Shown here: positions 1 to 64,000 of the stretch, piece by piece
Numbering within the stretch: position 1 is the first letter of the stretch
How the letters are laid out: each line of letters starts with the position of its first letter
NCBI GenBank assembly: GCA_934378145.1
Contig: CAKXXW010000004.1
Span: forward strand, 14,658 to 78,657
Length of the DNA: 64,000 bases
Reading direction: 5' to 3'
From: an uncultured Eubacteriales bacterium
GTDB taxonomy: Bacteria; Bacillota; Clostridia; Oscillospirales; CAG-272
Notes under the pieces: generated by a model
Database searches by the model: none
What the model was told of the DNA's origin: nothing
Seen by the model: only the letters and a program-made list of their open reading frames with translations
Position numbers and translations under genes: made by a program

Positions 1-230
1 AAGGTGAAGCTCTTCCCGAGGATTATCAGTCCGAGGATGAGAAGGACTATATTCAGGATCAGCGAGATCGTCTCTGTCGGAAGGTTCCCGAAAATACCGT
101 TCAGAAGTATCGAGATACCGCTGACCCCGCCGGTCGAGAGCTTGTTCGGATATTTGAAAAAGTAGAGTCCCAGCGCCGTCATCACCGAGCCGGCAGTCAT
201 GAGCAGGAATTCTTTAAGCCTTTGGTTCAT
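1..230 (-). CDS. YitT-family integral membrane protein, N-terminal part only; the gene runs off the left window edge
   Basis: Reverse-strand reading from the ATG at 228-230 gives MNQRLKEFLLMTAGSVMTALGLYFFKYPNKLSTGGVSGISILLNGIF..., which is a typical YitT-like N-terminus. It is absent from the supplied track because the ORF is open at the edge. Confidence 0.6.
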   Translation of the reverse strand, partial: MNQRLKEFLLMTAGSVMTALGLYFFKYPNKLSTGGVSGISILLNGIFGNLPTETISLILNIVLLILGLIILGKSFT

Positions 231-431
231 TTTTTGTCAGAAGATCCTTTCGCGGTAAATGTCCGCGACGATATTCTACATCATTTTTGAATTTTTGTAA
301 AGTGGTATCGGAAATTTAGATGTAAATATTTATCACGGTAATGGGGCAGGGGGAGAGCTTCCGACTGTCGTTATATTTGAAGATAAATGTAAATAAAAAG
401 CGAACAAAGGCAAAAAAACGCCCTTTTACTA

Positions 432-460
432 TTGACAAACGAAAGGAAGCGTGATAATAT
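432..460 (+). promoter_or_regulatory. sigma-A-type promoter for the small zinc-ribbon gene
   Basis: TTGACA (432-437), 17-nt spacer, TAATAT (455-460), with an extended -10 TG at 452-453. Confidence 0.45.
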
Positions 461-518
461 AATAGTTACAGTAATATTGATTTTAATTTTGGATCGTATA
501 ATTTTTTGGAGGGATATT

Positions 519-701
519 ATGTCATTCATTATCAACAAGCCCGTTGTATGTGCCGCGTGCGGAAAGACAATAATTTCCGAGAAGAGCGTCGGTCTGTTCA
601 AGAACTACAAGTCGAAGGACGGCAAGGACCTTTGCGAGGATTGCTACAACAAATCACTGAAGAAGGAAGAAGCGAAGGCAGCCAAGAGCAGCAAGAAATA
701 A
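519..701 (+). CDS. small zinc-ribbon protein (60 aa) with a lysine-rich tail
   Basis: GGAGGG at 508-513 sits 5 nt before the ATG at 519. The protein is MSFIINKPVVCAACGKTIISEK...CEDCYNKSLKKEEAKAAKSSKK, with a CxxC...CxxC pattern. The longer track ORF from 432 overlaps the promoter and has no SD. Confidence 0.5.
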   Translation: MSFIINKPVVCAACGKTIISEKSVGLFKNYKSKDGKDLCEDCYNKSLKKEEAKAAKSSKK

Positions 702-720
702 GTTTTGCTTTTGTCTACAT

Positions 721-751
721 AAAAAAAGAGCCGTTAAACGGCTCTTTTTTT
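721..751. terminator. bidirectional rho-independent terminator between convergent genes
   Basis: A-run, then GAGCCG-ttaaa-CGGCTC (728-744), then a T-run. Confidence 0.7.
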
Positions 752-761
752 ATTTCCGAAA

Positions 762-1331
762 TTATTTTTTCTGCGCGTTGATGTAACAGGTGTGGCACAT
801 GGCGATGTAGCTGTCGTTCCCGCCGAGGAAGACCTGTTCGCCTTCGGTGATGACATTTCCCGCGCTGTCGATGCGGGCGTTGACCGTCGCCTTGCTGCCG
901 CATTTGCAGATGGTCTTTATCTCGGTTATCGAGTCGGCGACCTCAAAAAGGCGTCGGCTGCCCGGGAAAAGACGCGTGCGGAAGTCGGTGCGAAGCCCGA
1001 AGCACAGCACAGGTATATCGAGGAAGTCGACGATATACCTGAACTGGTCTATCTGCTCTTCGGTGAAGAACTGGCACTCGTCGGCTATGATGACATCGGT
1101 AGGCCCTCTTTTTCCGAATTCCTCAAGCACATCGTCGGTCGGCGAGAGCGCCTGTGCCTCGGCGGAGAGACCTATTCTTGACATAACGGTATTTTTTCCG
1201 TCGCGCGAGTCGGTCGAGGGCTTGACGAGCCAGACCTTCATCCCGCGCTCCTCGTAATTGAATTTCGTGATGAGAGCCTGAGCCGTTTTGGAGCTGCCCA
1301 TAGCCCCGTATTTGAAGTAGAGCTTTGCCAT
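762..1331 (-). CDS. tdk: thymidine kinase
   Basis: MAKLYFKYGAMGSSKTAQAL (P-loop), DECQFF, and a C-terminal Zn cluster CKCG...CHTCY. The start at 1331 is preceded by GGAGGTCATCAC. The upstream extension to 1472 in the track overlaps topB. Confidence 0.93.
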   Translation of the reverse strand: MAKLYFKYGAMGSSKTAQALITKFNYEERGMKVWLVKPSTDSRDGKNTVMSRIGLSAEAQALSPTDDVLEEFGKRGPTDVIIADECQFFTEEQIDQFRYIVDFLDIPVLCFGLRTDFRTRLFPGSRRLFEVADSITEIKTICKCGSKATVNARIDSAGNVITEGEQVFLGGNDSYIAMCHTCYINAQKK

Positions 1332-1354
1332 AGAAGTGATGACCTCCGTAATTT

Positions 1355-3655
1355 TTATGATAGAGAGTTTTCGCCGCTGTCCGCGGCGGTGAAGGGCTTT
1401 CTGTAATCGCATCCGTCCCGCCAGCCCGAGCATCCGAACGCCGTCCTGCCCTTTATTATCGGTCTGCCGCATTTCGGGCAGAGTCCGTAGGGGGCTTCGG
1501 GCGCCTTCGGGGGCGTGGGGGCTTTTCTTTCGGGAAAGTCGAATACCGCCTTTCCGTCGCGAAGCACGAGGGCGGCGCTGAAGCTTTTGCCGTTTTTCGA
1601 TCTGAAGCCGTCGATCACGCCCGTCGAGCCGTCCGAGAGCAGGCGGCGCATGGCATCAAGGCTTATCGCTTTTCCGCATATGTAGGTGTTTACCGAGAAG
1701 TCGCAGTGCGTTTCGGAATATCCCGAGCAGCCGTAGAATCTTCCCCTGCGGCGGACGGGCTTTCCGCATTTCGGGCAGTTTCCGACGCTGTCACCGATAA
1801 ATCCGGTGCTGTCTCCGTCACCCTCGAAGACCTTTCTTATCTCGGCGACAGCCATATCAACGCTGTCTTTTACCTGTATTTTGCCGTGATAGACCTGCTT
1901 TAAGGCTTTTCCGAGTTCGGAGGTCTTGTATTTGTCCATAGAGATATTCATCCGCCCGAGCGATTCTATAAGGAATTCGCCCGCCGGAAGGATGCGGTAG
2001 ACATCCTTTTTCAGCTCGATATAGGAGCTTTTCTTCGCGTTGTCGATGATGCCGGTGCGGGTTGCCTCGGTCCCGAGTTCAAGTCCCTCAAAGACCGCGC
2101 GGTAGTCCTCTTCGTCGTTTACCTGCTCACCGTTCTCGCTCGCCGCAGCCTCTTTCGCGGCGGCTTTTTCCTCTTTGAACGGGTTTTTGAGGTAATTGTT
2201 CAGGGTTTCTATCGTGTAATGCTTCGGCGGGGTGGTCTCCTTCTCGTCGGGGAAGAATTTTATGTTCACCGCGTCGCCTTTTGAAAGTTTCGGGAGCAGT
2301 CTGTCCTTCACCGTCGGGTCGTCGAAGGCTGTCCAGCCGGGCTCGAGGATGACGGTGCCCTTGAGGATGAAGTCCTCGGGTTCCTTTGCGTGGACGCGGA
2401 CGGTTATCTGCGTGCGTTCGATGACGCAGTCATTTTCACAGAAGACCGCGACGAAACGACGCATAACGGCGGCGTAGACCTTGTATTCATCTTCGCTGAG
2501 ATCTTGTTTCTTCGGTATCTTGTATGTGGGTGTGAGCGCCGAGTGGGACTCTATCTTCGAGTCGTCGAAGATGGATTTTCCCGTCTTGAGCTTCACGGGG
2601 TAGCCGATCTTTCTGCATCCCGCGATGATCTGCGCTATCTTGTCCTTTTCGGCTGTTGCAAGGTATTCCGAGTTGGTTCTCGGGTAGGTAAGGTAGCCCT
2701 TTTCGTAAAGCGATTGGGCGTATTTCAGCGAGGCCTCCATCGGCATCTTGTATTTTCTGCCGAGGTAGTTCTGGAGCTTTGTCAGCGAGTAGAGCTTGCC
2801 GGGCGAAAGGGTGTCCTTTTTCTTCTTCACATCGGTGACGGTCGCCCCGGCGGCGTTGTATTCGTCGCAGAGCGCCTGTGCCTTTTCGCGGCCGTCGATC
2901 TCAAAGCGTTTTTTCGAGACAAGCTCGACCTTCTCGCCCGCCGTCTTTTCACGGCTCGTCGGGAGGAGGTATTTGCCGGGAACGAAGTTCCGTATCTCCA
3001 TATCGCGGTCGTAGATAGCCTTCACTATCGGCACGATGACCCGTCCGACGCGGAGGAGCTGACCCGTTTTCAGCGTTGCGTATCGCGTGAGGTTTATTCC
3101 GTAGAGCCAGTCTATGTATGTCCTCGCAAAGCCTTCGTCGGCGAGCCTGTCGTATTCAGCCTCGGGTGTAAGCTCTGAGAGAGCCTTTGAGACGGTCTGC
3201 GGGGTCTGGTCGGGCAGCCAGAGGCGCATCAGCGGCTTGTTTCCTATATCGGGGAAGCGCAGACGCGCGTGGTCTATGCAGAGCCGCACGATTATTTCTC
3301 CCTCGCGGTCGGCGTCGCCCGCATTCACAAGGGTATCGACACGCGGGTCGGCACAGAGGCGGCAGATCGTGTCGAACTGTTTTCCGATGCCCGGGTCGTC
3401 CTCACCGTTCTTGCCCTTCCGCAGTTCGTAATCGAAACGGTCGGGACAGCAGGGAAGCCCTTCGACGGTCCAGCGGCTGTCCTTCGGGCGGTTCTGATAG
3501 TGTTCTATGTCGCAGAGCGAAAAGAGGTGACCGAACGCCCAGCTTATTATGTAATTCTGACTTTCAAGGTATCCGTCGCGTCGGACGCTCTTCTCGCCGA
3601 TGCCGGCGGCAATGTTGCGCGCAAGGCTCGGCTTCTCTGCAATTATCAGCTTCAT
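1355..3655 (-). CDS. topB: type IA DNA topoisomerase III with C-terminal zinc-ribbon repeats
   Basis: MKLIIAEKPSLARNIA (Toprim N-terminus), DADREGE, YLTYPRT (active-site Tyr region), and two C-terminal CPKCG...GCSG Zn fingers. Confidence 0.9.
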   Translation of the reverse strand: MKLIIAEKPSLARNIAAGIGEKSVRRDGYLESQNYIISWAFGHLFSLCDIEHYQNRPKDSRWTVEGLPCCPDRFDYELRKGKNGEDDPGIGKQFDTICRLCADPRVDTLVNAGDADREGEIIVRLCIDHARLRFPDIGNKPLMRLWLPDQTPQTVSKALSELTPEAEYDRLADEGFARTYIDWLYGINLTRYATLKTGQLLRVGRVIVPIVKAIYDRDMEIRNFVPGKYLLPTSREKTAGEKVELVSKKRFEIDGREKAQALCDEYNAAGATVTDVKKKKDTLSPGKLYSLTKLQNYLGRKYKMPMEASLKYAQSLYEKGYLTYPRTNSEYLATAEKDKIAQIIAGCRKIGYPVKLKTGKSIFDDSKIESHSALTPTYKIPKKQDLSEDEYKVYAAVMRRFVAVFCENDCVIERTQITVRVHAKEPEDFILKGTVILEPGWTAFDDPTVKDRLLPKLSKGDAVNIKFFPDEKETTPPKHYTIETLNNYLKNPFKEEKAAAKEAAASENGEQVNDEEDYRAVFEGLELGTEATRTGIIDNAKKSSYIELKKDVYRILPAGEFLIESLGRMNISMDKYKTSELGKALKQVYHGKIQVKDSVDMAVAEIRKVFEGDGDSTGFIGDSVGNCPKCGKPVRRRGRFYGCSGYSETHCDFSVNTYICGKAISLDAMRRLLSDGSTGVIDGFRSKNGKSFSAALVLRDGKAVFDFPERKAPTPPKAPEAPYGLCPKCGRPIIKGRTAFGCSGWRDGCDYRKPFTAADSGENSLS

Positions 3656-3731
3656 TTTCTACCATTCTGAAAAAAGTATTTCCGCCGATAATTATAACGC
3701 TTTTCGTCCTTTTTTTCAAGAGCAAAAACAT

Positions 3732-3764
3732 AAAAAACCTTCCCGCGGATAACGCGGGAAGGTT
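3732..3764 (-). terminator. rho-independent terminator of the ABC ATPase gene
   Basis: AACCTTCCCGCG-gataa-CGCGGGAAGGTT, followed on the minus strand by a T-run. Confidence 0.75.
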
Positions 3765-3777
3765 TAAGTAATCAAAC

Positions 3778-4890
3778 TCAGTGGCAGATGCAGCGTTCGG
3801 TATCCTTATCGAAGATATGGAGGCGCGAAACATCGAGAGCGACCCTGATATCATCTCCGGCACGGCTGGTCGAGCGCGAGTTGACGCGGGCGATCAGGCT
3901 GGTCTCACCGACGGTGAGGTAGAGATAGATCTCGGCACCCATAAGCTCGGTGACATCGACATGAGCGTCGATCGTGCTTTCGGCAAGAGCCGAAAGGTGC
4001 ATGGGCTCGTCGTGAATGGCTTCGGGACGGAGACCGATGATGACTTCCTGACCCATATACTCCTGAAGAGCCGGGTTGTTAGCCTTCTCGGCGGGGAGCT
4101 TGACGGTGTTGCCCTCGAAGTGAACGAGAACATCCTCGCCCTTCTTCTCGAGAGTGGCGTTGATGAAGTTCATCTGAGGAGTTCCGATGAAGCCCGCGAC
4201 GAAGAGGTTGCAGGGAGAATCGTATATCGTCTGAGGAGTATCGACCTGCTGGATAAGACCATCTTTCATAACGACGATACGCGTCGCCATGGTCATAGCC
4301 TCGGTCTGGTCGTGGGTAACATAGATGAAGGTGGTCTGGACTCTGTCATGAAGCTTTGTAAGCTCGGTTCTCATCGAAGCACGGAGCTTAGCGTCAAGGT
4401 TTGACAGAGGCTCGTCAAGAAGGAAGACCTTCGGATTACGGACGATAGCACGGCCGAGAGCGACACGCTGTTTCTGACCGCCGGACAGAGCCTTCGGCTT
4501 TCTGTCAAGGAGGTGGGAGATGTCAAGGATGCGGGCTGCTTCCTCGACGCGGCGCTTGATCTCTTCCTTCGGGGTCTTGCTGAGCTTGAGTCCGAATGCC
4601 ATGTTCTCAAAAACCGTCATATGAGGATAAAGAGCGTAGTTCTGGAACACCATCGCTATCTTTCTGTCCTTGGGCGCGACATCGTTTACAAGTCTGTCGC
4701 CTATGAAAAGCTCGCCCTCGGTGATCTCTTCAAGTCCCGCGATCATACGGAGGGTAGTGGTCTTACCGCAACCGGAGGGGCCGACGAGAACGAGAAATTC
4801 CTTGTCTTTTATTTCAAGGTTGAAGTCAGATACGGCGGTAACGCCGCCGGAGTACTTCTTATAAATGTGCTTTAAGGAAACACTTGCCAT
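3778..4890 (-). CDS. sugar-type ABC transporter ATP-binding protein (MalK/MsmX/UgpC-like), with no adjacent permease
   Basis: Walker A GPSGCGKTT, Q-loop, signature LSGGQKQR, Walker B FLLDEPLS, and a C-terminal regulatory (TOBE-like) domain. Confidence 0.9.
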   Translation of the reverse strand: MASVSLKHIYKKYSGGVTAVSDFNLEIKDKEFLVLVGPSGCGKTTTLRMIAGLEEITEGELFIGDRLVNDVAPKDRKIAMVFQNYALYPHMTVFENMAFGLKLSKTPKEEIKRRVEEAARILDISHLLDRKPKALSGGQKQRVALGRAIVRNPKVFLLDEPLSNLDAKLRASMRTELTKLHDRVQTTFIYVTHDQTEAMTMATRIVVMKDGLIQQVDTPQTIYDSPCNLFVAGFIGTPQMNFINATLEKKGEDVLVHFEGNTVKLPAEKANNPALQEYMGQEVIIGLRPEAIHDEPMHLSALAESTIDAHVDVTELMGAEIYLYLTVGETSLIARVNSRSTSRAGDDIRVALDVSRLHIFDKDTERCICH

Positions 4891-5068
4891 ATTCTATCCT
4901 TCCTGCATCATCGGATCCCGCCGGATGCATATAAAATTTGCTTCTAATATTATAGCAATTTTCGCGTCAAAATGGAAGAGCCTATTTTCCCAAATTTTCA
5001 GTTCGCCTGTTGTGCATTTTTCACAATACACGCAAAATGCCTATCGGTTGGGATCCGCGCGAAAGAGC

Positions 5069-7255
5069 TTATTTCTTTAATATATTAAGATTCTTGCCGT
5101 CCTCGCCGAGCATAGAGAGTCCTATACGCTTGCGTTTTTCGTCGACCGAGAGGACTCTGACCTTCACGGCGTCGCCGACCGAGACGATCTCCGTCGGGTG
5201 TTTGACATATTTTTCCGACATGGCGGAGATGTGGACGAGTCCGTCCTGATGCACTCCTATATCGACAAAGGCGCCGAAATCTATGACATTCCGCACCGTT
5301 CCGTTGAGGATCATATTCGGCTTGAGGTCGGACATATCCATAATGTCGTCGCGCAGGACGGGCGGGGTGAAGGAATCTCTTATATCGCGTCCCGGCTTCT
5401 CAAGTTCCGTAACTATGTCGAGCAGGGTAGGCTCACCGATGCCGAGGCTCTCGGCGACCTGCTTCACGCCGGCGCGGTTGAGCTTTGCGCGAAGTTCGGA
5501 GAGCTTTCCGGCGCGTACATCGTCCTCGGTGTAGCCGAAGGTGTCGAGGAGCTTCCTTGCCGCGGCGTAGGATTCGGGATGGACGCCGGTATTGTCAAGT
5601 ATCTCGGACGATCCCGGCACACGAAGGAAGCCGGCGCACTGCTCGAAAGCCTTGGCTCCTATCTTCGGCACCTTGAGTATCTGCGCGCGCGTTCTGAATT
5701 CGCCGTTCTCCTCGCGGTATTTCACGATGTTTTTCGCCGTGGTGGCGTTTATGCCCGAAATGTAGGAAAGCAGGGAATGGGACGCCGTGTTGAGGTCGAC
5801 TCCGACACTGTTGACGCAATCCTCGACGACTCCGGTGAGGGCGCCGTCAAGCCTTGCCTGCTTCATATCGTGCTGATACTGACCGACGCCTATCGACTTC
5901 GGGTCGATCTTGACAAGCTCGGCAAGGGGATCCTGAAGCCTTCTTGCGATCGAGACAGCGGATCTCTGCGTTACATCGAAGTCGGGGAATTCGTCGGCGC
6001 CGAGCTTTGAGGCGGAGTAGACCGAGGCTCCCGCTTCGCTTACCATAATATATTTACAGCCTGACTCGGGTATGGTCTTGAGCAGGTTCGCGATGAATAT
6101 CTCGCTTTCCTTCGATGCCGTGCCGTTGCCGATGGCGATGACATTGATGCCGTATTTTGATATGAGGCGTTTCACCGTTCTGCCGCTCTCCTCGATCCTC
6201 TCCTGCGGCTTTGTCGGATAGATGACCGCGGTATCAAGGACCTTTCCGGTGCGGTCGACGACGGCGAGCTTGCAGCCCGTTCTGTATCCCGGGTCAAAAC
6301 CGAGGACGGTCTTGCCCTTGATCGGCGGCTGCATGAGAAGGTGCGAGAGGTTGTCGGAGAAGAGCTTTATCGCGCCTTCTCCGGCACGGTCGAACATATC
6401 CGAGCGTATCTCGCGCTCGATAGAGGGGGCGATGAGCCTTTCGTAGCCGTCGATGATCGCCGAGCAGAGCTGCTTCGAGGCGGGGCTTTTCGCATTTGTG
6501 ATAAGCTCGTTGAAAAGGTAGTTTATCGCGTATTCCTCGGGAAGTTCAAGAGAGACTTTCAGAAAGTCCTCCTTTTCACCGCGGTTTATGGCAAGGATCC
6601 TGTGATCCGGGACCTTCTTCAGCGGCTCCTTGTAGTCATAATACATATTGTAGACCGAGTCCTCGTCCTTCACGCCCGATGTGACAAGGGTACCGTTGTT
6701 GAAGGTGATGAGTCTCAGTTGCTTTCTGAAGTCGGCGTTGTCCGAAACATCCTCGGCGATGATGTCGCGCGCGCCCGCAAAGGCGTCCTCGACACTTTCG
6801 ACTCCCTTTTCGGGATCGACGAAGGTATGCGCCTGCTCCTCGAGCGACGGCTCATAGACATCGAGCTGCTGCATAATGAGCTTGGCGAGTCCCTCAAGCC
6901 CCTTTTCGCGGGCGACCGAGGCACGTGTCTTGCGCTTCGGACGGTAGGGACGGTAGATGTCGTCGACCTCCGTGATGGTCGAGGCGGCATCGATCGCTGC
7001 GACAAGCTCGGGGGTGAGCTTGCCCTGCGCTTCGATAAGGGCTTTGACTTCCTCACGGCGCTTTTCTATATTGCGCAGGTAGGTGAGGCGGTCGTCAAGA
7101 TTTCGCAGGACCGTGTCGTCGAGCGAGCCGGTGACCTCTTTTCTGTACCTTGCGATGAAGGGTATCGTGTTGCCCTCGTCGATGAGGGCTACGGTCTTTT
7201 CGACCTGAGCGACCGAAAGTCCGAGTTCCTTTGCGATTATTTCATTGATAGTCAT
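5069..7255 (-). CDS. tex: Tex-like transcription accessory protein (S1 RNA-binding domain at the C-terminus)
   Basis: The N-terminus ...IPFIARYRKEVTGSLDD, a YqgF-like region, helix-hairpin-helix motifs, and a C-terminal S1 domain (GTVRNVIDFGAFVDIG...GLVHIS). Confidence 0.9.
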   Translation of the reverse strand: MTINEIIAKELGLSVAQVEKTVALIDEGNTIPFIARYRKEVTGSLDDTVLRNLDDRLTYLRNIEKRREEVKALIEAQGKLTPELVAAIDAASTITEVDDIYRPYRPKRKTRASVAREKGLEGLAKLIMQQLDVYEPSLEEQAHTFVDPEKGVESVEDAFAGARDIIAEDVSDNADFRKQLRLITFNNGTLVTSGVKDEDSVYNMYYDYKEPLKKVPDHRILAINRGEKEDFLKVSLELPEEYAINYLFNELITNAKSPASKQLCSAIIDGYERLIAPSIEREIRSDMFDRAGEGAIKLFSDNLSHLLMQPPIKGKTVLGFDPGYRTGCKLAVVDRTGKVLDTAVIYPTKPQERIEESGRTVKRLISKYGINVIAIGNGTASKESEIFIANLLKTIPESGCKYIMVSEAGASVYSASKLGADEFPDFDVTQRSAVSIARRLQDPLAELVKIDPKSIGVGQYQHDMKQARLDGALTGVVEDCVNSVGVDLNTASHSLLSYISGINATTAKNIVKYREENGEFRTRAQILKVPKIGAKAFEQCAGFLRVPGSSEILDNTGVHPESYAAARKLLDTFGYTEDDVRAGKLSELRAKLNRAGVKQVAESLGIGEPTLLDIVTELEKPGRDIRDSFTPPVLRDDIMDMSDLKPNMILNGTVRNVIDFGAFVDIGVHQDGLVHISAMSEKYVKHPTEIVSVGDAVKVRVLSVDEKRKRIGLSMLGEDGKNLNILKK

Positions 7256-7276
7256 TTGTTGTTATCCTTATTTATA

Positions 7277-7999
7277 TTACTTGCGGTTTCTGTTGTGTTT
7301 GCGGAGCGAGGCGGTCTCCTCGTCGGAGAGGTACCTCCATTCGCCCTCGGGCAGGGAAGGGTCGAGCGAAAGTTCGCCGATGCTCACCCGTTTGAGGTAT
7401 GTGATCCCGTTGCCGACGGCGGCGAACATACGCTTTATCTGATGATACCTGCCTTCGGTTATTGTTATATGCCCCTCGGTGCCGTTATCTGCGAGGGTCA
7501 GCTCCGCCGGTTTCGTCATACCGTCGCCTTTCAGCTCAACGCCCGCGCGGAGCCTTTCGGCGTTTTCTTCGGAAAGAGGAGTTTCACAGCGGAAGAAGTA
7601 GGTCTTCGGCAGGTGGCTGACCGGTGAGAGCAGAAAATGAGACAGCTCGCCGTCGTCGGTGAGGAGCATAAGCCCCACCGTATCGCGGTCGAGCCTTCCC
7701 GAGGGGAAAAGCCCGCGGCGAAGTTCGGGCGGAAGAAGTTCAAGGACTGTCGGAAGCCCGCGGTCTTCGGTCGCGCTGACATACCCCTGCGGCTTGTTGA
7801 GCATTATGTAGGTATGCTCGCGGTAGATCACCGGCGAGCCGTCAAGGCATATTTCGTCGTTTTCGGGATCTACTTTATCGTCGGGGCGCTTTGCCGTGAC
7901 GCCGTTTACCGTGATCCTTCCTTTTTTTATTATACGGGGAGCCTCACTGCGTGAGGACACGCCCGTCGCACTCATAAAGCGGTCGAGCCGCATTGACAT
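7277..7999 (-). CDS. RsuA/RluB-family rRNA pseudouridine synthase (S4 domain plus catalytic domain)
   Basis: S4-like N-terminus (RLDRFMSATGVSSRSEA...GRITVNG), the catalytic motif GRLDRDTVGLMLLTDDG, and YHQIKRMF. Confidence 0.85.
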   Translation of the reverse strand: MSMRLDRFMSATGVSSRSEAPRIIKKGRITVNGVTAKRPDDKVDPENDEICLDGSPVIYREHTYIMLNKPQGYVSATEDRGLPTVLELLPPELRRGLFPSGRLDRDTVGLMLLTDDGELSHFLLSPVSHLPKTYFFRCETPLSEENAERLRAGVELKGDGMTKPAELTLADNGTEGHITITEGRYHQIKRMFAAVGNGITYLKRVSIGELSLDPSLPEGEWRYLSDEETASLRKHNRNRK

Positions 8000-8070
8000 A
8001 TCGGTTTTTCCTCCGGCTGATTTGTACCTTTTATTGTACCACAGAAAAGTTTTTTTGTAAATAGCAAAGA

Positions 8071-8100
8071 GGGACTGCCGCGTTTTTTCGCGGCAGTCCC
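8071..8100 (-). terminator. terminator downstream of pfkA
   Basis: GGGACTGCCGCG-tttttt-CGCGGCAGTCCC, a perfect 12-bp stem. Confidence 0.7.
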
Positions 8101-8107
8101 GTAAATG

Positions 8108-9193
8108 TCAGTTCATAGCCTTCGAGAGGGCAAGTCCGAGGTCGTAAAGCTCGCGGATCTCGGCGCGTCTCTGATCGGCGAGCGCCTTCATAGCGTTCAC
8201 CTCTTCCTCGGTGAACCTGTCAAGGTCGCCGGGCTTCAGCTTGTTCTTGTAGAGCCTGTCGGCGGCAAGCGCCCAGTTGATGTCGACCGCTACGATCTTC
8301 GCGTCGCGCTCGCAGACGACAAGGTTGCTCTTGCCTTCAAGGAGCAGGTCGATAGCCTTCGCCGCCATAGCCGATGCCGTGATGCGGTCGCGGGAGGTGG
8401 GATCTCCGCCGCGCTGAACATGCGCCAGACGGATGAATCTCGACTCGATACCGACGACCTCGTGGACCTTTTCGTTGAAGTATTCGGCGTAGGGTCTGCC
8501 GTCCGCGGCGGTTACGCCTTCGCTGACGCAGACGATTATCGCTCTCTGACCGCCGGCTCTTGCGGCTTTGAGGTTCTCGAGAGCGGCTTCCTCGTCAAAG
8601 GGTATCTCGGGAATGACTATCGCATCGGCGCCCGAGGCGATGCCGACGCGAAGGGCAAGCTCGCCGCAGTCGCGTCCCATAAGCTCGACGACGCATCCGC
8701 GCGAATGTGAGCTGCATGTATCGCGCAGGCGGTCTATCATGACCATAGCGGTGTTCTGCGCGGTGTCAAAGCCGACCGTGTAGTCGGTGGCTGTGATGTC
8801 GTTGTCGATGGTCCCGGTAACACCTATCGTGGGGATACCGTGATTCGTAAGATCCGTGGCTCCGCGGAAGGTGCCGTCGCCGCCGATGGCGATTATCGCG
8901 TCGATCTCGTTTTTACGGCAGGTCTCGATAGCCTTGCGCATGCCTTCCTCGGTCTTGAACTCGGGACAACGGTCGGTGTAGATCGCCGTTCCGCCGCGGC
9001 TGATGACATTTTCGAGCTTTTCGGGGGTAAGCTCGATGATCTTATTCGCGATAAGTCCGCTGTATCCGCCCTCGATACCGACCGCGGTGAGTCCCTGCTC
9101 GGAGGCTCTGCGCGCGATGGCGCGGACAGACGCGTTCATTCCGGGGGCATCTCCGCCCGAAGTAAGTACACCTATTTTTCTGAATTTTCCCAT
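8108..9193 (-). CDS. pfkA: ATP-dependent 6-phosphofructokinase with a C-terminal extension of about 40 aa
   Basis: IGVLTSGGDAPGMNA, GGDGT, TIDNDI, and MGR motifs. Confidence 0.9.
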   Translation of the reverse strand: MGKFRKIGVLTSGGDAPGMNASVRAIARRASEQGLTAVGIEGGYSGLIANKIIELTPEKLENVISRGGTAIYTDRCPEFKTEEGMRKAIETCRKNEIDAIIAIGGDGTFRGATDLTNHGIPTIGVTGTIDNDITATDYTVGFDTAQNTAMVMIDRLRDTCSSHSRGCVVELMGRDCGELALRVGIASGADAIVIPEIPFDEEAALENLKAARAGGQRAIIVCVSEGVTAADGRPYAEYFNEKVHEVVGIESRFIRLAHVQRGGDPTSRDRITASAMAAKAIDLLLEGKSNLVVCERDAKIVAVDINWALAADRLYKNKLKPGDLDRFTEEEVNAMKALADQRRAEIRELYDLGLALSKAMN

Positions 9194-9377
9194 AATTTGA
9201 ACCTCTTTCGATTTATTGGTACTATTTTAATACATTTATCCGCAAAAATCAAGGGGGCGGTACTTCATTTTGCGCAGATTTCGGTAAAATTATTTTCCTT
9301 ACGGCAAAAAAACGGGATATTTTTCGGGGCTTTCGGCAAAGTGCAAAAAAATATTGTTTTTACCCGCGTTAAAATGC

Positions 9378-9406
9378 TTGACAAGCGGAAGATTAGATGA
9401 TAAAAT
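9378..9406 (+). promoter_or_regulatory. sigma-A-type promoter
   Basis: TTGACA (9378-9383), 17 nt, TAAAAT (9401-9406), upstream of the ORF that starts at 9452. Confidence 0.45.
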
Positions 9407-9451
9407 ATATGGGAGTAAATATACCTCAAAAAACTTTCCGGAGGAAATATT

Positions 9452-10639
9452 ATGCGTTCAAAAGCAGCAAAAACAGTGCTGTGGGTGATCGTCGGCTGCA
9501 TTGCCGTGATGCTTGCGGTGCTACTCGTTCAGGTGATCATTGCCGCGTGCGGCGGGACCGGTGAGCAGGACGGCTCGATACTCGGTTCGGCATGGAATGT
9601 GACGACCGCGATCTTCTGGGTCTTCGTTGTCGCACTCGTGTTTGCGTGGCTGCTGACCGAGCATTCGTTCAAGAAAAAGGAAGAGGAGCCCGAGATCGAC
9701 CTCAGCTACCGCACACAGTATGTAAAGAAGTCGGCTCATGCGCAGGTGAAGAAGCCCGCCGTCGCCGGTGGCGCCCCCGCACCCGCTGAAGACGAAAAAA
9801 AAAAGATAACTGACACCGCCGAGGCGGAAAAGACCGCCGAAGAAACTCCTGCCGCCGAAGAAGAAAAGCCCGCAGCGGAGGATAAGCCCGCCGAAGAGGA
9901 GGCTCCCGTTGAAGAAACGGAGACTGCCGATGAAGCCGACGAGGAACCTGAGGATGACGACGATGACGGCGACAACGACGATGACGATGTCGACGACGAT
10001 TCCGAAGAGGATGACGACGCCGACGACGCCGACGACGAAACGCCGAATACCGACATCCCGCTGAATGCGGCGGCGGCAGCTCTTGCGGCTACCGGTCCCG
10101 AGACCGTGCTTTACAGATACCGTCGCAGCTTTGCATCAAGGATGATCCAATCCTCGGATCACACGAAGGCTTATTACGACACGGTGAAGAATAAGCTCCT
10201 GTCCTATAAGAATGTCAAATCGAGACAGAGCTGGAGCTTTGAATCCTTCAATCGCGGCAGAGTCAAGCTCGCAAAGCTGAATGTCCGCGGTAAGACCCTC
10301 GTTATGTACATAGCGATCGACCCCGCGACCCTTGCCGATACGAAATATCATATCCGTGATATGTCGGAGAAGGCAAAGTACGCCGCGGTGCCTACTATGA
10401 TAAGGGTCAAGAGTCCGCGCGGCGCGAAGTATGCCTGCGAGCTTATCGAGCGTCTTATGGCAGAGAAGGAGATACCGGTAAATCCCAATTATCAGGAGAT
10501 AAAGTCCGACCTTGCATACAGGAGCAATGATGACCTTATCGAAGAGGGACTTATCAAGGTCGTCTACAATAAGAATATGGATCCGAACGGCGAATACATC
10601 GCCGAGCAGGCCGATATCTCGGGTATCTTCAATAAGTAA
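9452..10639 (+). CDS. hypothetical membrane-anchored protein with a long acidic low-complexity linker
   Basis: GGAGGAAATATT precedes the ATG. There are two N-terminal hydrophobic helices, a run of E/D/A/P-rich sequence (DDDDDGDNDDDDVDDDSEEDDDADDADDE), and a globular C-terminal domain I cannot assign to a family. Confidence 0.6.
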   Translation: MRSKAAKTVLWVIVGCIAVMLAVLLVQVIIAACGGTGEQDGSILGSAWNVTTAIFWVFVVALVFAWLLTEHSFKKKEEEPEIDLSYRTQYVKKSAHAQVKKPAVAGGAPAPAEDEKKKITDTAEAEKTAEETPAAEEEKPAAEDKPAEEEAPVEETETADEADEEPEDDDDDGDNDDDDVDDDSEEDDDADDADDETPNTDIPLNAAAAALAATGPETVLYRYRRSFASRMIQSSDHTKAYYDTVKNKLLSYKNVKSRQSWSFESFNRGRVKLAKLNVRGKTLVMYIAIDPATLADTKYHIRDMSEKAKYAAVPTMIRVKSPRGAKYACELIERLMAEKEIPVNPNYQEIKSDLAYRSNDDLIEEGLIKVVYNKNMDPNGEYIAEQADISGIFNK

Positions 10640-10645
10640 GTCGGA

Positions 10646-10691
10646 AAAACAAAACAGGTGCTTACCGTAAGGCTGGCACCTGTTTTGTTTT
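10646..10691. terminator. bidirectional terminator between convergent genes
   Basis: AAAACAAAACAGGTGC...GCACCTGTTTTGTTTT, a long stem flanked by A and T runs. Confidence 0.75.
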
Positions 10692-10694
10692 TTA

Positions 10695-11528
10695 TTATAT
10701 TGTATGCAGAGCCGCGCCGATGACGGTCGAGAACTGCGCCATGTTGGGGACTGTGAAGTGTATCGAGAAGGAATTGCGCATCGAGGCGAAGACCTCGCAT
10801 ATCGGGTGCAGCTGTGTGAGATTTCCCGTCAGCACAACATCGTTGATCCCGCAGCCGCGTGCCGCGAAGACCGAGAGCATAGCGACCGTTTCGGCTACCA
10901 TATTGACGATGCCGAGGGCTATGTCGTGCTTGTCGGCAAGGTCGGAAAGATTCCCGAAGTTCGCCGCGGTGAGGTCGGTCTTTATATCGGGATAAACCTC
11001 CGGATTTGATATGTCCTTTATCCGCAGGTCGATCTTTGAGAGGTCGCCGCCTTCGCAGAGTTGCTCTATATGTTCTATCGAATCCATACCGAGTGTGAGC
11101 TTCGAAAGCCCGACAAGGGTGCCTCCGCCGACTCCGGTACCGCCGAGGTAGTCGACCGAGACGCCGCTCTCCCCGTGCTTTGCGTGGATCACCGCAGTGC
11201 CGGTACCCATACTTACGATGATAGCCTCGTCAAGTCCCGTGAGATAAAGTCCGCCGAGCCCGACGCACTCAAATTCGGGAACGAGGCGGCAGTCAAGCCC
11301 GTAAAGGGGACTCTTTATGAAGGATGACCCGACCCCCGTCATCATAACGCGGTCGATGCAGTCAAGGCTCAGCCCGTTTTCCGAGGTGAACTTGCCGAAG
11401 GCTCCGTAGACCGAGGTCACGGGGTCGTTTGCTCTCACGAATTGGGGATGGATAAGCTCGCCGCCCTCGCGGAAACCGACGATCTTTGTCGTGCTTCCCC
11501 CTACATCTATTCCTATAACAGCGCCCAC
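10695..11528 (-). CDS. coaW: type II pantothenate kinase (Staphylococcus CoaW-like, ASKHA fold)
   Basis: GIDVGGSTTKIV, MGTGTA, GGTGVGGGTLVGL and DLTAANFG, which match the type II PanK motifs as I remember them. Confidence 0.75.
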   Translation of the reverse strand: MGAVIGIDVGGSTTKIVGFREGGELIHPQFVRANDPVTSVYGAFGKFTSENGLSLDCIDRVMMTGVGSSFIKSPLYGLDCRLVPEFECVGLGGLYLTGLDEAIIVSMGTGTAVIHAKHGESGVSVDYLGGTGVGGGTLVGLSKLTLGMDSIEHIEQLCEGGDLSKIDLRIKDISNPEVYPDIKTDLTAANFGNLSDLADKHDIALGIVNMVAETVAMLSVFAARGCGINDVVLTGNLTQLHPICEVFASMRNSFSIHFTVPNMAQFSTVIGAALHTI

Positions 11529-11574
11529 TTGAGGATACCTCCGAATAACTTGTTTGAGTTATTATATCATCATC

Positions 11575-11603
11575 TTGCATTTTTTGCAAGTGCGTGGTAT
11601 AAT
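11575..11603 (+). promoter_or_regulatory. sigma-A-type promoter (extended -10)
   Basis: TTGCAT (11575-11580), 17 nt, TGgTATAAT (TATAAT at 11598-11603). Confidence 0.55.
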
Positions 11604-11636
11604 ATATCCGAAAATCTTATGTTTATTGGAGTAATT

Positions 11637-12461
11637 ATGGAATTCAGAAATCCGCCGACAGAGGCAATCAAAGAAAAAGAGCTTTATATCTTCGACATGG
11701 ACGGTACCATCTACCTCGGATACAATGTTTTTGACTTTGCGATAAAGTTCATAAACGACCTCCGCGCCGCAGGCAAGAAGGTGCTTTTCTTCACCAACAA
11801 CGCCTCGCACACCGTGCCTTTTTACATTGAGAAGCTGACAAAGCTCGGCTTTTCGCCTAAAAAAGAAGAGATTATGACCTCCGGAGATGTGACGAAGGTA
11901 TTCCTTCATCGTCACAGAGCCGGCAGATCGGTCTACCTTGTCGGCACGGACGAGCTTGTGGAGGATTTTAAGAACGACGGTATCAACATAGTTGACGGCG
12001 ATTCCGAGAAGGTCGATATAGTCATCACGAGCTTCGATACCTCGATGACCTATCACAAGATGGACAATGCCTGCCGCCTTGTCAGAAACGGCTCGGAATA
12101 TCTCTCGACCCACCCCGATTTCAACTGCCCGACCGAGACGGGCTTCATCCCCGACAGCGGAGCCATTGCGGCTTTCGTCACTGCCTCGACCGGAAAGGTC
12201 CCGACCTATTTCGGCAAGCCCTATGTTGAGACTCTTGATATGATCTGCGAGGCTACCGGAGTGAAGAAGGACGCCATGTGCCTCTTCGGGGACAGGCTTT
12301 ATACCGATATCGCCCTCGGCGCGCGCAACGGAGTCATGAGCGTTCTCGTCCTCACCGGAGAGACCTCTGCCGACGATGTCGACCGCGCAAAGCCCGAGGA
12401 AAGACCGACCTATGTCTTCGACTCGCTCGACGATGTCGACAGACTTATGTTCCGCGACTGA
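11637..12461 (+). CDS. HAD-superfamily subfamily IIA phosphatase (NagD-like)
   Basis: The ATG at 11637 gives MEFRNPP...LYIFDMDGTIYLG (DxDGT motif I), FFTNN, and a GDRLYTDI motif. The track ORF starting at 11442 overlaps the promoter and coaW. Confidence 0.85.
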   Translation: MEFRNPPTEAIKEKELYIFDMDGTIYLGYNVFDFAIKFINDLRAAGKKVLFFTNNASHTVPFYIEKLTKLGFSPKKEEIMTSGDVTKVFLHRHRAGRSVYLVGTDELVEDFKNDGINIVDGDSEKVDIVITSFDTSMTYHKMDNACRLVRNGSEYLSTHPDFNCPTETGFIPDSGAIAAFVTASTGKVPTYFGKPYVETLDMICEATGVKKDAMCLFGDRLYTDIALGARNGVMSVLVLTGETSADDVDRAKPEERPTYVFDSLDDVDRLMFRD

Positions 12462-12484
12462 GTAAGTAGGAAAGGAAACAGACT

Positions 12485-14248
12485 ATGGCTTTTGATGCCG
12501 GAATGCTTGCGGCATCGGTCGCCGAGATCGAAGCCCGTGCGCTGTCGTATCGGGTCGACAGGATCTCTCAGCCATCACGCGATGAGGTCGTTCTGACCCT
12601 TCACGGCAGGGGAGAGAACTGCCGCCTGCTGATAAACGCGGGGCCGAATGCGCCGAGGCTCGGACTGACGCGCGCGGCGGCGGACAATCCCGACAAGCCG
12701 CCCGTATTCTGCCTGCTCCTTCGCAAGCACCTCACGGGAGCAAGGCTGACCGAGGTCAGGCAGCAGGGCTTTGAGCGCGCTGCCGAGTTTACCTTTGCCG
12801 CGCGCGACGAGATGGGATTTTCATGTACGCGGATCCTCATTGCCGAGGTGATGGGGAAGTACAGCAACCTCATCCTCTGCGACGGCGACCGCAAAATAAT
12901 CTCGGCTATGAAGACGGTCGATTTCACGACGAGCAGCAAGCGGCAGGTCCTTCCCGGGATGACCTACGAGATCCCTCCGGTGCAGGACAAGCTGGATCCG
13001 CTTGATACCGACCGTGAAGCCTTTATGAAGGCTTTCGCGGCATTTCCGCCCGAGCGCACCGCCGATAAATTCATCTGCGCGACCTATCTCGGACTTTCGG
13101 CGACGACCGGAAGGGAGATAGCCTTCCGTGCGACCCGCCACACCGATACGCCGCTGACCTTCTGCGACCCCGAGACGCTTTTCGGAGCCTTTTCAGAGGT
13201 CATCGGTGTCATAAAAACAAGAAATTTCAGCCCGACGCTCGTGATGCTTGAAGGCAGACCGGCGGAGTATTCCTTTATGCCGCTTTATCAGTACGGGGAC
13301 GCCGCACTGAAAAGCTTCGACAGCACCGGAGAGCTGCTCGATACCTTCTTTTCGGAGCGGGATCGCGAGCAGAGAACGAGGCAGAGGGCATCCGACCTTC
13401 TGAAGCTCCTCACGAACGCCGAAACGAGGATCAGCAAAAAGCTCTCGGCACAGCGTGCGGAGCTTGCCGACTGCGAGAAGGGAGCTTTCTACCGCGAGAC
13501 GGGAGACCTTATCACGGCGAATATTTACAGGCTGAAGCGGGGCGACCGCGAGGTGACGCTGACCGACTATTCGCATCAGAACGCCGACGGGAGCTTTCCG
13601 GAGGTCAGGGTCGAGCTTGACAGTCGCCTGACGCCTTCGGCAAATGCACAGAGGTACTACAAAAAGTACGCAAAGTCGAAGACGGCGCAGATCGAGCTTG
13701 CAAAGCAGATAAAGCTCGGTGACGCCGAGCTTGAGTATATCTATTCGGTGTTTGATGCACTGACTCACGCGGAGACGGTCGCCGATCTTGCCGAGATACG
13801 CGACGAGCTTTACCGCTCGGGGTACGCCTCAAAGATGAAGTCCTATACCGCAAGCCGCAAGATGCAGAAGCCGACCGTGGCGAAGTTCATCACCTCGGGA
13901 GGCTATACCGTTTATTGCGGAAAGAACAATATTCAGAACGAGTATGTAACATTCCGCCTTGCCGAAAAGAGCGATTGGTGGTTCCACGCGAAGGGGACGC
14001 AGGGCTCGCATGTCCTGCTCGTCAGCCACGGCGAGGAACCGGACGCAAAGGATTTTACAGAAGCGGCGATGGTCGCGGCGTATTATTCGCGCGCCGGAGA
14101 GGGTGCGAGCGTCGAGGTCGACTATACGAAGGCGGGGAATGTAAAGAAGCCCGCAAACGGCAAACCGGGGCTTGTTATCTATCATTCAAATTGGTCGTGT
14201 ACCGTGACGCCCGACGCCGAAGCGGTGCAGAAAATGAGGGTCGGCTGA
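12485..14248 (+). CDS. rqcH: ribosome quality-control factor RqcH (NFACT / FbpA family)
   Basis: NFACT-N N-terminus (MAFDAGML...RVDRISQPSRDEVVLTLHG), a coiled-coil middle region, and an NFACT-R C-terminus (WWFHAKGTQGSHVLL). Confidence 0.88.
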   Translation: MAFDAGMLAASVAEIEARALSYRVDRISQPSRDEVVLTLHGRGENCRLLINAGPNAPRLGLTRAAADNPDKPPVFCLLLRKHLTGARLTEVRQQGFERAAEFTFAARDEMGFSCTRILIAEVMGKYSNLILCDGDRKIISAMKTVDFTTSSKRQVLPGMTYEIPPVQDKLDPLDTDREAFMKAFAAFPPERTADKFICATYLGLSATTGREIAFRATRHTDTPLTFCDPETLFGAFSEVIGVIKTRNFSPTLVMLEGRPAEYSFMPLYQYGDAALKSFDSTGELLDTFFSERDREQRTRQRASDLLKLLTNAETRISKKLSAQRAELADCEKGAFYRETGDLITANIYRLKRGDREVTLTDYSHQNADGSFPEVRVELDSRLTPSANAQRYYKKYAKSKTAQIELAKQIKLGDAELEYIYSVFDALTHAETVADLAEIRDELYRSGYASKMKSYTASRKMQKPTVAKFITSGGYTVYCGKNNIQNEYVTFRLAEKSDWWFHAKGTQGSHVLLVSHGEEPDAKDFTEAAMVAAYYSRAGEGASVEVDYTKAGNVKKPANGKPGLVIYHSNWSCTVTPDAEAVQKMRVG

Positions 14249-14260
14249 CACCGGATAAAG

Positions 14261-14297
14261 AATACGCAGACAAAAGCTTAGCTTTTGTCTGCGTATT
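14261..14297. terminator. bidirectional terminator (rqcH / spoVT convergent)
   Basis: AATACGCAGACAAAAGC-tta-GCTTTTGTCTGCGTATT, a 17-bp stem. Confidence 0.75.
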
Positions 14298-14303
14298 TTG
14301 TAT

Positions 14304-14858
14304 TCAGCTCTCGAGCTGCTTGCCGAGGAAGGACGCGGCGGTCTGGATGAGCTTCGTTTCAAGCTCGGGGGTGAAGTCCGCCGGGCGCGATTCTCCAGTT
14401 CCGAGTACCGATGCCACACATCCCACGATGTCGCCCTCGCTGAGGATAGGCATGGCACAGCTTATGAAGTGAGCCGAGTCCTCGGGGATTGCGGGGAGCT
14501 TCGCGGCGTCGTTCTGCCAGAGATAGAGAGAGCGTGCGGCAATGAGGTCTTCAAGCTCGGGCGAGAGCTTTTTGTCGCTGTATTCCTTGCGCGGAACGCC
14601 TGCGCAGGCGACCACGGCATCGCGGTCGCAGATGATGACAGCCATGTTGCATATCTTGTGAAGTGTCTCGGCGTACTGCGCGGCAAAGCCGGTCAGCTCG
14701 CCGATCGGTGAATATTTTTTGAAGATGACCTCGCCCTCGCGGTCGGTGTAGATCTCAAGCGGGTCGCCCTCGCGGATACGCATGGTGCGGCGGATCTCCT
14801 TCGGGATAACGACCCGTCCGAGGTCGTCGATTCTGCGCACGATTCCTGTTGCTTTCAT
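14304..14858 (-). CDS. spoVT: stage V sporulation protein T (AbrB-type swapped-hairpin N-domain plus GAF-like domain)
   Basis: MKATGIVRRIDDLGRVVIPKEIRRTMRIREGDPLEIY is the canonical SpoVT/AbrB N-terminus, and the 184-aa length fits SpoVT. Confidence 0.92.
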   Translation of the reverse strand: MKATGIVRRIDDLGRVVIPKEIRRTMRIREGDPLEIYTDREGEVIFKKYSPIGELTGFAAQYAETLHKICNMAVIICDRDAVVACAGVPRKEYSDKKLSPELEDLIAARSLYLWQNDAAKLPAIPEDSAHFISCAMPILSEGDIVGCVASVLGTGESRPADFTPELETKLIQTAASFLGKQLES

Positions 14859-15146
14859 TATTTTATAACCATCGCTTTCGGGTTTCCGAAAGCTTCCTTT
14901 CTTTCATGAAGCCTCCGCTCGTGTTCCGCCGTTCGGTCACGGCGGCGTGGAAGCGGGAGCTTTTCAGCCTTGTATTCCGAAAAAACCTGTGCATACGGGT
15001 GTTTTTTCCGTTTGCCTGAAACTATCTTGCGCAGAAAATGAAGATTTATACAAAAACGGCGATTTTGTTCGGGCAGATTATTTTTTGCTCGGTTCATAGA
15101 TAAAAGGCAGTGTGCCTGCGTGCCCTGAATCATGTATGATGCGGTA

Positions 15147-15176
15147 TTGACAAATCAGGTGATTATAGGTTATAAT
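15147..15176 (+). promoter_or_regulatory. sigma-A-type promoter
   Basis: TTGACA (15147-15152), 18 nt, TATAAT (15171-15176). Confidence 0.45.
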
Positions 15177-15221
15177 GGCTTTACATCGTGAAAGCATGAG
15201 GATTCCGCGGAGGGTAAAAAG

Positions 15222-15839
15222 ATGAAGGACGAGCTGAAAATAATCATTGATTATGTGGAAGGCAGACTCAGTGCCGATGAATTTAAGGTTGAATTTGACA
15301 ATAATAAAAAACTGCAAGCCTTGTTGAAGCGAAAAGTCAAGATGGAATTCCTGAAAAATCATGATTACTCCGTCTACAATTATTTCAAATACAGCGCAAA
15401 TTATCCCGCAAACGGTTGGAACACTGTTTATGTCCGAAGAAGACTTCAGGCTGTTCTTGAAACCTGGTTAAAATACTTCGATATTACATTTTGTGAATAT
15501 GAAAAATATGCAGAGGATGTCGGTTATTTATTGAAGATCCAACCTTCATGGCTTGATATCATAGATGACCAGGGGATTTTTGACAAAATAATTGCGGAAG
15601 CACCCGCCGATGTATCGAAAACAAAGCGGATAGAATGGGGGAAAGCCCGCATAAAAGAGCTGTTCCGCTATGACAAAACTTATCCCCGTTGGGTGCAATC
15701 GCCGGAATGACCCATTGTCAACGGGAAACCGCTTGTTTTCAGTCATCAGAGCAAGGAAAAAAAGGACGACGAGCGCGTATTTTACTACTTCTACGATCCC
15801 GACACAAAAGAGGAGACCGTAGTCGAGCAAATGTATTGA
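15222..15839 (+). pseudogene. hypothetical low-GC gene interrupted by an in-frame TGA at 15708-15710
   Basis: The ORF 15222-15710 ends ...YPRWVQSPE*. The same frame continues PIVNGKPLVFSHQSKEKKDDERVFYYFYDPDTKEETVVEQMY* to 15839, and a strong GC-rich hairpin follows directly. Confidence 0.5.
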
Positions 15840-15850
15840 AAGCGCAATTG

Positions 15851-15890
15851 AGCCCCCGCCCCGAGCCAAAATTGGCTCGGGGCGGGGGCT
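15851..15890 (+). terminator. GC-rich hairpin terminator
   Basis: AGCCCCCGCCCCGAGCC-aaaatt-GGCTCGGGGCGGGGGCT. Confidence 0.6.
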
Positions 15891-15927
15891 ATAAGCATAA
15901 AAGTAACGGAGGTCAATGCAAATTTAT

Positions 15928-15960
15928 AAAAAGCAGAAGATGCTGTGTCTTCTGCTTTTT
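15928..15960. terminator. hairpin; candidate left attachment-site remnant
   Basis: AAAAAGCAGAAGA-tgctgtg-TCTTCTGCTTTTT, a perfect 13-bp stem. Its core GCAGAAGA/TCTTCTGC recurs in the palindrome at 30113-30149. Confidence 0.5.
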
Positions 15961-16049
15961 CTTGTTTATTCAGTGTTGAAAAGCACACGAAAAATCGAAA
16001 CTGTATTTTTCAATACTTTCGTAAAGTATATAACTTTAAGAATATAGAT

Positions 16050-16083
16050 TTATACACGATTATCTTTTATAATTATACACGAT
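16050..16083 (+). repeat. direct repeats TTATACACGAT x2 (candidate integrase arm-type sites)
   Basis: Identical 11-mers at 16050-16060 and 16073-16083, 23 bp apart centre to centre, in the AT-rich region upstream of the integrase. Confidence 0.4.
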
Positions 16084-16246
16084 GTTGTCGAATTTGTCAA
16101 TAGCAAGGCGAATAATAAAAAAACTATTTACAAGCAATATACACTTATGCATATCAAAAATGTATTTTACAAGATATAGCGGGCAGAAAAACGGTTATTT
16201 GCCGTCAGCAATTTCGTCAATATTATACAGATGGGAGGCATCAGCC

Positions 16247-17371
16247 ATGCCAAGGAAAGGTGAAAACATTTATAAAAGAAAGGACGGCAGATGGGAAGGC
16301 AGATATATCTGTTTTTACGATACGGCAAACAAAGCCAAGTATGCCTATGTTTACGGACGAACCTACGGGGAAGTAAGGCAGAAGCTCATTGAAAGGCGCA
16401 GTTCCTCCGGACAACAGATGCATTCTCAAAAGCAAGCCATGATATATAGCGAGCTGTTGGATCTGTGGCTCAACTCATCACAGTTAAGCACAAAGGAGTC
16501 GACGCACGCTCACTATACGCAACTTATAAGTACTCACATCAAGCCACAGCTCGGTTCTTACAGTCTTTCGTGCATTACCCCTAAAATAATAGAAAACTTT
16601 ATAAAATTGCAGCTTTCCGAGGGCAGACTTGACAATACGGGCGGTTTAGCGCCAAAAACAGTTGCGGATATTCTTTCTATTGTAAAAAGTACGATAGAAT
16701 ATGCGAAGTATTTGGATCTTCCCATGATATGTAATCTCAACAAGTTAACGGTAAAGAAAAAAGATAAAGAGATCCGTGTTTTATCGGATGAAGAACAAAA
16801 ATTGTTGCTGAGTGTTTTGCTGACAAATACAGATCCGTACAAATTCGGAGTTTTTTTGTCCCTTTATACCGGTATTCGCATCGGTGAATTGTGTGCATTG
16901 CAATGGGAAGATTTTGACTTTGCCCACAACACCGTCAAAATAAATAAGACTATACAACGCATACAAAATACAGAAGATGAGACCTTTTCCAAAACAAAGG
17001 TCGTCATAACCGAGCCGAAAAGCAAATGCTCGGTAAGAACGATACCTTTGCCTATATTCGTTGCGGATACGGCTGCGCGGTTTGTTTCAAGCCCTAATGC
17101 ATATATATTGACCGGTAAGGATCATTATGCCGAACCGCGTACGATGCAAAACAGATTCAAGGCAATAGTTAAGGAATGCGGCATATCGGATGTTAATTTT
17201 CATGCGCTTCGGCATACTTTTGCCACACGATGTATTGAAGCGGGCTTTGAAATAAAAAGTCTGAGTGAGATACTCGGACATGCAAATGTAAACATTACTC
17301 TCAACCGATATGTTCATTCTTCCTTTGAACTGAAGTCCATAAATATGAATAAGCTGAGCTTATCTGTTTAA
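16247..17371 (+). CDS. tyrosine site-specific recombinase (phage integrase family)
   Basis: GGGAGG at 16233-16238 precedes the ATG at 16247. The N-terminus is arm-binding-like (IYKRKDGRWEGRY). The catalytic region has GIRIGEL (Arg), HALRHTFATR (H-x-x-R) and LGHANVNITLNRYVH (His...Tyr). Confidence 0.9.
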   Translation: MPRKGENIYKRKDGRWEGRYICFYDTANKAKYAYVYGRTYGEVRQKLIERRSSSGQQMHSQKQAMIYSELLDLWLNSSQLSTKESTHAHYTQLISTHIKPQLGSYSLSCITPKIIENFIKLQLSEGRLDNTGGLAPKTVADILSIVKSTIEYAKYLDLPMICNLNKLTVKKKDKEIRVLSDEEQKLLLSVLLTNTDPYKFGVFLSLYTGIRIGELCALQWEDFDFAHNTVKINKTIQRIQNTEDETFSKTKVVITEPKSKCSVRTIPLPIFVADTAARFVSSPNAYILTGKDHYAEPRTMQNRFKAIVKECGISDVNFHALRHTFATRCIEAGFEIKSLSEILGHANVNITLNRYVHSSFELKSINMNKLSLSV

Positions 17372-17517
17372 GCCGTCAAAAACACAGTCAGAAAGACTGA
17401 AATCCTTAGTAAATACGAGGGATTCGGTCTTTTTTTCGTTGAGTTATATACTTTACGAAAATGCGATTTACAGAATATGACAGGGATTTCGGCGATCCGA
17501 CACTCGGAGGTGTGCCT

Positions 17518-18531
17518 ATGCATAGCGTATATTATAATAATTTGAAAAATAACAAAAAAATATACGATGCTGCTCTCCGATGTTTTCAGAACAGAGAAAA
17601 AAGTTTTTCTGTCGAGGCTTCGTTCCCGGTAAATGAATTGGCTGTCGAGGTCTTGAATGATCATCCGGAAATCTTCTATGTGGGGCAGGAATTCAGAGTT
17701 ATGACTGGAATATTTCAGAGAGAGATAATGCCCGTATATTTGTATTCTCCCATCGAGGTCCTGAATATTCGTGATAAACTGAACGATACGGTCAAAAGAA
17801 TTATCGGCGGAAATATCAACAGGCATCAGTCAGACTACGACAAGGTTTGCTCTCTGCATGATTATTTCAAAAGCAACCTGAAATACGATACTGTCGCCGC
17901 AAGCGTTCACAGACCGAATGACCGCACCGTTGCAGAAGCTCACAGCATAGTCGGAGCGCTCCTTGAAAACAAGTGCGTATGTGAGGGATTTGCAAAAGCC
18001 TTTAAGCTCCTGTGCGATAATATCGGATTGGAATGTTGGGTCGTTTCGGGCATGGGTAGAAATTCAATCTGTTCCGGCCCTCACGCGTGGAATATTGTAA
18101 AAATAAACGGATATTATCACCATGTCGATGTCACATGGGATAATCAATATGCGGATCCTTCGGGGTTCCTTAACTACGGTTATATGAACCTGAGCGATGA
18201 TGAGATATCTTCGGATCACACATGGAACCGAAATAATTATCCCGCATGTCCATCTTCTCCATATAACTATTTTCGGGTAAACAATGCTTTGCTTGACAGC
18301 AGAGTTCAGCTCGAAAATATGCTGTACAACTGTTTTCGGGCGGAAGATGAATTCATTATGTTTCGGGTAGTGCGCAGAAGCGCCTTGGAAAGGGAAATAA
18401 ACGTTTGTCTGACAGACAGTATCCGACGGGCGTCAGAGCGATGTAAACACATTTCCGTTTCCGCGTTTCGATGCGGCGGAGTGGCGGAACAGCTTACATT
18501 TTTTGTTCAGCCAGATTACTGTTACGGATAA
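17518..18531 (+). CDS. transglutaminase-like cysteine peptidase-fold protein
   Basis: GGAGG at 17506-17510 precedes the ATG at 17518. The Cys-His-Asp pattern is CVCEGFAKAF ... GPHAWNIV ... HHVDVTWD. Confidence 0.75.
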   Translation: MHSVYYNNLKNNKKIYDAALRCFQNREKSFSVEASFPVNELAVEVLNDHPEIFYVGQEFRVMTGIFQREIMPVYLYSPIEVLNIRDKLNDTVKRIIGGNINRHQSDYDKVCSLHDYFKSNLKYDTVAASVHRPNDRTVAEAHSIVGALLENKCVCEGFAKAFKLLCDNIGLECWVVSGMGRNSICSGPHAWNIVKINGYYHHVDVTWDNQYADPSGFLNYGYMNLSDDEISSDHTWNRNNYPACPSSPYNYFRVNNALLDSRVQLENMLYNCFRAEDEFIMFRVVRRSALEREINVCLTDSIRRASERCKHISVSAFRCGGVAEQLTFFVQPDYCYG

Positions 18532-18612
18532 GCCGAGAGGCTTTTTCAGGTCCGAAATGATCCGACAATAAAAAATTATTCATATACGGAGACAGAGGAG
18601 GTACAGAAACCT

Positions 18613-19218
18613 ATGGAAGAAAAAAACAACATTTCCACAGAGGATCTTGAGCAGACACAGGAGGTTCCCAAAGAAACACAGGATGAAAAGGATGAGCTGA
18701 TTTCAAGGTTGGATGCTGTTCGGCAGTCGCTTGCCGATCTGCAGCAGAAATTCGATGACAAGATCGCCGAGGATGAGTACAAGAACGGTCTTTTCGATAA
18801 TATGCACCGTGAATTGGTCCTTTATCAGAACGGGGCATTGGATAAGGTCGTTGATACTGTTGCGCTTGATATTATCCAGCTCGTTGACACCACGAAGGGT
18901 CATGTCCGTGTTTACGAGGATAAGGAGCCTACCGGAGAAAATTACGGGAAACTCCTCAGGATCGTCAAGGGCATTGCGGAAGATCTTGAAGATATTCTTT
19001 ACCGTCAGAATATCGAATCATACAATGTTCCGGGCGATGAAGTGGATGTCCGTCGTCAGAAGATCATTCAGACCGTTCCTACGGATGACAAATCCAATGA
19101 CAACCTCGTGGCGCTTCGTGTCGCCGACGGATATGAAAAGGGCGATAAGGTCCTCAGACCCGAGAGGATCAAGATCTTCAAATATGAAGCCGCGCCCGAA
19201 ACATCTTCAGAAAGTTGA
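18613..19218 (+). CDS. GrpE-like nucleotide-exchange factor paralogue
   Basis: An acidic, coiled-coil N-terminus and a C-terminal beta-domain signature ...VADGYEKGDKVLRPERIKIFKY (compare GrpE GY..x..VLRPAxVxV). GGAGG lies 9 nt upstream of the start. Confidence 0.65.
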   Translation: MEEKNNISTEDLEQTQEVPKETQDEKDELISRLDAVRQSLADLQQKFDDKIAEDEYKNGLFDNMHRELVLYQNGALDKVVDTVALDIIQLVDTTKGHVRVYEDKEPTGENYGKLLRIVKGIAEDLEDILYRQNIESYNVPGDEVDVRRQKIIQTVPTDDKSNDNLVALRVADGYEKGDKVLRPERIKIFKYEAAPETSSES

Positions 19219-19249
19219 ATATAAAACATAGAGACGAAAGGAAAAAATC

Positions 19250-20926
19250 ATGGGAAAAGTATTTGGCATTGACCTTGGCACAACTTATTCGTGTATCGCA
19301 TACATCGACGATAACGGAAAACCTGTTGTACTGAAAAACGCTGAAGGAGATCTCACCACCCCTTCAGCAGTGTTCTTTGAGACATCTACCGATGTCACCG
19401 TCGGCTCTGCTGCAAAGGAAAGCGCGAAAATGTATCCGGAGCAGGTCGTGACTTTCATCAAGCGGAGTATAGGACAGCCCGGCTTCAGCCTGAATATCAA
19501 CGGTATTGATATGAAACCGGAAGAGATATCCTCATACATTCTTAAAAAAGTAGTTAAGGATGCGGAAGACTCTCTCCGTATGGAGGGCAAACTCGGCGAT
19601 GACGAGAATATCCGCGATGTCGTCATTACCTGCCCGGCATACTTCGGAGTTACCGAGAGGGATGCAACCAAGGCGGCGGGCGTTATTGCCGGTCTTAATG
19701 TTATGGCGATCATCAACGAGCCTACCGCTGCGGCTATCACATACGGTGTAACGGATGACAGCCTGGACAAGACCGTTCTTGTTTATGACCTTGGCGGCGG
19801 TACATTCGATATTACCATGATAAATATCAAGCCGGGAGAGATCCGTGTTATCTGTACCGGCGGCGACCATAACCTCGGAGGTAAGGATTGGGACGATCGT
19901 GTTCTTATGTATCTTGCGGAGCAGTATCAGTCCGAAACCGGAACCCCCGATAATATTCTTGAAGATGCGGAAACACTGCAGGAACTCAGCCTTGCCGCGG
20001 AGCGTGCAAAGAAGCTTTTGAGTGCAAAGGAAAAGGCTCCTGTTGCCGTGAACTATATGGGTGAGCGCGTTCGTGTTGAGCTGACCCGCGAAAAATTCGA
20101 TGAGCTTACCGAAGATCTCCTTACCCGTACAATTGACCTTACCCGTGAAATGTTCAGGGAATCCGAAAAGAAGGGCTTTACTCAGAACGATGTGAGCGAG
20201 ATCCTTCTTGTCGGCGGTTCCTCAAAGATGCCGCAGGTAATGAGTCGCGTCAAGAGCGAATTCGGTATCGAGACCAAGATGTTTGATCCGGATGAATCCG
20301 TTGCAAAGGGCGCAGCCATCTACGCAAACAAGATGAGCGAATTCAACATCGTTCTTGAAGAGATCGCAAAGCAGCAGGGCAAGAGCGTTGAGGAGGTCAA
20401 GGAACAGGTCGACAACGGTCAGATGGACCTTCAGAAGGAAGCCAAAAAGGCGAATATCCAGATGCGCGGCGGACGCCTCCCGGGGGAGGATGTCAAGATC
20501 ATCAATGTATCAAGCCGCAGCTTCGGTACCTGCGCTTATGATGCAAACGATCAGCTCAAACTGTTCAATATTATTATCAAGAACGCCGAGCTGCCTGCGA
20601 CGGGAACAAACTCTTTCTATCCTCGTCAGAATAATCAACAGCTGGTCCGGTTCCAGATCATGGAGAGCCTTGCTTCCGATGAGATAGTAGATCCCGAACT
20701 CGGCAAGGAAATAGGAACAGCGGAACTGACCCTTCCTGCGGGTGTTACTGTTGACACCGAAATCAGGGTCACTTTCCGCTTGGATGAATCGGGACTGCTC
20801 CATCTCAATGCCAAGGAGCTTAAGGGCGGTCGTGAGGTAGATGCCGAATTCCAGACGACCGAGGCACTTTCCGAGAAGGAAATGAGCGATGCCATTCGCC
20901 GAAGCAACAATTCAAGTGTCAACTGA
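19250..20926 (+). CDS. short Hsp70-family ATPase (558 aa; not the housekeeping DnaK)
   Basis: GIDLGTTYSCIAY, IINEPTAAAITYG, VYDLGGGTFDITMI and LLVGGSSKMPQV. A beta-sandwich substrate-binding domain is present. The helical lid is short, and there is an extra charged insert before the interdomain linker. Confidence 0.9.
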   Translation: MGKVFGIDLGTTYSCIAYIDDNGKPVVLKNAEGDLTTPSAVFFETSTDVTVGSAAKESAKMYPEQVVTFIKRSIGQPGFSLNINGIDMKPEEISSYILKKVVKDAEDSLRMEGKLGDDENIRDVVITCPAYFGVTERDATKAAGVIAGLNVMAIINEPTAAAITYGVTDDSLDKTVLVYDLGGGTFDITMINIKPGEIRVICTGGDHNLGGKDWDDRVLMYLAEQYQSETGTPDNILEDAETLQELSLAAERAKKLLSAKEKAPVAVNYMGERVRVELTREKFDELTEDLLTRTIDLTREMFRESEKKGFTQNDVSEILLVGGSSKMPQVMSRVKSEFGIETKMFDPDESVAKGAAIYANKMSEFNIVLEEIAKQQGKSVEEVKEQVDNGQMDLQKEAKKANIQMRGGRLPGEDVKIINVSSRSFGTCAYDANDQLKLFNIIIKNAELPATGTNSFYPRQNNQQLVRFQIMESLASDEIVDPELGKEIGTAELTLPAGVTVDTEIRVTFRLDESGLLHLNAKELKGGREVDAEFQTTEALSEKEMSDAIRRSNNSSVN

Positions 20927-20968
20927 TAAGAATGACATTTGGCTTATGCGAGGAAAGACGGTATTTTA

Positions 20969-23917
20969 ATGGAAAATTATTTTATACTTTTGGAGCTTCC
21001 GTTTGACCCGCCGGAGGGAGATACCCAAAAGATCAACGAGGCTATTTCAAAAAAACAGGCACAGTGGTCTCGGGATCAGTCAAATCCGGTAAAGAAGACC
21101 AAAGCAAGTGAGTATTTGGCGGAGCTTGAAAAGATCAGAAAGGTAATGCTTGATCCGGCAGCCCGCAGGCAGGAAGCCGAAAAAGCAAAGCAAATAAAAG
21201 ACAGTAAGGCGAAAGAGCTTGAAGCAAAGCTCATGCTGTATCATTCCAAGGGTGACGATCTGTCCGAAGAAGATCTGAAGAAGCTTGCTAAGGTATTCGG
21301 GGCATTCGGGTTTTCCGCTGATGAGATAAAACAGAAATTCAACAGCGAGCGGAAGACCCGGGAGAAGATAAACCCGTCAGAGGTCCTTGACAAGACTCAG
21401 GCGCGGAATGTCCGGAATTTTATGCAACAGCTTGACATGAGGGATCAGACCCTGTATGACTTCCTGTGCCTTGATCCGGCAGCTTCATGCACTCAGCTTT
21501 GCGCAGCAGCCGATTCCATGAAGAAAAAGATACTTGCAAAAGGCGATAAAACCGGTCATGATAACGCGGTTCAGGCATTGTGCGGTCTTTGCATTGTAAT
21601 TTTCAAGGATGCGGCAAGCAAGAAAAAATATGACAACTATGTAAACCTTACAAAATACAGATTGGTCAATGAAGCTGTTGATGAGCTTGCGCTGGGTAAT
21701 CAGAAGCGCATCGATCCGAAAATGAAAGAAGGGCTGATCGATACGGCTGTCCGGCAGTATCACATCAGCGTTTCGGATGCTTCGGTTTATATCAATTATT
21801 ACTGCGAATACATGGGCTATGCCCTGCCCGAGAATAAGATCGTATGCGGTCTGTGCGGCGCGGAAAACCCAGCCGGTACCACAAGCTGCATAAAATGCGG
21901 AAAACCGCTCGTTATCCAGTGCCCCGCCTGTTCTGCTCAAAACAATAATTCAGCCAAGGTCTGTGCAAAGTGCGGATTTGACCTTACAAAGATGGATAAG
22001 GCTGTTGAGCTTTTACGGCAGGCAAAGCAAAAGTTCGCGGAAAAATCATACGAAGAAGCCGAAAGGCTTGTTAAGGAAGCCGAGGCGTACTGGCCTAACC
22101 ACGCCGATGCACTCAGTCTTGAAAAATCGATCCATGATGAGCGTAAGCAAGCGGCAGAGATCGTTGCGGCTGTTATGAAAGATATTCAGGACAAGAATAT
22201 GTATGCTGCACAGACAAAAATCGACCAGGCGAGAGCAAAAGGCTTCAATGTCGATCCTTCCGTTGCCGATAAAGTCTCCGCAGTCCTGAAAGAGGTGGAG
22301 GATCGTCTCTCTGTGATGCGCAACGCTTCCGGCGACGAAGCGTTTACCATTGCGGTAAAGCTTACCGAGATCATTTCGGATTCGGATGAACTCAATCAGA
22401 GTCTCAAAAAATTCCCGCCCGATGAGGTCTCTTCTCTGAACAGCAAAAGAGTCGGCGACGAGGTCACATTGACATGGCAAAAGAGTCCGTCCATAGGAGA
22501 AGTATCCTATATCGTGGTACGCAAGGAAAACACTTATCCTAACGGCCCTTCCGACGGTGAGACGGTTTACAACGGCAAGGAGCTTGCCTATACCGACAGA
22601 AGTGTGCATAAGAATGCCGTTCTGTATTATTCGGTTTTTGCGGTCCGTGTCGGAGTTTATTCAAAAGCGACCCGACTTGATGAGGCGGTTGCCGTTGTTG
22701 AAAAGATCACGAATCCGAAAGCTGTCGGCGGGGACGAAATGGTCACACTGTCATGGGCAAAGGATCCGACGGTCACCGAGGTCAGGCTTTATAAATATTG
22801 CGGTTATGAAAGACCGCAGGATGACAGTCGGTATGAGCCGATTCCGTGTACACGGCTGGACGGGATCATTATCAACGGACTGACCAACGGTGCAAGCTAT
22901 TGGTTTGCCGTCAGCGCCGGTCATACACTCAACGGTAAAACATACTTCTCCGAAAAGACCTATCTGTCTGCCGTTCCGCAAAAACCCGCAAAGCCTTTGC
23001 AGAATTTTTCGGTCCGCCTTGTCGACGATGTCTTTCAGGCGAAGTGGATAAAGTCCGAATGGGATGTTATCTTGTTTTACGCAAAGCAGAAGCCCGAATA
23101 CGCCATCGGCACGATCTACGATCTGAGTGAGCTTTTGAGCAAGTATGAAAAGATCGACATCAATATGAAGAGCCTTACAGAGGCGGAGTTCAGACTGAAT
23201 TTTGTCGGTGAATGCTACATCGTTCCCGGTGTCATAAACGCCTCAAATGTGATCCTGAACACGGCTTCTTATATATCTGCCGTTCCCGGAGCAAAGGATG
23301 TATCCTTTGATATAAATTCCGCTGCGACGGAAATGTATGTAAACTTTACATGGCCCAAAGATATAGACAGATCTCTTCTCGTGTACAGAACGGATGAGTA
23401 CCCTACCGGGACAGATGATCCGCTGGCTCATAAGATAGAGTGCAGTAAGCGTCAGTACGAAGCAAACGAAGGTATTTTGATTTCCAAGCCGGCGCAGGGA
23501 ACCATGTATGCTGAGGTTTATACATACTTTGAAAATGACGGTCATCGTGTATATTCGGATGCCTGCCGTGTCCTTCTGAGTAATCAACCTCCAAGGGATG
23601 TACTCTATACATTCACTTACAAAAAGCCGGGGCTGTTCAGTAAGAAATGTACGCTGACTTTGGAACTGCAAACCGACGGAGATTGTGTATTCCCGGAATT
23701 TGTTATCATAAGTAAATACAAAAGCACTCCGTTGAATCGTGGCGACGGCAATGTTTTATGCAAGGTGAACGATAGTATCGAGATCAAGGGGCGGCAGTGC
23801 ATCATTGAGTTTAATATTTCACCGATTAAGCCCGACACCAGACTTAAGATGTTCTTCCTGAATGATAAGAACTATAAATCTTTCAAAATTGCCTGTAAAG
23901 CGGGAAATATCATATAA
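20969..23917 (+). CDS. large multidomain protein: two HPD-less J-like domains, a double zinc ribbon, a helical/TPR-like segment, and an array of FN3-like beta-sandwich repeats
   Basis: NYFILLEL...KINEAISKKQAQWSRDQSNP...YLAELEKIRKVMLDPAARR follows the J-domain helix pattern with SRD in place of HPD. A second copy is LYDFLCLDPAAS...KKYDNY. The zinc ribbon is CGLCG..CIKCG..CPAC..CAKCG. Repeated ...VTLTW/LSW...Y.V.A... modules follow. I prefer the ATG at 20969 over the TTG at 20939. Confidence 0.6.
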   Translation: MENYFILLELPFDPPEGDTQKINEAISKKQAQWSRDQSNPVKKTKASEYLAELEKIRKVMLDPAARRQEAEKAKQIKDSKAKELEAKLMLYHSKGDDLSEEDLKKLAKVFGAFGFSADEIKQKFNSERKTREKINPSEVLDKTQARNVRNFMQQLDMRDQTLYDFLCLDPAASCTQLCAAADSMKKKILAKGDKTGHDNAVQALCGLCIVIFKDAASKKKYDNYVNLTKYRLVNEAVDELALGNQKRIDPKMKEGLIDTAVRQYHISVSDASVYINYYCEYMGYALPENKIVCGLCGAENPAGTTSCIKCGKPLVIQCPACSAQNNNSAKVCAKCGFDLTKMDKAVELLRQAKQKFAEKSYEEAERLVKEAEAYWPNHADALSLEKSIHDERKQAAEIVAAVMKDIQDKNMYAAQTKIDQARAKGFNVDPSVADKVSAVLKEVEDRLSVMRNASGDEAFTIAVKLTEIISDSDELNQSLKKFPPDEVSSLNSKRVGDEVTLTWQKSPSIGEVSYIVVRKENTYPNGPSDGETVYNGKELAYTDRSVHKNAVLYYSVFAVRVGVYSKATRLDEAVAVVEKITNPKAVGGDEMVTLSWAKDPTVTEVRLYKYCGYERPQDDSRYEPIPCTRLDGIIINGLTNGASYWFAVSAGHTLNGKTYFSEKTYLSAVPQKPAKPLQNFSVRLVDDVFQAKWIKSEWDVILFYAKQKPEYAIGTIYDLSELLSKYEKIDINMKSLTEAEFRLNFVGECYIVPGVINASNVILNTASYISAVPGAKDVSFDINSAATEMYVNFTWPKDIDRSLLVYRTDEYPTGTDDPLAHKIECSKRQYEANEGILISKPAQGTMYAEVYTYFENDGHRVYSDACRVLLSNQPPRDVLYTFTYKKPGLFSKKCTLTLELQTDGDCVFPEFVIISKYKSTPLNRGDGNVLCKVNDSIEIKGRQCIIEFNISPIKPDTRLKMFFLNDKNYKSFKIACKAGNII

Positions 23918-23928
23918 GGAGACAAAAA

Positions 23929-25044
23929 ATGGCAGGAAAATTTCTGTGTCCACGATGCTTTGAATTACAAAGCCTCGATAAAATAGAGTACATTTGTTCA
24001 AATACAAGCACATCATCAAAATGTCAGCACGCGATCGACAGAACGCCTCAGCATCCGGCAAACCTGAAAAAACCGGTATGCGAGGAGTGCGGACAGCCCC
24101 TCGTGACCAAGGTGTGTCCCAAATGCGGCGGCGAACTTCCGCTGAACATAGGGACCGCAAAGAGCTATCCGATTGCAATTATCGGTGCAAAGGAAACCGG
24201 CAAGAGCAACTATGTTGCGGTTCTGATAAATCAGCTTAAGAATGAGGTCGGGCGTTCCTTCAACTGCGCTCTGATGGCTTGCGGGGACAAGACCCTGAAC
24301 CGTTACCGCACGGATTTTTACGATCCTCTGTATCGTCACCGTACCTGTGTACGCGGCTCGGATGCAGGTGATGTCGATCCGCTTATTTACTCTTTGATCT
24401 TTCAGAGAAAGGGCGGTTTGTTCAAGAAAGCCGTAAATGATGCCGTTTCCCTGACTTTCTTTGATACGGCGGGTGAAAACCTTAATTCGCTGGCTTCAAT
24501 GCAGACCTTTAACCGCTATCTTTATCATTCATCAGGCATCATTCTTCTGCTCGATCCCCTGCAGCTTCCTGCGGTAAGGGCAGAGCTTCAGGGAAAGATA
24601 CGCCTGCCCGAAGAGAATACCGACGTAAACACGATCCTCAACAGAACTATCGAGATCATCAGGACAGGATCCGGTTTGACGGATCTCAGTAAAAAGATCG
24701 ATATCCCGATCGCGATCTCTTTCACAAAGATCGATGCCGTTGACGAGCTTCTCGATCCCGCAAGCTGTCTGAAAAACGATTCGGCTCACATTCGTAAAGG
24801 CTTTTTTGACAAAGTTGATTTTGAGGATGCCAACAATGAAATGCAGAGCCTGGTTGAAAACTGGCTCGGTACCGAACTGTATCAAACGGTATCTACTCAG
24901 TTTTCAAATTTTGCATTCTTCGGTCTGAGCGCTTTGGGCAGTAATCCGGATATGGATAACAAGATCCCGAAGTTCCGCCCGTTCCGTGTCGCGGATCCGT
25001 TTCTGTGGATACTTTCACAGGAACAGATAATTCCGGTTAAATAA
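23929..25044 (+). CDS. zinc-ribbon-fused P-loop GTPase (soluble paralogue)
   Basis: The N-terminus has CPRC...C..C and CEEC...CPKC. G1 is GAKETGKS (24184-24207), G3 is DTAGE (D179-G182), and G4-like is TKID (T266-D269). AGGAG lies before the ATG. Confidence 0.7.
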   Translation: MAGKFLCPRCFELQSLDKIEYICSNTSTSSKCQHAIDRTPQHPANLKKPVCEECGQPLVTKVCPKCGGELPLNIGTAKSYPIAIIGAKETGKSNYVAVLINQLKNEVGRSFNCALMACGDKTLNRYRTDFYDPLYRHRTCVRGSDAGDVDPLIYSLIFQRKGGLFKKAVNDAVSLTFFDTAGENLNSLASMQTFNRYLYHSSGIILLLDPLQLPAVRAELQGKIRLPEENTDVNTILNRTIEIIRTGSGLTDLSKKIDIPIAISFTKIDAVDELLDPASCLKNDSAHIRKGFFDKVDFEDANNEMQSLVENWLGTELYQTVSTQFSNFAFFGLSALGSNPDMDNKIPKFRPFRVADPFLWILSQEQIIPVK

Positions 25045-25055
25045 GGGGGACCGTT

Positions 25056-27644
25056 ATGAAAGCATTGCAATACATATATACTTCCTGGAAGAACGGTGAC
25101 TCTACTGAAAAGGGCTATATGATATACTCTCGTTCCGAGGGTATTACGGATTCCGAGTGCAGTGCGATCAAGGATGCCATGCAGTATCTTGCCCCAAAGG
25201 GATTGACGCTCACGCCAACTCCGCAGGAGATCGAAGACATATTTCCGTATGCGTTTGCTTATTTTGTACTCCCGACGGGCAGGGGGTGTGTTGCTCAGTC
25301 AACCTATCTCGGGAAAGACTACTCCGGCAGATATGGGAACTATATCATTCACGCGTTGATCTTTGATATTGACGATCTGCCGTGCCGCCCCGCGGAGTTT
25401 TTTGCCGAACCGTACATAAAGACCGCGATGACTCAGGAAGAATTGGATGCCCCTTCTCCGGTACCGCCGTTGCCGCCGTTGTATATATCAGAGTATGCGT
25501 CGGTTATAAATGACGAACAATTAAATGAATTCCTTTTTGACAAGGAAGATGAATTTTCACAGCTTATTTCACTTGTTCTGGCGGCACAGGACGCCGGTGT
25601 TCCGTTTTATCTGAACGATTCCCGCGAGAACCTTGTGTTGTGGTCCGCCGCCGTTCAGAGAATACTTCCTTCTCGGTTGGCAAAGAAGTTCACATTCAAT
25701 ACCTATATCGGGAACCACGAATCAATGCGTTCTCCGAGAGCAAGGGAAGAGAACCTGAACTTTATGCTTATCGGGGTAAGACCTGATGCGAATTATTTCA
25801 ATTACGCAACCGAAAGCAACAGCAATTGCCAGATCGTGATGGACTTTGTCGGAGGATACATGACACAGGGAGTTCTTCCGGGCAGTTTTGCACGCGCTAT
25901 GGCGGCGAGTATGGCATTTGATTGTGAAGAGGTCGATGCTTTCGGTGAATTTGTCGACTCTACATCATTCGATGAGATCAGCGGTCATTTGCAGGATGCC
26001 TATCTGTATTATCACCTGCTGAAGCACGACGGGTTTGAATTCACCGAAAACGATCTGAAGGCGGTGCTTTCATTCGGTTCCGATTATTGCTCCGAAGCTG
26101 ATAATTCGGATATAGGGAGTAAACTGTTGGTCAAGGCCCAGGAGAATGAATGGACCCTTGATCCCGAACTGTTTGCGGTGTTCTGGAAGTTTATTTGCAG
26201 ATATTCGGGCTTTATGATATTCACACTGTATGAGCTGTTGACCGAAACGCTCTTTCAACATGCAGGTGAAGCCTCCGGACCCTGCATCGGACTTGAATCA
26301 TTGATAAATACCTTAAAGGAAGAGACTCCGGAGCAGTACAAGGGTTATCTTGATTACCTGAACTCCTCAAGCAGCGTAGAACACCTGCTCCTGTATCTGT
26401 CCGGACATAACAATCCGTTTACCAACAGCTTCTACATAAAATGGTTGCTTCGCAGCTATTCGTTCAGCGGCGGTATGTCAAACGGTCAGCCTATCTCAAA
26501 ACTTTTGCAGGTCTTGCTGAAGAATGTTACCCGCATAAATGGATGTGAAAAGCAGATGATGGAAATTCTTATTGCCACATCCGATAATCAGGTACTTTTC
26601 AAAAACATTTTCGGCATTTTTATGATCGCATTGCGTGAGTCGAAACAGCTTGATAGGTTTTGCGATGAGTATCTGGATGCAGCAGCTTCTCTGACGACCG
26701 GGCAACTTGATCGGTTTGAACAGTTGTTGCCTGAAGCGCCGGGATCCGAACCTGTCGCTACAAGGCTGTTCGCAAGGAAGATCGCAGCCTCAGATGATCC
26801 CGAAACCGAGTTCTGGCATTTCTACGGCAATCAGCGTTCCCGTATTTCCGAAAGCTCCGGAGTTTCCGCTGATCCCATGATACTTGCATGTGTCAATAAT
26901 GTTGAAGCCAAGAAACGCACGGAGGTTGCTGTTGACATCCTCCGAAAGATCGATCCGTCGCAGATCAATGATCGTGAAACTATCCGAACCCTGACTGATG
27001 CTGTTGAGGATTGCAGTGTGAAGGAACTTTCAAAAATGGAAGTATCCTTTTTGCAGAAGGTTTGTCAGATCCGAGCAAAGGTTGATAAAAACGGTCCGGA
27101 AAAGATCACCGCGGTCCTCGTCGGAGAAATGTTGGCTACAGATAATGCACAACGCAGACGCCCCGTAAAGCTGGCAGGTGAATTAGCAAAAACAAAAATC
27201 ACTTTGCAGCATTTGGATAAATCGGACTACGAGTCTTACCTCAAGAACTACTTCGGTGAGTATTTTGTATTGATAAAGACAAAAGAGGATATTCCGGCGC
27301 TGGTCAGGATCTTTTATCACGGTCAGTATTTTTCGAGTTTTGCGGATGATTATATGTCTGCGTTGAAAAAAGCGGAAAAAAGAGAGCCGGAAATCCGGGA
27401 TCGCATTCTCGGATGGACATGCACATATGTGGTTACTGCCGAAAGAAGTGATCCGGGTGCAGATGATATGTATAAACCGCTTGTCCGTTATTTGCGTTCG
27501 TTAAATGAAGATGAATTGTCGGGTGTTCGTAAATTCGTCACTAAGGATGTTCCGGCTGCCCGCTGCGACTATTTGTTCGACGAAGCCCGCCGCAAGGAAG
27601 GCATTTCGGAAAAGCTCGGCAACCTGTTTCATAAATTCAAATAG
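25056..27644 (+). CDS. large (862 aa) mostly helical protein with a GAP1-like (GTPase-associated protein) N-terminal domain
   Basis: The N-terminus LQYIYTSWKNGDSTEKGYMIYSRSEGI...GNYIIHALIF resembles my memory of GTPase-associated protein 1 N-domains. The rest has no motifs I recognise. The gene is flanked at 11-15 nt spacing by GTPase-system genes. Confidence 0.45.
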   Translation: MKALQYIYTSWKNGDSTEKGYMIYSRSEGITDSECSAIKDAMQYLAPKGLTLTPTPQEIEDIFPYAFAYFVLPTGRGCVAQSTYLGKDYSGRYGNYIIHALIFDIDDLPCRPAEFFAEPYIKTAMTQEELDAPSPVPPLPPLYISEYASVINDEQLNEFLFDKEDEFSQLISLVLAAQDAGVPFYLNDSRENLVLWSAAVQRILPSRLAKKFTFNTYIGNHESMRSPRAREENLNFMLIGVRPDANYFNYATESNSNCQIVMDFVGGYMTQGVLPGSFARAMAASMAFDCEEVDAFGEFVDSTSFDEISGHLQDAYLYYHLLKHDGFEFTENDLKAVLSFGSDYCSEADNSDIGSKLLVKAQENEWTLDPELFAVFWKFICRYSGFMIFTLYELLTETLFQHAGEASGPCIGLESLINTLKEETPEQYKGYLDYLNSSSSVEHLLLYLSGHNNPFTNSFYIKWLLRSYSFSGGMSNGQPISKLLQVLLKNVTRINGCEKQMMEILIATSDNQVLFKNIFGIFMIALRESKQLDRFCDEYLDAAASLTTGQLDRFEQLLPEAPGSEPVATRLFARKIAASDDPETEFWHFYGNQRSRISESSGVSADPMILACVNNVEAKKRTEVAVDILRKIDPSQINDRETIRTLTDAVEDCSVKELSKMEVSFLQKVCQIRAKVDKNGPEKITAVLVGEMLATDNAQRRRPVKLAGELAKTKITLQHLDKSDYESYLKNYFGEYFVLIKTKEDIPALVRIFYHGQYFSSFADDYMSALKKAEKREPEIRDRILGWTCTYVVTAERSDPGADDMYKPLVRYLRSLNEDELSGVRKFVTKDVPAARCDYLFDEARRKEGISEKLGNLFHKFK

Positions 27645-27659
27645 AAAGGAGATCATGTG

Positions 27660-27878
27660 ATGAACGAAAAGCGAAAATGTATGGTGGGGCATGATGATGA
27701 TCACGGCGGATGTTTCGGATGTCTGTTTACGGTTCTGATAGCAATTATCGTAATAATGATAATATGCGCAGTTGTTGTCTTCGGCGGTGTTTTTATCGGC
27801 GGCTTCCATTCGATCAAGAATTACATTCTTGCGTTCAAGCACAATGTTTTTGACAGCAACCTTGCTCCCGCAAAATGA
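27660..27878 (+). CDS. small membrane protein (72 aa)
   Basis: AAGGAG at 27646-27651 lies 8 nt before the ATG at 27660. The sequence HDDDHGGCFGC is followed by a hydrophobic stretch of about 35 residues (LFTVLIAIIVIMIICAVVVFGGVFIGGF). Confidence 0.5.
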   Translation: MNEKRKCMVGHDDDHGGCFGCLFTVLIAIIVIMIICAVVVFGGVFIGGFHSIKNYILAFKHNVFDSNLAPAK

Positions 27879-27913
27879 AGAATTAGCTCAATAAAAGAAA
27901 GGAGACTTTTGTT

Positions 27914-29326
27914 ATGGCAAACACGCAACCCGCAAAGAAAAGCTATTTCTTCGGAAAAGGCTATGTTGATTTGTGGAACACAATCAAAGAATCATGGGCA
28001 AGGAACTTTCAGTCCGCAGGTAGGCAGTTCGCTCTTGCCAAGGCAAACAGAGTCCTCAGCATAAAGGGTGGAATTCATCTTATCGCCGCAATCTGTATCG
28101 TTACATTCGGCAGCGTTATTTCGGCTTTTACCACTCTGTTCCACATTACCGTTCTGTTTGCGTTTTTCGCTTTGATCTATGTAGGTTTCAGTATCGTCTG
28201 GCTGATTGACAGGATCTACATAATGATAAATAAGATCAAAAACGCCTGTCCGAATCCCGATTGTCAGGCGTCGTTCCTCATCCCGGTCTATGAATGTCCG
28301 CAGTGCGGCGCAAAGCATACGAAGCTGGTACCCGGAAAGTACGGAATTTTCAAACGCACCTGCAATTGCGGACATAAGCTCCCCACGACCTTCCTGAACG
28401 GTCGCGGACGACTTAAGGCTTATTGTCCGAAATGCGGTAATGCGCTGTCCGGAGACACAGCGAGCCGTCAGTATGCATTTCCCGTTATCGGCGGACCGTC
28501 CGTCGGCAAGACCTGCTTCATCAATATGGCTATTGACCAGATGATGACCGATGTTGCCCCCCAACGCGGCTGGCAAATGAACTTTATTTCCGAAACCGAA
28601 GAAAAGGACCATGATCTCGCTATGAGGTCGCTGAATCAGGGCGTCCGTTTGTTGAAGACCGAACTTGACTCCCTTACCGCTTATCAGTTGATGCTTAAGC
28701 TGCCCAAGGAAAAGATCGGTCGCCGCATTTACATTTATGATATTTCGGGTGAAATGTTTTCGAGCAGCGGTGATGTTCAGCACAACCTTGCGTACAGCTA
28801 TGCAAACGGTTTTATATTTATTATCGACCCGCTTACTCTGAGTCAGTTTGCTATGGATGTTGAGGATAAACTTGACCCGGCTTCTTACGGTGCAAGCTCC
28901 AAGGACTTTGATGACATTCTCAACATTATGCTGATTAACCTTGAGAAAATGTTCAACCTGAAGGATAAGGATATATTGAAGCGCGATCTTGCGGTGGTGA
29001 TCAACAAGGTAGATATTCCCACTTTGGAGGAGAAGATCGGAGAGACCGCGGTGAGACAGTACCTTGATGATAACGCCGATACCTGCAAGACATATCCGGA
29101 TGCCCGCGACGCGGTTTGCCGCAGCTTCCTCGAGGAATACGGTGCCGGCAACTTTGTCCGTACCGCGGAAGCCAAGTTCAAAACGGTCAGATACTTTACC
29201 TGCAGCGCCCTCGGTCATAACAATGAGGGGCAGCCTTATGAAGGCAAGAATGTTGTCGATCCGGTAATGTGGTTGCTCCAGCGTGCTGATTCAAGCATTA
29301 AGATTGATCAACCGGTAACAAAGTAA
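27914..29326 (+). CDS. membrane-anchored zinc-ribbon P-loop GTPase (paralogue of 23929-25044)
   Basis: Two TM helices (about residues 52-100) and four Cys pairs (C112/C117, C128/C131, C150/C152, C171/C174). G1 is GGPSVGKT (28490-28513), G3 is DISGE (D276-G279), and G4 is NKVD (N364-D367). It shares hhhhDPL(Q/T)L after G3 with the other GTPase. Confidence 0.7.
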   Translation: MANTQPAKKSYFFGKGYVDLWNTIKESWARNFQSAGRQFALAKANRVLSIKGGIHLIAAICIVTFGSVISAFTTLFHITVLFAFFALIYVGFSIVWLIDRIYIMINKIKNACPNPDCQASFLIPVYECPQCGAKHTKLVPGKYGIFKRTCNCGHKLPTTFLNGRGRLKAYCPKCGNALSGDTASRQYAFPVIGGPSVGKTCFINMAIDQMMTDVAPQRGWQMNFISETEEKDHDLAMRSLNQGVRLLKTELDSLTAYQLMLKLPKEKIGRRIYIYDISGEMFSSSGDVQHNLAYSYANGFIFIIDPLTLSQFAMDVEDKLDPASYGASSKDFDDILNIMLINLEKMFNLKDKDILKRDLAVVINKVDIPTLEEKIGETAVRQYLDDNADTCKTYPDARDAVCRSFLEEYGAGNFVRTAEAKFKTVRYFTCSALGHNNEGQPYEGKNVVDPVMWLLQRADSSIKIDQPVTK

Positions 29327-29333
29327 TTATGTT

Positions 29334-29384
29334 CTGAAAGCACTTCGTCGGAGCAGCGAAAAGCCCTGACCGAAGTGCTTTCAG
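29334..29384 (+). promoter_or_regulatory. intercistronic stem-loop (14-bp perfect stem, 23-nt loop, no T-tract)
   Basis: CTGAAAGCACTTCG (29334-29347) pairs with CGAAGTGCTTTCAG (29371-29384). Confidence 0.5.
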
Positions 29385-29412
29385 AGTTTACGGTATGACG
29401 GAGGGAACTGCC

Positions 29413-30117
29413 ATGAGGGGGCTTAAGGTATGCATTGCTTTACTTAATATTGCCGTTACGGTTGCTTTTCTGTATTTCGAAAATCGTCTGTCGCCGGCGG
29501 CTATGGGGATCGCAGTGCTGTTTTTTACTCTCAGCTCGGCACTTCATTTGACGGCACACGAATGCGGACATCTTGTCGGTGGTGCTGTAAGCGGGTATAA
29601 ATTATTGTGTCTGCAACTCGGTCCGCTGAATATTGTCAGCAAAAAGGGCAAGTTCGTTCTCGTGTGGAAAATGTCTTTTGACGGACAGTGCGTAATGATA
29701 CCGGAGCATACGGATCCGGTGCGTTTTATGTCATATAATATTGGAGGCGTCATTGCAAATGCTTTGATTGCGGTTCTGAGCTTTACGGCTTTGATCACAG
29801 GATCCTTCCGGTCCCGGCTACTGTTTATCGAACTTATATTTGTCGGCATACAAAAAATATTGCTGAACACAATTCCTCATAAAACGGGTTCGGTACCGAA
29901 TGACGGATACATTGTGCGGCTTCTTAAGGGAAATACTGCTGTTCAAAAGGATTATGCGATGTATTTAAGACTTTACGGTAAGCTGTTTTCGGCTGAAGAC
30001 ATAAAGGTTCAGGATTTTATGTACGAACGGGAGGAGCCCGGAAATGAGGAAGAAATGCTATATTACAATGAGATCATGGATATACTGAACTCCGTGAATT
30101 CGCAGACAAATAAGTGA
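29413..30117 (+). CDS. polytopic membrane zinc metalloprotease, site-2-protease (M50)-like
   Basis: GGAGGG at 29400-29405 precedes the ATG at 29413. HECGH (29557-29571) lies within a TM helix. A later LNTIPHKTGSVPNDGY resembles the S2P NxxPxxxxDG motif. Several TM segments are present. Confidence 0.65.
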   Translation: MRGLKVCIALLNIAVTVAFLYFENRLSPAAMGIAVLFFTLSSALHLTAHECGHLVGGAVSGYKLLCLQLGPLNIVSKKGKFVLVWKMSFDGQCVMIPEHTDPVRFMSYNIGGVIANALIAVLSFTALITGSFRSRLLFIELIFVGIQKILLNTIPHKTGSVPNDGYIVRLLKGNTAVQKDYAMYLRLYGKLFSAEDIKVQDFMYEREEPGNEEEMLYYNEIMDILNSVNSQTNK

Positions 30118-30149
30118 AAGGCAGAAGATGATTCATCTTCTGCCTTTCA
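30113..30149. terminator. perfect 37-nt palindrome (18-bp arms) at the end of the array; candidate right attachment-site remnant
   Basis: GTGAAAGGCAGAAGATGA-t-TCATCTTCTGCCTTTCAC. It overlaps the stop codon of the protease gene. Confidence 0.55.
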
Positions 30150-30366
30150 CTTATCGGGAATTATCGGTAGCTCTATCGGCGAGCGGTCGGTGGTGTTTTC
30201 GGGGCTGTCTGTACTTTGATCGGGAGTCGCGGGAGTGCTTTCCGCAGTCGTTTTTTTGGGCTCTTCCGATTCACTCACGAAGGAAGCAAAACTCGCCCGC
30301 GCCATGTGGGTCTACGGAAATGCCGCAAAGACCTTTGCGGGAATATGATCGTCGGAGGCAGGAATA

Positions 30367-30489
30367 ATGAATCACACCGAAAAAGAAGTTTACGAGATCC
30401 CGCATATAGAGATCATCGCTCTGTCGACAGAGGATATAATGAGTGCATCCGACGAGGCATTTGAGATAGAAGACGAGTTGGAGATTTAA
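30367..30489 (+). CDS. 40-codon mini-ORF with its own SD and terminator
   Basis: GGAGG at 30354-30358 lies 8 nt before the ATG. The peptide is MNHTEKEVYEIPHIEIIALSTEDIMSASDEAFEIEDELEI, and a strong terminator follows. It is below the size cut-off of the supplied track. Confidence 0.35.
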   Translation: MNHTEKEVYEIPHIEIIALSTEDIMSASDEAFEIEDELEI

Positions 30490-30495
30490 GGAAAA

Positions 30496-30526
30496 AGCCT
30501 TCCGCCCTACGGCGGAAGGCTTTTTT
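30496..30526 (+). terminator. rho-independent terminator
   Basis: AGCCTTCCGCC-ctac-GGCGGAAGGCT followed by TTTTTT. Confidence 0.8.
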
Positions 30527-30550
30527 GTTATATAAAATGACGGTCTGCGG

Positions 30551-30579
30551 TTGATTATTTTCGCCGACTATGTTATAAT
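30551..30579 (+). promoter_or_regulatory. sigma-A-type promoter (extended -10) driving the structured leader
   Basis: TTGATT (30551-30556), 17 nt, TGtTATAAT (TATAAT at 30574-30579). Confidence 0.55.
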
Positions 30580-30587
30580 TCAGTTAA

Positions 30588-30764
30588 TCTTTAAGGCATC
30601 ACCGCGCAATTCCGATGGTGCAATTGCGAAGTCGAATTTTTCGTCAGACGATACAAAAATTCGCAGGCTGTAGCCGAGCTACAGGCAAGGATTTTTGTGA
30701 AGTATGACGGGAAAGGCGCGAGCAAGTGTGCCAATCGCGAATTGCGCGGTGATGCCTTAAGGAG
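30588..30764 (+). promoter_or_regulatory. structured 5' leader / unclassified cis-regulatory RNA candidate (or a MITE-like inverted-repeat element)
   Basis: A perfect 22-bp inverted repeat pairs 30591-30612 (TTAAGGCATCACCGCGCAATTC) with 30739-30760. Pairing can extend about 3 bp into the SD GGAG (30761-30764). Internal hairpins lie at 30633-30663 and 30668-30684. Confidence 0.5.
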
Positions 30765-30772
30765 AATTTCAT

Positions 30773-31696
30773 ATGAAAAGGATCGTATCTGTTATGCTTT
30801 GCGGATTTATGATGTTTTCGATGGCAGCCTGCGCTGCCGGCGGATCGGGAGAGGTATCTTCGACGACGACCGGTGCGCTTTCTTCGGATGTCCCGACCTC
30901 ACCCGGCACGACGACCGGCACGCCCGGTGAGGTCTACACGCCCGTTGTATCCGAGCCGCGCGACATATCGAAGGAATACCGTGTACTGCTGATAGGCAAC
31001 AGCTTTACATACTATAACGAGATGAACCGCCCGAACGGTATCTTCTATCAGCTCGCGACGAACGCCGGATACCGTGTGACGGTCGATTCGGTCTACAAAG
31101 GCGGATACTACCTGCACCAGTTCCTCAACGAAAAGGACGAATACGGTGCGAAGGTGCTTGAGCTTCTGAACACCGTGAAGTACGATATGGTCGTGCTTCA
31201 GGATCAGAGCGCGGCGCCTATCACGAATCCGGGAGATTTCTACGATTCCTGCCGCAGCTTCAAGAAACTTATAGACAAAAACGGCGCCGAGATGTGGCTC
31301 TACCAGACATGGGGCTACAAGGACGGGTACAAGGATCTCACAAAATTCGGCAAGGACACCTTCGATATGGAGATGAAGCTCCGTGCGGGCTATGCGGCTA
31401 TCGGAAAAGAGCTTTCGGTGCCTGTGGTCTACGCGGGTGCGGCGTTCTCGAGATCGTATAAGGATCACCCCGAGATAGAGCTTTACTACACCGACATAAA
31501 GCACCCGGGCGTCATGGGCAGCTACCTTATCGCATGGACGCTTTTCGGAACGATGTTCGGTGTCGACCCGTCGACTCTGACCTGCGACGGCACGGTCGAT
31601 CCGGAATATGCGAAGCTCCTTCGCGAGGCTGCGTCCTATATCGTGAAGAACGGTGCGCCGGTAGAAGCTTCGTTGACAGTGACAACTACAACATAA
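30773..31696 (+). CDS. lipoprotein with an SGNH/DUF4886-like hydrolase domain (apparently truncated by a frameshift)
   Basis: A signal peptide with lipobox (FSMAAC), RVLLIGNSFTYYN (block I-like), and paralogy to the 54246-55730 protein. Confidence 0.7.
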   Translation: MKRIVSVMLCGFMMFSMAACAAGGSGEVSSTTTGALSSDVPTSPGTTTGTPGEVYTPVVSEPRDISKEYRVLLIGNSFTYYNEMNRPNGIFYQLATNAGYRVTVDSVYKGGYYLHQFLNEKDEYGAKVLELLNTVKYDMVVLQDQSAAPITNPGDFYDSCRSFKKLIDKNGAEMWLYQTWGYKDGYKDLTKFGKDTFDMEMKLRAGYAAIGKELSVPVVYAGAAFSRSYKDHPEIELYYTDIKHPGVMGSYLIAWTLFGTMFGVDPSTLTCDGTVDPEYAKLLREAASYIVKNGAPVEASLTVTTTT

Positions 31697-32100
31697 AGGG
31701 CGAGAAGGATTCTCTGTCGCATTACAACGGTCTTATAACTCTCAATTTCGGCGAGATAGTCAGCTTTGACGCGATCGGGTATATGTCGGGCAACCTCAAG
31801 GGCTTTGCGCAGGCGCAGGATGTCTATGTAAGCGACGACGGGGTTAATTGGACGAAGGTCGAGTCGGCGTGCTACGATGCGTTCCGGACTCCTCTGAAGA
31901 GCGTGGATCTATCGGAAATGAAGGACCCGTACAACGGAAACAAGGCGGGTGTCGGCGTTATGTTCTCTATGAAGGGCTATTCCGGAAAGTACATAAGGAT
32001 CGGCATCTACCGCGGAGGCATGATAAACACGAACACGACCGGTCTGCAGCAGATCAACACGCGCGAGATCGTGGTCTTCGGAAGCAGAAAGGCTTCCTGA
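31672..32100 (+). pseudogene. discoidin (F5/8 type C)-like carbohydrate-binding domain with no start codon of its own; probably the frame-shifted C-terminus of 30773-31696
   Basis: The other frame reads ...VDSDNYNIKGEKDSLSHYNGLITLNFGEIVSFDAIGYMSG...YVSDDGVNWTKV...YIRIGIYRGG. There is no SD or plausible start, and the two frames overlap between 31534 and 31696. Confidence 0.5.
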
Positions 32101-32127
32101 GACGGCGGGAATTATAAAACAGCAACG

Positions 32128-32163
32128 ATCCCCCGCGAGCCGTATAAACGGCTCGCGGGGGAT
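32128..32163. terminator. rho-independent terminator
   Basis: ATCCCCCGCGAGCCG-tataaa-CGGCTCGCGGGGGAT followed by a T-rich tail. Confidence 0.75.
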
Positions 32164-32327
32164 TTAGTTTATTTACAGGGTGTTTGTCTTCAAAAATTTA
32201 ACGGCGCTTTTTCTTTGCAGGTAGGACGCGCAAAGAAAAAGCTAAGCAAAAAGAAACGCGGTAAAGGGGATTTCGCCCTCTGCGGAGGGCGACCAAAGGC
32301 TCTGCCTTTGGATTCCGCAAGCCTTTG

Positions 32328-32460
32328 AAAAGGCTTGACCTAAACTTGATAAAGGCTTCGGGTGAAGACATCACCTTCCGGTGCATGATCCGCGATCCGG
32401 CGCTGCGGGTCGCACCCGCAAAAGGCTTGACCTAAACTTGATAAACGCCGCGGGTGAAGA
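32328..32460. repeat. 41-nt imperfect direct repeat within a hairpin-rich intergenic cluster
   Basis: AAAAGGCTTGACCTAAACTTGATAAAGGCTTCGGGTGAAGA (32328-32368) versus AAAAGGCTTGACCTAAACTTGATAAACGCCGCGGGTGAAGA (32420-32460), with 3 mismatches. Confidence 0.7.
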
Positions 32461-32465
32461 AATAA

Positions 32466-34280
32466 TCAGCTCTTGTGTATCCACGCCGCCATGAGCGACT
32501 CTTCCGAGTAGGTCTGACCCGCCGAGGCATAATCGGTGAGCCTCATATTTCCGACTCTGAGGCAAAGCCTTGCATCCGGGATCTCGGGGCAGGGAGCTTC
32601 CTCGGTCTTCACGCTTCCGTCGGGCAGAAGCTCGGGTGCGATCACCTCTTCGGCGGTATATCCGAGCCTCGCGTCGGCGGCGAGCGTTATGCATCCGCGT
32701 CTGAACGCTATATATTCGTTTTCGCCCGGTGCGCCCTTTTCGGGGAAGATCGGGAAAATCCTCATATCGAAGCCTATATGTATCTCTTCCGCGCCCTTAC
32801 CGAGCTGAAGCTCAAGGTAGCCCTGCTTCGCTTCGAGACATTCTCTGCCGAAAGAGACCCTTGTGCGCTTGCTGTATGCCGGTATGCGAAGAAAGAGCTT
32901 TTCCACCCGCGAGGTATCGCCCGTGAGCTTTATCACGATCTCTCCGCGGTAGGGGTATCCTCCGCTGACAAACAGGCAAAGTGCCTTTCCGTCGCCGAAG
33001 GTCAGGTTATATTCGCCGTCCTGGTAGAAATTCAGATAAAGGCTGTTCCCGCGCATGACAAGGCTTTCCTTTGCGACATATCCGATCCCCGCTGCACCAA
33101 TGCAGGCACAGCAGCCGTAGAACGAGCCGTTCTCCATCTTTTGGAAGCCCCCTACCTTCTTGCCGCGCACACCGTCGCGAAGGGGCGAGTAGCTGTCAAA
33201 GGGCAGGAATGCCGAATAGACGCTTCCGTCCTTGGTCTTCATTTCAAGGGCGTTTTTATGCGTATTGAGCGAGCCGAGCCAATCGTTATACAGGCTTATT
33301 TCGACCGTATCGGCGTAAACGGGATCCCCCGTAAGGCGCAGGAGTTGCAGGCAGAAGCCTATCAGTGTCACGGAAACACAGGTCTCCTGCATTATCCCCT
33401 GAAACGCGTCGTCGGTCTGCGCGAATGACGAGTGGTCGAAAAGCTCATGCGTGCAGCCGCAGCAGCCGATCACCGTGACATCGGCAGAGAGGAGCCTCCT
33501 TGCGAAATTCATAACGGCGCGGCGGTACTTTTCCTCTCCCGTGACGAAATAGTATTCCGCGAGTCCCTGAAAGCACGACATAGTTTCGTAGGCCTTCGTT
33601 TCGGGATATTCGTAGGGGTCGAGCTTATCCTCCGCCGCGAGCGTGAATATGCGGCTGCCGAGGTTTTCACCTTCGGCGACAAGCTCCGAGGCGTAGTCGA
33701 GGTAACGCCGCTCGCCCGTTATATTGTAGAGCTTCACGAAGGGTTCGAGTATCGAAAGGGCATTGACCCCCATCCAGAAATCGGAGGTCGAGGAGACAGG
33801 GATCTTGCCCTCTCCGCTCCCCGTCTTTTCGGTTATGCGGTCGGCGTGGCGGCAGAGGGCGGTGATTATCCTCGCTTTAAGCTCTTCCGCGCGACAGATC
33901 GGGAGGAAGAATTCGAGCGCGAGCATGATATATTTGCGCCCCCACATATCCCATCCCGAAAATTCGGTCTCTTCGGTATAGGTCGAGAAGCGCCCATCGC
34001 TGTCCTGCGCCGAGAGAAGGTCTTCGACAGCCTCCCTAAGCACCGAATAGAGCTTTTCGTCGTGCGTTACCTCAAAGACGAGGCAGGCGCCGCGCATCAT
34101 TTTGCCGAAGTATTCGCACCTCCAGCCCCGGTTTGCCGAGTCGGACTTTATCCTGTACTGCCGCACGAATTCCTTCCATCTTCCGGTGTCAAGGAGCTGA
34201 TTTTCGGTTATGAAGCTCAGCGCGTCGGCGAAGGCTCCCTGAAAATGCGTGTCGATGACGCTTCTTTCGTTGTTTTTCAT
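32466..34280 (-). CDS. GH127/DUF1680-like glycoside hydrolase (beta-L-arabinofuranosidase family-like)
   Basis: The protein is about 600 aa. QETCVS (Glu-x-Cys) and YGCCACIG (Cys-Cys) are arranged like the Zn/Cys catalytic motifs of GH127 as I remember them. Confidence 0.6.
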   Translation of the reverse strand: MKNNERSVIDTHFQGAFADALSFITENQLLDTGRWKEFVRQYRIKSDSANRGWRCEYFGKMMRGACLVFEVTHDEKLYSVLREAVEDLLSAQDSDGRFSTYTEETEFSGWDMWGRKYIMLALEFFLPICRAEELKARIITALCRHADRITEKTGSGEGKIPVSSTSDFWMGVNALSILEPFVKLYNITGERRYLDYASELVAEGENLGSRIFTLAAEDKLDPYEYPETKAYETMSCFQGLAEYYFVTGEEKYRRAVMNFARRLLSADVTVIGCCGCTHELFDHSSFAQTDDAFQGIMQETCVSVTLIGFCLQLLRLTGDPVYADTVEISLYNDWLGSLNTHKNALEMKTKDGSVYSAFLPFDSYSPLRDGVRGKKVGGFQKMENGSFYGCCACIGAAGIGYVAKESLVMRGNSLYLNFYQDGEYNLTFGDGKALCLFVSGGYPYRGEIVIKLTGDTSRVEKLFLRIPAYSKRTRVSFGRECLEAKQGYLELQLGKGAEEIHIGFDMRIFPIFPEKGAPGENEYIAFRRGCITLAADARLGYTAEEVIAPELLPDGSVKTEEAPCPEIPDARLCLRVGNMRLTDYASAGQTYSEESLMAAWIHKS

Positions 34281-34292
34281 AGGGGTGTTTCC

Positions 34293-36140
34293 TCACGATC
34301 TTTTTTCGGTTATTGAGCTTTTGCCCGCCTCGTAGGGAAGGGCGACTGTAACGCTGTCACCCTCCGCTCCGGCGACATAGCACTTTCTGAAGTTCTTCGT
34401 CACGAAGAGCGGGCTGTTGTAGCTTTTTATCTTCCATGTATCAAAAACCGACAGTCCCATGGGCCAAAGCACTATCGAGGCGTTGGCTGTGCGGTATGCC
34501 TTCGCGGTCTCGGTCTCCTGCCCGTAGGTCGTGTAGCCGTGGTGAGCTACCTGAATGATGTCCGACCTTATGTAGTCGCCGTACATGGCGTTCAGTATGC
34601 CGAAAGCCTTGCCCGTCGCGTCGCCCGTGCAGAGAAATGAGGTCTTGCCGCCGAAGGTCATTTTTATGATCGGCGAGGTACCGTTAAGTGCATTGCAGGT
34701 GTCGGGAGCGCTGCTTTCGAGCGTATAGAGTATCTCGGCACGGCAGTCGGCGAAGAAGAAGACCTGCCCCGGGTGGACCTTATAAAGGGTCGCACCGAAG
34801 GCTTTTGCCGCTTCGATTATCTTCACATATTCGGCGCCCTCGGTCTTTCGCCAATTCTTGCCGTATTCCGAAGACAGGATCGATTTGTTTCTCTCGCTGT
34901 CCGAGATGAAGTTCGTCAGAAAGCGCTCGACCCTGATCCCCTCAGAGACAAAAGCAGGATAATTATAACCTATCATCGCAAAATGGTCAATATGTATGTG
35001 TGAAATTATCCACGCGGCGATGATCGGTTTGTCGGTATATTCCGCGGATTGTGCCTTTATCGCGTCGATAAGGAGCTTTGCCTCGGTACTGCGGTTATAT
35101 CCTCCGTCGATGACTATGAAGCGCCCGTCGGTGAGCCTTATCAGCATCGAAAGACCGTTCGTTATCTGCTTGCCCTCGCTGTCCTTGTGTTCAAGTCCGA
35201 GCATCGTGATCTGTGAGGTCGTCACAGCCGCGTATTTGTTGTCGCCTTCAACTCCCGTTCGCGGTGCGAGAGGCTCGATGAGTATCCTCACACTGCCGTC
35301 GTGCTTATAATATCCCGCATTGACGGTGAAGATGTCGCTCTCGAAGGTAGAAAAGAGGTTTCCCGCCATCTCGTTTTCGGTGTAGAGGGTATAGCCGTTC
35401 GCCGCGAGTTTTTCTTTATACTGCCTGTATTCGTCGGGGGTCGTGCCGCGGACGATCACTTCGTCGCAGCTCATACCCGTCGTGCGCAGTCCAGCGTCGT
35501 ATATAACGGCGCTGCTGCCGCCTTCAAATACCGGAAGCCCGCCGAGCCTTGTGTCGACGGTTATACGGGTGTCAAGGCTGTCGGAGTGCAGGGCGATGAC
35601 CTCGTTTTCTCCGTCATATCCCGCAGTCATGAGCTTTATGAGGTGATCCGCGGCATCGTCAAGAAGGTCGTAATCGAATGCCGCCACGACTATCTTTTTG
35701 CCGACGAGCCTTACCGTCCAATCGCCGTAGGTGCAGTCGGCGAGAGCTTCTGCCGTTTCCTTCCTCGAGGTGACACCGACAAGGATCTCGGGGTCGTCGT
35801 TGTCGGCTCCGACGGGAAGGCTGTCGCTGCTGAGCCGGCAGGGGCTTCCGGTGAGGTTTCCGAAAGCCGTGCATATCTTCTGCGCCGCCTTTACGCTCTT
35901 TGAGGATATATCGTCGGCATCGGGGCGCACGACGGTGACGCCGAATTCGCCGCCCGTCTTTTTTATTTCAAGGGATCTGTCGGTCCTGTTTTCGCCGGTA
36001 TCCGAAGGAACCGCTACGGAGTCAGACCCCGTAACGGTTCCGTTTCCCCCGTTCCGCTCGGTGCAGGAAACGGCAAGGAGCAGGATGAGGATGATGATTA
36101 TTGCGGATACTGCGGCTTTTCCTATGCCGCGCCCGGTCAT
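34293..36140 (-). CDS. lipoprotein with a metallo-beta-lactamase fold domain
   Basis: I chose the start at 36140 (MTGRGIGKAAV...LLLAVSC lipobox), which forms an ATGA overlap with the upstream stop. The HxHxDH motif is ISHIHIDHF, and VAHHG occurs later. Confidence 0.7.
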   Translation of the reverse strand: MTGRGIGKAAVSAIIIILILLLAVSCTERNGGNGTVTGSDSVAVPSDTGENRTDRSLEIKKTGGEFGVTVVRPDADDISSKSVKAAQKICTAFGNLTGSPCRLSSDSLPVGADNDDPEILVGVTSRKETAEALADCTYGDWTVRLVGKKIVVAAFDYDLLDDAADHLIKLMTAGYDGENEVIALHSDSLDTRITVDTRLGGLPVFEGGSSAVIYDAGLRTTGMSCDEVIVRGTTPDEYRQYKEKLAANGYTLYTENEMAGNLFSTFESDIFTVNAGYYKHDGSVRILIEPLAPRTGVEGDNKYAAVTTSQITMLGLEHKDSEGKQITNGLSMLIRLTDGRFIVIDGGYNRSTEAKLLIDAIKAQSAEYTDKPIIAAWIISHIHIDHFAMIGYNYPAFVSEGIRVERFLTNFISDSERNKSILSSEYGKNWRKTEGAEYVKIIEAAKAFGATLYKVHPGQVFFFADCRAEILYTLESSAPDTCNALNGTSPIIKMTFGGKTSFLCTGDATGKAFGILNAMYGDYIRSDIIQVAHHGYTTYGQETETAKAYRTANASIVLWPMGLSVFDTWKIKSYNSPLFVTKNFRKCYVAGAEGDSVTVALPYEAGKSSITEKRS

Positions 36141-37906
36141 TTCTTTCTGATAATGAGCGCCGTGCCGAGCATTGCCATTGCAGAGAGCGCGAGGATGGGA
36201 AGTGCCGCAAAGCCCGAGCATGAGGCGCAGCTTCCGCCCTCGTTCGGTTTTTCGCCTGTCGTGACGCTGCCGCTCTGCGGTGTATCGGAAGTACCGGAGG
36301 TCTCGCTTCCGGTGTCGCTCGGCTTAGAGATCGCGGTATATTTGACCGTTATCGTTCTCGTTGTCTCGAATTTGCCCTTGACCTCGGCGAAGTTCGGGGT
36401 GAAGCCCTCGATCCCGGGCGAGACTATCAGAAATTCGTCGCCGTAGCTTCCGGTCTCGGTCTTGTCGGGAGCTGCTTCTTTTCCGTCCTCGTAGACATAT
36501 TTGACCGTGACCGTGCAGACCTTCTTTTTGTATGTAACGGTCAGCTCGGTGTCGCCCTCGACTATTCCTTCGACGACATCTTTGTCAAATTCGTAGCCTT
36601 CGATGACCGGAGATACGATCCTGTAAGCTCCGCCCTTGTAGACCTCCTGTACGACATCCTCGGCGAGCTTGTTGCCGGCTTCGTCGACATAGTGGACGGT
36701 GAGCTTTACCGGAATGGTGTTCAGAGTATTGATTATTTCGTCGGCTTTCGCTCTGACAGACTTTTCGTCCTCGGAGTTCTTTTCGGCTTTTACGAGGTTC
36801 TCGGCAGTCGCGGAGCCTGCCGCCTCCGTACCGATAAGGTCAAGATTTCCGCAGGCGACCGAGCCACAGTTTTTGACGCTGCCCTTAGCTTTTGCGTGAC
36901 CGACTATGAGAGCCGTGCGGGTGGTGTCGTCGGAGGCGCCCTTAACGCTTCCGAAGTTGTAGCAGTTCTCGACGACCGAGCCGGCGCCCGAGTGGAATTT
37001 GCCGACGATACCGGCGGTACCGGTGCCTGCCGCGGTGTGGGTAAGGGAGACATCGCCCTCATTGACGCAGTTCATCACCGCGCCGGTATTGGCAAAACCG
37101 GCGATGCCGCCGACGCCCTGCTGACTGCCCTCTCCCACCTTCGTGGCGTCGGCTGTGATCTTGCCGTAGTTTATGCAGTAGGACACGGTACTCTTGCCGA
37201 CAAGACCCGCGATGCCGCCGACGATGACATGCTTTGCGCTGCCTTCAAGGGCTGTGCAGGTGATCGGCGCCTCGTTGATGCAGGAATCTATGATCCCGCC
37301 GTTTTCGACTCTTCCGGCGAAGGCGCCGTTCGAGCTTGAAACGCATGTGAGCTTTGAATAGGTATCGACCGTGCAGAAGGTTATCTTTCCGCCGTTTGCG
37401 TGTCCGGCGATGAATGCCGAGTAGCAGTCATACGGCGTGTTGATCTCTGCCGATTTTATCTTAAGGTTCGTGCAGCTTCCGGTAAGCGTGCCGAAAAGTC
37501 CGAAGCGGTTGCCCGAATCCTCTACCGATACCATCGTGACATTGAGATTGAATATCGAGTGATTCTGCCCGTTGAAGGTGCCGGAAAACTTCTTCGCGCC
37601 CGAGAGACTGTGACCTATCGGTGTGAAGGGCTTTCCGCCGAGATATATGTCGGCGTCGAGAAGCACGGTCTTGTCCTTGAAGTCCACGCCGTCGGGGTAG
37701 GTCGTGTCTTTTCCGTTGACAAGGGCAGAAAGACCGGCGAGCTGTTCGGGAGTTGTGAGCCGGAATTCATCCTTGTCGGGCTGATACCAAGATGTGTCGA
37801 CCGTACTTCCGTCCCATGTTGCCGCAGAAGTACCGAAGACCGAAAATACCGCTGTAAGAGAGATAGCAAGTGCCAGAACGATTGTCAGGGATACTGCTTT
37901 TTTCAT
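36137..37906 (-). CDS. cell-surface protein: signal peptide, GLUG-type repeats, two MucBP-like repeats, and a Cys-containing C-terminal membrane anchor
   Basis: The GLUG region includes FGLFGTL.., GGIAGLVG.. and GGIAGFAN. The MucBP-like region reads LTVHYVDEAGNKL...YEFD / VTVKYVYEDGKE. The C-terminus is GGSCASCSGFAALPILALSAMAMLGTALIIRKK. Confidence 0.7.
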   Translation of the reverse strand: MKKAVSLTIVLALAISLTAVFSVFGTSAATWDGSTVDTSWYQPDKDEFRLTTPEQLAGLSALVNGKDTTYPDGVDFKDKTVLLDADIYLGGKPFTPIGHSLSGAKKFSGTFNGQNHSIFNLNVTMVSVEDSGNRFGLFGTLTGSCTNLKIKSAEINTPYDCYSAFIAGHANGGKITFCTVDTYSKLTCVSSSNGAFAGRVENGGIIDSCINEAPITCTALEGSAKHVIVGGIAGLVGKSTVSYCINYGKITADATKVGEGSQQGVGGIAGFANTGAVMNCVNEGDVSLTHTAAGTGTAGIVGKFHSGAGSVVENCYNFGSVKGASDDTTRTALIVGHAKAKGSVKNCGSVACGNLDLIGTEAAGSATAENLVKAEKNSEDEKSVRAKADEIINTLNTIPVKLTVHYVDEAGNKLAEDVVQEVYKGGAYRIVSPVIEGYEFDKDVVEGIVEGDTELTVTYKKKVCTVTVKYVYEDGKEAAPDKTETGSYGDEFLIVSPGIEGFTPNFAEVKGKFETTRTITVKYTAISKPSDTGSETSGTSDTPQSGSVTTGEKPNEGGSCASCSGFAALPILALSAMAMLGTALIIRKK

Positions 37907-37927
37907 TTTTCTGTCCTCCGGATTGTT

Positions 37928-39415
37928 TTATGAGAATTTCTCGCGCAGGTCGGCGAGCCTTCTGTCGATGATGTTCTCAGCCGATCTTTTATATGCGGCG
38001 GAGAAGTTCGAGTCGGCGTTCTTTATGCAGTCGCGCCAGACAGTGAGGGTGAGGTTATCGAAGGCGTAGGAATATATCCTTCCGACATCGAAGACTATCG
38101 AGCCTCTTATTATGTCGAGCATATGGCTCGATTCCTGATCGGTCGAGTAGGTCGACTTGAGGGTCTTCGTGAATACTATGGGGGTCACTGTGCGGTAGCT
38201 CTCGGATGCCATACATTCGAGCCAATACGCGCCGTGTTCCTTCTTCTGCGAATAATCGGTCATCGAATAGAGGGTGTGAGGCGTCGATACCGCGGTTATG
38301 TAGCCCTCCTCCTGATATTCGTCGAAGAGCGGCGCCGGAACGATACCGTAGAAGTCTATATCCGAGAAGGTAAGGAAGGTGAGATTCAGCGATGCCATCT
38401 CAAAGAGCGCGCGTCCCTGCTTGAATATCTTGTTTGTCGGGGTCTTGTAGGCGCTGTTCGTGGTGAAGAGGCGGTTGATCTTCTGAAGCAGGTTTCCGGT
38501 CTTCTCGCTGTTCCATTTGGGGGAGACTACCGGAAGGTCGCTGTCGTCCTTCTCCATCGTACGAAGTCCGCAGGAATAGAAGAGGGTATCGAAGGCGTTC
38601 GTGTCGGACGAAACGGTGAAGCCGAAGGTGTCGTCGGCATCCTTGCCCGGAGCGCCGCCGTCCTCGTAGATCTTTTCCGCCATTTCGATCATCGTGCCGA
38701 CGGTCCAGCGGTTATTTATGACAAGGGTGTAGGGCGAGCTGAGTTCGTCGTGTTCCTCGATCATCGTCTTGTTGAAGTAGACGCACTGCATCATCATAAG
38801 AAGGTTTGTCGAGATGTCGCCGGTGACGAAGAAGAGCCTGCCGTTCAGCGTTGACTCATCGACCATTTTCTGCGGCCACCACGGCATATCGAATTCAAGG
38901 ATGGAATCGTATGCCATAAGGTCGGCGCAGATGCCCCTTGACGCGAGCGACGCGTTCGCGATGCTGTATCCCGCTATGATATCGTAGGACTTCCCGGTCT
39001 CGCGGTCGGTCTCGATATGCTGTACGAAGCTCGTGTAATTTGTGCCGTCGCCCTTCATTCCGGTATAGTTCACATCATTATTCAGGCGTGCTTCGACCCG
39101 ACTGTTGCGCCAGAAGATGGCATCGTTCACATCGTCGCCCGTCTGACCTTCGGCATCAAATTCCTGATATTGGCGGTCAGACCAATAGAGGACGCTCAGC
39201 TCTTCGTCCTTTTGGTCGATCGTTTCGGGAAGGCGGTCGAGGATGTAGCCGTTCTTGTCGTAGCCCTCTTTGATATTGTCGGGCTTTGCCGTGGTCGTGC
39301 CGCTGCCTTTGCCGCTGTCATCGGTGTCCGGCGGGTCATCCGTCACCGTGCAGGCGGCAAAAAGAGACATGACCGTCAGAATGAGCAGAAGTGCCGCTGT
39401 GATGCGTTTTTTCAT
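37928..39415 (-). CDS. ABC-type extracellular solute-binding lipoprotein (large family-1 SBP)
   Basis: Lipobox LFAAC, plus YDIIAGYS, PWWP and GDISTNLLMMM shared with the paralogue at 43092-44585. Its ATG forms an ATGA overlap with the upstream gene. Confidence 0.75.
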   Translation of the reverse strand: MKKRITAALLLILTVMSLFAACTVTDDPPDTDDSGKGSGTTTAKPDNIKEGYDKNGYILDRLPETIDQKDEELSVLYWSDRQYQEFDAEGQTGDDVNDAIFWRNSRVEARLNNDVNYTGMKGDGTNYTSFVQHIETDRETGKSYDIIAGYSIANASLASRGICADLMAYDSILEFDMPWWPQKMVDESTLNGRLFFVTGDISTNLLMMMQCVYFNKTMIEEHDELSSPYTLVINNRWTVGTMIEMAEKIYEDGGAPGKDADDTFGFTVSSDTNAFDTLFYSCGLRTMEKDDSDLPVVSPKWNSEKTGNLLQKINRLFTTNSAYKTPTNKIFKQGRALFEMASLNLTFLTFSDIDFYGIVPAPLFDEYQEEGYITAVSTPHTLYSMTDYSQKKEHGAYWLECMASESYRTVTPIVFTKTLKSTYSTDQESSHMLDIIRGSIVFDVGRIYSYAFDNLTLTVWRDCIKNADSNFSAAYKRSAENIIDRRLADLREKFS

Positions 39416-40299
39416 ACGCTTTCCTCCTTTTTGCTGTTGCGGTTTTCAAAAATTTCCGTGAGGCGTTTTCCTCCGCGGAAAATAAAGTCAAGGTAGTCTT
39501 CTCTCAGCTCGGGCGGGAGCTTTGCGATCTTTATCTCAAGGTCAAGCTCACCGGAATAGCCGATGTCGGCGAGCGTCTGCATCTGTCTGTCCCAATCTAT
39601 CTCGCCGAGGTAGGGCGGGAGGTGGAGGTCTTTTGTCTGGCTGTTGTCGTGAACATGCGTGCATATCACGCGCGAGCCGAGCTGCCGGAGCTTCTCCGAA
39701 TCCCCGTCCCCGTACATCACATGGGCGTGGCCGAAATCCCAGCAGGCACCGACCGTGTCGCCGCCTCCGAGCGCGTCGATGAATTCTATCTGCTCCTCGA
39801 CCGTCGCGCCGTAGTTCCAGCGTCGCTTGAAATCGAAGAGATTCTCGACCGCGAGCTTTACCCCGAGCCTTGAGGCAAGGTCGGCGAAGGGAAGGTAAAA
39901 CTCTTTAGCCCTTGAAAACGCCGCATCATGGTCGTATTCCTGCGACCTGACATCGCGAAGCTCGGGGTGAATGACGATGCAGGGGGCGCCGAGGATCGCA
40001 GCTACCTCTATCGACCGTCTCGTCATCTCGCGGTAGTATTCGCGGCTTTCGTAGAGATAATAGGCGTAGGGAGCGTGGGATTGGCAGAAGACGAAGCCGA
40101 GACGCGCCGTGTTTTCGGCGAGCCTTTTCGCCTGTTCTTTCCAATCGTCGGCGTATGTAAAGCAGGTGCCGGGGCGCGATCTTATACCGAAGTCGAAGGC
40201 TGTTACCCCGCGTCCGGCGCAGAAGGTCATTAACTCTTCTGTCCCCCCGTTTCTGCCGATCAGTCCCCCGAGGGTCTGCGGGCATATTGCAAGTTTCAT
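39412..40299 (-). CDS. sugar phosphate isomerase/epimerase (xylose isomerase-like TIM barrel)
   Basis: The start at 40299 gives MKLAICPQTL.... The motifs IVIHPE, LAVENL, WDFGHA and HVHDN are typical of the AP-endonuclease-2/TIM family. Confidence 0.75.
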   Translation of the reverse strand: MKLAICPQTLGGLIGRNGGTEELMTFCAGRGVTAFDFGIRSRPGTCFTYADDWKEQAKRLAENTARLGFVFCQSHAPYAYYLYESREYYREMTRRSIEVAAILGAPCIVIHPELRDVRSQEYDHDAAFSRAKEFYLPFADLASRLGVKLAVENLFDFKRRWNYGATVEEQIEFIDALGGGDTVGACWDFGHAHVMYGDGDSEKLRQLGSRVICTHVHDNSQTKDLHLPPYLGEIDWDRQMQTLADIGYSGELDLEIKIAKLPPELREDYLDFIFRGGKRLTEIFENRNSKKEESV

Positions 40300-40448
40300 G
40301 GGTCTGTCCTTTGATTTATATATTTTTTTTACGATAAGCAAGCCGGATCGCGGAAGGGATGTTTGTTGTTTAAGCCTTCCTGCTTTGTGCAATATGTACA
40401 ACAAAACCCGATGCACCTGCTCTTCATCTATTATTATATAAAACCGCC

Positions 40449-40477
40449 TTGACAAAGTAAATGCGGAGAGTTATAAT
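40449..40477 (+). promoter_or_regulatory. sigma-A-type promoter of the AraC-family gene
   Basis: TTGACA (40449-40454), 17 nt, TATAAT (40472-40477). Confidence 0.55.
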
Positions 40478-40510
40478 AAATATATAAAAAATCAAACTGC
40501 GGAGGGTAAA

Positions 40511-41272
40511 ATGAAGATCGACTTTATCTTTCATAATAATTACGGAAATTACAAGCGTTTCAAATGCACCGACGCAAAGCCCTTCGAACATATAATGCTG
40601 CTCATCTCCTACGGCAGGATCTCGTACAGTTTCGGGGGAGGGGAGACCTTTTTTGCCGGAGAGAAGGAGATAGTTTACTTTCCGCCCGGGTTGCGCTATT
40701 CGCGGCGTATAGAGGAGCCTATCTCATTTCATCAGTTCAAATTCAATGTCAGCGACGGCGGAAACGCGCTGGCGCACCTTAAGCCCGGGAAGCTCATGAT
40801 AAGGCATCACCTTGTCGAGCAGATAGCGCTCGATACCGGTCTGGCGCTCTCGCTTCCCGAGTCGGAGCAGAAGTGCATCTTCGAGAACCTCATCGGAAAT
40901 ATAATATATGACAACTATCTTTTTTCGGTAAACCTTGAGAAGAAGACGATACCCGATCGCGATGTGCTTTTTGCGATCCAGTATTTCAGGGATCATATGG
41001 CGGAAAAGATCATGATCTCGTCGATCGCCGGGAAGCGAAACCTCACGCATACGGGCTTTATCCTCAAATTCAGGAGATGCACGGGCAAGACACCGATAGA
41101 GTACCTCACCGACCTGCGGATCTCGCGGGCGAGGGAGCTGCTTTCCTGCACCGATATGAGCATTGCCGATATTGCGGAGACCTGCGGTTTCTCAAATTCC
41201 TTCTACTTTTCAAATACATTCAAAAAGCGCACCGAATTTTCCCCGACCCAATACAGAAATCTGATAGAATAA
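40511..41272 (+). CDS. AraC-family transcriptional regulator (cupin-like N-domain plus a double HTH)
   Basis: The C-terminus ...FRRCTGKTPIEYLTDLRISRARELL..TDMSIADIAETCGFSNSFYFSNTFKKRTEFSPTQYR. The gene is divergent from the 40299->32466 operon. Confidence 0.88.
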   Translation: MKIDFIFHNNYGNYKRFKCTDAKPFEHIMLLISYGRISYSFGGGETFFAGEKEIVYFPPGLRYSRRIEEPISFHQFKFNVSDGGNALAHLKPGKLMIRHHLVEQIALDTGLALSLPESEQKCIFENLIGNIIYDNYLFSVNLEKKTIPDRDVLFAIQYFRDHMAEKIMISSIAGKRNLTHTGFILKFRRCTGKTPIEYLTDLRISRARELLSCTDMSIADIAETCGFSNSFYFSNTFKKRTEFSPTQYRNLIE

Positions 41273-41315
41273 AAAAACAGCCCCTTCGGGTAAAACCGAA
41301 GGGGCTGTTTTTTTT
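41271..41315. terminator. bidirectional rho-independent terminator
   Basis: AAAAAAACAGCCCCTTCGG-gtaaaa-CCGAAGGGGCTGTTTTTTT. Confidence 0.8.
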
Positions 41316-41325
41316 ATTATGAGAT

Positions 41326-43089
41326 TCAGAATTTCTTCTTTACCACGACGAATGCGGCGCTTCCGACAAGGAGAGCTGCAAGCGAGGCAACAGCGGTGAA
41401 TCCGCCGCAACCCGCGCAACCCGACTCAGCCGTGCCTGCGGTCGTCGAAGGAGTGGTGGTCGTGTTCGAGGAGGGGATTTCGGAAGTGGTGTTGCCCGAA
41501 TCCTCGGGAATATTCGAGTTACTGCCCGAATCGGGAGTTTCTACGGGCGGCTCTTCCGTGGTGGTGGCGTCAGCCTTTACCTTGGCGTAGAGAGCCTCCA
41601 GCTCGGCTTCGACCTTTGCTGTGACATCCGCGTAGATGTGATCGAGCTGGTATGCGACATCGATGTTACCGATCGAGGGAAGCTCGCCGGGAAGTACCGT
41701 CCAGACCTCGCCGTCGGCGGGAAGGGTGTAGTTCGCGGCGACGAATGCGGTCATATATTCGGCAAGGGTCTTGCCGTCGGTGTAGTTGAGCATAGCCTCA
41801 AGCTCTTCGGGGAAGTAGTTGGGATTCGTGAGCGCTGCGGTTATCGCATCGGCGCAAAGCTGCGTCGCGCTCAGCTTGAGCTTCATGTTATTGAAAGCCT
41901 CATTGCCCTTCATCTGGGTCTCGGTAAGAGCCTTGACGGCAGTCAGATCGGTGCTTGTGGCATCGGTGCCTACAAAGTGATCCGAAAGTGTGTAGCAGTC
42001 CTTGAAGGTCGTGGCTTTGCTGACCTGACCGGCGATCGAGCCGAAGTGAGCCTGATCATCCGCGGTGGTATCAGTCGCGTCCTTGGTAGCTGTCCATTTG
42101 ATGGTTACGGTAGTGAAGGAGTTTTCGAGCTTGCCGCCTTCGACATGGCTGGCTCTGCCGATGAGACCGCCGGCAAATCCTGCCGTGGGCTTTGCTCCCG
42201 AGGTGTAACCCGTAATGGTTCCGGTCGAGTAGCAGAATCTGACGGTCACGGGAGTGCTTGCGGCACCCTGGCATCCGATAATGCCGCCGAGAAGGGTCGC
42301 TCTGGCGTAACCCTCTGTTGCGTCACCGTAGTCGAGCGTGATATCGGTATTGCTTGTGCAGTAGGATATTGTGCATCCGCCCGCGACACCGACGATACCG
42401 CCGACGAAGTTGTCTTTACTGCTGACGAAGGTCTTGCGGATAATGGTAGAATCGGATACGCAACCGAAGATCTCGCCGTTTTCAGCCTTCGCTTCGCTTC
42501 TGCCGACAACGCCGCCGACTGCGAAGCCGTCAACATAGTCGATCTTTGTGTAGCAGTTGATGACCTTGCATCCGTTTACGCCGTATCCGAGGATACCGCC
42601 GCAGTATGCACCGACGCACTTTGTTCCGATGACTCTGACATTCTTTATTACAGCGCCTTCGCCGCGACCGAAGAGTCCGGCTTGCGAGTTGGTTCCGTCA
42701 AGTGCAAATTCAACATTTAAGCCCGAGACGGTGTGGTTATCGCCGTCGAAAACACCGGTGAAGGGCTTCTGCTCTGTTTTGCTCGTATAAGATCCGATAG
42801 GGGTCCATGCGTTGTTCTGAAGGTTGATGTCGCTTGTGAGCTTGTAATAAACGGGGGTGGATTTGTCCTCTGCTTCTATCGTGTCGTGAGATGCCGAGAG
42901 ATATGCAAGCTCGGCGGCGCTGCCTATGAGGTAAGGCTCGGCTTCGGTGCCTTTACCGCCCGAGAAGCCGGTGGCGACAGAGGTACCGTCCCACGAATCC
43001 GCGGAGGCGGGGAGAACGATGAGGGTCGCGGCAGAGAGTGCCACGAGCATTATTGCGAGGATAAGCGAAGTGATTTTCGTTGCTTTCAT
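41326..43089 (-). CDS. cell-surface GLUG-repeat protein with a Cys-containing C-terminal membrane anchor (paralogue of 36137-37906)
   Basis: A signal peptide, then AGLFGRGEG, GGILGYG, GGVVGRSE, GGIVGVAGG and GGIIGCQG. The C-terminus is SGCAGCGGFTAVASLAALLVGSAAFVVVKKKF. Confidence 0.7.
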   Translation of the reverse strand: MKATKITSLILAIMLVALSAATLIVLPASADSWDGTSVATGFSGGKGTEAEPYLIGSAAELAYLSASHDTIEAEDKSTPVYYKLTSDINLQNNAWTPIGSYTSKTEQKPFTGVFDGDNHTVSGLNVEFALDGTNSQAGLFGRGEGAVIKNVRVIGTKCVGAYCGGILGYGVNGCKVINCYTKIDYVDGFAVGGVVGRSEAKAENGEIFGCVSDSTIIRKTFVSSKDNFVGGIVGVAGGCTISYCTSNTDITLDYGDATEGYARATLLGGIIGCQGAASTPVTVRFCYSTGTITGYTSGAKPTAGFAGGLIGRASHVEGGKLENSFTTVTIKWTATKDATDTTADDQAHFGSIAGQVSKATTFKDCYTLSDHFVGTDATSTDLTAVKALTETQMKGNEAFNNMKLKLSATQLCADAITAALTNPNYFPEELEAMLNYTDGKTLAEYMTAFVAANYTLPADGEVWTVLPGELPSIGNIDVAYQLDHIYADVTAKVEAELEALYAKVKADATTTEEPPVETPDSGSNSNIPEDSGNTTSEIPSSNTTTTPSTTAGTAESGCAGCGGFTAVASLAALLVGSAAFVVVKKKF

Positions 43090-43091
43090 TA

Positions 43092-44585
43092 TTAATTACC
43101 TCCCAATTTGGTGTTGATTTCCGTTATTGCGGTTTCCATCGGAGTCTTGTGGCTGCCGAAGTCGGATTTCCAGGTGTTCTTGCCGGAGATGATGACCTCT
43201 GTGAAGTGCTTTGAGGCGTAGTAGCTGTCGATATTGAATATCCTTCCTGCTTCAAAGACTATACTCGATCTGATTATATCGAACATTTCTCTCGCCATCG
43301 GGTCGGTGGTGTACCTTGCCTTCATAACGACATCGAAGAGAGGCGTGGTGACATTTCTGTGCGATTCGGAAGCAAGGCACTCAAGGGTCGCTGCCGACTC
43401 ATTCTGCTTATCCTCGGATATGTACGAGGGGATGCAGTACATGGTGAAGGGATGTCCGACATTGGTGTAGAAGTTCTGGTTCTTCGTGAGCTTCGGGTTC
43501 GGGACTATGCCGTAGTCGAAGTCGATGTTCTTCGCCGAAGCGGAGCTGTCCTTACCGTAGATGATGAACACGCGGTCGGTGGTGAAGAGCGCCTGCTTGT
43601 TGAAGAACAGGTCACGGATGCTCGTGCTGTTCTTGTACGATACATCGTCGGACTGGATGAAGGATATCATGCGGTCGATGAAGTCGGAGATCTTTACGCT
43701 GCCGTACTCCTTGCCGAGCGAGAGAGTGCCGTCATTGTTGTCAACGGAGAAGATGCCCGCGGCGGTCTGATAAGCGTCGATGTTTGTATTGTAAAGCACG
43801 CAGCCGTACATTTCGGTCGCGCCCGATTCGTGCTTGCCTTCGCAGATCTCGAAGAATTTGTCGAATGTCCATTCGTTTTTCTTTACGAGCTGCATCGGAT
43901 CCTCTACATCGGTGTAGCTCTTGATGAGGTCCATGTTGTAGAAGGTCGCTTCCATCATCCAGAGAAGGTTCGTGGAGATGTCGCCCGAGCAGAAGTAGAG
44001 GTTATTGCCGACGGTAACCTGGCTTACGAGGGAGTCGGGCCACCACGGCTTGCTGAAATCGAGGTACTCAAGCTCGTTGAGCTTTGCATTGAGACCTCTG
44101 AGCGCAAGTGTGGGAGCTACGCGGCTGTAGCAGGCTACGATGTCGTATTCCTTGGTGCCGTCCCTGTCCGCTTCGACTCTTTCGACATATGCCGCCATCC
44201 TCGTAGAGTTGCTGTCGCCCGGCTGCTCGACGAAGTTGAAGTCAACGCCGAGTCTCTCGGAAAGGGCATCCGCACGGGCAATGAGAGCGTCATTGATCGT
44301 GTCGCCGTTGGTCTGCTGTTCCTTCGGGAAGAACTCCATGTTGGTGTGTTCTTTCCAATAGAGCATCGTCATTGTCCTGTTGATCTTGAGATCGGTGGGA
44401 ATGCCGTCCGGTTCGAAGGCGTCTGTGACGCTGTCGGTCGGTTTGTCGGTTACCTTACCGTCATCGGCTTTGGTGCCGCTGTCCGTTTTCGAATCCTCGC
44501 CGTTGTTGCCGGTCGTTGTACACGCAACGAGCGCCGGAATGAGCATAGCGAGGCAGAGAACGAGTGCGATTATACGCAGTTTCAT
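43092..44585 (-). CDS. ABC-type extracellular solute-binding lipoprotein (paralogue of 37928-39415)
   Basis: Lipobox LVAC, plus YDIVACYS, PWWP and GDISTNLLWMM. The SD of the downstream gene lies in its last codons. Confidence 0.75.
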   Translation of the reverse strand: MKLRIIALVLCLAMLIPALVACTTTGNNGEDSKTDSGTKADDGKVTDKPTDSVTDAFEPDGIPTDLKINRTMTMLYWKEHTNMEFFPKEQQTNGDTINDALIARADALSERLGVDFNFVEQPGDSNSTRMAAYVERVEADRDGTKEYDIVACYSRVAPTLALRGLNAKLNELEYLDFSKPWWPDSLVSQVTVGNNLYFCSGDISTNLLWMMEATFYNMDLIKSYTDVEDPMQLVKKNEWTFDKFFEICEGKHESGATEMYGCVLYNTNIDAYQTAAGIFSVDNNDGTLSLGKEYGSVKISDFIDRMISFIQSDDVSYKNSTSIRDLFFNKQALFTTDRVFIIYGKDSSASAKNIDFDYGIVPNPKLTKNQNFYTNVGHPFTMYCIPSYISEDKQNESAATLECLASESHRNVTTPLFDVVMKARYTTDPMAREMFDIIRSSIVFEAGRIFNIDSYYASKHFTEVIISGKNTWKSDFGSHKTPMETAITEINTKLGGN

Positions 44586-44698
44586 TATTTTACCTCCGTA
44601 AAAATATTTTACTTCGATATATTATATCAAAACAGGCGGCAAAAGTCAAGAGGGGTGTATATTTTTGTTTGTTATGACAAAAAAGAAATATCGGACGG

Positions 44699-44727
44699 TT
44701 GACAAAAACGCGCTGGTATGGTACACT
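44699..44727 (+). promoter_or_regulatory. sigma-A-type promoter (extended -10)
   Basis: TTGACA (44699-44704), 17 nt, TGgTACACT (44722-44727). Confidence 0.5.
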
Positions 44728-44758
44728 TTTCCGAAAGAAATATGCGGAGGTAACCGAA

Positions 44759-45607
44759 ATGTTTATTGATGCGATAATTGATGAATTCGGCAGGAGAAAT
44801 ATACGCCTTTACTCGATAACCGAGATAAAGGACGGATGCGCCGATGTGAGGTACATAACGCCGGCATCGGCGTGCCACAACAGCTATTCGGTGGCAAAGG
44901 CATTCACCGTAACGGCGCTCGGGATGCTCTTTGATGAGGGAAAGCTCTCGCCCGAGGAGAGGGTCTTCGACATTCTGCGCGATTCCTTTCCGGAGGATCA
45001 CGACAAAAAATGGGAGCAGGTGACGCTTCACGACACCATGCTCCACAAAATGGGGATAGACAAGGGCTTCCTTGATATAGACACCGAGGATATAAGGACA
45101 TACGGGACGCAGGACTTCCTGCGCTACGCCTTCGGCAAGCCCCTGCCGCTTCCGGTCGGCGAAAAATATGTTTACAGCGACGCGGCATACTATATCCTGT
45201 CGCGCGTCGTGGCGGTGAAGGCGGGATGTGATATGCTTGCCTATATGCGCCCGAGGCTTTTTGTGCCGCTTGAGTTTCAGGAGGTCGCGTGGAGCGTCTG
45301 TCCCTTCGGATATTCCATCGGGGCGACGGGGCTTTACATAAAGACCTGCGACATGGCAAAGCTCGGTCAGGTCTACCTTGACGGCGGTATCTATAACGGA
45401 AAGCGCATAATATCACAGGAATGGCGCGACCTTGTATTCAAAAACGGCTACGAGCTTAAAAGAAGGTCGGCGCGTGAGGCGTACACGAAGGGCGGTATGT
45501 ACGGACAGAGGCTCTATGTCTCGGTCGAAGACAACTGTGTCATAGCATGGCATGCCTTCGACAAGACCGGAGGGACAAAGGACATCATGGAGAGCCTCGG
45601 GCTCTGA
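44759..45607 (+). CDS. serine hydrolase of the beta-lactamase / PBP-like family
   Basis: GGAGG precedes the ATG at 44759. The SxxK motif is YSVAKAF, with YSD later. The track's upstream start at 44699 is the promoter -35 element. Confidence 0.7.
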   Translation: MFIDAIIDEFGRRNIRLYSITEIKDGCADVRYITPASACHNSYSVAKAFTVTALGMLFDEGKLSPEERVFDILRDSFPEDHDKKWEQVTLHDTMLHKMGIDKGFLDIDTEDIRTYGTQDFLRYAFGKPLPLPVGEKYVYSDAAYYILSRVVAVKAGCDMLAYMRPRLFVPLEFQEVAWSVCPFGYSIGATGLYIKTCDMAKLGQVYLDGGIYNGKRIISQEWRDLVFKNGYELKRRSAREAYTKGGMYGQRLYVSVEDNCVIAWHAFDKTGGTKDIMESLGL

Positions 45608-45610
45608 ACT

Positions 45611-47164
45611 TCAGCTGTCTTTGTCCTTTCTGAACACCCCGCGGAGCCATTCGCGGTCCTCGCGGTCAAGGGTCCCCGTGATCGCGAGCATGATAAGGTA
45701 GAGAAGTATCGCCGTGAGGATATGGAGCGTCAGAGAGAGCCACGGTATGCTTATCTGCGGCAGGAAACGGAAGGCGAGGCTCGTGAAGACGGTCGAACCT
45801 ACGGTACACAGCAGTGGCTTGAGTATCCACGGGATGAGCCTCGGCTTCATTCCCGACGAGCACAGGAGCCTTGTCGCGCTGAGACCGAAATTCAGCACCT
45901 CCATGGCGAAAACTATGAAGATGTAGCCGTTTATGCCGAAGCGGGGGATGAGGAGCTTCACAAGTACCACGGAGATTGCCGCGTCGATGATGTTGATGTT
46001 CATTGAGTAGAACTGGTGTCCGAGACCTTTCAGCATGGCATCGGTCGTGCTGTCAAGGTACATGACGGGGATCAGCGGGGCGAGCAGGCGGATATATTCG
46101 GCGGCTTCCTCACTGTTGTAGAAGAGCATACCTATCTCGCCCGAAAAGCAGAGAAGTATCCCCGAAACTCCTATCGAAAATATCAGAGAAAACTGCCATA
46201 CGCGTCCGGCGATATACCGGACGCGGTTTTTATGTCCGCGTGCGAGGCAGTCGGAAAGCTCGGGGATCGTCATTCCGGCAAAGGAGGCGATGAGCGCCGC
46301 AGGGAAAAGTATGACCGGAAACGCCATGCTCTGGAATGTGCCGTAGGCGGCGAGGGAGTGTTCGCGTGAGGCTCCGCTCTTTCTCAGCCCGTCGGGGATG
46401 AGGATATGCTCGACCGTCAGCAGTCCCGAGCGCGCATAGGTCGAAAAAGCGACCGGCAGCGCGATGCCGAGCAGCCTTGCCGTGACCGCTCCTCCGTTTT
46501 CCGTTCTGCCCGAGCCTTTCAGGTATTTTTTCCTGTCGCGTATGTAGAGTATCATCATAAGGAAAAACGAGAAGATCTCCGACACCGTACTGCCGAGGAT
46601 TAGGGCTATGCAGGCGTTTTCGATGCCTTCCGGAAGCACCGACATGAGCAGAAGGGTCGTGACGGTTATCTTTATCGCCTGTTCGGCGACCTGCGATGCG
46701 GCGTTCTTCGCCACGCGGCGTACCGCCGTGAAGTAGCCGTTCAGCGCCGAGCAGACGGCTATCAGCGGCAAGGATATTGCCATAAGGCGCAAAGGCACGA
46801 GCGTCCTCTGATCGTCGAGCCAGTGCGAGCTTATCACGGGGGCGAGGAAGAAGAGCAGTGATGCCGCCGATATGCCGAAGAAGACCGAATAGGCAAAGCA
46901 TCTCTGCATCGAGGCTATGGCAAGGCTGTCGTCGTCGTGTCCGAGCGCCTCGGCGACCATACGCGTCGTCGCGAGCGATATTCCCGAGGTCGCAAGGGTC
47001 AGCGCGAATCCGTAGACGCTCGATATGAGCGAGAAGAGTCCGAGCGCCTCGGCTCCGACCTTATTCGATACGAAAACATTGAAAGCCAGCGCCACGCCCC
47101 TCATAAAGAGCGTCGTAAGTGTAAGAAGTGCCGCATTGCAAAGATACTGTTTGAGCCTTTTCAT
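45611..47164 (-). CDS. spoVB: stage V sporulation protein B / MOP-superfamily flippase
   Basis: A polytopic protein of 517 aa with an N-terminus ...LTLTTLFMRGVALAFNVFVSNKVGAEALGLFSLISSVYGFA typical of SpoVB/MurJ-like flippases. Confidence 0.75.
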   Translation of the reverse strand: MKRLKQYLCNAALLTLTTLFMRGVALAFNVFVSNKVGAEALGLFSLISSVYGFALTLATSGISLATTRMVAEALGHDDDSLAIASMQRCFAYSVFFGISAASLLFFLAPVISSHWLDDQRTLVPLRLMAISLPLIAVCSALNGYFTAVRRVAKNAASQVAEQAIKITVTTLLLMSVLPEGIENACIALILGSTVSEIFSFFLMMILYIRDRKKYLKGSGRTENGGAVTARLLGIALPVAFSTYARSGLLTVEHILIPDGLRKSGASREHSLAAYGTFQSMAFPVILFPAALIASFAGMTIPELSDCLARGHKNRVRYIAGRVWQFSLIFSIGVSGILLCFSGEIGMLFYNSEEAAEYIRLLAPLIPVMYLDSTTDAMLKGLGHQFYSMNINIIDAAISVVLVKLLIPRFGINGYIFIVFAMEVLNFGLSATRLLCSSGMKPRLIPWILKPLLCTVGSTVFTSLAFRFLPQISIPWLSLTLHILTAILLYLIMLAITGTLDREDREWLRGVFRKDKDS

Positions 47165-47299
47165 CTTTTTTCTCCTTCCGTTTGTCCTGATATATAAAGA
47201 TATGACGCTTCCGGACAGGTTAGAATTTTTATTTCGGGGCGTTATGCTTATTTACAATCGCGGAATAATATGATATAATAAAATCAAGGAGGGATCGGA

Positions 47300-47929
47300 A
47301 TGAAAAGAAATATTGCAGTGACCATCGCAAGACAGTACGGAAGCGGAGGCAGAGAGATCGGAAACCGCGTCGCCGATATACTCGGGGTCAAGGTATATGA
47401 CCGCGAGCTTATCACGATGGCGGCGAGCAAGAGCGGTCTGCCCGCCGATTCGCTTGACCATGTTGACGAGAAGGCGACGAACAGCCTTCTTTACACCCTT
47501 GCCATGGGGTCGTCCCTTTTCGGCAGTTCGGCGGCGGGCTTCAATATGCCGGTCAACGACAAGCTCTTTATCGTCCAATCCGAGATAATCGGAAATATCG
47601 CGGACAGCGAGAGCTGTGTTATCGTCGGGCGCTGCGGGGACTATGTGCTTCGCGATCATCCGGGTACTCTCAGCGTGTTCGTCTACGCTCCGTCCGAGGA
47701 GAGGATAAAACGCATCATGGAGCGCCACTCGGTCGGGTATGATGAGGCGAAGGAGCTTATGAACAAGACCGACAGGCGCAGAATAAACTATTACAACTTC
47801 TATACCGGCAGAAAATGGGGCAAATTCGATCACTACGATCTTATGATAAACAGCCACCTGCTCGGCATCGAAGGCTCGGCGCAGATAATCGCCGATATGG
47901 CTGAAAGGTTCCGGAACAGTGAAGATTAA
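47300..47929 (+). CDS. cytidylate-kinase-like family protein
   Basis: IAVTIARQYGSGGREIG (degenerate P-loop typical of this family), VIVGRCG, and RRRINYYNFYTG. Confidence 0.75.
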   Translation: MKRNIAVTIARQYGSGGREIGNRVADILGVKVYDRELITMAASKSGLPADSLDHVDEKATNSLLYTLAMGSSLFGSSAAGFNMPVNDKLFIVQSEIIGNIADSESCVIVGRCGDYVLRDHPGTLSVFVYAPSEERIKRIMERHSVGYDEAKELMNKTDRRRINYYNFYTGRKWGKFDHYDLMINSHLLGIEGSAQIIADMAERFRNSED

Positions 47930-49052
47930 GGGCAGGCAGAAGGTCCTCAACGGCGTTGACAGGCTTGACACAGCCTCGTCCCTTCTCCGCGGGAAGCGGA
48001 TTGGGCTTCTCACGAACGCTTCGGGAGTAGACAGGAATGCCGTGCCGACAGTCGACCTTATCGCGGATAAATATGACCTTACGGTGCTTTTTGCCCCCGA
48101 ACACGGGATCAGGACGAATCTTCAGGACGGACGCTGGGGCGACGACGCGAAGGATCCCGAGACGGGCGCAAAGCTCGTTACCGTCCGCCACGGGGAGAGC
48201 GAAGACCTCAAGGCGGCGCTTGAAGAAATTGATGTCCTTGTCTACGACATTCAGGATGTCGGGGCAAGGTTCTATACCTATATCTACTGCCTTGCCGACC
48301 TCATGAGGCTTTGCGCCGGGGCGGGCAGGGAGGTGGTCGTTCTCGACCGTATAAACCCCATCGGGGGCATCGGGATCGAGGGCGCTCTGCTTGAGGAAAA
48401 ATATTTTTCGGGCATCGGGGAATTTCCGATACCGACGCGCTACGGACTGACCGTCGGCGAGCTTGCGAAGTTCATAAACAGGGAATACGGCATAAACTGC
48501 CGGCTGAATGTTGTACCCTGCGCCGGATGGGACAGAAGGCTTTTTGCCGATGACACCGACCTTCTGTGGGTCAATCCGTCGCCGAACATAACCTCGGTCA
48601 ACTGCGCGATAAACTATGTCGGGACCTGTATATTCGAGGCCACGAACATCTCGGAGGGAAGGGGAACGACACGGCCCTTCGACCTTGTCGGTGCGCCCTT
48701 TGTCGATTCGGCGCGCCTGGCTCAGAGGATGACGGCACTGAAGCTCGACGGAGTCGTCTTCCGCCGCGCCTTCTTTACGCCGCAGTTCGGCAAATACGCG
48801 GGCGAGACATGCGAGGGGGTCGAGCTTCATATACGCGACCGTGCGTCGTATTCGCCCTTTGAGACGATGCTTTACCTTTACCGCGAGCTGTCGTACTACC
48901 GTGAATTCGAGGCGAAGGAGCAGAGCGTCTGCCTGCGCTTCGGGAACGATTCCCTCTGCGGCGAATATGTCGATCCGGAGGCGATAATGAAGGCATGCGC
49001 GGCGCCTCTCAGAGCATATATGAAGAAGGCGTCTGCCTACCTCATATACTGA
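47919..49052 (+). CDS. DUF1343-family protein (exo-beta-N-acetylmuramidase NamZ-like)
   Basis: GVDRL...[23 protein letters not shown], and [14 protein letters not shown]. The GTG start overlaps the upstream stop. Confidence 0.75.
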
Positions 49053-49087
49053 AAAATAAAAAATTTCCGCAAAGTGAAAAAAGCCCC

Positions 49088-49116
49088 TTGACACAGAGGG
49101 CTGTATGCATTATCAT
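49088..49116 (+). promoter_or_regulatory. sigma-A-type promoter of the rubredoxin gene
   Basis: TTGACA (49088-49093), 17 nt, TATCAT (49111-49116). Confidence 0.45.
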
Positions 49117-49147
49117 AATAAGGCATTTTTTCGGGAAGGGAGGGAAA

Positions 49148-49342
49148 ATGATGAAGCTGTATGTCTGCGAGCTGTGCGGATACGAATACAATCCCAAGGA
49201 AGGCGACCCGGATAACGGGATCGAGCCGGGGACCGAATTCGAGGATCTGCCCGCCGACTGGGTCTGCCCGCTTTGCGGCGCGGGGAAAGAGGACTTCGAG
49301 ACCGAAGAAGTCGAAGATAATGAATCTATACTTGACGAGTGA
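49148..49342 (+). CDS. rubredoxin with an acidic C-terminal tail
   Basis: [16 protein letters not shown]...[18 protein letters not shown] has the two CxxCG knuckles. GGGAGGG lies upstream. Confidence 0.9.
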
Positions 49343-49430
49343 AACAACACTGTCGGAAAAAATAAAGGAAACGGGACTGCAATAAGCAGCCCCGATCTTT
49401 TGTTTAAATATAAAAAGTTACATTTTTCTC

Positions 49431-49460
49431 CGGCACCCTCGGGTGCCGCCTTTTGTTTTT
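49431..49460 (+). terminator. rho-independent terminator
   Basis: CGGCACCC-tc-GGGTGCCG followed by a T-rich run. Confidence 0.65.
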
Positions 49461-49463
49461 TAT

Positions 49464-50189
49464 TTATTTTACTATCGTCAGAAGATTTTCTCTTCCGCGC
49501 TTGCCGGAGAGGGTGACGATGCCCGCCTCGCGGAGGATCGCAACGCCCGCGGCGGCGGAACGGTAGGTGACCTTCGACGCCTTTGCGTACTCCTTTATCG
49601 TGAAGGGCGACTCAAGCTCCTCCGGTAGGAAGACCCTGTAATCCTCGGGGCGGGTGAGGTCTGTCTCGCTTTCGAGACGGAGCGGGAAGCGCTCGTTGCG
49701 GCTCGAGCCGCGCTTGCCGCCGTTTCCCCAGCCGTCAAGGTTACGATGCTCCTCCATATCTATGAGCATTATCTTCACCGAAAAGCCTTCCTCGCGGATG
49801 AATTTTTTCAGCTTTGCAAGCTCGTAGAGCGAATCGTACAGCCTTCCGGTCTTCGGACTTCGGCGGCGTCGGCTCACCTCTCCCGTCGAGGGATCGACCC
49901 ACGCGAGCCATTTGCGGTACGGAAGGGGGAACACTACCCTGACATTCGCCCTTTCGAGGAGGGGCGGGAGCTTTTTTGCGAGGCGTTCGAGGCTCCGCGT
50001 CTGTATCTCTGTGATGCCGTCCTCGTTGTAAACATCGGCGACCTTGCCGCCGACGCTTACCTCGTGAAAATACGGGTCGGGTTCGATGTAGTATTTAAGC
50101 ACCGCATGGAGCGTTTTTTCACCGAGAGTGCCGATGCCCCCGTCGTGCGAGGCGGCGGTTATAGCCTCTCTGAAGCGTTCGTCGTTCAC
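49464..50189 (-). CDS. conserved hypothetical protein (possible PD-(D/E)xK-like N-domain plus a winged-helix C-terminus)
   Basis: The GTG start forms a GTGA overlap with the upstream stop. GEKTLHAVLKYY...VADV...ITEIQT loosely fits a restriction-endonuclease-like pattern. This assignment is weak. Confidence 0.5.
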   Translation of the reverse strand: MNDERFREAITAASHDGGIGTLGEKTLHAVLKYYIEPDPYFHEVSVGGKVADVYNEDGITEIQTRSLERLAKKLPPLLERANVRVVFPLPYRKWLAWVDPSTGEVSRRRRSPKTGRLYDSLYELAKLKKFIREEGFSVKIMLIDMEEHRNLDGWGNGGKRGSSRNERFPLRLESETDLTRPEDYRVFLPEELESPFTIKEYAKASKVTYRSAAAGVAILREAGIVTLSGKRGRENLLTIVK

Positions 50190-51841
50190 TTTCCGAGGTT
50201 TTCTTTTATCAGCAGGTTTATCTTTTCGCGCACGGCGAGGACTTCATAAGAGCTTTTCGCGCACCTGTCGAAGGCTATCTCTCCGGAGATCTCCTCGATG
50301 GCTCTCACCGTTGCGTCCTTGCCGATGAGCGAGGCACAGAGCGAGAACGCCGAAAGATCCTCGAGCGCCTCATGGAAGACGACGAGCCTCAGCGATTCGT
50401 AGGCTCCGTCGGGGGCGGGATAGACCGAGAAGGCGTCGCCCGAGGGCGCGAAGTAGTTGCCCGTCGTGTCAAGGTAGGGGTTTACCGGCGAAAGCGAGAA
50501 CTGCGAGTTATAGAAATTGTAGCCCCACTGAAGGAAGCCGGCGATGTCATATCTGAAAAACTGTGCGCCTATGCAGCGGGTGCGGTAGGACGGCATGGCG
50601 AAGAATCGATTGCTGACTCCGACCGACTGACTGCAACAGTAGTATGTCCAGAGGTCCTTGATGTTCGCGTCAAGGAAGGGCTTTATGTGGTTGTTTGCGG
50701 GGATGGGGGTCCTTACAAGTCCCGATTCGTAGAATTCGATGTTCGAGAGGGCGTCCGCCACCGTGCAGTCGGCAAGGATGTCGGCGACGACCGCACGCGA
50801 GCGCTTGTATTGGTCGAGGACTTTGATATTCGGTTCGTCGGAGATATGGAAGATGCAGCGGTCAAGGTCTCCGCGCGCCTTCATATACTCTTTGAATTCG
50901 GTGAGGAAGGTGCGCAGGAAATGGGAATATTCGATGCCGTCCGCCTCGGTCTCCCAGCCGAAGATGCGGCGGTATTCTCCGCCTACGGTCGCCATTACCT
51001 TCGGCGCGTGCGCGGCTCCCCATTGGGTGAAGAGGTGCGAGATCTCAAGGTATTTTACGCCGCACCTGTTGCACATTTTTATCCACTTCGCGAGATTTCC
51101 GAAGTCGAAGGTGTAGTTCCCGAGACCGTCGGACTCCACTCCGACGAGCTGAACGGTCAGCCTCTCGTGTCCCGGCGCGGTGTCGAGCGGGGGAGTGAAG
51201 ACCGGGGTGAGGATCGTGTTTATCCCGTTTCTAACGGCGGTCTTTATATAGTTTTCGGTGAGGCTCCACCATCTGCGCGAAAATACCTCGCAGCAGTGAT
51301 ACTGCGCCACGCAGTCGCCGTGGAACCACTGTGTGACTTTTATCTTCTGCTCCGGCAGGCTCGCGTCGATGATCTCAAGGTCGAGCTTTTCCTCGGCACG
51401 CACCTCTCCCGCGTCGTCGGTGAGGGTGAATGTCAGCGTGAAATTTCCGTATGCCGATCCGTCCGGCTCAAAGGTGAAGAAGTAAGCCCTTGCCTCGTCG
51501 CGGACGACGGGGACCCTGCCTCCGTTCCCGAGCGGGAGGAGCAGGTCGGGATAAAGGCCCTTTTCGGTGCGGAGATAATTGTCGTCGCATCTGCCGGGAT
51601 AGCAGGGCAGAAGCGAGGGAAGGCACTCTACGGTGCGCACCGAAAAGCTGCACGGCGCACCCGTGACCCCGGGCGTCAGGAATATACGGTGCGGCGCGTC
51701 ATCTCCGTAAGCTCTCGCAAGGAGCTGGACAGAGAAACGCTCATTTTTCAGCACCGACAGACGGGTGAGCGCGGGAAAATCCGCGACGGTCTGGTCGGGG
51801 AAGCATTTTTCGAGCGACGATACGAGTCTTGTTTCTGTCAT
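50186..51841 (-). CDS. DUF4091-domain protein (GH123-like glycoside hydrolase candidate)
   Basis: The N-terminus ...VSSLEKCFPDQ... and the overall size fit DUF4091 proteins as I remember them. Confidence 0.55.
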   Translation of the reverse strand: MTETRLVSSLEKCFPDQTVADFPALTRLSVLKNERFSVQLLARAYGDDAPHRIFLTPGVTGAPCSFSVRTVECLPSLLPCYPGRCDDNYLRTEKGLYPDLLLPLGNGGRVPVVRDEARAYFFTFEPDGSAYGNFTLTFTLTDDAGEVRAEEKLDLEIIDASLPEQKIKVTQWFHGDCVAQYHCCEVFSRRWWSLTENYIKTAVRNGINTILTPVFTPPLDTAPGHERLTVQLVGVESDGLGNYTFDFGNLAKWIKMCNRCGVKYLEISHLFTQWGAAHAPKVMATVGGEYRRIFGWETEADGIEYSHFLRTFLTEFKEYMKARGDLDRCIFHISDEPNIKVLDQYKRSRAVVADILADCTVADALSNIEFYESGLVRTPIPANNHIKPFLDANIKDLWTYYCCSQSVGVSNRFFAMPSYRTRCIGAQFFRYDIAGFLQWGYNFYNSQFSLSPVNPYLDTTGNYFAPSGDAFSVYPAPDGAYESLRLVVFHEALEDLSAFSLCASLIGKDATVRAIEEISGEIAFDRCAKSSYEVLAVREKINLLIKENLGK

Positions 51842-51979
51842 TTTCTGTATCCTCCCGGATAAATTTTCGGTATTTACCGATAAATTCTATCATATCGGAG
51901 CGGATATTTCAATATTATTGTTGAAAAAAACGCGGCGGTGTGTTATAATTAACATAATTAAGAGTTTACGGAGTTTTTG

Positions 51980-53125
51980 ATGAAAGTACAGCTTGTTGCG
52001 ACCTGTATGTTCGGGCTTGAGCGCTTCCTCGGCGAGGAGATCGACGCGCTCGGCTGCCGCAGGCTTGAGACCATTGACGGCAGAGTGACCTTCGAGGGCG
52101 ATGCCGCCGACGCTGCGCGGGCGAATGTAAACCTTCGGTGCGCCGAACGGGTGCTGCTTAAGGTCGGGTCCTTTGAGGCGAGGACCTTCACCGAGCTTTT
52201 CGACGCGACGAAGGCGCTCCCCTGGGAGGATTACATAGGAAAGAACGATGCCTTTCCGGTGCGCGGACATTCGGTGAAGAGTACGCTTTTCTCGGTATCC
52301 GACTGCCAGAGCATAATGAAAAAGGCTGTCGTTGACAGACTGTCGTCAAAGTACGGCATAAAATGGTTTGAGGAGACCGGAATAACCTATCAGATAGAGT
52401 TTTTCATAATCCGCGACCTTGTGACCGTGATGCTCGATCTCTCGGGCGTGGGACTTCATAAGCGCGGCTACCGTCCCGCGGCGGGCGCGGCACCTCTTCG
52501 TGAGACGCTTGCGGCGGCACTCGTGCTGAATTCGAGGCCGAGGGAGAATGTCCTTCTCTGGGATCCCTTCTGCGGCTCGGGAACGATACCGACAGAGGCT
52601 TCTATGATAATGACGCACCGTGCGCCGGGGATGAACCGGAGCTTTTCGGGAGAGGCGTATGCCTTCCTGCCGCACGGCATATGGGATGCGGCAAGGGAAG
52701 AGGCGCGCGACGCCGTCGACGACAGCACAGCCTTTGAGGCTTACGGAAGCGATACCGACGCCCGGGTGCTTGACTTTGCCCGTGAGAACGCAAGGCGAGC
52801 CGGCGTTGAGTCAAGGATAAAATTCTTTGAAGCCGACGCGCGCAAGATAAAAAAGCCCGCCGACAGGCGCGGGACTGTCATCTGCAATCCGCCCTACGGT
52901 GAGAGGATGATGACCTCGGCGGAGGTCGAGAGCCTTTACCGCGATGTCGGGAGATGCTTCTCGGCGCTCTCTCCGTGGCAGATATACATCCTGTCATCCT
53001 ATCCGTCCTTTGAGCGCTTCTACGGCGCTAAAGCCGACAAGGTGAGAAAGTTATATAACGGTATGATACCGTGTAATTTATATCAGTACTTCAAAAATCC
53101 CGAAAAAACGGGGAAGAAGTTCTGA
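51980..53125 (+). CDS. THUMP-domain class I SAM-dependent RNA methyltransferase (RlmL N-terminal / YpsC-like)
   Basis: A THUMP-like N-domain, DPFCGSGT (SAM motif I), and NPPYGERM (motif IV). Confidence 0.85.
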   Translation: MKVQLVATCMFGLERFLGEEIDALGCRRLETIDGRVTFEGDAADAARANVNLRCAERVLLKVGSFEARTFTELFDATKALPWEDYIGKNDAFPVRGHSVKSTLFSVSDCQSIMKKAVVDRLSSKYGIKWFEETGITYQIEFFIIRDLVTVMLDLSGVGLHKRGYRPAAGAAPLRETLAAALVLNSRPRENVLLWDPFCGSGTIPTEASMIMTHRAPGMNRSFSGEAYAFLPHGIWDAAREEARDAVDDSTAFEAYGSDTDARVLDFARENARRAGVESRIKFFEADARKIKKPADRRGTVICNPPYGERMMTSAEVESLYRDVGRCFSALSPWQIYILSSYPSFERFYGAKADKVRKLYNGMIPCNLYQYFKNPEKTGKKF

Positions 53126-53148
53126 AAGACTGAAAAGGAGGAATCATT

Positions 53149-53646
53149 ATGTTTTGCAGACAATGCGGGAAGGAGCTTCCCGACGGCGTGAAATTCTGCC
53201 CCGCCTGCGGTGCGGAGGTAAATCCCGCGCAGGAGGCACCGAAGCCGGAACCCATGCAGCCGGTGGATGAAGCACCGAATACCTCGGCGAATGCTGAAAA
53301 TACCGGGAAGTGGAATGTTCTCGCGATCGTGAGTTTTTCGATTGCGGTTGCATGTGTTCTCGGTTATCTGGCGGGAGGCTTTTTCCTTCACATTGTAACT
53401 CTCATACTTTCGATCGTATCACTTACTCAGTTCAGGCACGATCCGACTATGAAGGGCAAGGGCTTCGCTGTCGCGGGAACCGTTATCTCATCGGTGTCGG
53501 TCGGGCTGTCTGTTATCGGAACGATAGTTTATCTGATAATGACTATGCTCGGTATCGTTGCAACCGGTGTTATCGGCGGTATATTCAACGAGATCTTCAA
53601 AGAAATATTCTCGTCGTCCGTACTGCTCCCGACCCTGTTTTTCTGA
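53149..53646 (+). CDS. zinc-ribbon plus DUF4190-like membrane protein
   Basis: MFCRQCGKELPDGVKFCPACGAEV, followed by a proline-rich linker and TM helices. Confidence 0.7.
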   Translation: MFCRQCGKELPDGVKFCPACGAEVNPAQEAPKPEPMQPVDEAPNTSANAENTGKWNVLAIVSFSIAVACVLGYLAGGFFLHIVTLILSIVSLTQFRHDPTMKGKGFAVAGTVISSVSVGLSVIGTIVYLIMTMLGIVATGVIGGIFNEIFKEIFSSSVLLPTLFF

Positions 53647-53683
53647 CATAAGTCACACATATAATTTTACGGAGGTATAACCA

Positions 53684-54199
53684 ATGAATTGTCCTAACTG
53701 CAATCAGCCGATCGAGGAAGGCACGAAGTTCTGCACGAACTGCGGCGCATCGGTCGCGCAGCAGACCGCCGAGGTAAAGACCGAAGAAGTAAAGCCCGAG
53801 CAGACCGTTGAAGTGAAGACCGAAGAAGTAAAGACCGAACCGACAGCCGAGGTAAAGACCGAAAATACCGCGTGGCAGGCTCCCGAGCAGCCCGCGCCGA
53901 CGATGACGCCCGATACATCTTACTATGAGGAGCCGAAGAAGACGACAAACGGTTTCGCGATCGCGGGACTTATAGTCTCACTTGTGACGCCGTTCAGCTT
54001 TATTTCTCTCGCACTCAGCATTATCGGACTTGTGTTCGCAATAAAGAAGTGGAATTCGAGCGGCAAGGGCATGGCTATTGCCGGCATCGTTATTTCCGGC
54101 ATCGAGCTGATCCTTTTGCCGGTACTGGCATTTATAGTTGCACTCATCTTTACGCTTTCTCCCGAACCGCAACCCGCATTCCTTCTCGCACTGCTGTAA
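53684..54199 (+). CDS. zinc-ribbon plus DUF4190-like membrane protein (paralogue) with an EVKTE tandem repeat linker
   Basis: MNCPNCNQPIEEGTKFCTNCGASV, then AEVKTEEVKPEQTVEVKTEEVKTEPTAEVKTEN, then TM helices. Confidence 0.7.
   Translation: MNCPNCNQPIEEGTKFCTNCGASVAQQTAEVKTEEVKPEQTVEVKTEEVKTEPTAEVKTENTAWQAPEQPAPTMTPDTSYYEEPKKTTNGFAIAGLIVSLVTPFSFISLALSIIGLVFAIKKWNSSGKGMAIAGIVISGIELILLPVLAFIVALIFTLSPEPQPAFLLALL
53771..53866 (+). repeat. in-frame degenerate tandem repeat (GAGGTAAAGACCGAAGAAGTAAAG-like units)
   Basis: The coding repeat produces EVKTEEVK units. Confidence 0.6.
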
Positions 54200-54245
54200 A
54201 ATAAAACATAAAAGCTCCCTTTACGGGAGAGAACAGGTGACAAAA

Positions 54246-55730
54246 ATGAAAAAACGCCATATTACGCTGACCGCGGCACTCCTTCTTCTCGGAATGCTCG
54301 TCACATCCTGCACTCCCGCCGTCAATACGCCGGAAGCGACCACGACCGGAAATAACCCCGACAGCGATACGCCGACGGGTGAGCCTACGGGTCAGCCTAC
54401 CGATGAGTCGACCGGCGGCGCTCCCGATGAGCCGGCAGCACCGAAGTCGCTCAGGATCCTTGCGATAGGCAACAGCTTCTCGACCGACTGCATGCAGTAC
54501 CTTTATAACATAATGAAGAGCGGCGGCGTCGAGAATGTCGTCCTCGGCAACCTCTATTACGGCGGATGCAGCCTTGCACAGCACCTTGACTTTGCAAAAA
54601 ACAGCAAGCCGAATTATACTTACTATAAGAATACCACAGGAAGCTGGAACAAGACCGACAACTATGTACTTGCCGACGCGCTGAAGGACGAGGAATGGGA
54701 TTATATCACCTTCCAGCAGACCTCGAAGACCTGCGGTCTTGAGTCGAGCTACGGCGAGACCTTGACCTCGCTCGTCGATTTTGTAGAGGAGAGAGCGCCG
54801 AAGAGCGCGAAGTTCCTCTGGAATATGACATGGGCGTATCAGCAGGACAGCACGCACAAGTCTTTCCCAAACTACGATAAGAGCCAGCAGAAGATGTACG
54901 ATATGATACTTGACTGCGTGGAGAAGTGCATAAAGCCCGAGAAGCGCTTTGTCGGTATCATACCCTGCATGACCTCGATCCAGAATGCGAGGACATCCTT
55001 CCTCGGAGATACGCTCACGCGCGACGGCTATCACCTTGATTATTACATCGGCAGATACATCGCGGGTCTGACATGGTTCAGCGCGATAACCGGGATCTCG
55101 CCCGAGAAGGTGAGCTACAATCCCTCCGAAGCTATGATCTCCCCCGATATGTTGGCGGTCGCGCGCGAGGCTGTCGCCGCGGCGATAAAGACCCCGGGAG
55201 CCGTCACCGAATCGAAGATCAAAGAGGGCAAGAGAGGCGAAGGTAAGCCCGCCGACGACCCGACTATCACCCTCGATCCGGCGGATTTCTTTGAGGCTGA
55301 CAGCAGAGTCGCCGAGAAAAACGGCGTCGACCTCACGAAGTACACGCTCCTCAAATGGGAATATCTCGAGAACACCTATTGGAACTGCACGAGCAAGGCG
55401 GGGACCACGACCCCGGGCGAGAGTGCCGGAACATATCATCAGAATGTCTGCACGAAGAAGAAATTCAGCATCACCGAGCTTCCCGCGGGAAGTATCATCA
55501 TCTGTGACAACGGATGGCAGTACAGGCTTGAGATATATACTTCCGAGGACGCAAAGTATACCGGCAAGCGCCCGACGATGAACACCTCGGAATACTATGT
55601 GATAACCGAGGAATTCCTCAACGGTTGCAAGTATATCGCATGGAATGTTTCGAGCAACCCGAAGAGCGATATTTCGGCGATATATGCGCAGGCAGCCTGC
55701 CATGTCAGGGTCTATGTGCCGAACAAGTAA
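54246..55730 (+). CDS. DUF4886/SGNH-like lipoprotein with an extra C-terminal domain
   Basis: The ATG at 54246 gives MKKRHITLTAALLLLGMLVTSC (lipobox). LRILAIGNSFSTDCMQYL follows. It is a paralogue of the 30773 gene. Confidence 0.7.
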   Translation: MKKRHITLTAALLLLGMLVTSCTPAVNTPEATTTGNNPDSDTPTGEPTGQPTDESTGGAPDEPAAPKSLRILAIGNSFSTDCMQYLYNIMKSGGVENVVLGNLYYGGCSLAQHLDFAKNSKPNYTYYKNTTGSWNKTDNYVLADALKDEEWDYITFQQTSKTCGLESSYGETLTSLVDFVEERAPKSAKFLWNMTWAYQQDSTHKSFPNYDKSQQKMYDMILDCVEKCIKPEKRFVGIIPCMTSIQNARTSFLGDTLTRDGYHLDYYIGRYIAGLTWFSAITGISPEKVSYNPSEAMISPDMLAVAREAVAAAIKTPGAVTESKIKEGKRGEGKPADDPTITLDPADFFEADSRVAEKNGVDLTKYTLLKWEYLENTYWNCTSKAGTTTPGESAGTYHQNVCTKKKFSITELPAGSIIICDNGWQYRLEIYTSEDAKYTGKRPTMNTSEYYVITEEFLNGCKYIAWNVSSNPKSDISAIYAQAACHVRVYVPNK

Positions 55731-55753
55731 TTTAAGTAATTTATAATGAAGAT

Positions 55754-55790
55754 CCCCCGCCGACCGCGAATGCGGTCGGCGGGGGTTTTG
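55754..55790 (+). terminator. rho-independent terminator
   Basis: CCCCCGCCGACCGC-gaat-GCGGTCGGCGGGGG followed by TTTT. Confidence 0.8.
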
Positions 55791-55853
55791 TTGACATTTT
55801 TATCCGTTTATGATAATATAAAAATAACTATTAAAAAATCGGAGGATAACTTT

Positions 55854-57416
55854 ATGAAGACGAAAAACGCAAAACCGATACTTATTATTCTGCTGATGCT
55901 CTTCTGTGCGGCGGTGCTTGCCTCGTGCGCGAAGGAGCCGAAAGTGCTTGACACGCCGCGGAGCCTTGCGGTGGAGGGCGAGACTCTCTCGTGGAAGGCT
56001 GTCGAGGGCGCCTCGGGCTACGCTGTCGAGATCGACGGCGAGGAATACGAGTGCGACACGAACAGTTTCAGCCTCTTCCTCATCACGACGAAGGAGAAAA
56101 AATACGGGATCCGCGTCCTTGCATTCAGCTATGAGTCGGGATACGCCGATTCCGAGTGGTCGAAGCTGCTCGAATACACGCCGAAGCTCGCGGAGGGGCT
56201 TGTTTTCGAGCCGGAAGAGAAGGGCAACGGCTGCACGGTCGGCGCAGACCCGCAAAACAAGCCGGTCGGCAAACTCGTGATACCTGACAAAGATCCTGCG
56301 ACAGGACTTCATGTTACCTCTCTGAAAAGGGAAGCTTTCAAGGATTGTAAAGAGCTTACCGCAGTCATCATCCCCGATTCGGTTAAAATAATACAATCGA
56401 GCGCATTCAAAGGTTGCGAGGCTCTTACCGATGTAAAGTTGCCGAGGTGGCTTCGTGAGCTATATCTCGAGGCTTTTATGAACTGCTCGTCGCTCGCAAA
56501 AATAGATCTGCCGGACGAACTCGAGAAGATCGGTCCGAATGCTTTCAGCGGTACCGCGATAAGCTCTCTGACTATTCCCGCGAATGTGAGTGTATGGGGA
56601 CTCGGATATGGCATCTTCAGAAATTGTCCGAATCTTACCTCGATAGCCGTCGACGAAAAAAACGGATACTTTTATTCGGAAAACAATTGCATACTTAAGA
56701 AAAAGGATCGCTCGCTTTGTATCGGCATAAAGACGAGCGTCATACCCGATTATGTGAAGGATATAGGTGTCGGAGCGTTTGCCGGCACCATAGGATTGAC
56801 GGAGATAGTGCTTCCGGACGGCATGGAGAATATCGGTATGTCGGCATTTTCTGATTGCCCCGATCTTGTTTCGGTGAAGCTTAACGACGGACTCAAGTCG
56901 ATCCAAGAAAGCGCATTCAAAAAGTGTCCGATCGAGAAAATATATATTCCCGCGTCGGTCGAATTTATCGGAAACGGAATGTTTTCCAATTGCGAAAACC
57001 TTACCGATATGACGATAGATCCGGCAAATAAGATTTATAAAAGCGACGGAGGTTGCGTGGTAAGACTTGCCGACAGCGCATTGATAAGCTGCAGCGGCTC
57101 GTCGGATTATGTTCCGGCGGGAATTAAAATAATTGAAAGTGAGGCATTTTTTGCGCATCGGTTCCACGGTAGACTGATCCTTCCGGAGGGATTAGAGAAG
57201 ATATGCACTGAGGCTTTTTATCTAAGTAGAATTACAAGTGTAATTATGCCCGATTCTCTCAAGGAAATAGAAGCTGATGCTTTTTTGTGGTGCTATCAGC
57301 TAAAATATGTTGAGCTTCCTGAGGGAGTGATACTTTATGAAGCTTTTTCCGACGGTTTTGGCGGGCCTTCAATACCGTCATATGCTCAGGTCGTTGTCAG
57401 GAAAAAAACGGCTTAA
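55854..57416 (+). CDS. lipoprotein with an FN3-like N-domain and BspA-type leucine-rich repeats
   Basis: GGAGG precedes the ATG at 55854. Lipobox VLASC. Repeated units are ...IPDSVKIIQSSAFKGCEALTDVKLP... (LRR_5 type). Confidence 0.75.
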   Translation: MKTKNAKPILIILLMLFCAAVLASCAKEPKVLDTPRSLAVEGETLSWKAVEGASGYAVEIDGEEYECDTNSFSLFLITTKEKKYGIRVLAFSYESGYADSEWSKLLEYTPKLAEGLVFEPEEKGNGCTVGADPQNKPVGKLVIPDKDPATGLHVTSLKREAFKDCKELTAVIIPDSVKIIQSSAFKGCEALTDVKLPRWLRELYLEAFMNCSSLAKIDLPDELEKIGPNAFSGTAISSLTIPANVSVWGLGYGIFRNCPNLTSIAVDEKNGYFYSENNCILKKKDRSLCIGIKTSVIPDYVKDIGVGAFAGTIGLTEIVLPDGMENIGMSAFSDCPDLVSVKLNDGLKSIQESAFKKCPIEKIYIPASVEFIGNGMFSNCENLTDMTIDPANKIYKSDGGCVVRLADSALISCSGSSDYVPAGIKIIESEAFFAHRFHGRLILPEGLEKICTEAFYLSRITSVIMPDSLKEIEADAFLWCYQLKYVELPEGVILYEAFSDGFGGPSIPSYAQVVVRKKTA

Positions 57417-57456
57417 TATAAGCCGAAAAAATAAAAAAGAAAAAAGGAGAAACACC

Positions 57457-58701
57457 ATGAAAAACCAGAAGTTCAGATCAATCATCGCACTCGCACTCAC
57501 AGTTATTCTCGCTTTCGCAGTATTCATCCCTATTCTCCGCGTTCCCGCTTCGGCAGAAATGCTTAACAAATGTTATTATTTCAGCGATTATGAACCAAGT
57601 CAGACTTTTTACACCAATGAAATCAACGGAACATTTCAAGACAGCAACTTATATTATTATGACAGCGATTCTTTCGAGCGAGAGTTTGTAAGCAGATACA
57701 CTACTGGGCTATTGGACAATATTAGCAATGCGTATGTGATATTTGAAATACGGAGAAATCTTGCGCCGGTTGCTTATGATCCGAATAACAGCAGCTATTC
57801 CAAACCTTTTTTGCTGCATTTGGCTGATTTCTTTGGCGAACTCAAGGACAGAGGTTGTCAGGTCATGTTCATCAGCAGCGTACACCATATCCGTATGGCG
57901 GGTTATTATGAAGATTTACTTGCCAATGTGGATGTTCATGTCGATATTGCCATCTGGGACAGATTCGTTCTGACGGCTCTGTATAATATGTGGAATACCC
58001 CGGATCATAATTTGGATAATACCACAATAATTTTAGACGAATGCCTGTCGCAAGAAGATACAAACGGTCATAAATGGTTTGCTTACAATTATATCAAGCC
58101 GTTTATCCGCGCATTGTACAGAGACGAAATTATATCAGATGATCTTACTACAAGACAATTGTTATTGAACAAAAATATAAAAATAATTTACTACATGGGC
58201 GATGGTTTATATCGTGACGCTTTGAATGAGAACGCCGTAGCAAATACAACCGATGACATATACGATTTTATACAATTAACAAATAATACGCGTATTTTTG
58301 CTTTGGGATCTAGTGCGATGGGGTACAGTGCACTCAATGACTGGCTGTTTGATGTGAACGGTATCTGGGAAGCCGATGATGAAGTTAATTTGCAGGCTTA
58401 TGTATATAATATCGACGGATACAATCTGTCCGAATACAGTCGCGTCAAGATTACTCCGAGTAATCCCGATGTCACGGATATTATGAGAGCATTTATAAGT
58501 GATAACACTACCGAATTGGAGTCATTTGACAACTATTCAAACGGAATATCCGAAATAACATACAATTATATACGCGGAAGTCATGTAAATCAGAGCAAGA
58601 CGTCTTGGCTTTTGGATTTTGAGTTTGGAGACAGCGATTTCCCCATCGGTTGGTTCCAGATTGTTATGGATCCCGATGAGTACGATTTTTATTTCGGTTA
58701 A
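57457..58701 (+). CDS. hypothetical secreted protein, N/Y/D-rich and low GC
   Basis: AAGGAGA precedes the ATG at 57457. It has a signal-peptide-like N-terminus (IIALALTVILAFAVFIPILRVPASA) and no motif I recognise. Confidence 0.55.
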   Translation: MKNQKFRSIIALALTVILAFAVFIPILRVPASAEMLNKCYYFSDYEPSQTFYTNEINGTFQDSNLYYYDSDSFEREFVSRYTTGLLDNISNAYVIFEIRRNLAPVAYDPNNSSYSKPFLLHLADFFGELKDRGCQVMFISSVHHIRMAGYYEDLLANVDVHVDIAIWDRFVLTALYNMWNTPDHNLDNTTIILDECLSQEDTNGHKWFAYNYIKPFIRALYRDEIISDDLTTRQLLLNKNIKIIYYMGDGLYRDALNENAVANTTDDIYDFIQLTNNTRIFALGSSAMGYSALNDWLFDVNGIWEADDEVNLQAYVYNIDGYNLSEYSRVKITPSNPDVTDIMRAFISDNTTELESFDNYSNGISEITYNYIRGSHVNQSKTSWLLDFEFGDSDFPIGWFQIVMDPDEYDFYFG

Positions 58702-58726
58702 AACATCTGACAATAACACATAAAAA

Positions 58727-58749
58727 GGGTGCAGGCTAAGCCTGCACCC
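58727..58749 (+). terminator. hairpin terminator (weak T-tract)
   Basis: GGGTGCAGG-ctaag-CCTGCACCC. Confidence 0.5.
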
Positions 58750-58775
58750 GATCTTTGCGGTAGAAATAATAAACA

Positions 58776-58809
58776 GAAAAAAGCACTTGCTATCGCAAGT
58801 GCTTTTTTC
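58776..58809. terminator. bidirectional terminator abutting the tRNA 3' end
   Basis: A-run, AGCACTTGC-tatc-GCAAGTGCT, then a T-run. Confidence 0.75.
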
Positions 58810-58886
58810 TGGTGGGCCATCAGGGACTCGAACCCCGGACCGACCGGTTATGAGCCGGTAGCTCTAACCAACTGAGCTAATGGCCC
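58810..58886 (-). tRNA. tRNA with a CAU anticodon (elongator Met or lysidine-dependent Ile2), with encoded CCA
   Basis: The reverse complement is GGGCCAT-TA-GCTC-AGTTGGTTA-GAGC-T-ACCGG-CTCATAA-CCGGT-CGGTC-CGGGG-TTCGAGT-CCCTG-ATGGCCC-ACCA. This is a full cloverleaf of 77 nt. It lacks the initiator features (no 1:72 mismatch and no 3xG:C anticodon stem). Confidence 0.9.
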
Positions 58887-58906
58887 GTTTTTCAAACGGC
58901 TTTACT

Positions 58907-58935
58907 ATTATAGCCGCCAAATTCCGCTTTGTCAA
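58907..58935 (-). promoter_or_regulatory. consensus sigma-A promoter of the tRNA gene
   Basis: On the minus strand: TTGACA (58935-58930), 17 nt, TATAAT (58912-58907), about 20 nt upstream of tRNA position 1. Confidence 0.6.
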
Positions 58936-59079
58936 GGGCTTTGCCGAAAATCTTTCAAATTTTTTTGCTTTTCTTCCTCCGGAGAGATATTTTTTGCCCA
59001 TCGACACGATACACTTGTTTTCTCACGCGGGGCGGCTTATACTTTTGTCGTATCGATCACGAAAGGATGTGTATTCAGA

Positions 59080-59790
59080 ATGATGAAAAATTTTTTCCGC
59101 ACCATGTTGGCTCTGTGCCTTGCGCTCGCGCTCGCCGCGACCCTTTTCTCCTGCGCCATGTTTGAGGACGGGGGCGGCGACACCGGAGACGGCGGGCTTT
59201 TTCCCTCCGACTCGCAATCGTCGCAGGACGCGGTCTATTCGAGCCTTATCGGGCTTCTCCGCTCCGAGATAGAACGCCTTCGCTCCGAGCAGAACGCCGA
59301 CCGCGATGAGTACAGCGAGCGCATCGCCGCGCTCGAGAGCGAACTTGCCGCGGTGAAGGAGGCTGCCGCAAGCGCCTCGCCGAAACCCTCTGACAGCGGA
59401 ACGACCCGCCCCGCGCCCGACGAGAGCTGCTTTACATACACCGTCGACGACGGCAAGGTGACCCTCACGGGTTACACGGGCGAGAGTGAGAGCATCACCG
59501 TCCCCGAAACGCTCGGCGGCTATCCCGTCGTTGCGCTCGCCGACGACTGCTTCCGCGCAAAGAACAGGATCACCTCTGTCGTCCTTCCCGAAGGGCTCCA
59601 GAAGATCGGCTGGTTTGCCTTCTTCGGTTGCACCTCACTGAAGAGCGTCAAGATCCCCGGCTCGGTCGTGTCGATAGGCTACGATGCTTTCACGAACTGC
59701 CCGAAGGTTGTCATATCCTGCCCGTCCGGCTCTGCCGCCGAAAGGTACGCGAAGAGCTACGGAATATCCTGCTCTACGGTATCGGGATAA
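59080..59790 (+). CDS. lipoprotein with a coiled-coil segment and BspA-type leucine-rich repeats
   Basis: Lipobox LFSC and the C-terminal units ...SVVLPEGLQKIGWFAFFGCTSLKSVKIPGSVVSIGYDAFTNC. Confidence 0.7.
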   Translation: MMKNFFRTMLALCLALALAATLFSCAMFEDGGGDTGDGGLFPSDSQSSQDAVYSSLIGLLRSEIERLRSEQNADRDEYSERIAALESELAAVKEAAASASPKPSDSGTTRPAPDESCFTYTVDDGKVTLTGYTGESESITVPETLGGYPVVALADDCFRAKNRITSVVLPEGLQKIGWFAFFGCTSLKSVKIPGSVVSIGYDAFTNCPKVVISCPSGSAAERYAKSYGISCSTVSG

Positions 59791-59797
59791 AGGGGTA

Positions 59798-59826
59798 TTG
59801 ACCTTTTCCGCATTTTGCTGTATAAT
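59798..59826 (+). promoter_or_regulatory. sigma-A-type promoter
   Basis: TTGACC (59798-59803), 17 nt, TATAAT (59821-59826). Confidence 0.55.
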
Positions 59827-59858
59827 AGATAAATCAAATGCGGAGGGAGGCGAAGACC

Positions 59859-61460
59859 GTGCCTAAAAAAGTGAAGATGCCGGTGATAATTGCCGTTGTG
59901 CTGGCTCTTTTTCTGCCCACCTACGCCGCCCTTATAAGCTATTTTGCGATCCTGCGTCAGCCGGCTCTCATGTCGGCGGGGCATTACAAAATAAGCGTCG
60001 TTCAGCCCGACGGCTCCGACCTTGAGATCGACAGCGCCGATACCTCGGAGATGATAAACCTCTTCCGTGCTATGAGGCGCGATGCCGTCAGCGTCGGAAA
60101 CGCCGATGTTTCGGACTGCTATGCCTACAATGTGACGCTTTCGGACGGGCAGAAATCGGACACGATCTGCTGCTTCTTCTCGCCGGAGGGCAAGGGGTAT
60201 ATCAGGGACGGGAGTTCTGCGTTTTCCGAGATACCTCGGCGCTACACCGATATCTTCCTCGCGGGCAGCTATTCCTATATGCTTTACAGGAATTCTTCGA
60301 TGCCCGTGATGGTGTTTTCGGGTTTTTCGGTCGTGCCGAAGAGCGCCGAATGGTCGTATTCCGGCTATAAAGGGAAACGCACCTTCTGCAAGGTCGCGGT
60401 CGCGGACAAGGTCGCAAACTACGGGAACTCTTCGACTCCCTCGATAACTTTCAGCGCAGCACCCGAAAGCTGCACCGTTACCATCTATTCGGGCAGCGAC
60501 AAGCTGTTTGAGGGTTCGCTCGGGGATTTCACCTCTCTTGCCGATCAGCTCACGGGAAGCTATTCCTATACAGTGAAGGCACGGTGGCAGAACGGCAGTG
60601 CGGAGTATGTGTTCACCTCGTCTCCCGTCGGAAAGGCGAGCTTTTCGCTCGTCGCCTACCCGATCGAGAACGGAGGCTACGCGGTGATCTCCGGCACCGG
60701 AGTGCTTGACCCCGATGCGGCTACGGTGAGCGTTTCTCCGTCCGTCGGTGCAAAGCCCCGCTTCTTCAGAAACGGCGGATCGGTATGCGCGCTGATACCC
60801 TTCGGGCTTGATGTGTTCGACTTTTCGGACGGCTCGGGCGAGAAGTGCGAATATTCCGTCACCGTATCCTACGGCGGCGAGAGCAGCACCTTCCGCATAA
60901 GCCTTTCCGAGACTGTCTATCGGGAAAAAGAGCTGAAATATACCGGATCTTCGGTCATGAGCGCCGCAAATCTTGAGAAAACGAAGAGCCTTATCGCCTC
61001 GGTATGCGCTTCGGATGAGCAGAATGTGAGAATGTCGGGGAGCTTCCTTGACTGCACAACGCAGGGCTTCACATACAGCCCGGGCTTCGGATGGGTGAGG
61101 ATACTGCCCGATTCGTCAAAGATCATTCAGCAGGGAGTGCAGTACAGATCCGAGAAGTCGGGGACTGCCGTTCCGGCTCTGAACGCCGGTGAGGTCGTGA
61201 AGGTCGGCAGCGACGCCCTGCTCGGAAATTACGCAGTGATAGACCACGGACTCGGGATAAAGACATGGTACTGTCACCTCAGCACATATGCCGTCGCCGA
61301 GCATCAGTCGGTAACGAAGGGGGAGACTGTCGGCTTGACAGGCTCGACCGGATACGCCGACACGACCGGATTTTTCCTTATAACAACGGTAAACGGAGTG
61401 CCGGTCTCGCCCTATACCATGCAGGAAAGCGGTATTCCCACGGTAAAGTCCGGCGGATAA
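59859..61460 (+). CDS. membrane-anchored protein with a degenerate M23 (LytM) domain
   Basis: GGAGGGAGG lies 8 nt before the GTG at 59859 (the track ATG at 59838 would be almost leaderless). There is an N-terminal TM helix. The C-terminus reads GNYAVIDHGLGIKTWYCHLS...GETVGLTGSTGYADTTGFFLITTVNG, which has the M23 fold signature but lacks the HxH motif and the upstream HxxxD motif. Confidence 0.7.
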   Translation: MPKKVKMPVIIAVVLALFLPTYAALISYFAILRQPALMSAGHYKISVVQPDGSDLEIDSADTSEMINLFRAMRRDAVSVGNADVSDCYAYNVTLSDGQKSDTICCFFSPEGKGYIRDGSSAFSEIPRRYTDIFLAGSYSYMLYRNSSMPVMVFSGFSVVPKSAEWSYSGYKGKRTFCKVAVADKVANYGNSSTPSITFSAAPESCTVTIYSGSDKLFEGSLGDFTSLADQLTGSYSYTVKARWQNGSAEYVFTSSPVGKASFSLVAYPIENGGYAVISGTGVLDPDAATVSVSPSVGAKPRFFRNGGSVCALIPFGLDVFDFSDGSGEKCEYSVTVSYGGESSTFRISLSETVYREKELKYTGSSVMSAANLEKTKSLIASVCASDEQNVRMSGSFLDCTTQGFTYSPGFGWVRILPDSSKIIQQGVQYRSEKSGTAVPALNAGEVVKVGSDALLGNYAVIDHGLGIKTWYCHLSTYAVAEHQSVTKGETVGLTGSTGYADTTGFFLITTVNGVPVSPYTMQESGIPTVKSGG

Positions 61461-61484
61461 ATTAAAATAATATGGAAAAAAGCC

Positions 61485-61513
61485 TTGACACAGGGGTAAA
61501 TGAGTGGTATAAT
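61485..61513 (+). promoter_or_regulatory. consensus sigma-A promoter (extended -10) upstream of rpmG-secE-nusG
   Basis: TTGACA (61485-61490), 17 nt, TGgTATAAT (TATAAT at 61508-61513). Confidence 0.6.
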
Positions 61514-61640
61514 GACTCTACCTCTGCGGACAGGGCTTTTTTCATTATGCCTGCGCCAAGGGTACTGTTTCGCGGAGGGAGGTACGAACGCCCGGCGCAA
61601 AGCGTTCGGGCAAATTTATTAAGGAGGTGCCGAAAAACAA

Positions 61641-61802
61641 ATGGCCAACGACGCAAGAGTCAAGGTTACTCTCGTTTGCAGCGAGTGCAAGCAGAGAAAC
61701 TATGACACAAAGAAAAACAAAAAGAACGATCCGGACAGGCTCGAAATGAAGAAGTATTGCCGCTTCTGCCGCAAGCACACTCTTCACAAAGAATCCAAGT
61801 AA
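61641..61802 (+). CDS. rpmG: 50S ribosomal protein L33
   Basis: AAGGAGG lies upstream. The 53-aa product is [53 protein letters not shown], which is below the track cut-off. Confidence 0.93.
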
Positions 61803-61816
61803 CGGGGGACGGTCAG

Positions 61817-62320
61817 ATGAAATCAATGAAAAGAGTATTGGTGTTCATAGCACTCATTGCTCTCGTTATGTCTCTTCTGTCTGTGACCTGCTTTGCGGAT
61901 GCCGAAACGCCCGAGGCTTCGGGAACTACGGCTGAAACTCCCGCCGATTCGGGAAGCACAACCGAAGCGTCCGGAGATTCGGAAACTAAGGCTCCGGATA
62001 CCACCGCGGGTGACAGCAAAAATGAGACGAAGCCCGGAGATTCGATACTCTGGACTATCATCCCGCTCGGCGTGGTCCTTGTTGCCGTCGCCGTGTGCGC
62101 CGTGATATTCTTCGGAATTCCCAAGAGACGCGAAAAGACTCTCAAGTTCCTTCGCAGTCTCAAGAGCGAATGGAAGAAGATCTCGTGGTACAGCTGGAAG
62201 CAGACATGGAAGGGAACCGCTGTCGTTATCGTCATTTCGCTGGTGATAGCGATCCTTGTCGGGATCCTTGACTATGTCCTCACACGCGGTATCAGCGCGC
62301 TTACCGACCTGCTCAAGTGA
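61817..62320 (+). CDS. secE: preprotein translocase subunit SecE with a long N-terminal extension
   Basis: The C-terminal core is LKSEWKKISWYSWKQTWKGTAVVIVISLVIAILVGILDYVL. The gene lies between rpmG and nusG. The N-terminal 100 aa or so add two hydrophobic segments and an S/T/E/P-rich linker. Confidence 0.8.
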   Translation: MKSMKRVLVFIALIALVMSLLSVTCFADAETPEASGTTAETPADSGSTTEASGDSETKAPDTTAGDSKNETKPGDSILWTIIPLGVVLVAVAVCAVIFFGIPKRREKTLKFLRSLKSEWKKISWYSWKQTWKGTAVVIVISLVIAILVGILDYVLTRGISALTDLLK

Positions 62321-62333
62321 TAAGGAACGAGTA

Positions 62334-62879
62334 ATGAGCGATATAAATGAAATGAATGTAGGGCCGAGATGGTATGTGGCGCACACCTATTCGGGCTACG
62401 AAAACAAGGTCAAGGCAAGCCTTGAGAAGGTTATCGAAAACCGCGGACTTGAGCATCTTATATACGATATCAGGATCCCGGTAGAGACGACCGTCGAAAA
62501 GGGAAGCGACGGAAACGCCGACAAGATCGTGGAAACGAAGATATTCCCCGGTTATGTCCTTGTCAAAATGACCATGACCGATGAGAGCTGGCACGCCGTC
62601 AGAAACATCAGCGGCGTTACGGGCTTTGTCGGACCCGGGTCAAGACCTACTCCGCTTTCGGAGGAGGATGTTGAGGCTCTCAACATCGAAGAAAGAAAAG
62701 TCAAAGCGGCATTCAGCGTCGGAGACAATGTAACGATCACCGACGGTCTGTTCTCCGGATATTCGGGAACCGTTCAGGCGGTGTCCGAGGATCTCAAGAC
62801 AGTCACCGTTCTCGTGAAGCGCGGTCGTCGCGATATGCCCGTCGAGCTTGACGCCGCAATGGTCAGGCGCGACAACTAA
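62334..62879 (+). CDS. nusG: transcription termination/antitermination factor NusG
   Basis: RWYVAHTYSGYENKV (NGN domain), FPGYVLVKM, and a KOW motif (VGDNVTITDGLFSGYSGTV). Confidence 0.93.
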   Translation: MSDINEMNVGPRWYVAHTYSGYENKVKASLEKVIENRGLEHLIYDIRIPVETTVEKGSDGNADKIVETKIFPGYVLVKMTMTDESWHAVRNISGVTGFVGPGSRPTPLSEEDVEALNIEERKVKAAFSVGDNVTITDGLFSGYSGTVQAVSEDLKTVTVLVKRGRRDMPVELDAAMVRRDN

Positions 62880-62970
62880 TCACATCAGAAGCGGCAGAGT
62901 GCCGCAAACAGTGGGAGGGAGAAAATTTCACTGATTCTCCCGTATAAACCACATTGGAGGTAATTCAGAA

Positions 62971-63396
62971 ATGGCAAAGAAAGTTTTAGGCTATATCAAG
63001 CTGCAGCTGCCCGCCGGTAAGGCGACTCCGCAGCCTCCGGTAGGACCCGCGCTCGGACAGTACGGTGTTGCTATCCCGGTTTTCACAAAGGAATTCAACG
63101 AAAGAACAAAGAATGACATCGGTCTTATCATCCCCGTAGTCATCACAGTTTACGCCGACCGTTCCTTCACCTTCATCACGAAGACTCCTCCGGCAGCCGT
63201 TCTTATCAAGAAATATGCCGGAATCGAGACCGCTTCCGCGACCCCGAACAAGACAAAGGTCGCAAAGCTGACGAAGGATCAGGTAAGAAAGATCGCCGAA
63301 ACGAAGATGCCCGACCTTAACGCGGCATCCATCGAAGCGGCAATGAGCATGGTCGCCGGAACCGCCCGCAGCATGGGCGTCACCGTCGAGGACTGA
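62971..63396 (+). CDS. rplK: 50S ribosomal protein L11
   Basis: [33 protein letters not shown]... Confidence 0.95.
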
Positions 63397-63410
63397 GGAG
63401 GTAGCGAGAG

Positions 63411-64000
63411 ATGAAAAAGGGTAAGAATTATCAGGACAGCGCAAAGCTTCTCGAAAAGGGCAAGCTTTACGATCCCGCAGAAGCACTCGCACTCGTATGC
63501 CAGACCTCGAAGGCAAAGTTCGACGAGACCGTTGAGGTCCATGTCCGTCTCGGTGTCGACTCGCGTCACGCCGATCAGCAGGTAAGAGGCGCCGTCGTCC
63601 TTCCCAATGGTACAGGTAAGAAGGTACGCGTCCTCGTCTTCACGAAGGGCGACAAGGTACAGGCAGCTCTCGACGCGGGCGCGGAATACGCCGGCGGTCC
63701 CGAGTACGCCGAGAAGATCCAGAAAGAGAACTGGTTCGACTTCGATGTAGTTATCGCAAGCCCCGATATGATGCCGGTCATCGGTCGTCTCGGCCGTGTA
63801 CTCGGTCCTAAGGGACTTATGCCTAACCCGAAGGCGGGTACCGTCACTCCCGATGTTGCAAGAGCCGTTAAGGAAGCCAAGGAAGGTAAGATCGAATACC
63901 GCCTTGACAAGAGCAACATCATCCACTGCCCGATAGGCAAGGCTTCCTTCGGCGCAGAGAAGCTCACCGAGAACTTCAACACGCTCCTCGGAGCTATCAT
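63411..64000 (+). CDS. rplA: 50S ribosomal protein L1 (5' part; runs off the right window edge)
   Basis: GGAGG precedes the ATG at 63411. The protein reads [29 protein letters not shown]...[13 protein letters not shown]...[15 protein letters not shown]. Confidence 0.93.

Follow-up and report, generated by a model that had tools for sequence, protein, structure and literature searches.

A dedicated Hsp70–GrpE pair in a probable GAP1-N2-type double-GTPase conflict system from an uncultured Eubacteriales bacterium

Why does an Hsp70 with its own GrpE-like factor share an operon with two GTPases and a putative intramembrane protease, just downstream of a tyrosine integrase? We analysed this locus in a stretch of 64,000 nucleotides (the window) from an uncultured Eubacteriales bacterium, a member of the gut Clostridia, starting from an initial annotation made from the sequence alone. 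We consider it fairly probable (roughly 60%) that the locus is a complete GAP1-N2-type double-GTPase ("DO-GTPase") conflict system of the HSP70/GrpE sub-theme, operating through the switch mechanism proposed below.

Nine co-directional ORFs occupy positions 17518 to 30117 of the plus strand. Independent gene calls on near-identical contigs gave the same starts as the initial annotation and products of 337, 201, 558, 982, 371, 862, 72, 470 and 234 aa, separated by 81, 31, 42, 11, 11, 15, 35 and 86 nt, and Shine-Dalgarno-like sequences lie upstream of the ORFs. The reported AT-richness was also found: GC is 0.40–0.50 per gene versus 0.543 in the flanks, and 146 nt separate the first operon gene from the preceding integrase, whose end is at 17371. 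All motifs quoted initially are present in the translations, including HECGH...NTIPHKTGSVPNDG and ...GYEKGDKVLRPERIKIF, and the residue numbers K92, K199 and E50 are right. The motifs of both GTPases, the Hsp70 ATPase, the transglutaminase-like triad and the site-2-protease (S2P)-like metalloprotease are intact and conserved, and all genes of the operon are under purifying selection. The transcriptional boundaries fared differently. The palindrome first taken for a terminator at 30113–30149 is a perfect one at 30111–30153 (20-bp stem, 3-nt loop) that overlaps the last gene's stop codon, and its T-run is confined to the minus strand, unlike that of a canonical intrinsic terminator of the plus strand. 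Further downstream (~30494–30527), a GC hairpin with a T-run does look canonical. Nor is the operon free of terminator-like hairpins, as had been stated: a few weak matches with stems of 5–7 bp occur inside it, the total (29 against 17.8 +/- 4.0 in shuffles) being a modest excess.

Are these simply the chaperones of the cell? The order GrpE, Hsp70, J-like mimics the Firmicute hrcA-grpE-dnaK-dnaJ operon, which speaks for an ordinary grpE-dnaK-dnaJ operon beside unrelated genes, or a chance juxtaposition; the Hsp70 ATPase residues, too, are intact as in the housekeeping protein. However, the GrpE-like nucleotide exchange factor (201 aa, 18613–19218; Pfam GrpE, 2.7e-11) falls far under the NCBIfam GrpE equivalog cutoffs; it is a short form, orthologues in other loci measuring 276–437 aa with a variable N-terminal extension of 120–240 aa. 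Likewise, the Hsp70 (558 aa, 19250–20926; HSP70, 2.2e-103) scores 350 bits against DnaK equivalogs with cutoffs of 648/822. It combines a complete ATPase domain, whose catalytic residues are conserved, with a divergent beta-sandwich substrate-binding domain and, unlike housekeeping Hsp70s, a ~45-aa insert. Alignment to Geobacillus DnaK (PDB) covers residues 1–360 and 407–553, and the helical lid, initially called short, is entirely absent. Moreover, Ala153 takes the position of DnaK Arg167, which is A/T/S in 12 of 13 family Hsp70s and Lys in the divergent L014.

The third chaperone-like gene encodes a 982-aa adaptor/sensor protein (20969–23917; Pfam DZR and Zn_Ribbon_1). With secondary structure taken from its AF2 model (pLDDT 85), residues 1–282 are helical and include two J-domain-like four-helix units, followed by a double zinc ribbon (~290–337), a helical TPR-like region (339–481) and about five FN3 domains (488–982); Foldseek matched fibronectin and cytokine-receptor FN3 arrays (E about 1e-12), and a precomputed Pfam match to Fn3_SaeA_2nd exists. 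Inspection of the sequence agreed with the initial annotation that, unlike in housekeeping DnaJ, HPD, the G/F region and the CxxCxGxG repeats are all lacking. Its assignment of two J-like domains, in contrast, is only weakly supported, as hhalign gave E=1e-3 (probability 19%) and E=3e-5 (probability 72%) and the Pfam DnaJ profile did not match. The HPD-contacting Arg is missing from this Hsp70, which matches the loss of HPD in the J-like units.

Distribution confirmed that the chaperone module is a dedicated one. There is no hrcA and, as first noted, no CIRCE element, even with up to 3 mismatches allowed. Blastn against the window revealed that five system-less conspecific strains (L022, L023, L025, L027, L030) lack a 13.65-kb segment (17298–30947) and that another (L024) lacks 17815–31969, a second, independent deletion allele. 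The system was thus deleted at least twice within the species, which argues against a housekeeping role for its Hsp70 and GrpE. Conversely, more than 12 independent loci (L001–L009, L011, L013, L018, L021, L067) repeat the order GrpE-Hsp70-J/FN3-GTPase-GAP1-small TM-TM-GTPase-S2P. They belong to Lachnospiraceae, Oscillospiraceae, other Clostridia and one Bacteroidota MAG, with a partial version in Bifidobacterium, so that the co-occurrence of chaperone, M50-like, GTPase and GAP1 genes, which the initial annotation proposed to test, reflects one system. The nine genes are one co-inherited unit; given this synteny, the equivalog scores, the absence of CIRCE and HPD and the strains without the segment, we rule out chance juxtaposition or a housekeeping operon.

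What kind of system is it? The two GTPases and GAP1-like protein proposed initially match the corresponding Pfam families. The soluble DO-GTPase (371 aa, 23929–25044; DO-GTPase2 4.8e-6, DO-GTPase1 2.7e-4, DZR 1e-3) carries two N-terminal zinc ribbons and the motifs GAKETGKS, DTAGE (Walker B) and TKID, essentially invariant across 14 loci. GAP1 (862 aa, 25056–27644) consists of a conserved GAP1-N2 domain (2.2e-23), a GAP1-M domain (2.6e-5) and a fast-evolving C-terminal region of ~600 aa; its mean identity to homologues is 0.7–0.78 at the N-terminus and 0.28–0.45 at the C-terminus. It forms ~1,227 clusters (50% identity) among 1.84 billion representatives, and a sequence search detected no solved structure. 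The membrane-anchored DO-GTPase (470 aa, 27914–29326; DO-GTPase2 7.1e-8, above the gathering score) has an N-terminal 2-TM hairpin (hydropathy peaks at residues 47–72 and 80–98), zinc ribbons and the motifs GGPSVGKT, DISGE (Walker B) and NKVD, conserved in 15 sequences. Evolutionary rates differ along the operon: dN is lowest in the soluble GTPase (0.02–0.03), 0.05 and 0.17 in the N- and C-terminal parts of GAP1 and 0.29 in the S2P-like gene. We count this sensor-like heterogeneity in favour of our reading; dS is saturated, so positive selection could not be shown, which, with the purifying selection on all genes, counts against it.

This gene set corresponds to a computational prediction by Kaur, Burroughs, Iyer and Aravind (eLife 2020, PMC7159879), namely its HSP70-GrpE theme, which the paper places in Firmicutes and Actinobacteria. 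Like the present locus, that theme has (i) two paralogous DO-GTPases, one of which is TM-anchored, that carry zinc ribbons at the N-terminus and a Walker-B Glu; (ii) a GAP1 that combines N2 and M domains and is encoded immediately after a GTPase; and (iii) HSP70, GrpE and an FNIII-repeat protein with a DnaJ-like N-terminus, in a Firmicute host. These gene-for-gene correspondences, with the GAP1-N2 and GAP1-M matches and DO-GTPase2 above gathering score, carry the family assignment. There are also differences: the J-like units here lack HPD, unlike those of the theme, and the TM-GTPase has two N-terminal and no C-terminal TM helices whereas "4 N-terminal plus 1 C-terminal" is usual, a point we count against the assignment. 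The GAP1-N2 themes are described there as non-overlapping; the tubulin and kinase/PP2C themes share the DO-GTPase/GAP1-N2/FNIII core and predicted membrane-proximal action, but have tubulin and vWA proteins, or kinase, PP2C and vWA, instead of HSP70/GrpE. The novelty claimed initially was therefore overstated, since the coupling of HSP70, GrpE and DnaJ-FNIII to such GTPases already figures in that paper. A literature search found no functional study of any DO-GTPase/GAP1 system, in line with the initial statement that they had been predicted only.

Besides the 2-TM GTPase, the membrane-associated parts recognised initially comprise a small peptide and a protease. The 72-aa single-pass protein (27660–27878) has one hydrophobic segment, residues 23–41 in the 73-aa translation from 27657, flanked by conserved CxVGHDDD before and GGFHSIKNY..FKHNV.DSN after it, and in at least 11 loci an orthologue separates the GAP1 gene from that of the TM-GTPase. 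The minimal S2P-like metalloprotease (234 aa, 29413–30117), assigned by conserved motifs and AF2/Foldseek, adjoins the TM-GTPase in 13 other loci; H49, E50, H53, N152 and D164 do not vary among 26 homologues, at least 90% of which also keep P155 and G165. In its model (pLDDT 91.9), four TM helices are accompanied by a beta-hairpin sheet, and the C-terminal domain is helical. As in RseP and SpoIVFB (MEROPS M50), HExxH lies in a TM helix, an Asp in N-x2-P...DG, and a beta-hairpin is membrane-reentrant; these two were also the only high-probability Foldseek matches (0.97–1.0 and 0.92, at E 0.08–0.27 and TM-scores of ~0.3). In contrast to them, it has no PDZ or CBS domains, its second motif is spaced N-x2-P-x8-DG, and it scores below the Peptidase_M50 threshold (13.2 bits vs 27.2).

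Could these components signal envelope or protein-quality stress instead? The specialised Hsp70/GrpE would then sense misfolded membrane or secreted proteins and signal through the GTPases and regulated intramembrane proteolysis, as with RseP and SpoIVFB. The S2P-like protease, small TM protein and anchored GTPase would suit such a module, the host forms spores and encodes SpoVT beside the locus, and the lidless DnaK-like domains fused to EACC1-protease defence modules have been proposed to "sense misfolded proteins" (PMC12642450, a 2025 preprint). However, profile searches found no sigma factor, anti-sigma factor or transcription factor in the operon, the distribution is patchy, strain-variable and spread horizontally across phyla, and relatives embed toxin-like genes; moreover, related GAP1 systems have effectors common to other conflict systems, according to PMC7159879. 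We regard a stress module as very unlikely.

The relatives are in fact fuller than the locus in the window. Its first gene encodes a cytosolic transglutaminase-like protein (337 aa, 17518–18531; Transglut_core 1.2e-10) whose Cys-His-Asp triad (C155/H189/D204) is invariant among homologues. In 14/14 metagenome loci that hold a full-length homologue and extend far enough beyond it, the next genes are a polymorphic toxin-like protein, C7, and/or GrpE-Hsp70-J/FN3-GTPase; the protein, initially listed as a possible part, is thus a dedicated 5' component, which may act as a thiol peptidase or process an effector. C7 lies between this gene and an extended GrpE, and both C7 and the GrpE extension are missing from the window. 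Might the system then deploy toxins in interbacterial competition rather than act against phages, with GTPases, GAP1 and Hsp70 controlling C7 folding, activation or membrane delivery? C7 would be a toxin whose C-terminus can be exchanged (TNT-like, nuclease or other), the GrpE N-extension a matching immunity domain or adaptor, and the window would carry a reduced version that lost this pair. C7 does pair a conserved core with C-termini that switch between classes, as is typical of polymorphic toxins, a non-specific endonuclease fills its slot in L013, several components of the system are membrane-associated, and C-terminus classes follow GrpE N-extension classes (Spearman 0.48 over 120 pairs, uncorrected for shared ancestry). 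Yet C7 shows no secretion signal or LXG/WXG/T7SS marker and begins with a hyper-acidic low-complexity region, the TNT matches (2.6e-5 and 6.8e-5) lie under Pfam gathering scores, and the nine-gene form without C7 is kept stably at ~99% identity in several samples. Toxin deployment is an unlikely account.

Does the system serve the element that carries it? The tyrosine integrase (374 aa, 16247–17371, plus strand; Pfam Phage_integrase 9.1e-27 and Phage_int_SAM_3) probably starts at 16247, although an extension of the ORF to 16082 is possible and gene calls vary between 372 and 374 aa; its box II (LGH...TLNRYVH), holding the catalytic Tyr, is intact. Six other loci have a homologue with 61–66% identity about 5 kb before the system, and relatives adjoin integrase, transposase or relaxase genes: L032 has HTH and HerA/FtsK-like ATPase genes and a DDE transposase, L018 relaxase/MobC genes. 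Along with the low GC, this linkage would suit maintenance or exclusion functions (addiction, entry exclusion, control of the element's own transfer). However, junction sequences show that the deletion derivatives lost the integrase catalytic-Tyr motif together with the system and nonetheless persist in many samples, which argues against strong addiction, and in L021 and L067 ordinary chromosomal genes flank the system with no element genes nearby. We find a role in element maintenance distinctly improbable. The initial idea of a mobile island holds for the low-GC, integrase-associated, strain-variable context, but the strain polymorphism consists of deletions and not of a captured insertion event. 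The system is dispensable and sits on a strain-variable, horizontally spread island; with recurrent deletion in the species, it could be simply decaying cargo.

Several observations count against the conflict-system reading: a PADLOC-DB v2 search matched no component of the nine-gene system, as foreseen initially, the literature search found no functional study, no known defence genes were seen directly beside it within the window, the J-domain assignment is weak, the window lacks C7, and the system does not occur in sequenced phages and hardly at all in plasmids. The reading draws on the effector-type neighbours in relatives (Endonuclea_NS_2 at 1.6e-24, the TNT-like C-termini and an HExxH core), the integrase, DDE transposase and relaxase/MobC context and the low GC. 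Precedents for Hsp70-family or J-protein chaperones in conflict or immune systems are the EACC1 modules, which share the lidless architecture but have caspase-like protease/EACC1 partners and neither GTPases nor GAP1, and bNACHT25, a NACHT protein that senses phage in a DnaJ-dependent manner (PMC12169576) and uses a host housekeeping chaperone, whereas the chaperone here is dedicated and joined to GTPases and GAP1.

How might such a conflict system work? The soluble and anchored GTPases may pair at the membrane and bind GAP1-N2/M to form a GTP-driven switch, with the fast-evolving C-terminal part of GAP1 and the FN3 domains of the 982-aa protein as putative ligand-contacting, sensing surfaces. 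The J-like N-terminus of this protein would recruit the lidless Hsp70, presumably through a non-canonical interface because HPD and the Arg167 equivalent are both lost, and GrpE would reset it. This chaperone cycle may hold or remodel an effector or adaptor, C7 in fuller relatives and in the window the transglutaminase-like thiol peptidase, the only candidate client at hand. Finally, the S2P-like protease could cut a membrane anchor (the 72-aa protein or the GTPase hairpin) and make the response irreversible.

The core of the system was thus already known from the 2020 prediction of a GAP1-N2 double-GTPase conflict system equipped with dedicated Hsp70 and GrpE. New here are the S2P-like protease, small TM protein and transglutaminase-like protein as dedicated components, and the fuller relatives with polymorphic toxin-like protein and extended GrpE; the text of the 2020 paper mentions none of these as conserved parts. 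The loss of the HPD-contacting Arg in Hsp70, parallel to the loss of HPD, is likewise new. Judged from sequence, the most likely, putative role of the system is to defend the cell against invading genetic elements or to compete with them.

The nine plus-strand ORFs of the initial annotation (17518–30117) were recovered with the same starts by ORF reading and by independent gene calls on near-identical public contigs. They encode a transglutaminase-like protein (337 aa), GrpE (201 aa), Hsp70 (558 aa), a J-like/FN3 protein (982 aa), a soluble DO-GTPase (GTPase-1, 371 aa), a GAP1 protein (862 aa), a small transmembrane (TM) protein (72 aa), a TM-GTPase (GTPase-2, 470 aa) and a site-2-protease-like (S2P-like) protein (234 aa); Shine-Dalgarno-like ribosome-binding sites lie upstream of these starts. 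As described, the gaps fall between 11 and 86 nt (81, 31, 42, 11, 11, 15, 35 and 86 nt), the genes are AT-rich (GC 0.40–0.50 vs 0.543 in the flanks) and a tyrosine integrase gene ends 146 nt upstream of the operon. The palindrome proposed as the terminal signal is real (30111–30153, 20-bp stem), but it carries its T-run on the minus strand; further downstream of the operon, at ~30494–30527, lies a hairpin of canonical appearance that ends in a T-run.

Several other features were observed around the operon. The S2P-like gene is followed directly by an acidic ORF of only ~45 aa (30368–30505), which was called as a gene in contigs L015 and L016; a terminator-like hairpin comes next. At 30588–30765, a near-perfect hairpin of ~175 nt (MFE −104 kcal/mol, z = −12.1) is flanked by a sigma70-like promoter (30551–30579) on one side and an ATG at 30773 on the other, and its 3′ arm overlaps an AAGGAG ribosome-binding site. 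This hairpin matches no Rfam family and falls within the segment deleted from system-less strains. An Rfam scan of the whole window matched only a tRNA-Met. This gene (58810–58886, minus strand) lies between BspA-type leucine-rich-repeat proteins (LRR_5, 7e-65 and 3e-13) in a second low-GC patch (55746–59790, GC 0.41–0.46). Finally, the strong hairpins at 15928–15960 and 30111–30153 have the common core GCAGAAGATG...TCTTCTGC, with the integrase and the nine-gene system between them; this arrangement may be fortuitous, or the hairpins may be vestiges of the ends of an element.

What kind of system is this? Pfam DO-GTPase1/2 matches both GTPases, and PF19993 scored 32.8 bits on GTPase-2 (cutoff 27) and 26.8 bits, just under the cutoff, on GTPase-1. 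The two proteins match each other at 22–26% identity, both carry zinc ribbons (DZR 1.1e-3, CxxC pairs), and their GTPase motifs are essentially invariant, the Walker B Glu (DTAGE, DISGE) being conserved in 14–15 orthologues. The GAP1 protein, whose start is 11 nt 3′ of GTPase-1, matches PF20013 GAP1-N2 (83.3 bits, cutoff 24; 2e-23) and PF20014 GAP1-M (24.8 bits, cutoff 24). For a GAP1-C domain, residues 216–862 gave no Pfam match even at E≤10; this region is alignable among homologues and evolves fast. Hydropathy of GTPase-2 indicates an N-terminal hairpin only (~2 TM helices, residues 47–98) and no C-terminal TM; this two-TM topology departs from the four N-terminal helices plus one C-terminal helix that Kaur et al. 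2020 (below) describe as usual, and is a variant feature and not a criterion for core membership. In the 72-aa protein, conserved juxtamembrane motifs border a single TM helix. PDB sequence searches with the GAP1, GTPase-1, S2P-like and J-like/FN3 proteins returned nothing useful.

The Pfam DO-GTPase and GAP1 families originate from the computational study of Kaur, Burroughs, Iyer and Aravind (eLife 2020, PMC7159879). In section 29 of that paper, GAP1-N2 systems comprise GTPases with two N-terminal zinc ribbons, a second GTPase that is TM-anchored and an FNIII-repeat protein; an HSP70 plus GrpE theme, found in Actinobacteria and Firmicutes, accounts for about 14% of neighbourhoods and has the FNIII protein fused to DnaJ or TPR. 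We found GAP1-N2/M, DO-GTPases, zinc ribbons, GAP1 placed after a GTPase and an FN3 protein, together with linked HSP70 and GrpE; for the DnaJ/TPR fusion, we observed a weak J match and a TPR-like region. Because the 2020 paper describes this theme, the core of the finding was already predicted, and the novelty first claimed does not extend to the GTPase/GAP1/FN3/HSP70/GrpE set. It survives for the additional parts: the text of the paper mentions no S2P/M50 protease, no transglutaminase in this context and no small TM protein, and the supplement text has no GrpE, HSP70, S2P or transglutaminase entries. In a 2025 preprint (PMC12642450), EACC1-protease modules are noted to carry fused, untested DnaK-like domains that lack a lid. 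A search of PADLOC-DB v2.0.0, a check proposed at the outset, matched no component of the locus (ten proteins, E≤0.01), and full-text literature searches turned up no work that had examined a DO-GTPase/GAP1 system functionally. The locus is a computationally known kind of system, not a new kind, and its architecture is genuine.

GAP1 homologues are ~861 aa long and range from 99% to 31% identity; the GAP1 profile collected 1,227 clusters at 50% identity, 343 of them at E≤1e-30. That the genes form one system was confirmed in 14 genome loci fetched with a GAP1 alignment, plus further contigs, where GrpE, Hsp70, J-like/FN3, GTPase-1, GAP1, small TM, GTPase-2 and S2P-like genes follow the same order. 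By record title, the hosts include Merdimonas, Ruminococcus, Faecousia, Acetatifactor, Oscillospiraceae, Lachnospiraceae and other Clostridia; a Fermentimonas (Bacteroidota) MAG also carries the system, and the order is partly kept in Bifidobacterium jacchi. Errors in MAG binning are possible. Since dS was saturated in every comparison, relative dN is the only usable measure. Divergence differs strongly between parts of the operon: against the related locus L001, dN was 0.03 for GTPase-1, 0.04 for Hsp70 and 0.05 for GAP1-N, and was higher in GAP1-C (0.17), the small TM protein (0.23) and the S2P-like protein (0.29). No GTPase-1 relatives were found in sequenced phages, and plasmid collections yielded only two distant ones, on Rhodococcus megaplasmids. 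Three apparent fusions from Logan contigs, P0278 (transglutaminase + J-like/FN3), P0288 (Hsp70 + J-like/FN3 + GTPase) and P0256 (integrase + J-like/FN3), read as mosaics, are probably assembly chimeras and were left out of the evidence. Two of the three have the common breakpoint 'MDKAVELL'.

The Hsp70 gene (19250–20926; PF00012 HSP70, 2.2e-103) and the GrpE gene (18613–19218; PF01025, 2.7e-11) remain linked in at least 12 loci. The Hsp70 ATPase domain is complete, with conserved catalytic residues, and is closest to Geobacillus DnaK (1e-75); in this alignment, the protein has a 45-residue insert, a weakly similar beta-sandwich substrate-binding domain and no helical lid. Are these the housekeeping chaperones? 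Hsp70 scored 350.6 and 338.6 bits against the NCBIfam DnaK equivalog models (cutoffs 648 and 822) and GrpE at most 31 bits against the GrpE models (cutoffs at least 137); NCBIfam searches with the components gave only sub-threshold DnaK, GrpE and Xer matches. In contrast to the hrcA-CIRCE type of housekeeping DnaK/DnaJ/GrpE locus, no hrcA, HPD, G/F region or CxxCxGxG repeat was found here. The window holds no CIRCE match, as first reported, and the locus is missing in conspecific strains. This is thus not the housekeeping chaperone operon, an identity that the initial annotation had wanted checked.

The same annotation proposed two J-like domains without HPD in the 982-aa protein. HPD is indeed absent and the helix topology in the AlphaFold2 model is J-like, but profile-profile matches are weak: hhalign of the two units against manually entered J-domain references gave E=1e-3 (probability 19%) and E=3e-5 (probability 72%), Pfam DnaJ did not match the protein even at E≤10, and Trp33 alone is invariant in this region. 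The AlphaFold model (pLDDT 85) has a helical N-terminal third, two zinc ribbons (DZR/zinc ribbon by Pfam), a TPR-like helical region (339–481) and about five FN3 domains. In Foldseek, the FN3 array resembles fibronectin and cytokine-receptor FN3 tandems (E about 1e-12), precomputed Pfam assigns Fn3_SaeA_2nd, and the evolutionary rate of the protein is intermediate, not extreme. In DnaK, Arg167 contacts the HPD of the J domain. The equivalent of E. coli DnaK Arg167 is Ala, Thr or Ser in 12 of 13 Hsp70s of the family, and Lys in that of the divergent locus L014. This substitution fits the loss of HPD and suggests a non-canonical Hsp70/J-like interface. A stress-signalling module is one rival explanation of an operon with such a chaperone part. 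Some relatives (L003:4369–5358, L014) encode a second Hsp70 that is divergent or reduced to the ATPase domain, additional small J-like ORFs, or two copies of the TM-GTPase; in agreement with this, Kaur et al. 2020 remark on a second HSP70 gene without the peptide-binding domain.

The first protein of the operon matches Pfam Transglut_core and its triad C155/H189/D204 is invariant. Its gene seemed to be lacking from the first loci, mostly because the 10-kb flank stopped short. A metagenome scan with a four-orthologue alignment gave 36 loci, and in all 14 where the homologue was full-length (at least 45% identity) and the sequence reached far enough downstream, it was followed by C7, an additional toxin-like gene absent from the window, and/or GrpE-Hsp70-J-like/FN3-GTPase. 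By this conserved neighbourhood, the protein is a dedicated part of the system. Its placement in a 'variable effector slot' was dropped, since the protein is conserved and its gene lies upstream of the slot. In many loci C7 lies between the transglutaminase-like gene and GrpE; its products (740–1280 aa) combine (i) a hyper-acidic low-complexity N-terminus, (ii) a conserved HExxH core (AHESRHCWQHE) and (iii) class-switching C-termini, some of them TNT-like (2.6e-5 and 6.8e-5, under the gathering score). In the related locus L013, the same slot is occupied by an Endonuclea_NS_2 nuclease (1.6e-24). GrpE in C7 loci has a variable N-terminal extension of 120–240 aa, whose classes parallel those of the C7 C-termini (Spearman 0.48, 120 pairs, a statistic that ignores phylogeny). 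C7 and the extended GrpE may be a toxin/immunity-like pair within the chaperone module, and a toxin-deployment or competition module is a second rival explanation. Having neither C7 nor the GrpE extension, the window carries a reduced version of the system. C7 with a co-grouping GrpE extension was seen in L001, L005, L007, L018 and L032 (e.g. L032:11224–15060).

In the S2P-like protein, H49/E50/H53 and N152/D164 are invariant in 26 homologues, and P155 and G165 are kept in at least 90%. HExxH and the second motif (N-x2-P-x8-DG) both lie in predicted helices of a model with pLDDT 92. The only high-probability Foldseek matches were RseP and SpoIVFB (probability 0.92–1.0; E 0.08–0.27, TMq 0.3–0.38). 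PF02163 Peptidase_M50 scored 13.2 bits, under its cutoff of 27.2, and one homologue has a precomputed weak PF02163 match. We therefore call this protein a putative minimal S2P-like protease, on the basis of its motifs and predicted fold, with a sub-threshold family-profile match.

Is the system a stable part of the chromosome? The island lies between NFACT/RqcH and SpoVT upstream and a GH127 glycosidase downstream. Among contigs with 97–99% identical flanks, L015/L028, L026 and L029 carry the system, the integrase being frameshifted in L015/L028. In L022, L023, L025, L027 and L030, position 17297 is joined directly to 30948; in L024, 17814 is joined to 31970, so that 300 nt remain from the 5′ end of the transglutaminase-like gene. 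In the first class, the integrase has lost the catalytic tyrosine of box II ('TLNRYVH'); the window copy retains it. Thus, these strains are deletion derivatives and the system was lost at least two times; what the comparison showed were deletions and not an empty integration site. The system-less strains also imply that the Hsp70 and GrpE of the island are dispensable and not the sole chaperone copies. Only short, chance-level repeats were found in a search for att-type direct repeats around the island, and these do not mark its limits. In relatives, the L032 order is DDE transposase, integrase (66% identical to that of the window), HTH protein, HerA/FtsK-like ATPase, Big_2 protein and system, and in L018 relaxase/MobC genes and a giant helicase lie downstream of the system. 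The genes are co-inherited, and the system is dispensable and mobile; an element-maintenance function is a third rival explanation. In the interval from SpoVT to the integrase, a frameshift splits an uncharacterised ORF (15222–15979) into parts of 162 and 96 aa; its intact paralogues (198–207 aa, no Pfam match) sit in the same interval and vary in copy number between strains.

How might the system work? Catalytic motifs are intact in five enzymes and three proteins are membrane-anchored. GAP1-C and the S2P-like protein evolve fast, the HPD/Arg167 pair is lost and the toxin-type slot is variable in relatives. In our working model, GTPase-1, GTPase-2 and GAP1 would form a switch at the membrane, with GAP1-C and/or the FN3 array as the sensing part. 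The J-like N-terminus would recruit the dedicated Hsp70 and GrpE would reset it. The chaperone would govern an effector, the transglutaminase-like peptidase here and C7 toxins in other loci, and cleavage of a TM anchor by the S2P-like protein would commit the response. A bolder reading, with a probability of roughly 0.3, is that no prokaryotic immune or abortive mechanism before this one was centred on a dedicated Hsp70 cycle. In that reading, the membrane-tethered GTPase pair and GAP1 would sense an invader and license the lidless Hsp70, which would be recruited through an HPD-independent J-like interface and reset by its own GrpE. The Hsp70 would then unfold or release a latent effector: the transglutaminase-like peptidase here, and in fuller relatives an exchangeable NADase-/nuclease-type toxin, which a matching domain fused to GrpE would neutralise. 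Intramembrane cleavage by the S2P-like protein would make the commitment irreversible.

Hsp70 derivatives inside conflict systems are only now being noticed. The nine-gene version in the window is compact (12.6 kb), apparently intact and experimentally tractable: natural deletion alleles exist within the species, and the catalytic residues to mutate are defined. The parts list now goes beyond the 2020 prediction, with a dedicated transglutaminase-like protein, a small TM protein, an S2P-like protease and, in addition, a variable toxin slot. Should a role in defence or competition be shown, the system would connect regulated intramembrane proteolysis with chaperone cycles and GTPase switches in bacterial immunity, and the parallel drawn by Kaur et al. 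2020 with eukaryotic NTPase-driven immune assemblies would become testable.

Follow-up and report, generated by a model that had tools for sequence, protein, structure and literature searches.

The closest described relatives of the locus studied here are the DO-GTPase/GAP1-N2 systems, a type of 'conflict system' with Hsp70 and GrpE that Kaur, Burroughs, Iyer and Aravind defined in 2020 (eLife; PMC7159879). The conflict role was argued from the variability of the effectors, and defence against phages or mobile elements was proposed. Kaur et al. also already proposed that the pair of GTPases acts as a dimer near the membrane, and reported two GTPase copies in only 38% of the systems (PMC7159879). 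GAP1 in this nomenclature stands for GTPase-associated protein 1 and not for GTPase-activating protein (PMC7159879). No experimental work on DO-GTPases turned up in the literature searches.

The window used in this study is the whole stretch of 64,000 nucleotides of DNA from an uncultured Eubacteriales bacterium that was analysed. It encodes two GTPases, called A and B here, which from their sequences are very probably the 'double GTPases' (DO-GTPase2, TRAFAC class) of a GAP1-N2-type system with the Hsp70/GrpE theme. Taken as a whole, this identity, with the more tentative working model given below, is the best explanation of the locus and is considered likely. The coordinates given for both GTPase reading frames in a preliminary description of the sequence were correct, and the genes of the locus are as follows:

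16082..17371, + strand: tyrosine integrase (Pfam Phage_integrase, 94 bits), at the left edge of a low-GC island; context and not part of the conserved system
17461..18531, + strand: transglutaminase-like (thiol peptidase fold) accessory protein (Pfam Transglut_core, 42 bits)
18613..19218, + strand: GrpE-like nucleotide-exchange factor (Pfam GrpE, 43.9 bits)
19250..20926, + strand: Hsp70 paralogue dedicated to the system (Pfam HSP70, 347 bits)
20939..23917 (likely start ATG 20969), + strand: FN3-repeat component, 992 aa, with two J-like domains lacking HPD, a double zinc ribbon, TPR and FN3
23929..25044, + strand: soluble DO-GTPase (type A), 371 aa, with two four-Cys zinc ribbons and then a TRAFAC GTPase domain with a DxxGE Walker B
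25056..27644, + strand: GAP1, with an N2-type N-terminal domain, GAP1-M and a fast-evolving helical C-terminal region
27660..27878, + strand: conserved small membrane protein, 72 aa; hydrophobic segment, GGFHSIKNYxLAFKHN at the C-terminus
27914..29326, + strand: membrane-anchored DO-GTPase (type B), 470 aa, with YFFGKGYxDL, a TM hairpin, two zinc ribbons and a TRAFAC domain with DxxGE
29395..30117, + strand: accessory polytopic membrane protein with HExxH, weakly M50-like (Pfam M50 E 0.058, under threshold)

The genes for GrpE, Hsp70, the J-like/zinc-ribbon/TPR/FN3 protein, GTPase A, GAP1 and GTPase B follow one another in this order in a compact operon of ~12 kb. The preliminary description held that the domain make-up differs from that of known paired GTPases, but the novelty this implied does not stand because this make-up is what defines the DO-GTPase/GAP1-N2 systems (Pfam PF19993, PF20013 and PF20014). 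As in the systems of Kaur et al., there is a paralogous TRAFAC pair with a Walker B Glu and two N-terminal zinc ribbons, one member of which is membrane-bound, and the first GTPase gene is directly followed by one for a GAP1-N2/GAP1-M protein. Also common to both are a Firmicutes host, a dedicated Hsp70 with GrpE, and a protein in which FN3 repeats are fused to J-like and TPR modules. However, some differences were found. The only TM segments of B are the two of its hairpin, and it lacks an extracellular domain and a TM at the C-terminus. The extra membrane module at the N-terminus is encoded on its own by the 72-aa gene; this split-off gene partly explains how B differs in its TM segments from the described systems. 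Hsp70 is encoded once, without a second Hsp70-vWA gene, HPD is missing from the J-like domains, and the accessory genes are the transglutaminase-like and HExxH membrane proteins.

The zinc ribbons of protein A are formed by Cys7/10/23/32 and Cys51/54/63/66, of which seven are invariant and one nearly so (at least 90%) in an alignment of 20 homologues. Its GTPase domain contains G1 (GAKETGKS, 86-93), G3 (DTAGE, 179-183), the strand GIILLLDPLQL with DPL at 209-211, G4 (TKID, 266-269) and a G5-like LSALG. Protein B has a conserved N-terminal YFFGKGYxDL motif and is hydrophobic at residues 46-105, which by hydropathy fits the two TM helices previously placed ahead of its zinc ribbons; the positive residues on both flanks suggest that these form a hairpin at about residues 47-105. 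The ribbons of B are Cys112/117/128/131 and Cys150/152/171/174, all eight invariant in 20 homologues, and its GTPase domain has G1 (GGPSVGKT, 193-200), G3 (DISGE, 276-280), GFIFIIDPLTL with DPL at 305-307, G4 (NKVD, 364-367) and a G5-like CSALG. Multiple CxxC pairs had been claimed for both proteins. Each does have two four-Cys ribbons, but only two of the pairs in B are strict CxxC, the other two being CxxxxC and CxC. The G1, G3 and (N/T)KxD G4 motifs that had been claimed were found in both proteins, and the G4 motif, read as a sign of guanine specificity, is conserved in the alignments of 20 homologues of each. These alignments show no variation, for A or for B, in the P-loop Gly and Lys (GK[ST]), D..GE, DPL or the Lys and Asp of G4, and [N/T]KxD and a SAL-type G5 are conserved in both families. 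All nucleotide-binding and hydrolysis motifs, including the family signature Glu after DxxG, are kept in the two predicted proteins, and both are predicted from the conserved G1, G3, G4 and G5 to bind and hydrolyse GTP.

A and B have two family-specific surface motifs in common, DPL after strand 4 and a C-terminal DP..W.L. The shared DPL(Q/T)L strand had been taken as support for paralogy, and direct comparison of the two proteins bore this out (BLASTP, 23% identity over 328 aa, E 5e-14; hhalign profile-profile alignment, probability 99.6%, E 1.2e-24, 276 columns). These alignments indicate that A and B are ancient paralogues, with a similarity far beyond chance. Protein B scored 32.8 bits against Pfam DO-GTPase2, above the cut-off of 27, and protein A scored 26.8 bits against the same family (PF19993), marginally under it; the membership of A is backed by its 99.6% profile alignment to B. 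PF19993 is precomputed on nearly all of the 120 homologues listed for A (39-96% identity; 794 matches in total), and nearly all of the 120 listed for B (707 matches in total) carry it as well. The source names of the homologues are 'TRAFAC clade GTPase domain-containing' and 'Double-GTPase 2 domain-containing' protein. A sequence-profile search of the PDB found no solved relative of protein A, and zinc-ribbon ribosomal proteins were the sole matches.

Foldseek searches of the PDB with the AF2 models of A (pLDDT 86.6) and B (pLDDT 81.2) gave as their top matches atlastin, Ras/Rap/Arl, EF-Tu/eEFSec, MglA, SR-beta, G-alpha and YcjX. Atlastin-1 was among the best structural matches of both models (E 5e-5 to 1e-5). 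The atlastin/GBP/dynamin-like proteins are TRAFAC GTPases with a TM-hairpin tether and nucleotide-dependent G-domain dimerisation, and the fold class is common to A and B. However, the atlastin hairpin is C-terminal, atlastins form homodimers, and they are without zinc ribbons, a GAP1 partner or DxxGE. The TM-score of A and B with atlastin/dynamin is ~0.3 at 9-14% identity, with only the generic G-domain superposing, and A and B fall outside the dynamin/atlastin group in that they have no stalk or middle domain and no Pfam dynamin or GBP match. The Ras-like proteins, including MglA with its partner MglB, have the same core G-domain fold (TM-score normalised to target ~0.6 for Ras in the protein A search) and are switch GTPases regulated by a dedicated partner encoded next door. 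Unlike MglA and Ras, A and B have inserts and zinc ribbons and double the size, and Glu replaces the catalytic Gln; GAP1 showed no relation by sequence to Roadblock or RasGAP in a PDB profile search. The resemblance to SRP/FtsY suggested in the preliminary description is an analogy only. SRP54 and FtsY are also a soluble and membrane-associated pair and activate each other as a heterodimer, but they have no zinc ribbons and no GAP1-type partner, and SRP/FtsY was absent from the Foldseek matches of both models. SRP and FtsY belong to the SIMIBI class of GTPases, not to TRAFAC.

The two GTPases were said to bracket the GAP1 gene. The order A, GAP1, B is indeed found, but the 72-aa membrane-protein gene also lies between them. 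GAP1 starts 11 nt past the stop codon of A and matches Pfam GAP1-N2 (83.3 bits) and GAP1-M (24.8 bits, cut-off 24). No solved relative of GAP1 was found in a PDB sequence-profile search, which gave weak helical-repeat matches only. The 72-aa gene sits within the 269-nt 'gap' between GAP1 and B and has its own ribosome-binding site. The protein is conserved in other loci, with the motif GG-x3-[IL]-[KR]-N-[YF]-x2-[AS]-[FL]-[KR]-x-N, and public gene calls also give a 72-aa gene; it has no Pfam family match. In Clostridium, Planctomycetaceae and Streptomyces the same module is fused in frame to the N-terminus of B, whereas here it is a separate gene. In the window the small reading frame is in the same frame as GAP1, and read-through from GAP1 was considered and ruled out because relatives have the gene in frame 0, 1 or 2 with respect to GAP1 and because of its separate ribosome-binding site.

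With a profile of the FN3 protein and its relatives, a search of the PDB matched the FN3 domains of titin and fibronectin (E 1.9e-13 to 1e-3), DZR (E 5.6e-5) and the TPR of OGT (E 0.0016); the DZR match was also found with Pfam, while the FN3 repeats of the 992-aa protein were not detected by single-sequence Pfam. The J-domain matches in the PDB search were weak (E 0.005-0.04) and recurred at two positions, and the lack of HPD in these J-like domains makes a canonical J-domain function doubtful. The Hsp70 paralogue scored 351 against NCBIfam DnaK, far under the equivalog cut-off of 648, and was found in 36 of 67 related loci. The accessory genes are more restricted, the transglutaminase-like gene being present in some relatives only (L009, L011, L072) and conservation of the HExxH membrane protein behind B being confined to the closest relatives (34-61% identity). 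The GC profile places the operon within a low-GC stretch of ~14 kb that begins with the integrase gene, and a shorter repeated hairpin is found at both ends of this island. The hairpin did not recur in the other loci, a search for direct att repeats of at least 12 nt flanking the island found nothing convincing, and an integrase beside the system is not conserved in other genomes.

A, GAP1 and B are inherited together as a module across phyla, and the lack of co-inheritance that the preliminary description named as a refuting outcome did not occur. They are in the same order and on the same strand in 61 of 67 informative loci, GAP1 was detected in 65 of the 67, and the lineages with all three include Clostridia, Bacilli, Thiomargarita/Beggiatoa, Planctomycetes, Acidobacteria and Streptomyces. 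Mirror-tree (distance-matrix) correlations were 0.80 for A-B, 0.92 for A-GAP1 and 0.84 for B-GAP1 (p = 0.001 each). In related loci B is nearly always membrane-bound, TM segments being absent only from four short B-like ORFs, and A is without TM segments with the exception of one fused ORF. The slowest-evolving protein of the operon is the soluble GTPase A, with a mean pairwise distance of 0.55 vs 0.70 for B. Among MAGs binned to different families, protein A has 94-96% amino-acid identity at 72-78% DNA identity, and the protein sequence of Hsp70 is likewise highly conserved although the DNA identity is 72-78%. Recent horizontal transfer of A was ruled out because the DNA identity is only 72-78%, which instead indicates that A is under very strong purifying selection. 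Judged from these sequences, the selection on A looks more like that on a housekeeping switch than that on an arms-race gene. The 72-aa gene, the slow evolution of A, and the low-GC stretch of ~14 kb with its integrase start and repeated hairpin are the points that this study adds to the known picture.

The working model for the mechanism is tentative and well below the identity of the system in confidence. The two-helix hairpin of B and the 72-aa membrane protein would keep B on the cytoplasmic side of the membrane, and the G-domains of A and B would pair in a GTP-dependent manner, organised by GAP1-N2/M, to form a threshold switch. The trigger would be sensed by the FN3/TPR/J-like protein, which would couple the dedicated Hsp70/GrpE to the switch, and the output may be delivered by the variable parts, which are the GAP1 C-terminal region, the transglutaminase-like protein and the HExxH membrane protein. 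An A-B heterodimer or relay, as proposed in the preliminary description, is plausible. A more elaborate reading is unlikely. It supposes a four-part conserved core in which the 72-aa protein is an obligate partner of B, YFFGKGYxDL of B and the 72-aa protein make up a membrane sensing or docking site, and an A:B heterodimer gates recruitment of the private Hsp70, possibly with the invariant Arg of the GAP1-N2 'GKDYSGRxGN' loop activating it as an arginine finger.

It is extremely improbable that the P-loop domains belong to ATPases of the AAA+, ABC or kinase type and only look like those of GTPases. The only indication of this was a weak Pfam AAA_14 match at the P-loop of protein A (E 0.024), whereas the top Foldseek matches of both models were exclusively TRAFAC GTPases, so that the AAA or ABC classification named beforehand as a refuting outcome did not occur. 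The conserved [N/T]KxD and SAL-type G5 argue against ATPases as well, as does the DxxG of protein A, which in the AF2 model terminates the strand coming after a pair of antiparallel strands. Pseudo-GTPases are common among duplicated GTPases, and a few Clostridium loci (L031, L034, L035, L038) have short B-like ORFs of 323-326 aa without Walker A and TM. Even so, a catalytically dead scaffold role for one of the paralogues is very unlikely here, since neither the window nor either 20-sequence alignment shows any variation in GK[ST], DxxGE or the Lys and Asp of G4. It is a less remote but still doubtful idea that A and B are no obligate heterodimer and act separately or sequentially. B would then, for instance, be a receptor or timer in the membrane and A a switch that diffuses freely, and each would make its own contact with GAP1. 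A has no detectable B in 6 of 67 loci (L015, L016, L020, L047, L059, L070), four of which have GAP1, two or three A-type copies are found in L075 and L078, and the 38% of systems with two copies (PMC7159879) and the much slower evolution of A also fit separate action. However, the distances of A and B correlate (r = 0.80), gene order and strand are fixed across phyla, and the two proteins keep the same DPL and DP..W.L surface motifs, all of which speaks against separate action.

The function of the system could also be different from the one proposed by Kaur et al. It is possible, though on balance improbable, that this is a membrane/envelope stress, protein-quality-control or developmental machine, in which a GTPase switch recruits a private Hsp70/GrpE/J-like set to the membrane, and not an anti-phage or anti-mobile-element immunity system. 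PADLOC defence models gave no match for the eight proteins tested (a set that did not include the 72-aa protein), a search of 50,697 phage records found no relatives and plasmid records gave two only, and by Pfam the operon contains no canonical toxic effector of the nuclease or toxin type. The protein-level conservation of A and Hsp70 and the co-divergence of the components as a stable module point the same way. However, the distribution is patchy (at least 466 loci among 185,579 species genomes), the operon here is in a low-GC island with an integrase, and deletion derivatives of the system exist in related strains. The variable and fast-evolving parts, namely the GAP1 C-terminal region, FN3 and the M50-like protein, also speak against a stress machine, and effector variability is what Kaur et al. 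used to infer a conflict role (PMC7159879).

The GTPase family, the pairing, the zinc ribbons, the membrane anchoring, the GAP1 partner and the Hsp70/GrpE association all entered the literature in 2020 and are covered by Pfam, so the value of this finding is confirmatory. It does single out a prokaryotic GTPase switch that is unusual and wholly uncharacterised, and a compact operon of ~12 kb from human-gut Clostridia, with intact motifs and many homologues, makes a reasonable candidate for a first biochemical or genetic test of a DO-GTPase. The split 72-aa membrane gene belongs in any test construct. If the four-part reading were true, the system would be a bacterial GTPase-gated chaperone-recruitment switch without a characterised counterpart.

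The two zinc-ribbon GTPases, one soluble (A) and one membrane-anchored (B), are part of a tight operon at 17461-30117 of the window in which all genes are on the + strand. The 992-aa gene is separated from the A gene, and the A gene from the GAP1 gene, by 11 nt each, and good ribosome-binding sites precede both GTPase genes.

Genes of the operon (coordinates, strand, product; bracketed values are amino-acid identities to the closest relatives)
17461-18531, +, transglutaminase-like protein
18613-19218, +, GrpE-like protein
19250-20926, +, Hsp70 (93-80%)
20939-23917, +, 992-aa FN3 protein (83-45%)
23929-25044, +, GTPase A, 371 aa (96-70%)
25056-27644, +, GTPase-associated protein 1 (GAP1), 862 aa (78-34%)
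27914-29326, +, GTPase B, 470 aa (85-52%)
29395-30117, +, HExxH membrane protein, 240 aa (61-34%)

The profile of the 992-aa protein matches FN3 domains (titin, E 1.9e-13) as well as a double zinc ribbon and TPR repeats. Two weak J-domain-like regions (approximately residues 1-70 and 156-232 of the protein at 20969-23917) were also seen, both lacking HPD; if they touch the private Hsp70, the contact mode is probably non-canonical.

This operon has exactly the arrangement described by Kaur, Burroughs, Iyer and Aravind (eLife 2020, PMC7159879), who defined a TRAFAC family, new at the time, whose Walker B motif has a conserved Glu. In those systems one or two N-terminal zinc ribbons are present, one GTPase copy has TM segments, GAP1 is encoded downstream of the GTPase, and an FN3-repeat protein occurs where GAP1-N2 is found. 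One theme, mainly in firmicutes and actinobacteria, combines Hsp70 and GrpE with an FN3 protein that carries a fused DnaJ or TPR module, and a dimer of the GTPase pair was already proposed. Besides that study, the only paper found to mention DO-GTPases is a comparative one (PMC11237479), and literature searches found no experimental work on them. Because the published description covers the arrangement and no experimental work was found, the finding correctly rediscovers a known system that had been defined by computation.

The observation made in the preliminary description is confirmed, as each motif was found where it had been placed. A has zinc-ribbon residues Cys7/10/23/32 and Cys51/54/63/66 followed by GAKETGKS, DTAGE, GIILLLDPLQL, TKID and LSALG, and B has Cys112/117/128/131 and Cys150/152/171/174 followed by GGPSVGKT, DISGE, GFIFIIDPLTL, NKVD and CSALG; residues 46-105 of B form a hydrophobic stretch. 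Across 20 aligned homologues of each GTPase, no variation is seen in the P-loop, D..GE, DPL or the G4 residues K and D, nor in any of the eight Cys of B; in A seven Cys are invariant and one is nearly so. The conserved [N/T]KxD supports guanine specificity. The proposed paralogy was borne out by BLASTP (E 5e-14) and hhalign (probability 99.6%, E 1.2e-24, 276 columns), by which A and B are clearly homologous.

Against the 27-bit cut-off of Pfam DO-GTPase2 (PF19993), B scores 32.8, above it, and A 26.8, just below, while GAP1 matches GAP1-N2 (83 bits) and GAP1-M. Nearly all homologues among the matches listed (120 of 794 for A, 120 of 707 for B) have a precomputed PF19993 assignment, and the database names are 'TRAFAC clade GTPase domain-containing protein' or 'Double-GTPase 2 domain-containing protein'. 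A search of 1.84 billion proteins with the A profile returned 4,225 cluster representatives at E <= 1e-3. No solved structure related by sequence was detectable. The AF2 models are confident predictions (A, pLDDT 86.6 and pTM 0.87; B, pLDDT 81.2), and Foldseek searches of the PDB with both returned TRAFAC GTPases only (E ~1e-5 to 1e-4): atlastin-1, Ras/Rap/Arl, Ski7, EF-Tu/eEFSec, MglA, SR-beta, G-alpha, Der and YcjX, no one family being clearly nearest to A or B. An ATPase reading of the P-loop domains, which would have refuted the claim in the preliminary description, is not upheld by this result.

A scan with the A profile of 185,579 species, each represented by a single genome, gave at least 466 loci, of which 80 were retrieved and their ORFs assigned by phmmer. 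Of 67 non-duplicate loci that extend 7 kb or more beyond A on its downstream side, 65 carry GAP1 and 61 a B-type GTPase, and in the loci listed among those 61 the genes lie on a single strand in the order A-GAP1-B. The hosts include Oscillospiraceae and Lachnospiraceae MAGs, Clostridium, Bacillaceae, Thiomargarita, Beggiatoa, Planctomycetes, Acidobacteria and Streptomyces, among others. TM segments are absent from A-type proteins, except for one fused ORF (locus L059), and present in nearly all B-type proteins, except for four short B-like ORFs in Clostridium loci. Pairwise-distance matrices are correlated (A-B r = 0.80, A-GAP1 0.92, B-GAP1 0.84; Mantel p = 0.001 each), which argues that the duplication is old and the trio inherited as a module. 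The interpretation in the preliminary description, a possible heterodimeric or relay GTPase pair with one partner fixed at the membrane, is partly supported: the results bear out the GTPase class and the joint inheritance of the genes.

Some loci depart from this layout. The short ORFs in the B position of the Clostridium bowmanii group (L031, L034, L035 and L038, ~13874-14859; 323-326 aa) keep the zinc-ribbon Cys pairs without a Walker A match or TM segments, and may represent B paralogues that degenerated or were truncated. In some Lachnospiraceae and Ruminococcus loci (L075, 10001-12489; L078, 9983-13789), two or three tandem A-type genes precede GAP1 and a B-type gene opens the operon instead of following GAP1, accompanied in L075 by a small membrane-protein gene.

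Of the operon's proteins, A evolves most slowly and GAP1 and the HExxH membrane protein fastest. Compared with loci L005-L008, A is 94-96% identical as protein while DNA identity across the region is only 72-78%, which points to very strong purifying selection on A. Also, a 17-sequence alignment of GAP1-N2 (25056-25450) shows a loop, G86-x-D88-Y89-x2-R92-x-G94-N95, whose named residues do not vary (the window has GKDYSGRYGN); any catalytic or 'finger' function of its invariant Arg is pure speculation at present.

A gene for a 72-aa membrane protein (27660-27878, +), with its own AGGAG ribosome-binding site and also present in public gene calls, lies in the 269-nt 'gap' that separates GAP1 from B. 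An HMM of this protein, which no Pfam family matches, detects homologues just ahead of the B-type GTPase in ~20 loci that span several phyla. In at least 13 other loci (Clostridium, a Planctomycetaceae MAG and Streptomyces; e.g. L017, L073, L081) the module and B make up one ORF, the module being joined in frame at the N-terminus of B, immediately before its conserved YFFGKGYxDL motif. This Rosetta-stone evidence suggests that the two proteins are physical partners. Four N-terminal TM helices were reported for DO-GTPase (PMC7159879), whereas the B of the window has two, in part because the 72-aa membrane module is a separate gene here.

The operon lies in a stretch of ~14 kb with GC of 0.40-0.49, compared with ~0.55 in the flanks, that opens with a tyrosine integrase (16082-17371). 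A hairpin, GCAGAAGA-N7-TCTTCTGC, occurs at its two edges (15933-15955 and 30121-30143), nowhere else in the window and in 0/100 shuffles; the copies may be integrative-island ends, or else related terminators. Given the low GC, integrase and flanking hairpins, a 14-kb island may carry the system as cargo in this lineage. No integrase linkage was found in other loci. In three proteins from gut-metagenome contigs (P0126, P0176 at L089 8001-9977, and P0235), transglutaminase-like residues ~90-302 are joined directly to approximately residue 5 of B. In L089, the one contig examined, the next gene is HExxH-like, and the segment with GrpE, Hsp70, FN3, A and GAP1 that would separate the two fused parts is gone. 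These fusions look like operon deletion derivatives beside an integrase fragment. Genes for an NFACT/RqcH-type ribosome quality-control protein and for SpoVT lie in the left flank of the island (12485-14248 and 14304-14858, - strand) and indicate a spore-forming Firmicute host, and identical contigs occur in human-gut metagenomes, Hadza samples included.

A and B are paralogues with intact catalytic motifs, one soluble and one membrane-bound, inherited with GAP1 as a module, and the small membrane protein is tied to B by gene fusion. B would be anchored by a hairpin with both ends cytoplasmic; basic residues lie on both sides of residues 47-105, and the AF2 model has a single long helix (residues 50-105) that exceeds the length of one membrane span. 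A might then be recruited to B via GTP-dependent G-domain pairing organised by GAP1-N2/M, with the FN3/TPR/J-like protein sensing a trigger and coupling the private Hsp70/GrpE pair to the GTPase switch, and the variable parts delivering the output.

The role could be a non-defence one, in membrane-stress response or development, which would agree with the strong conservation of A, the lack of a PADLOC match for the eight proteins tested, and the finding of no phage-borne and only two plasmid-borne relatives. A role in defence or biological conflict could be proposed from the patchy distribution, the varying accessory genes, the island setting and the existence of deletion derivatives. The interest of this system is mainly that it offers a clean case in which the DO-GTPase family could be studied experimentally for the first time.
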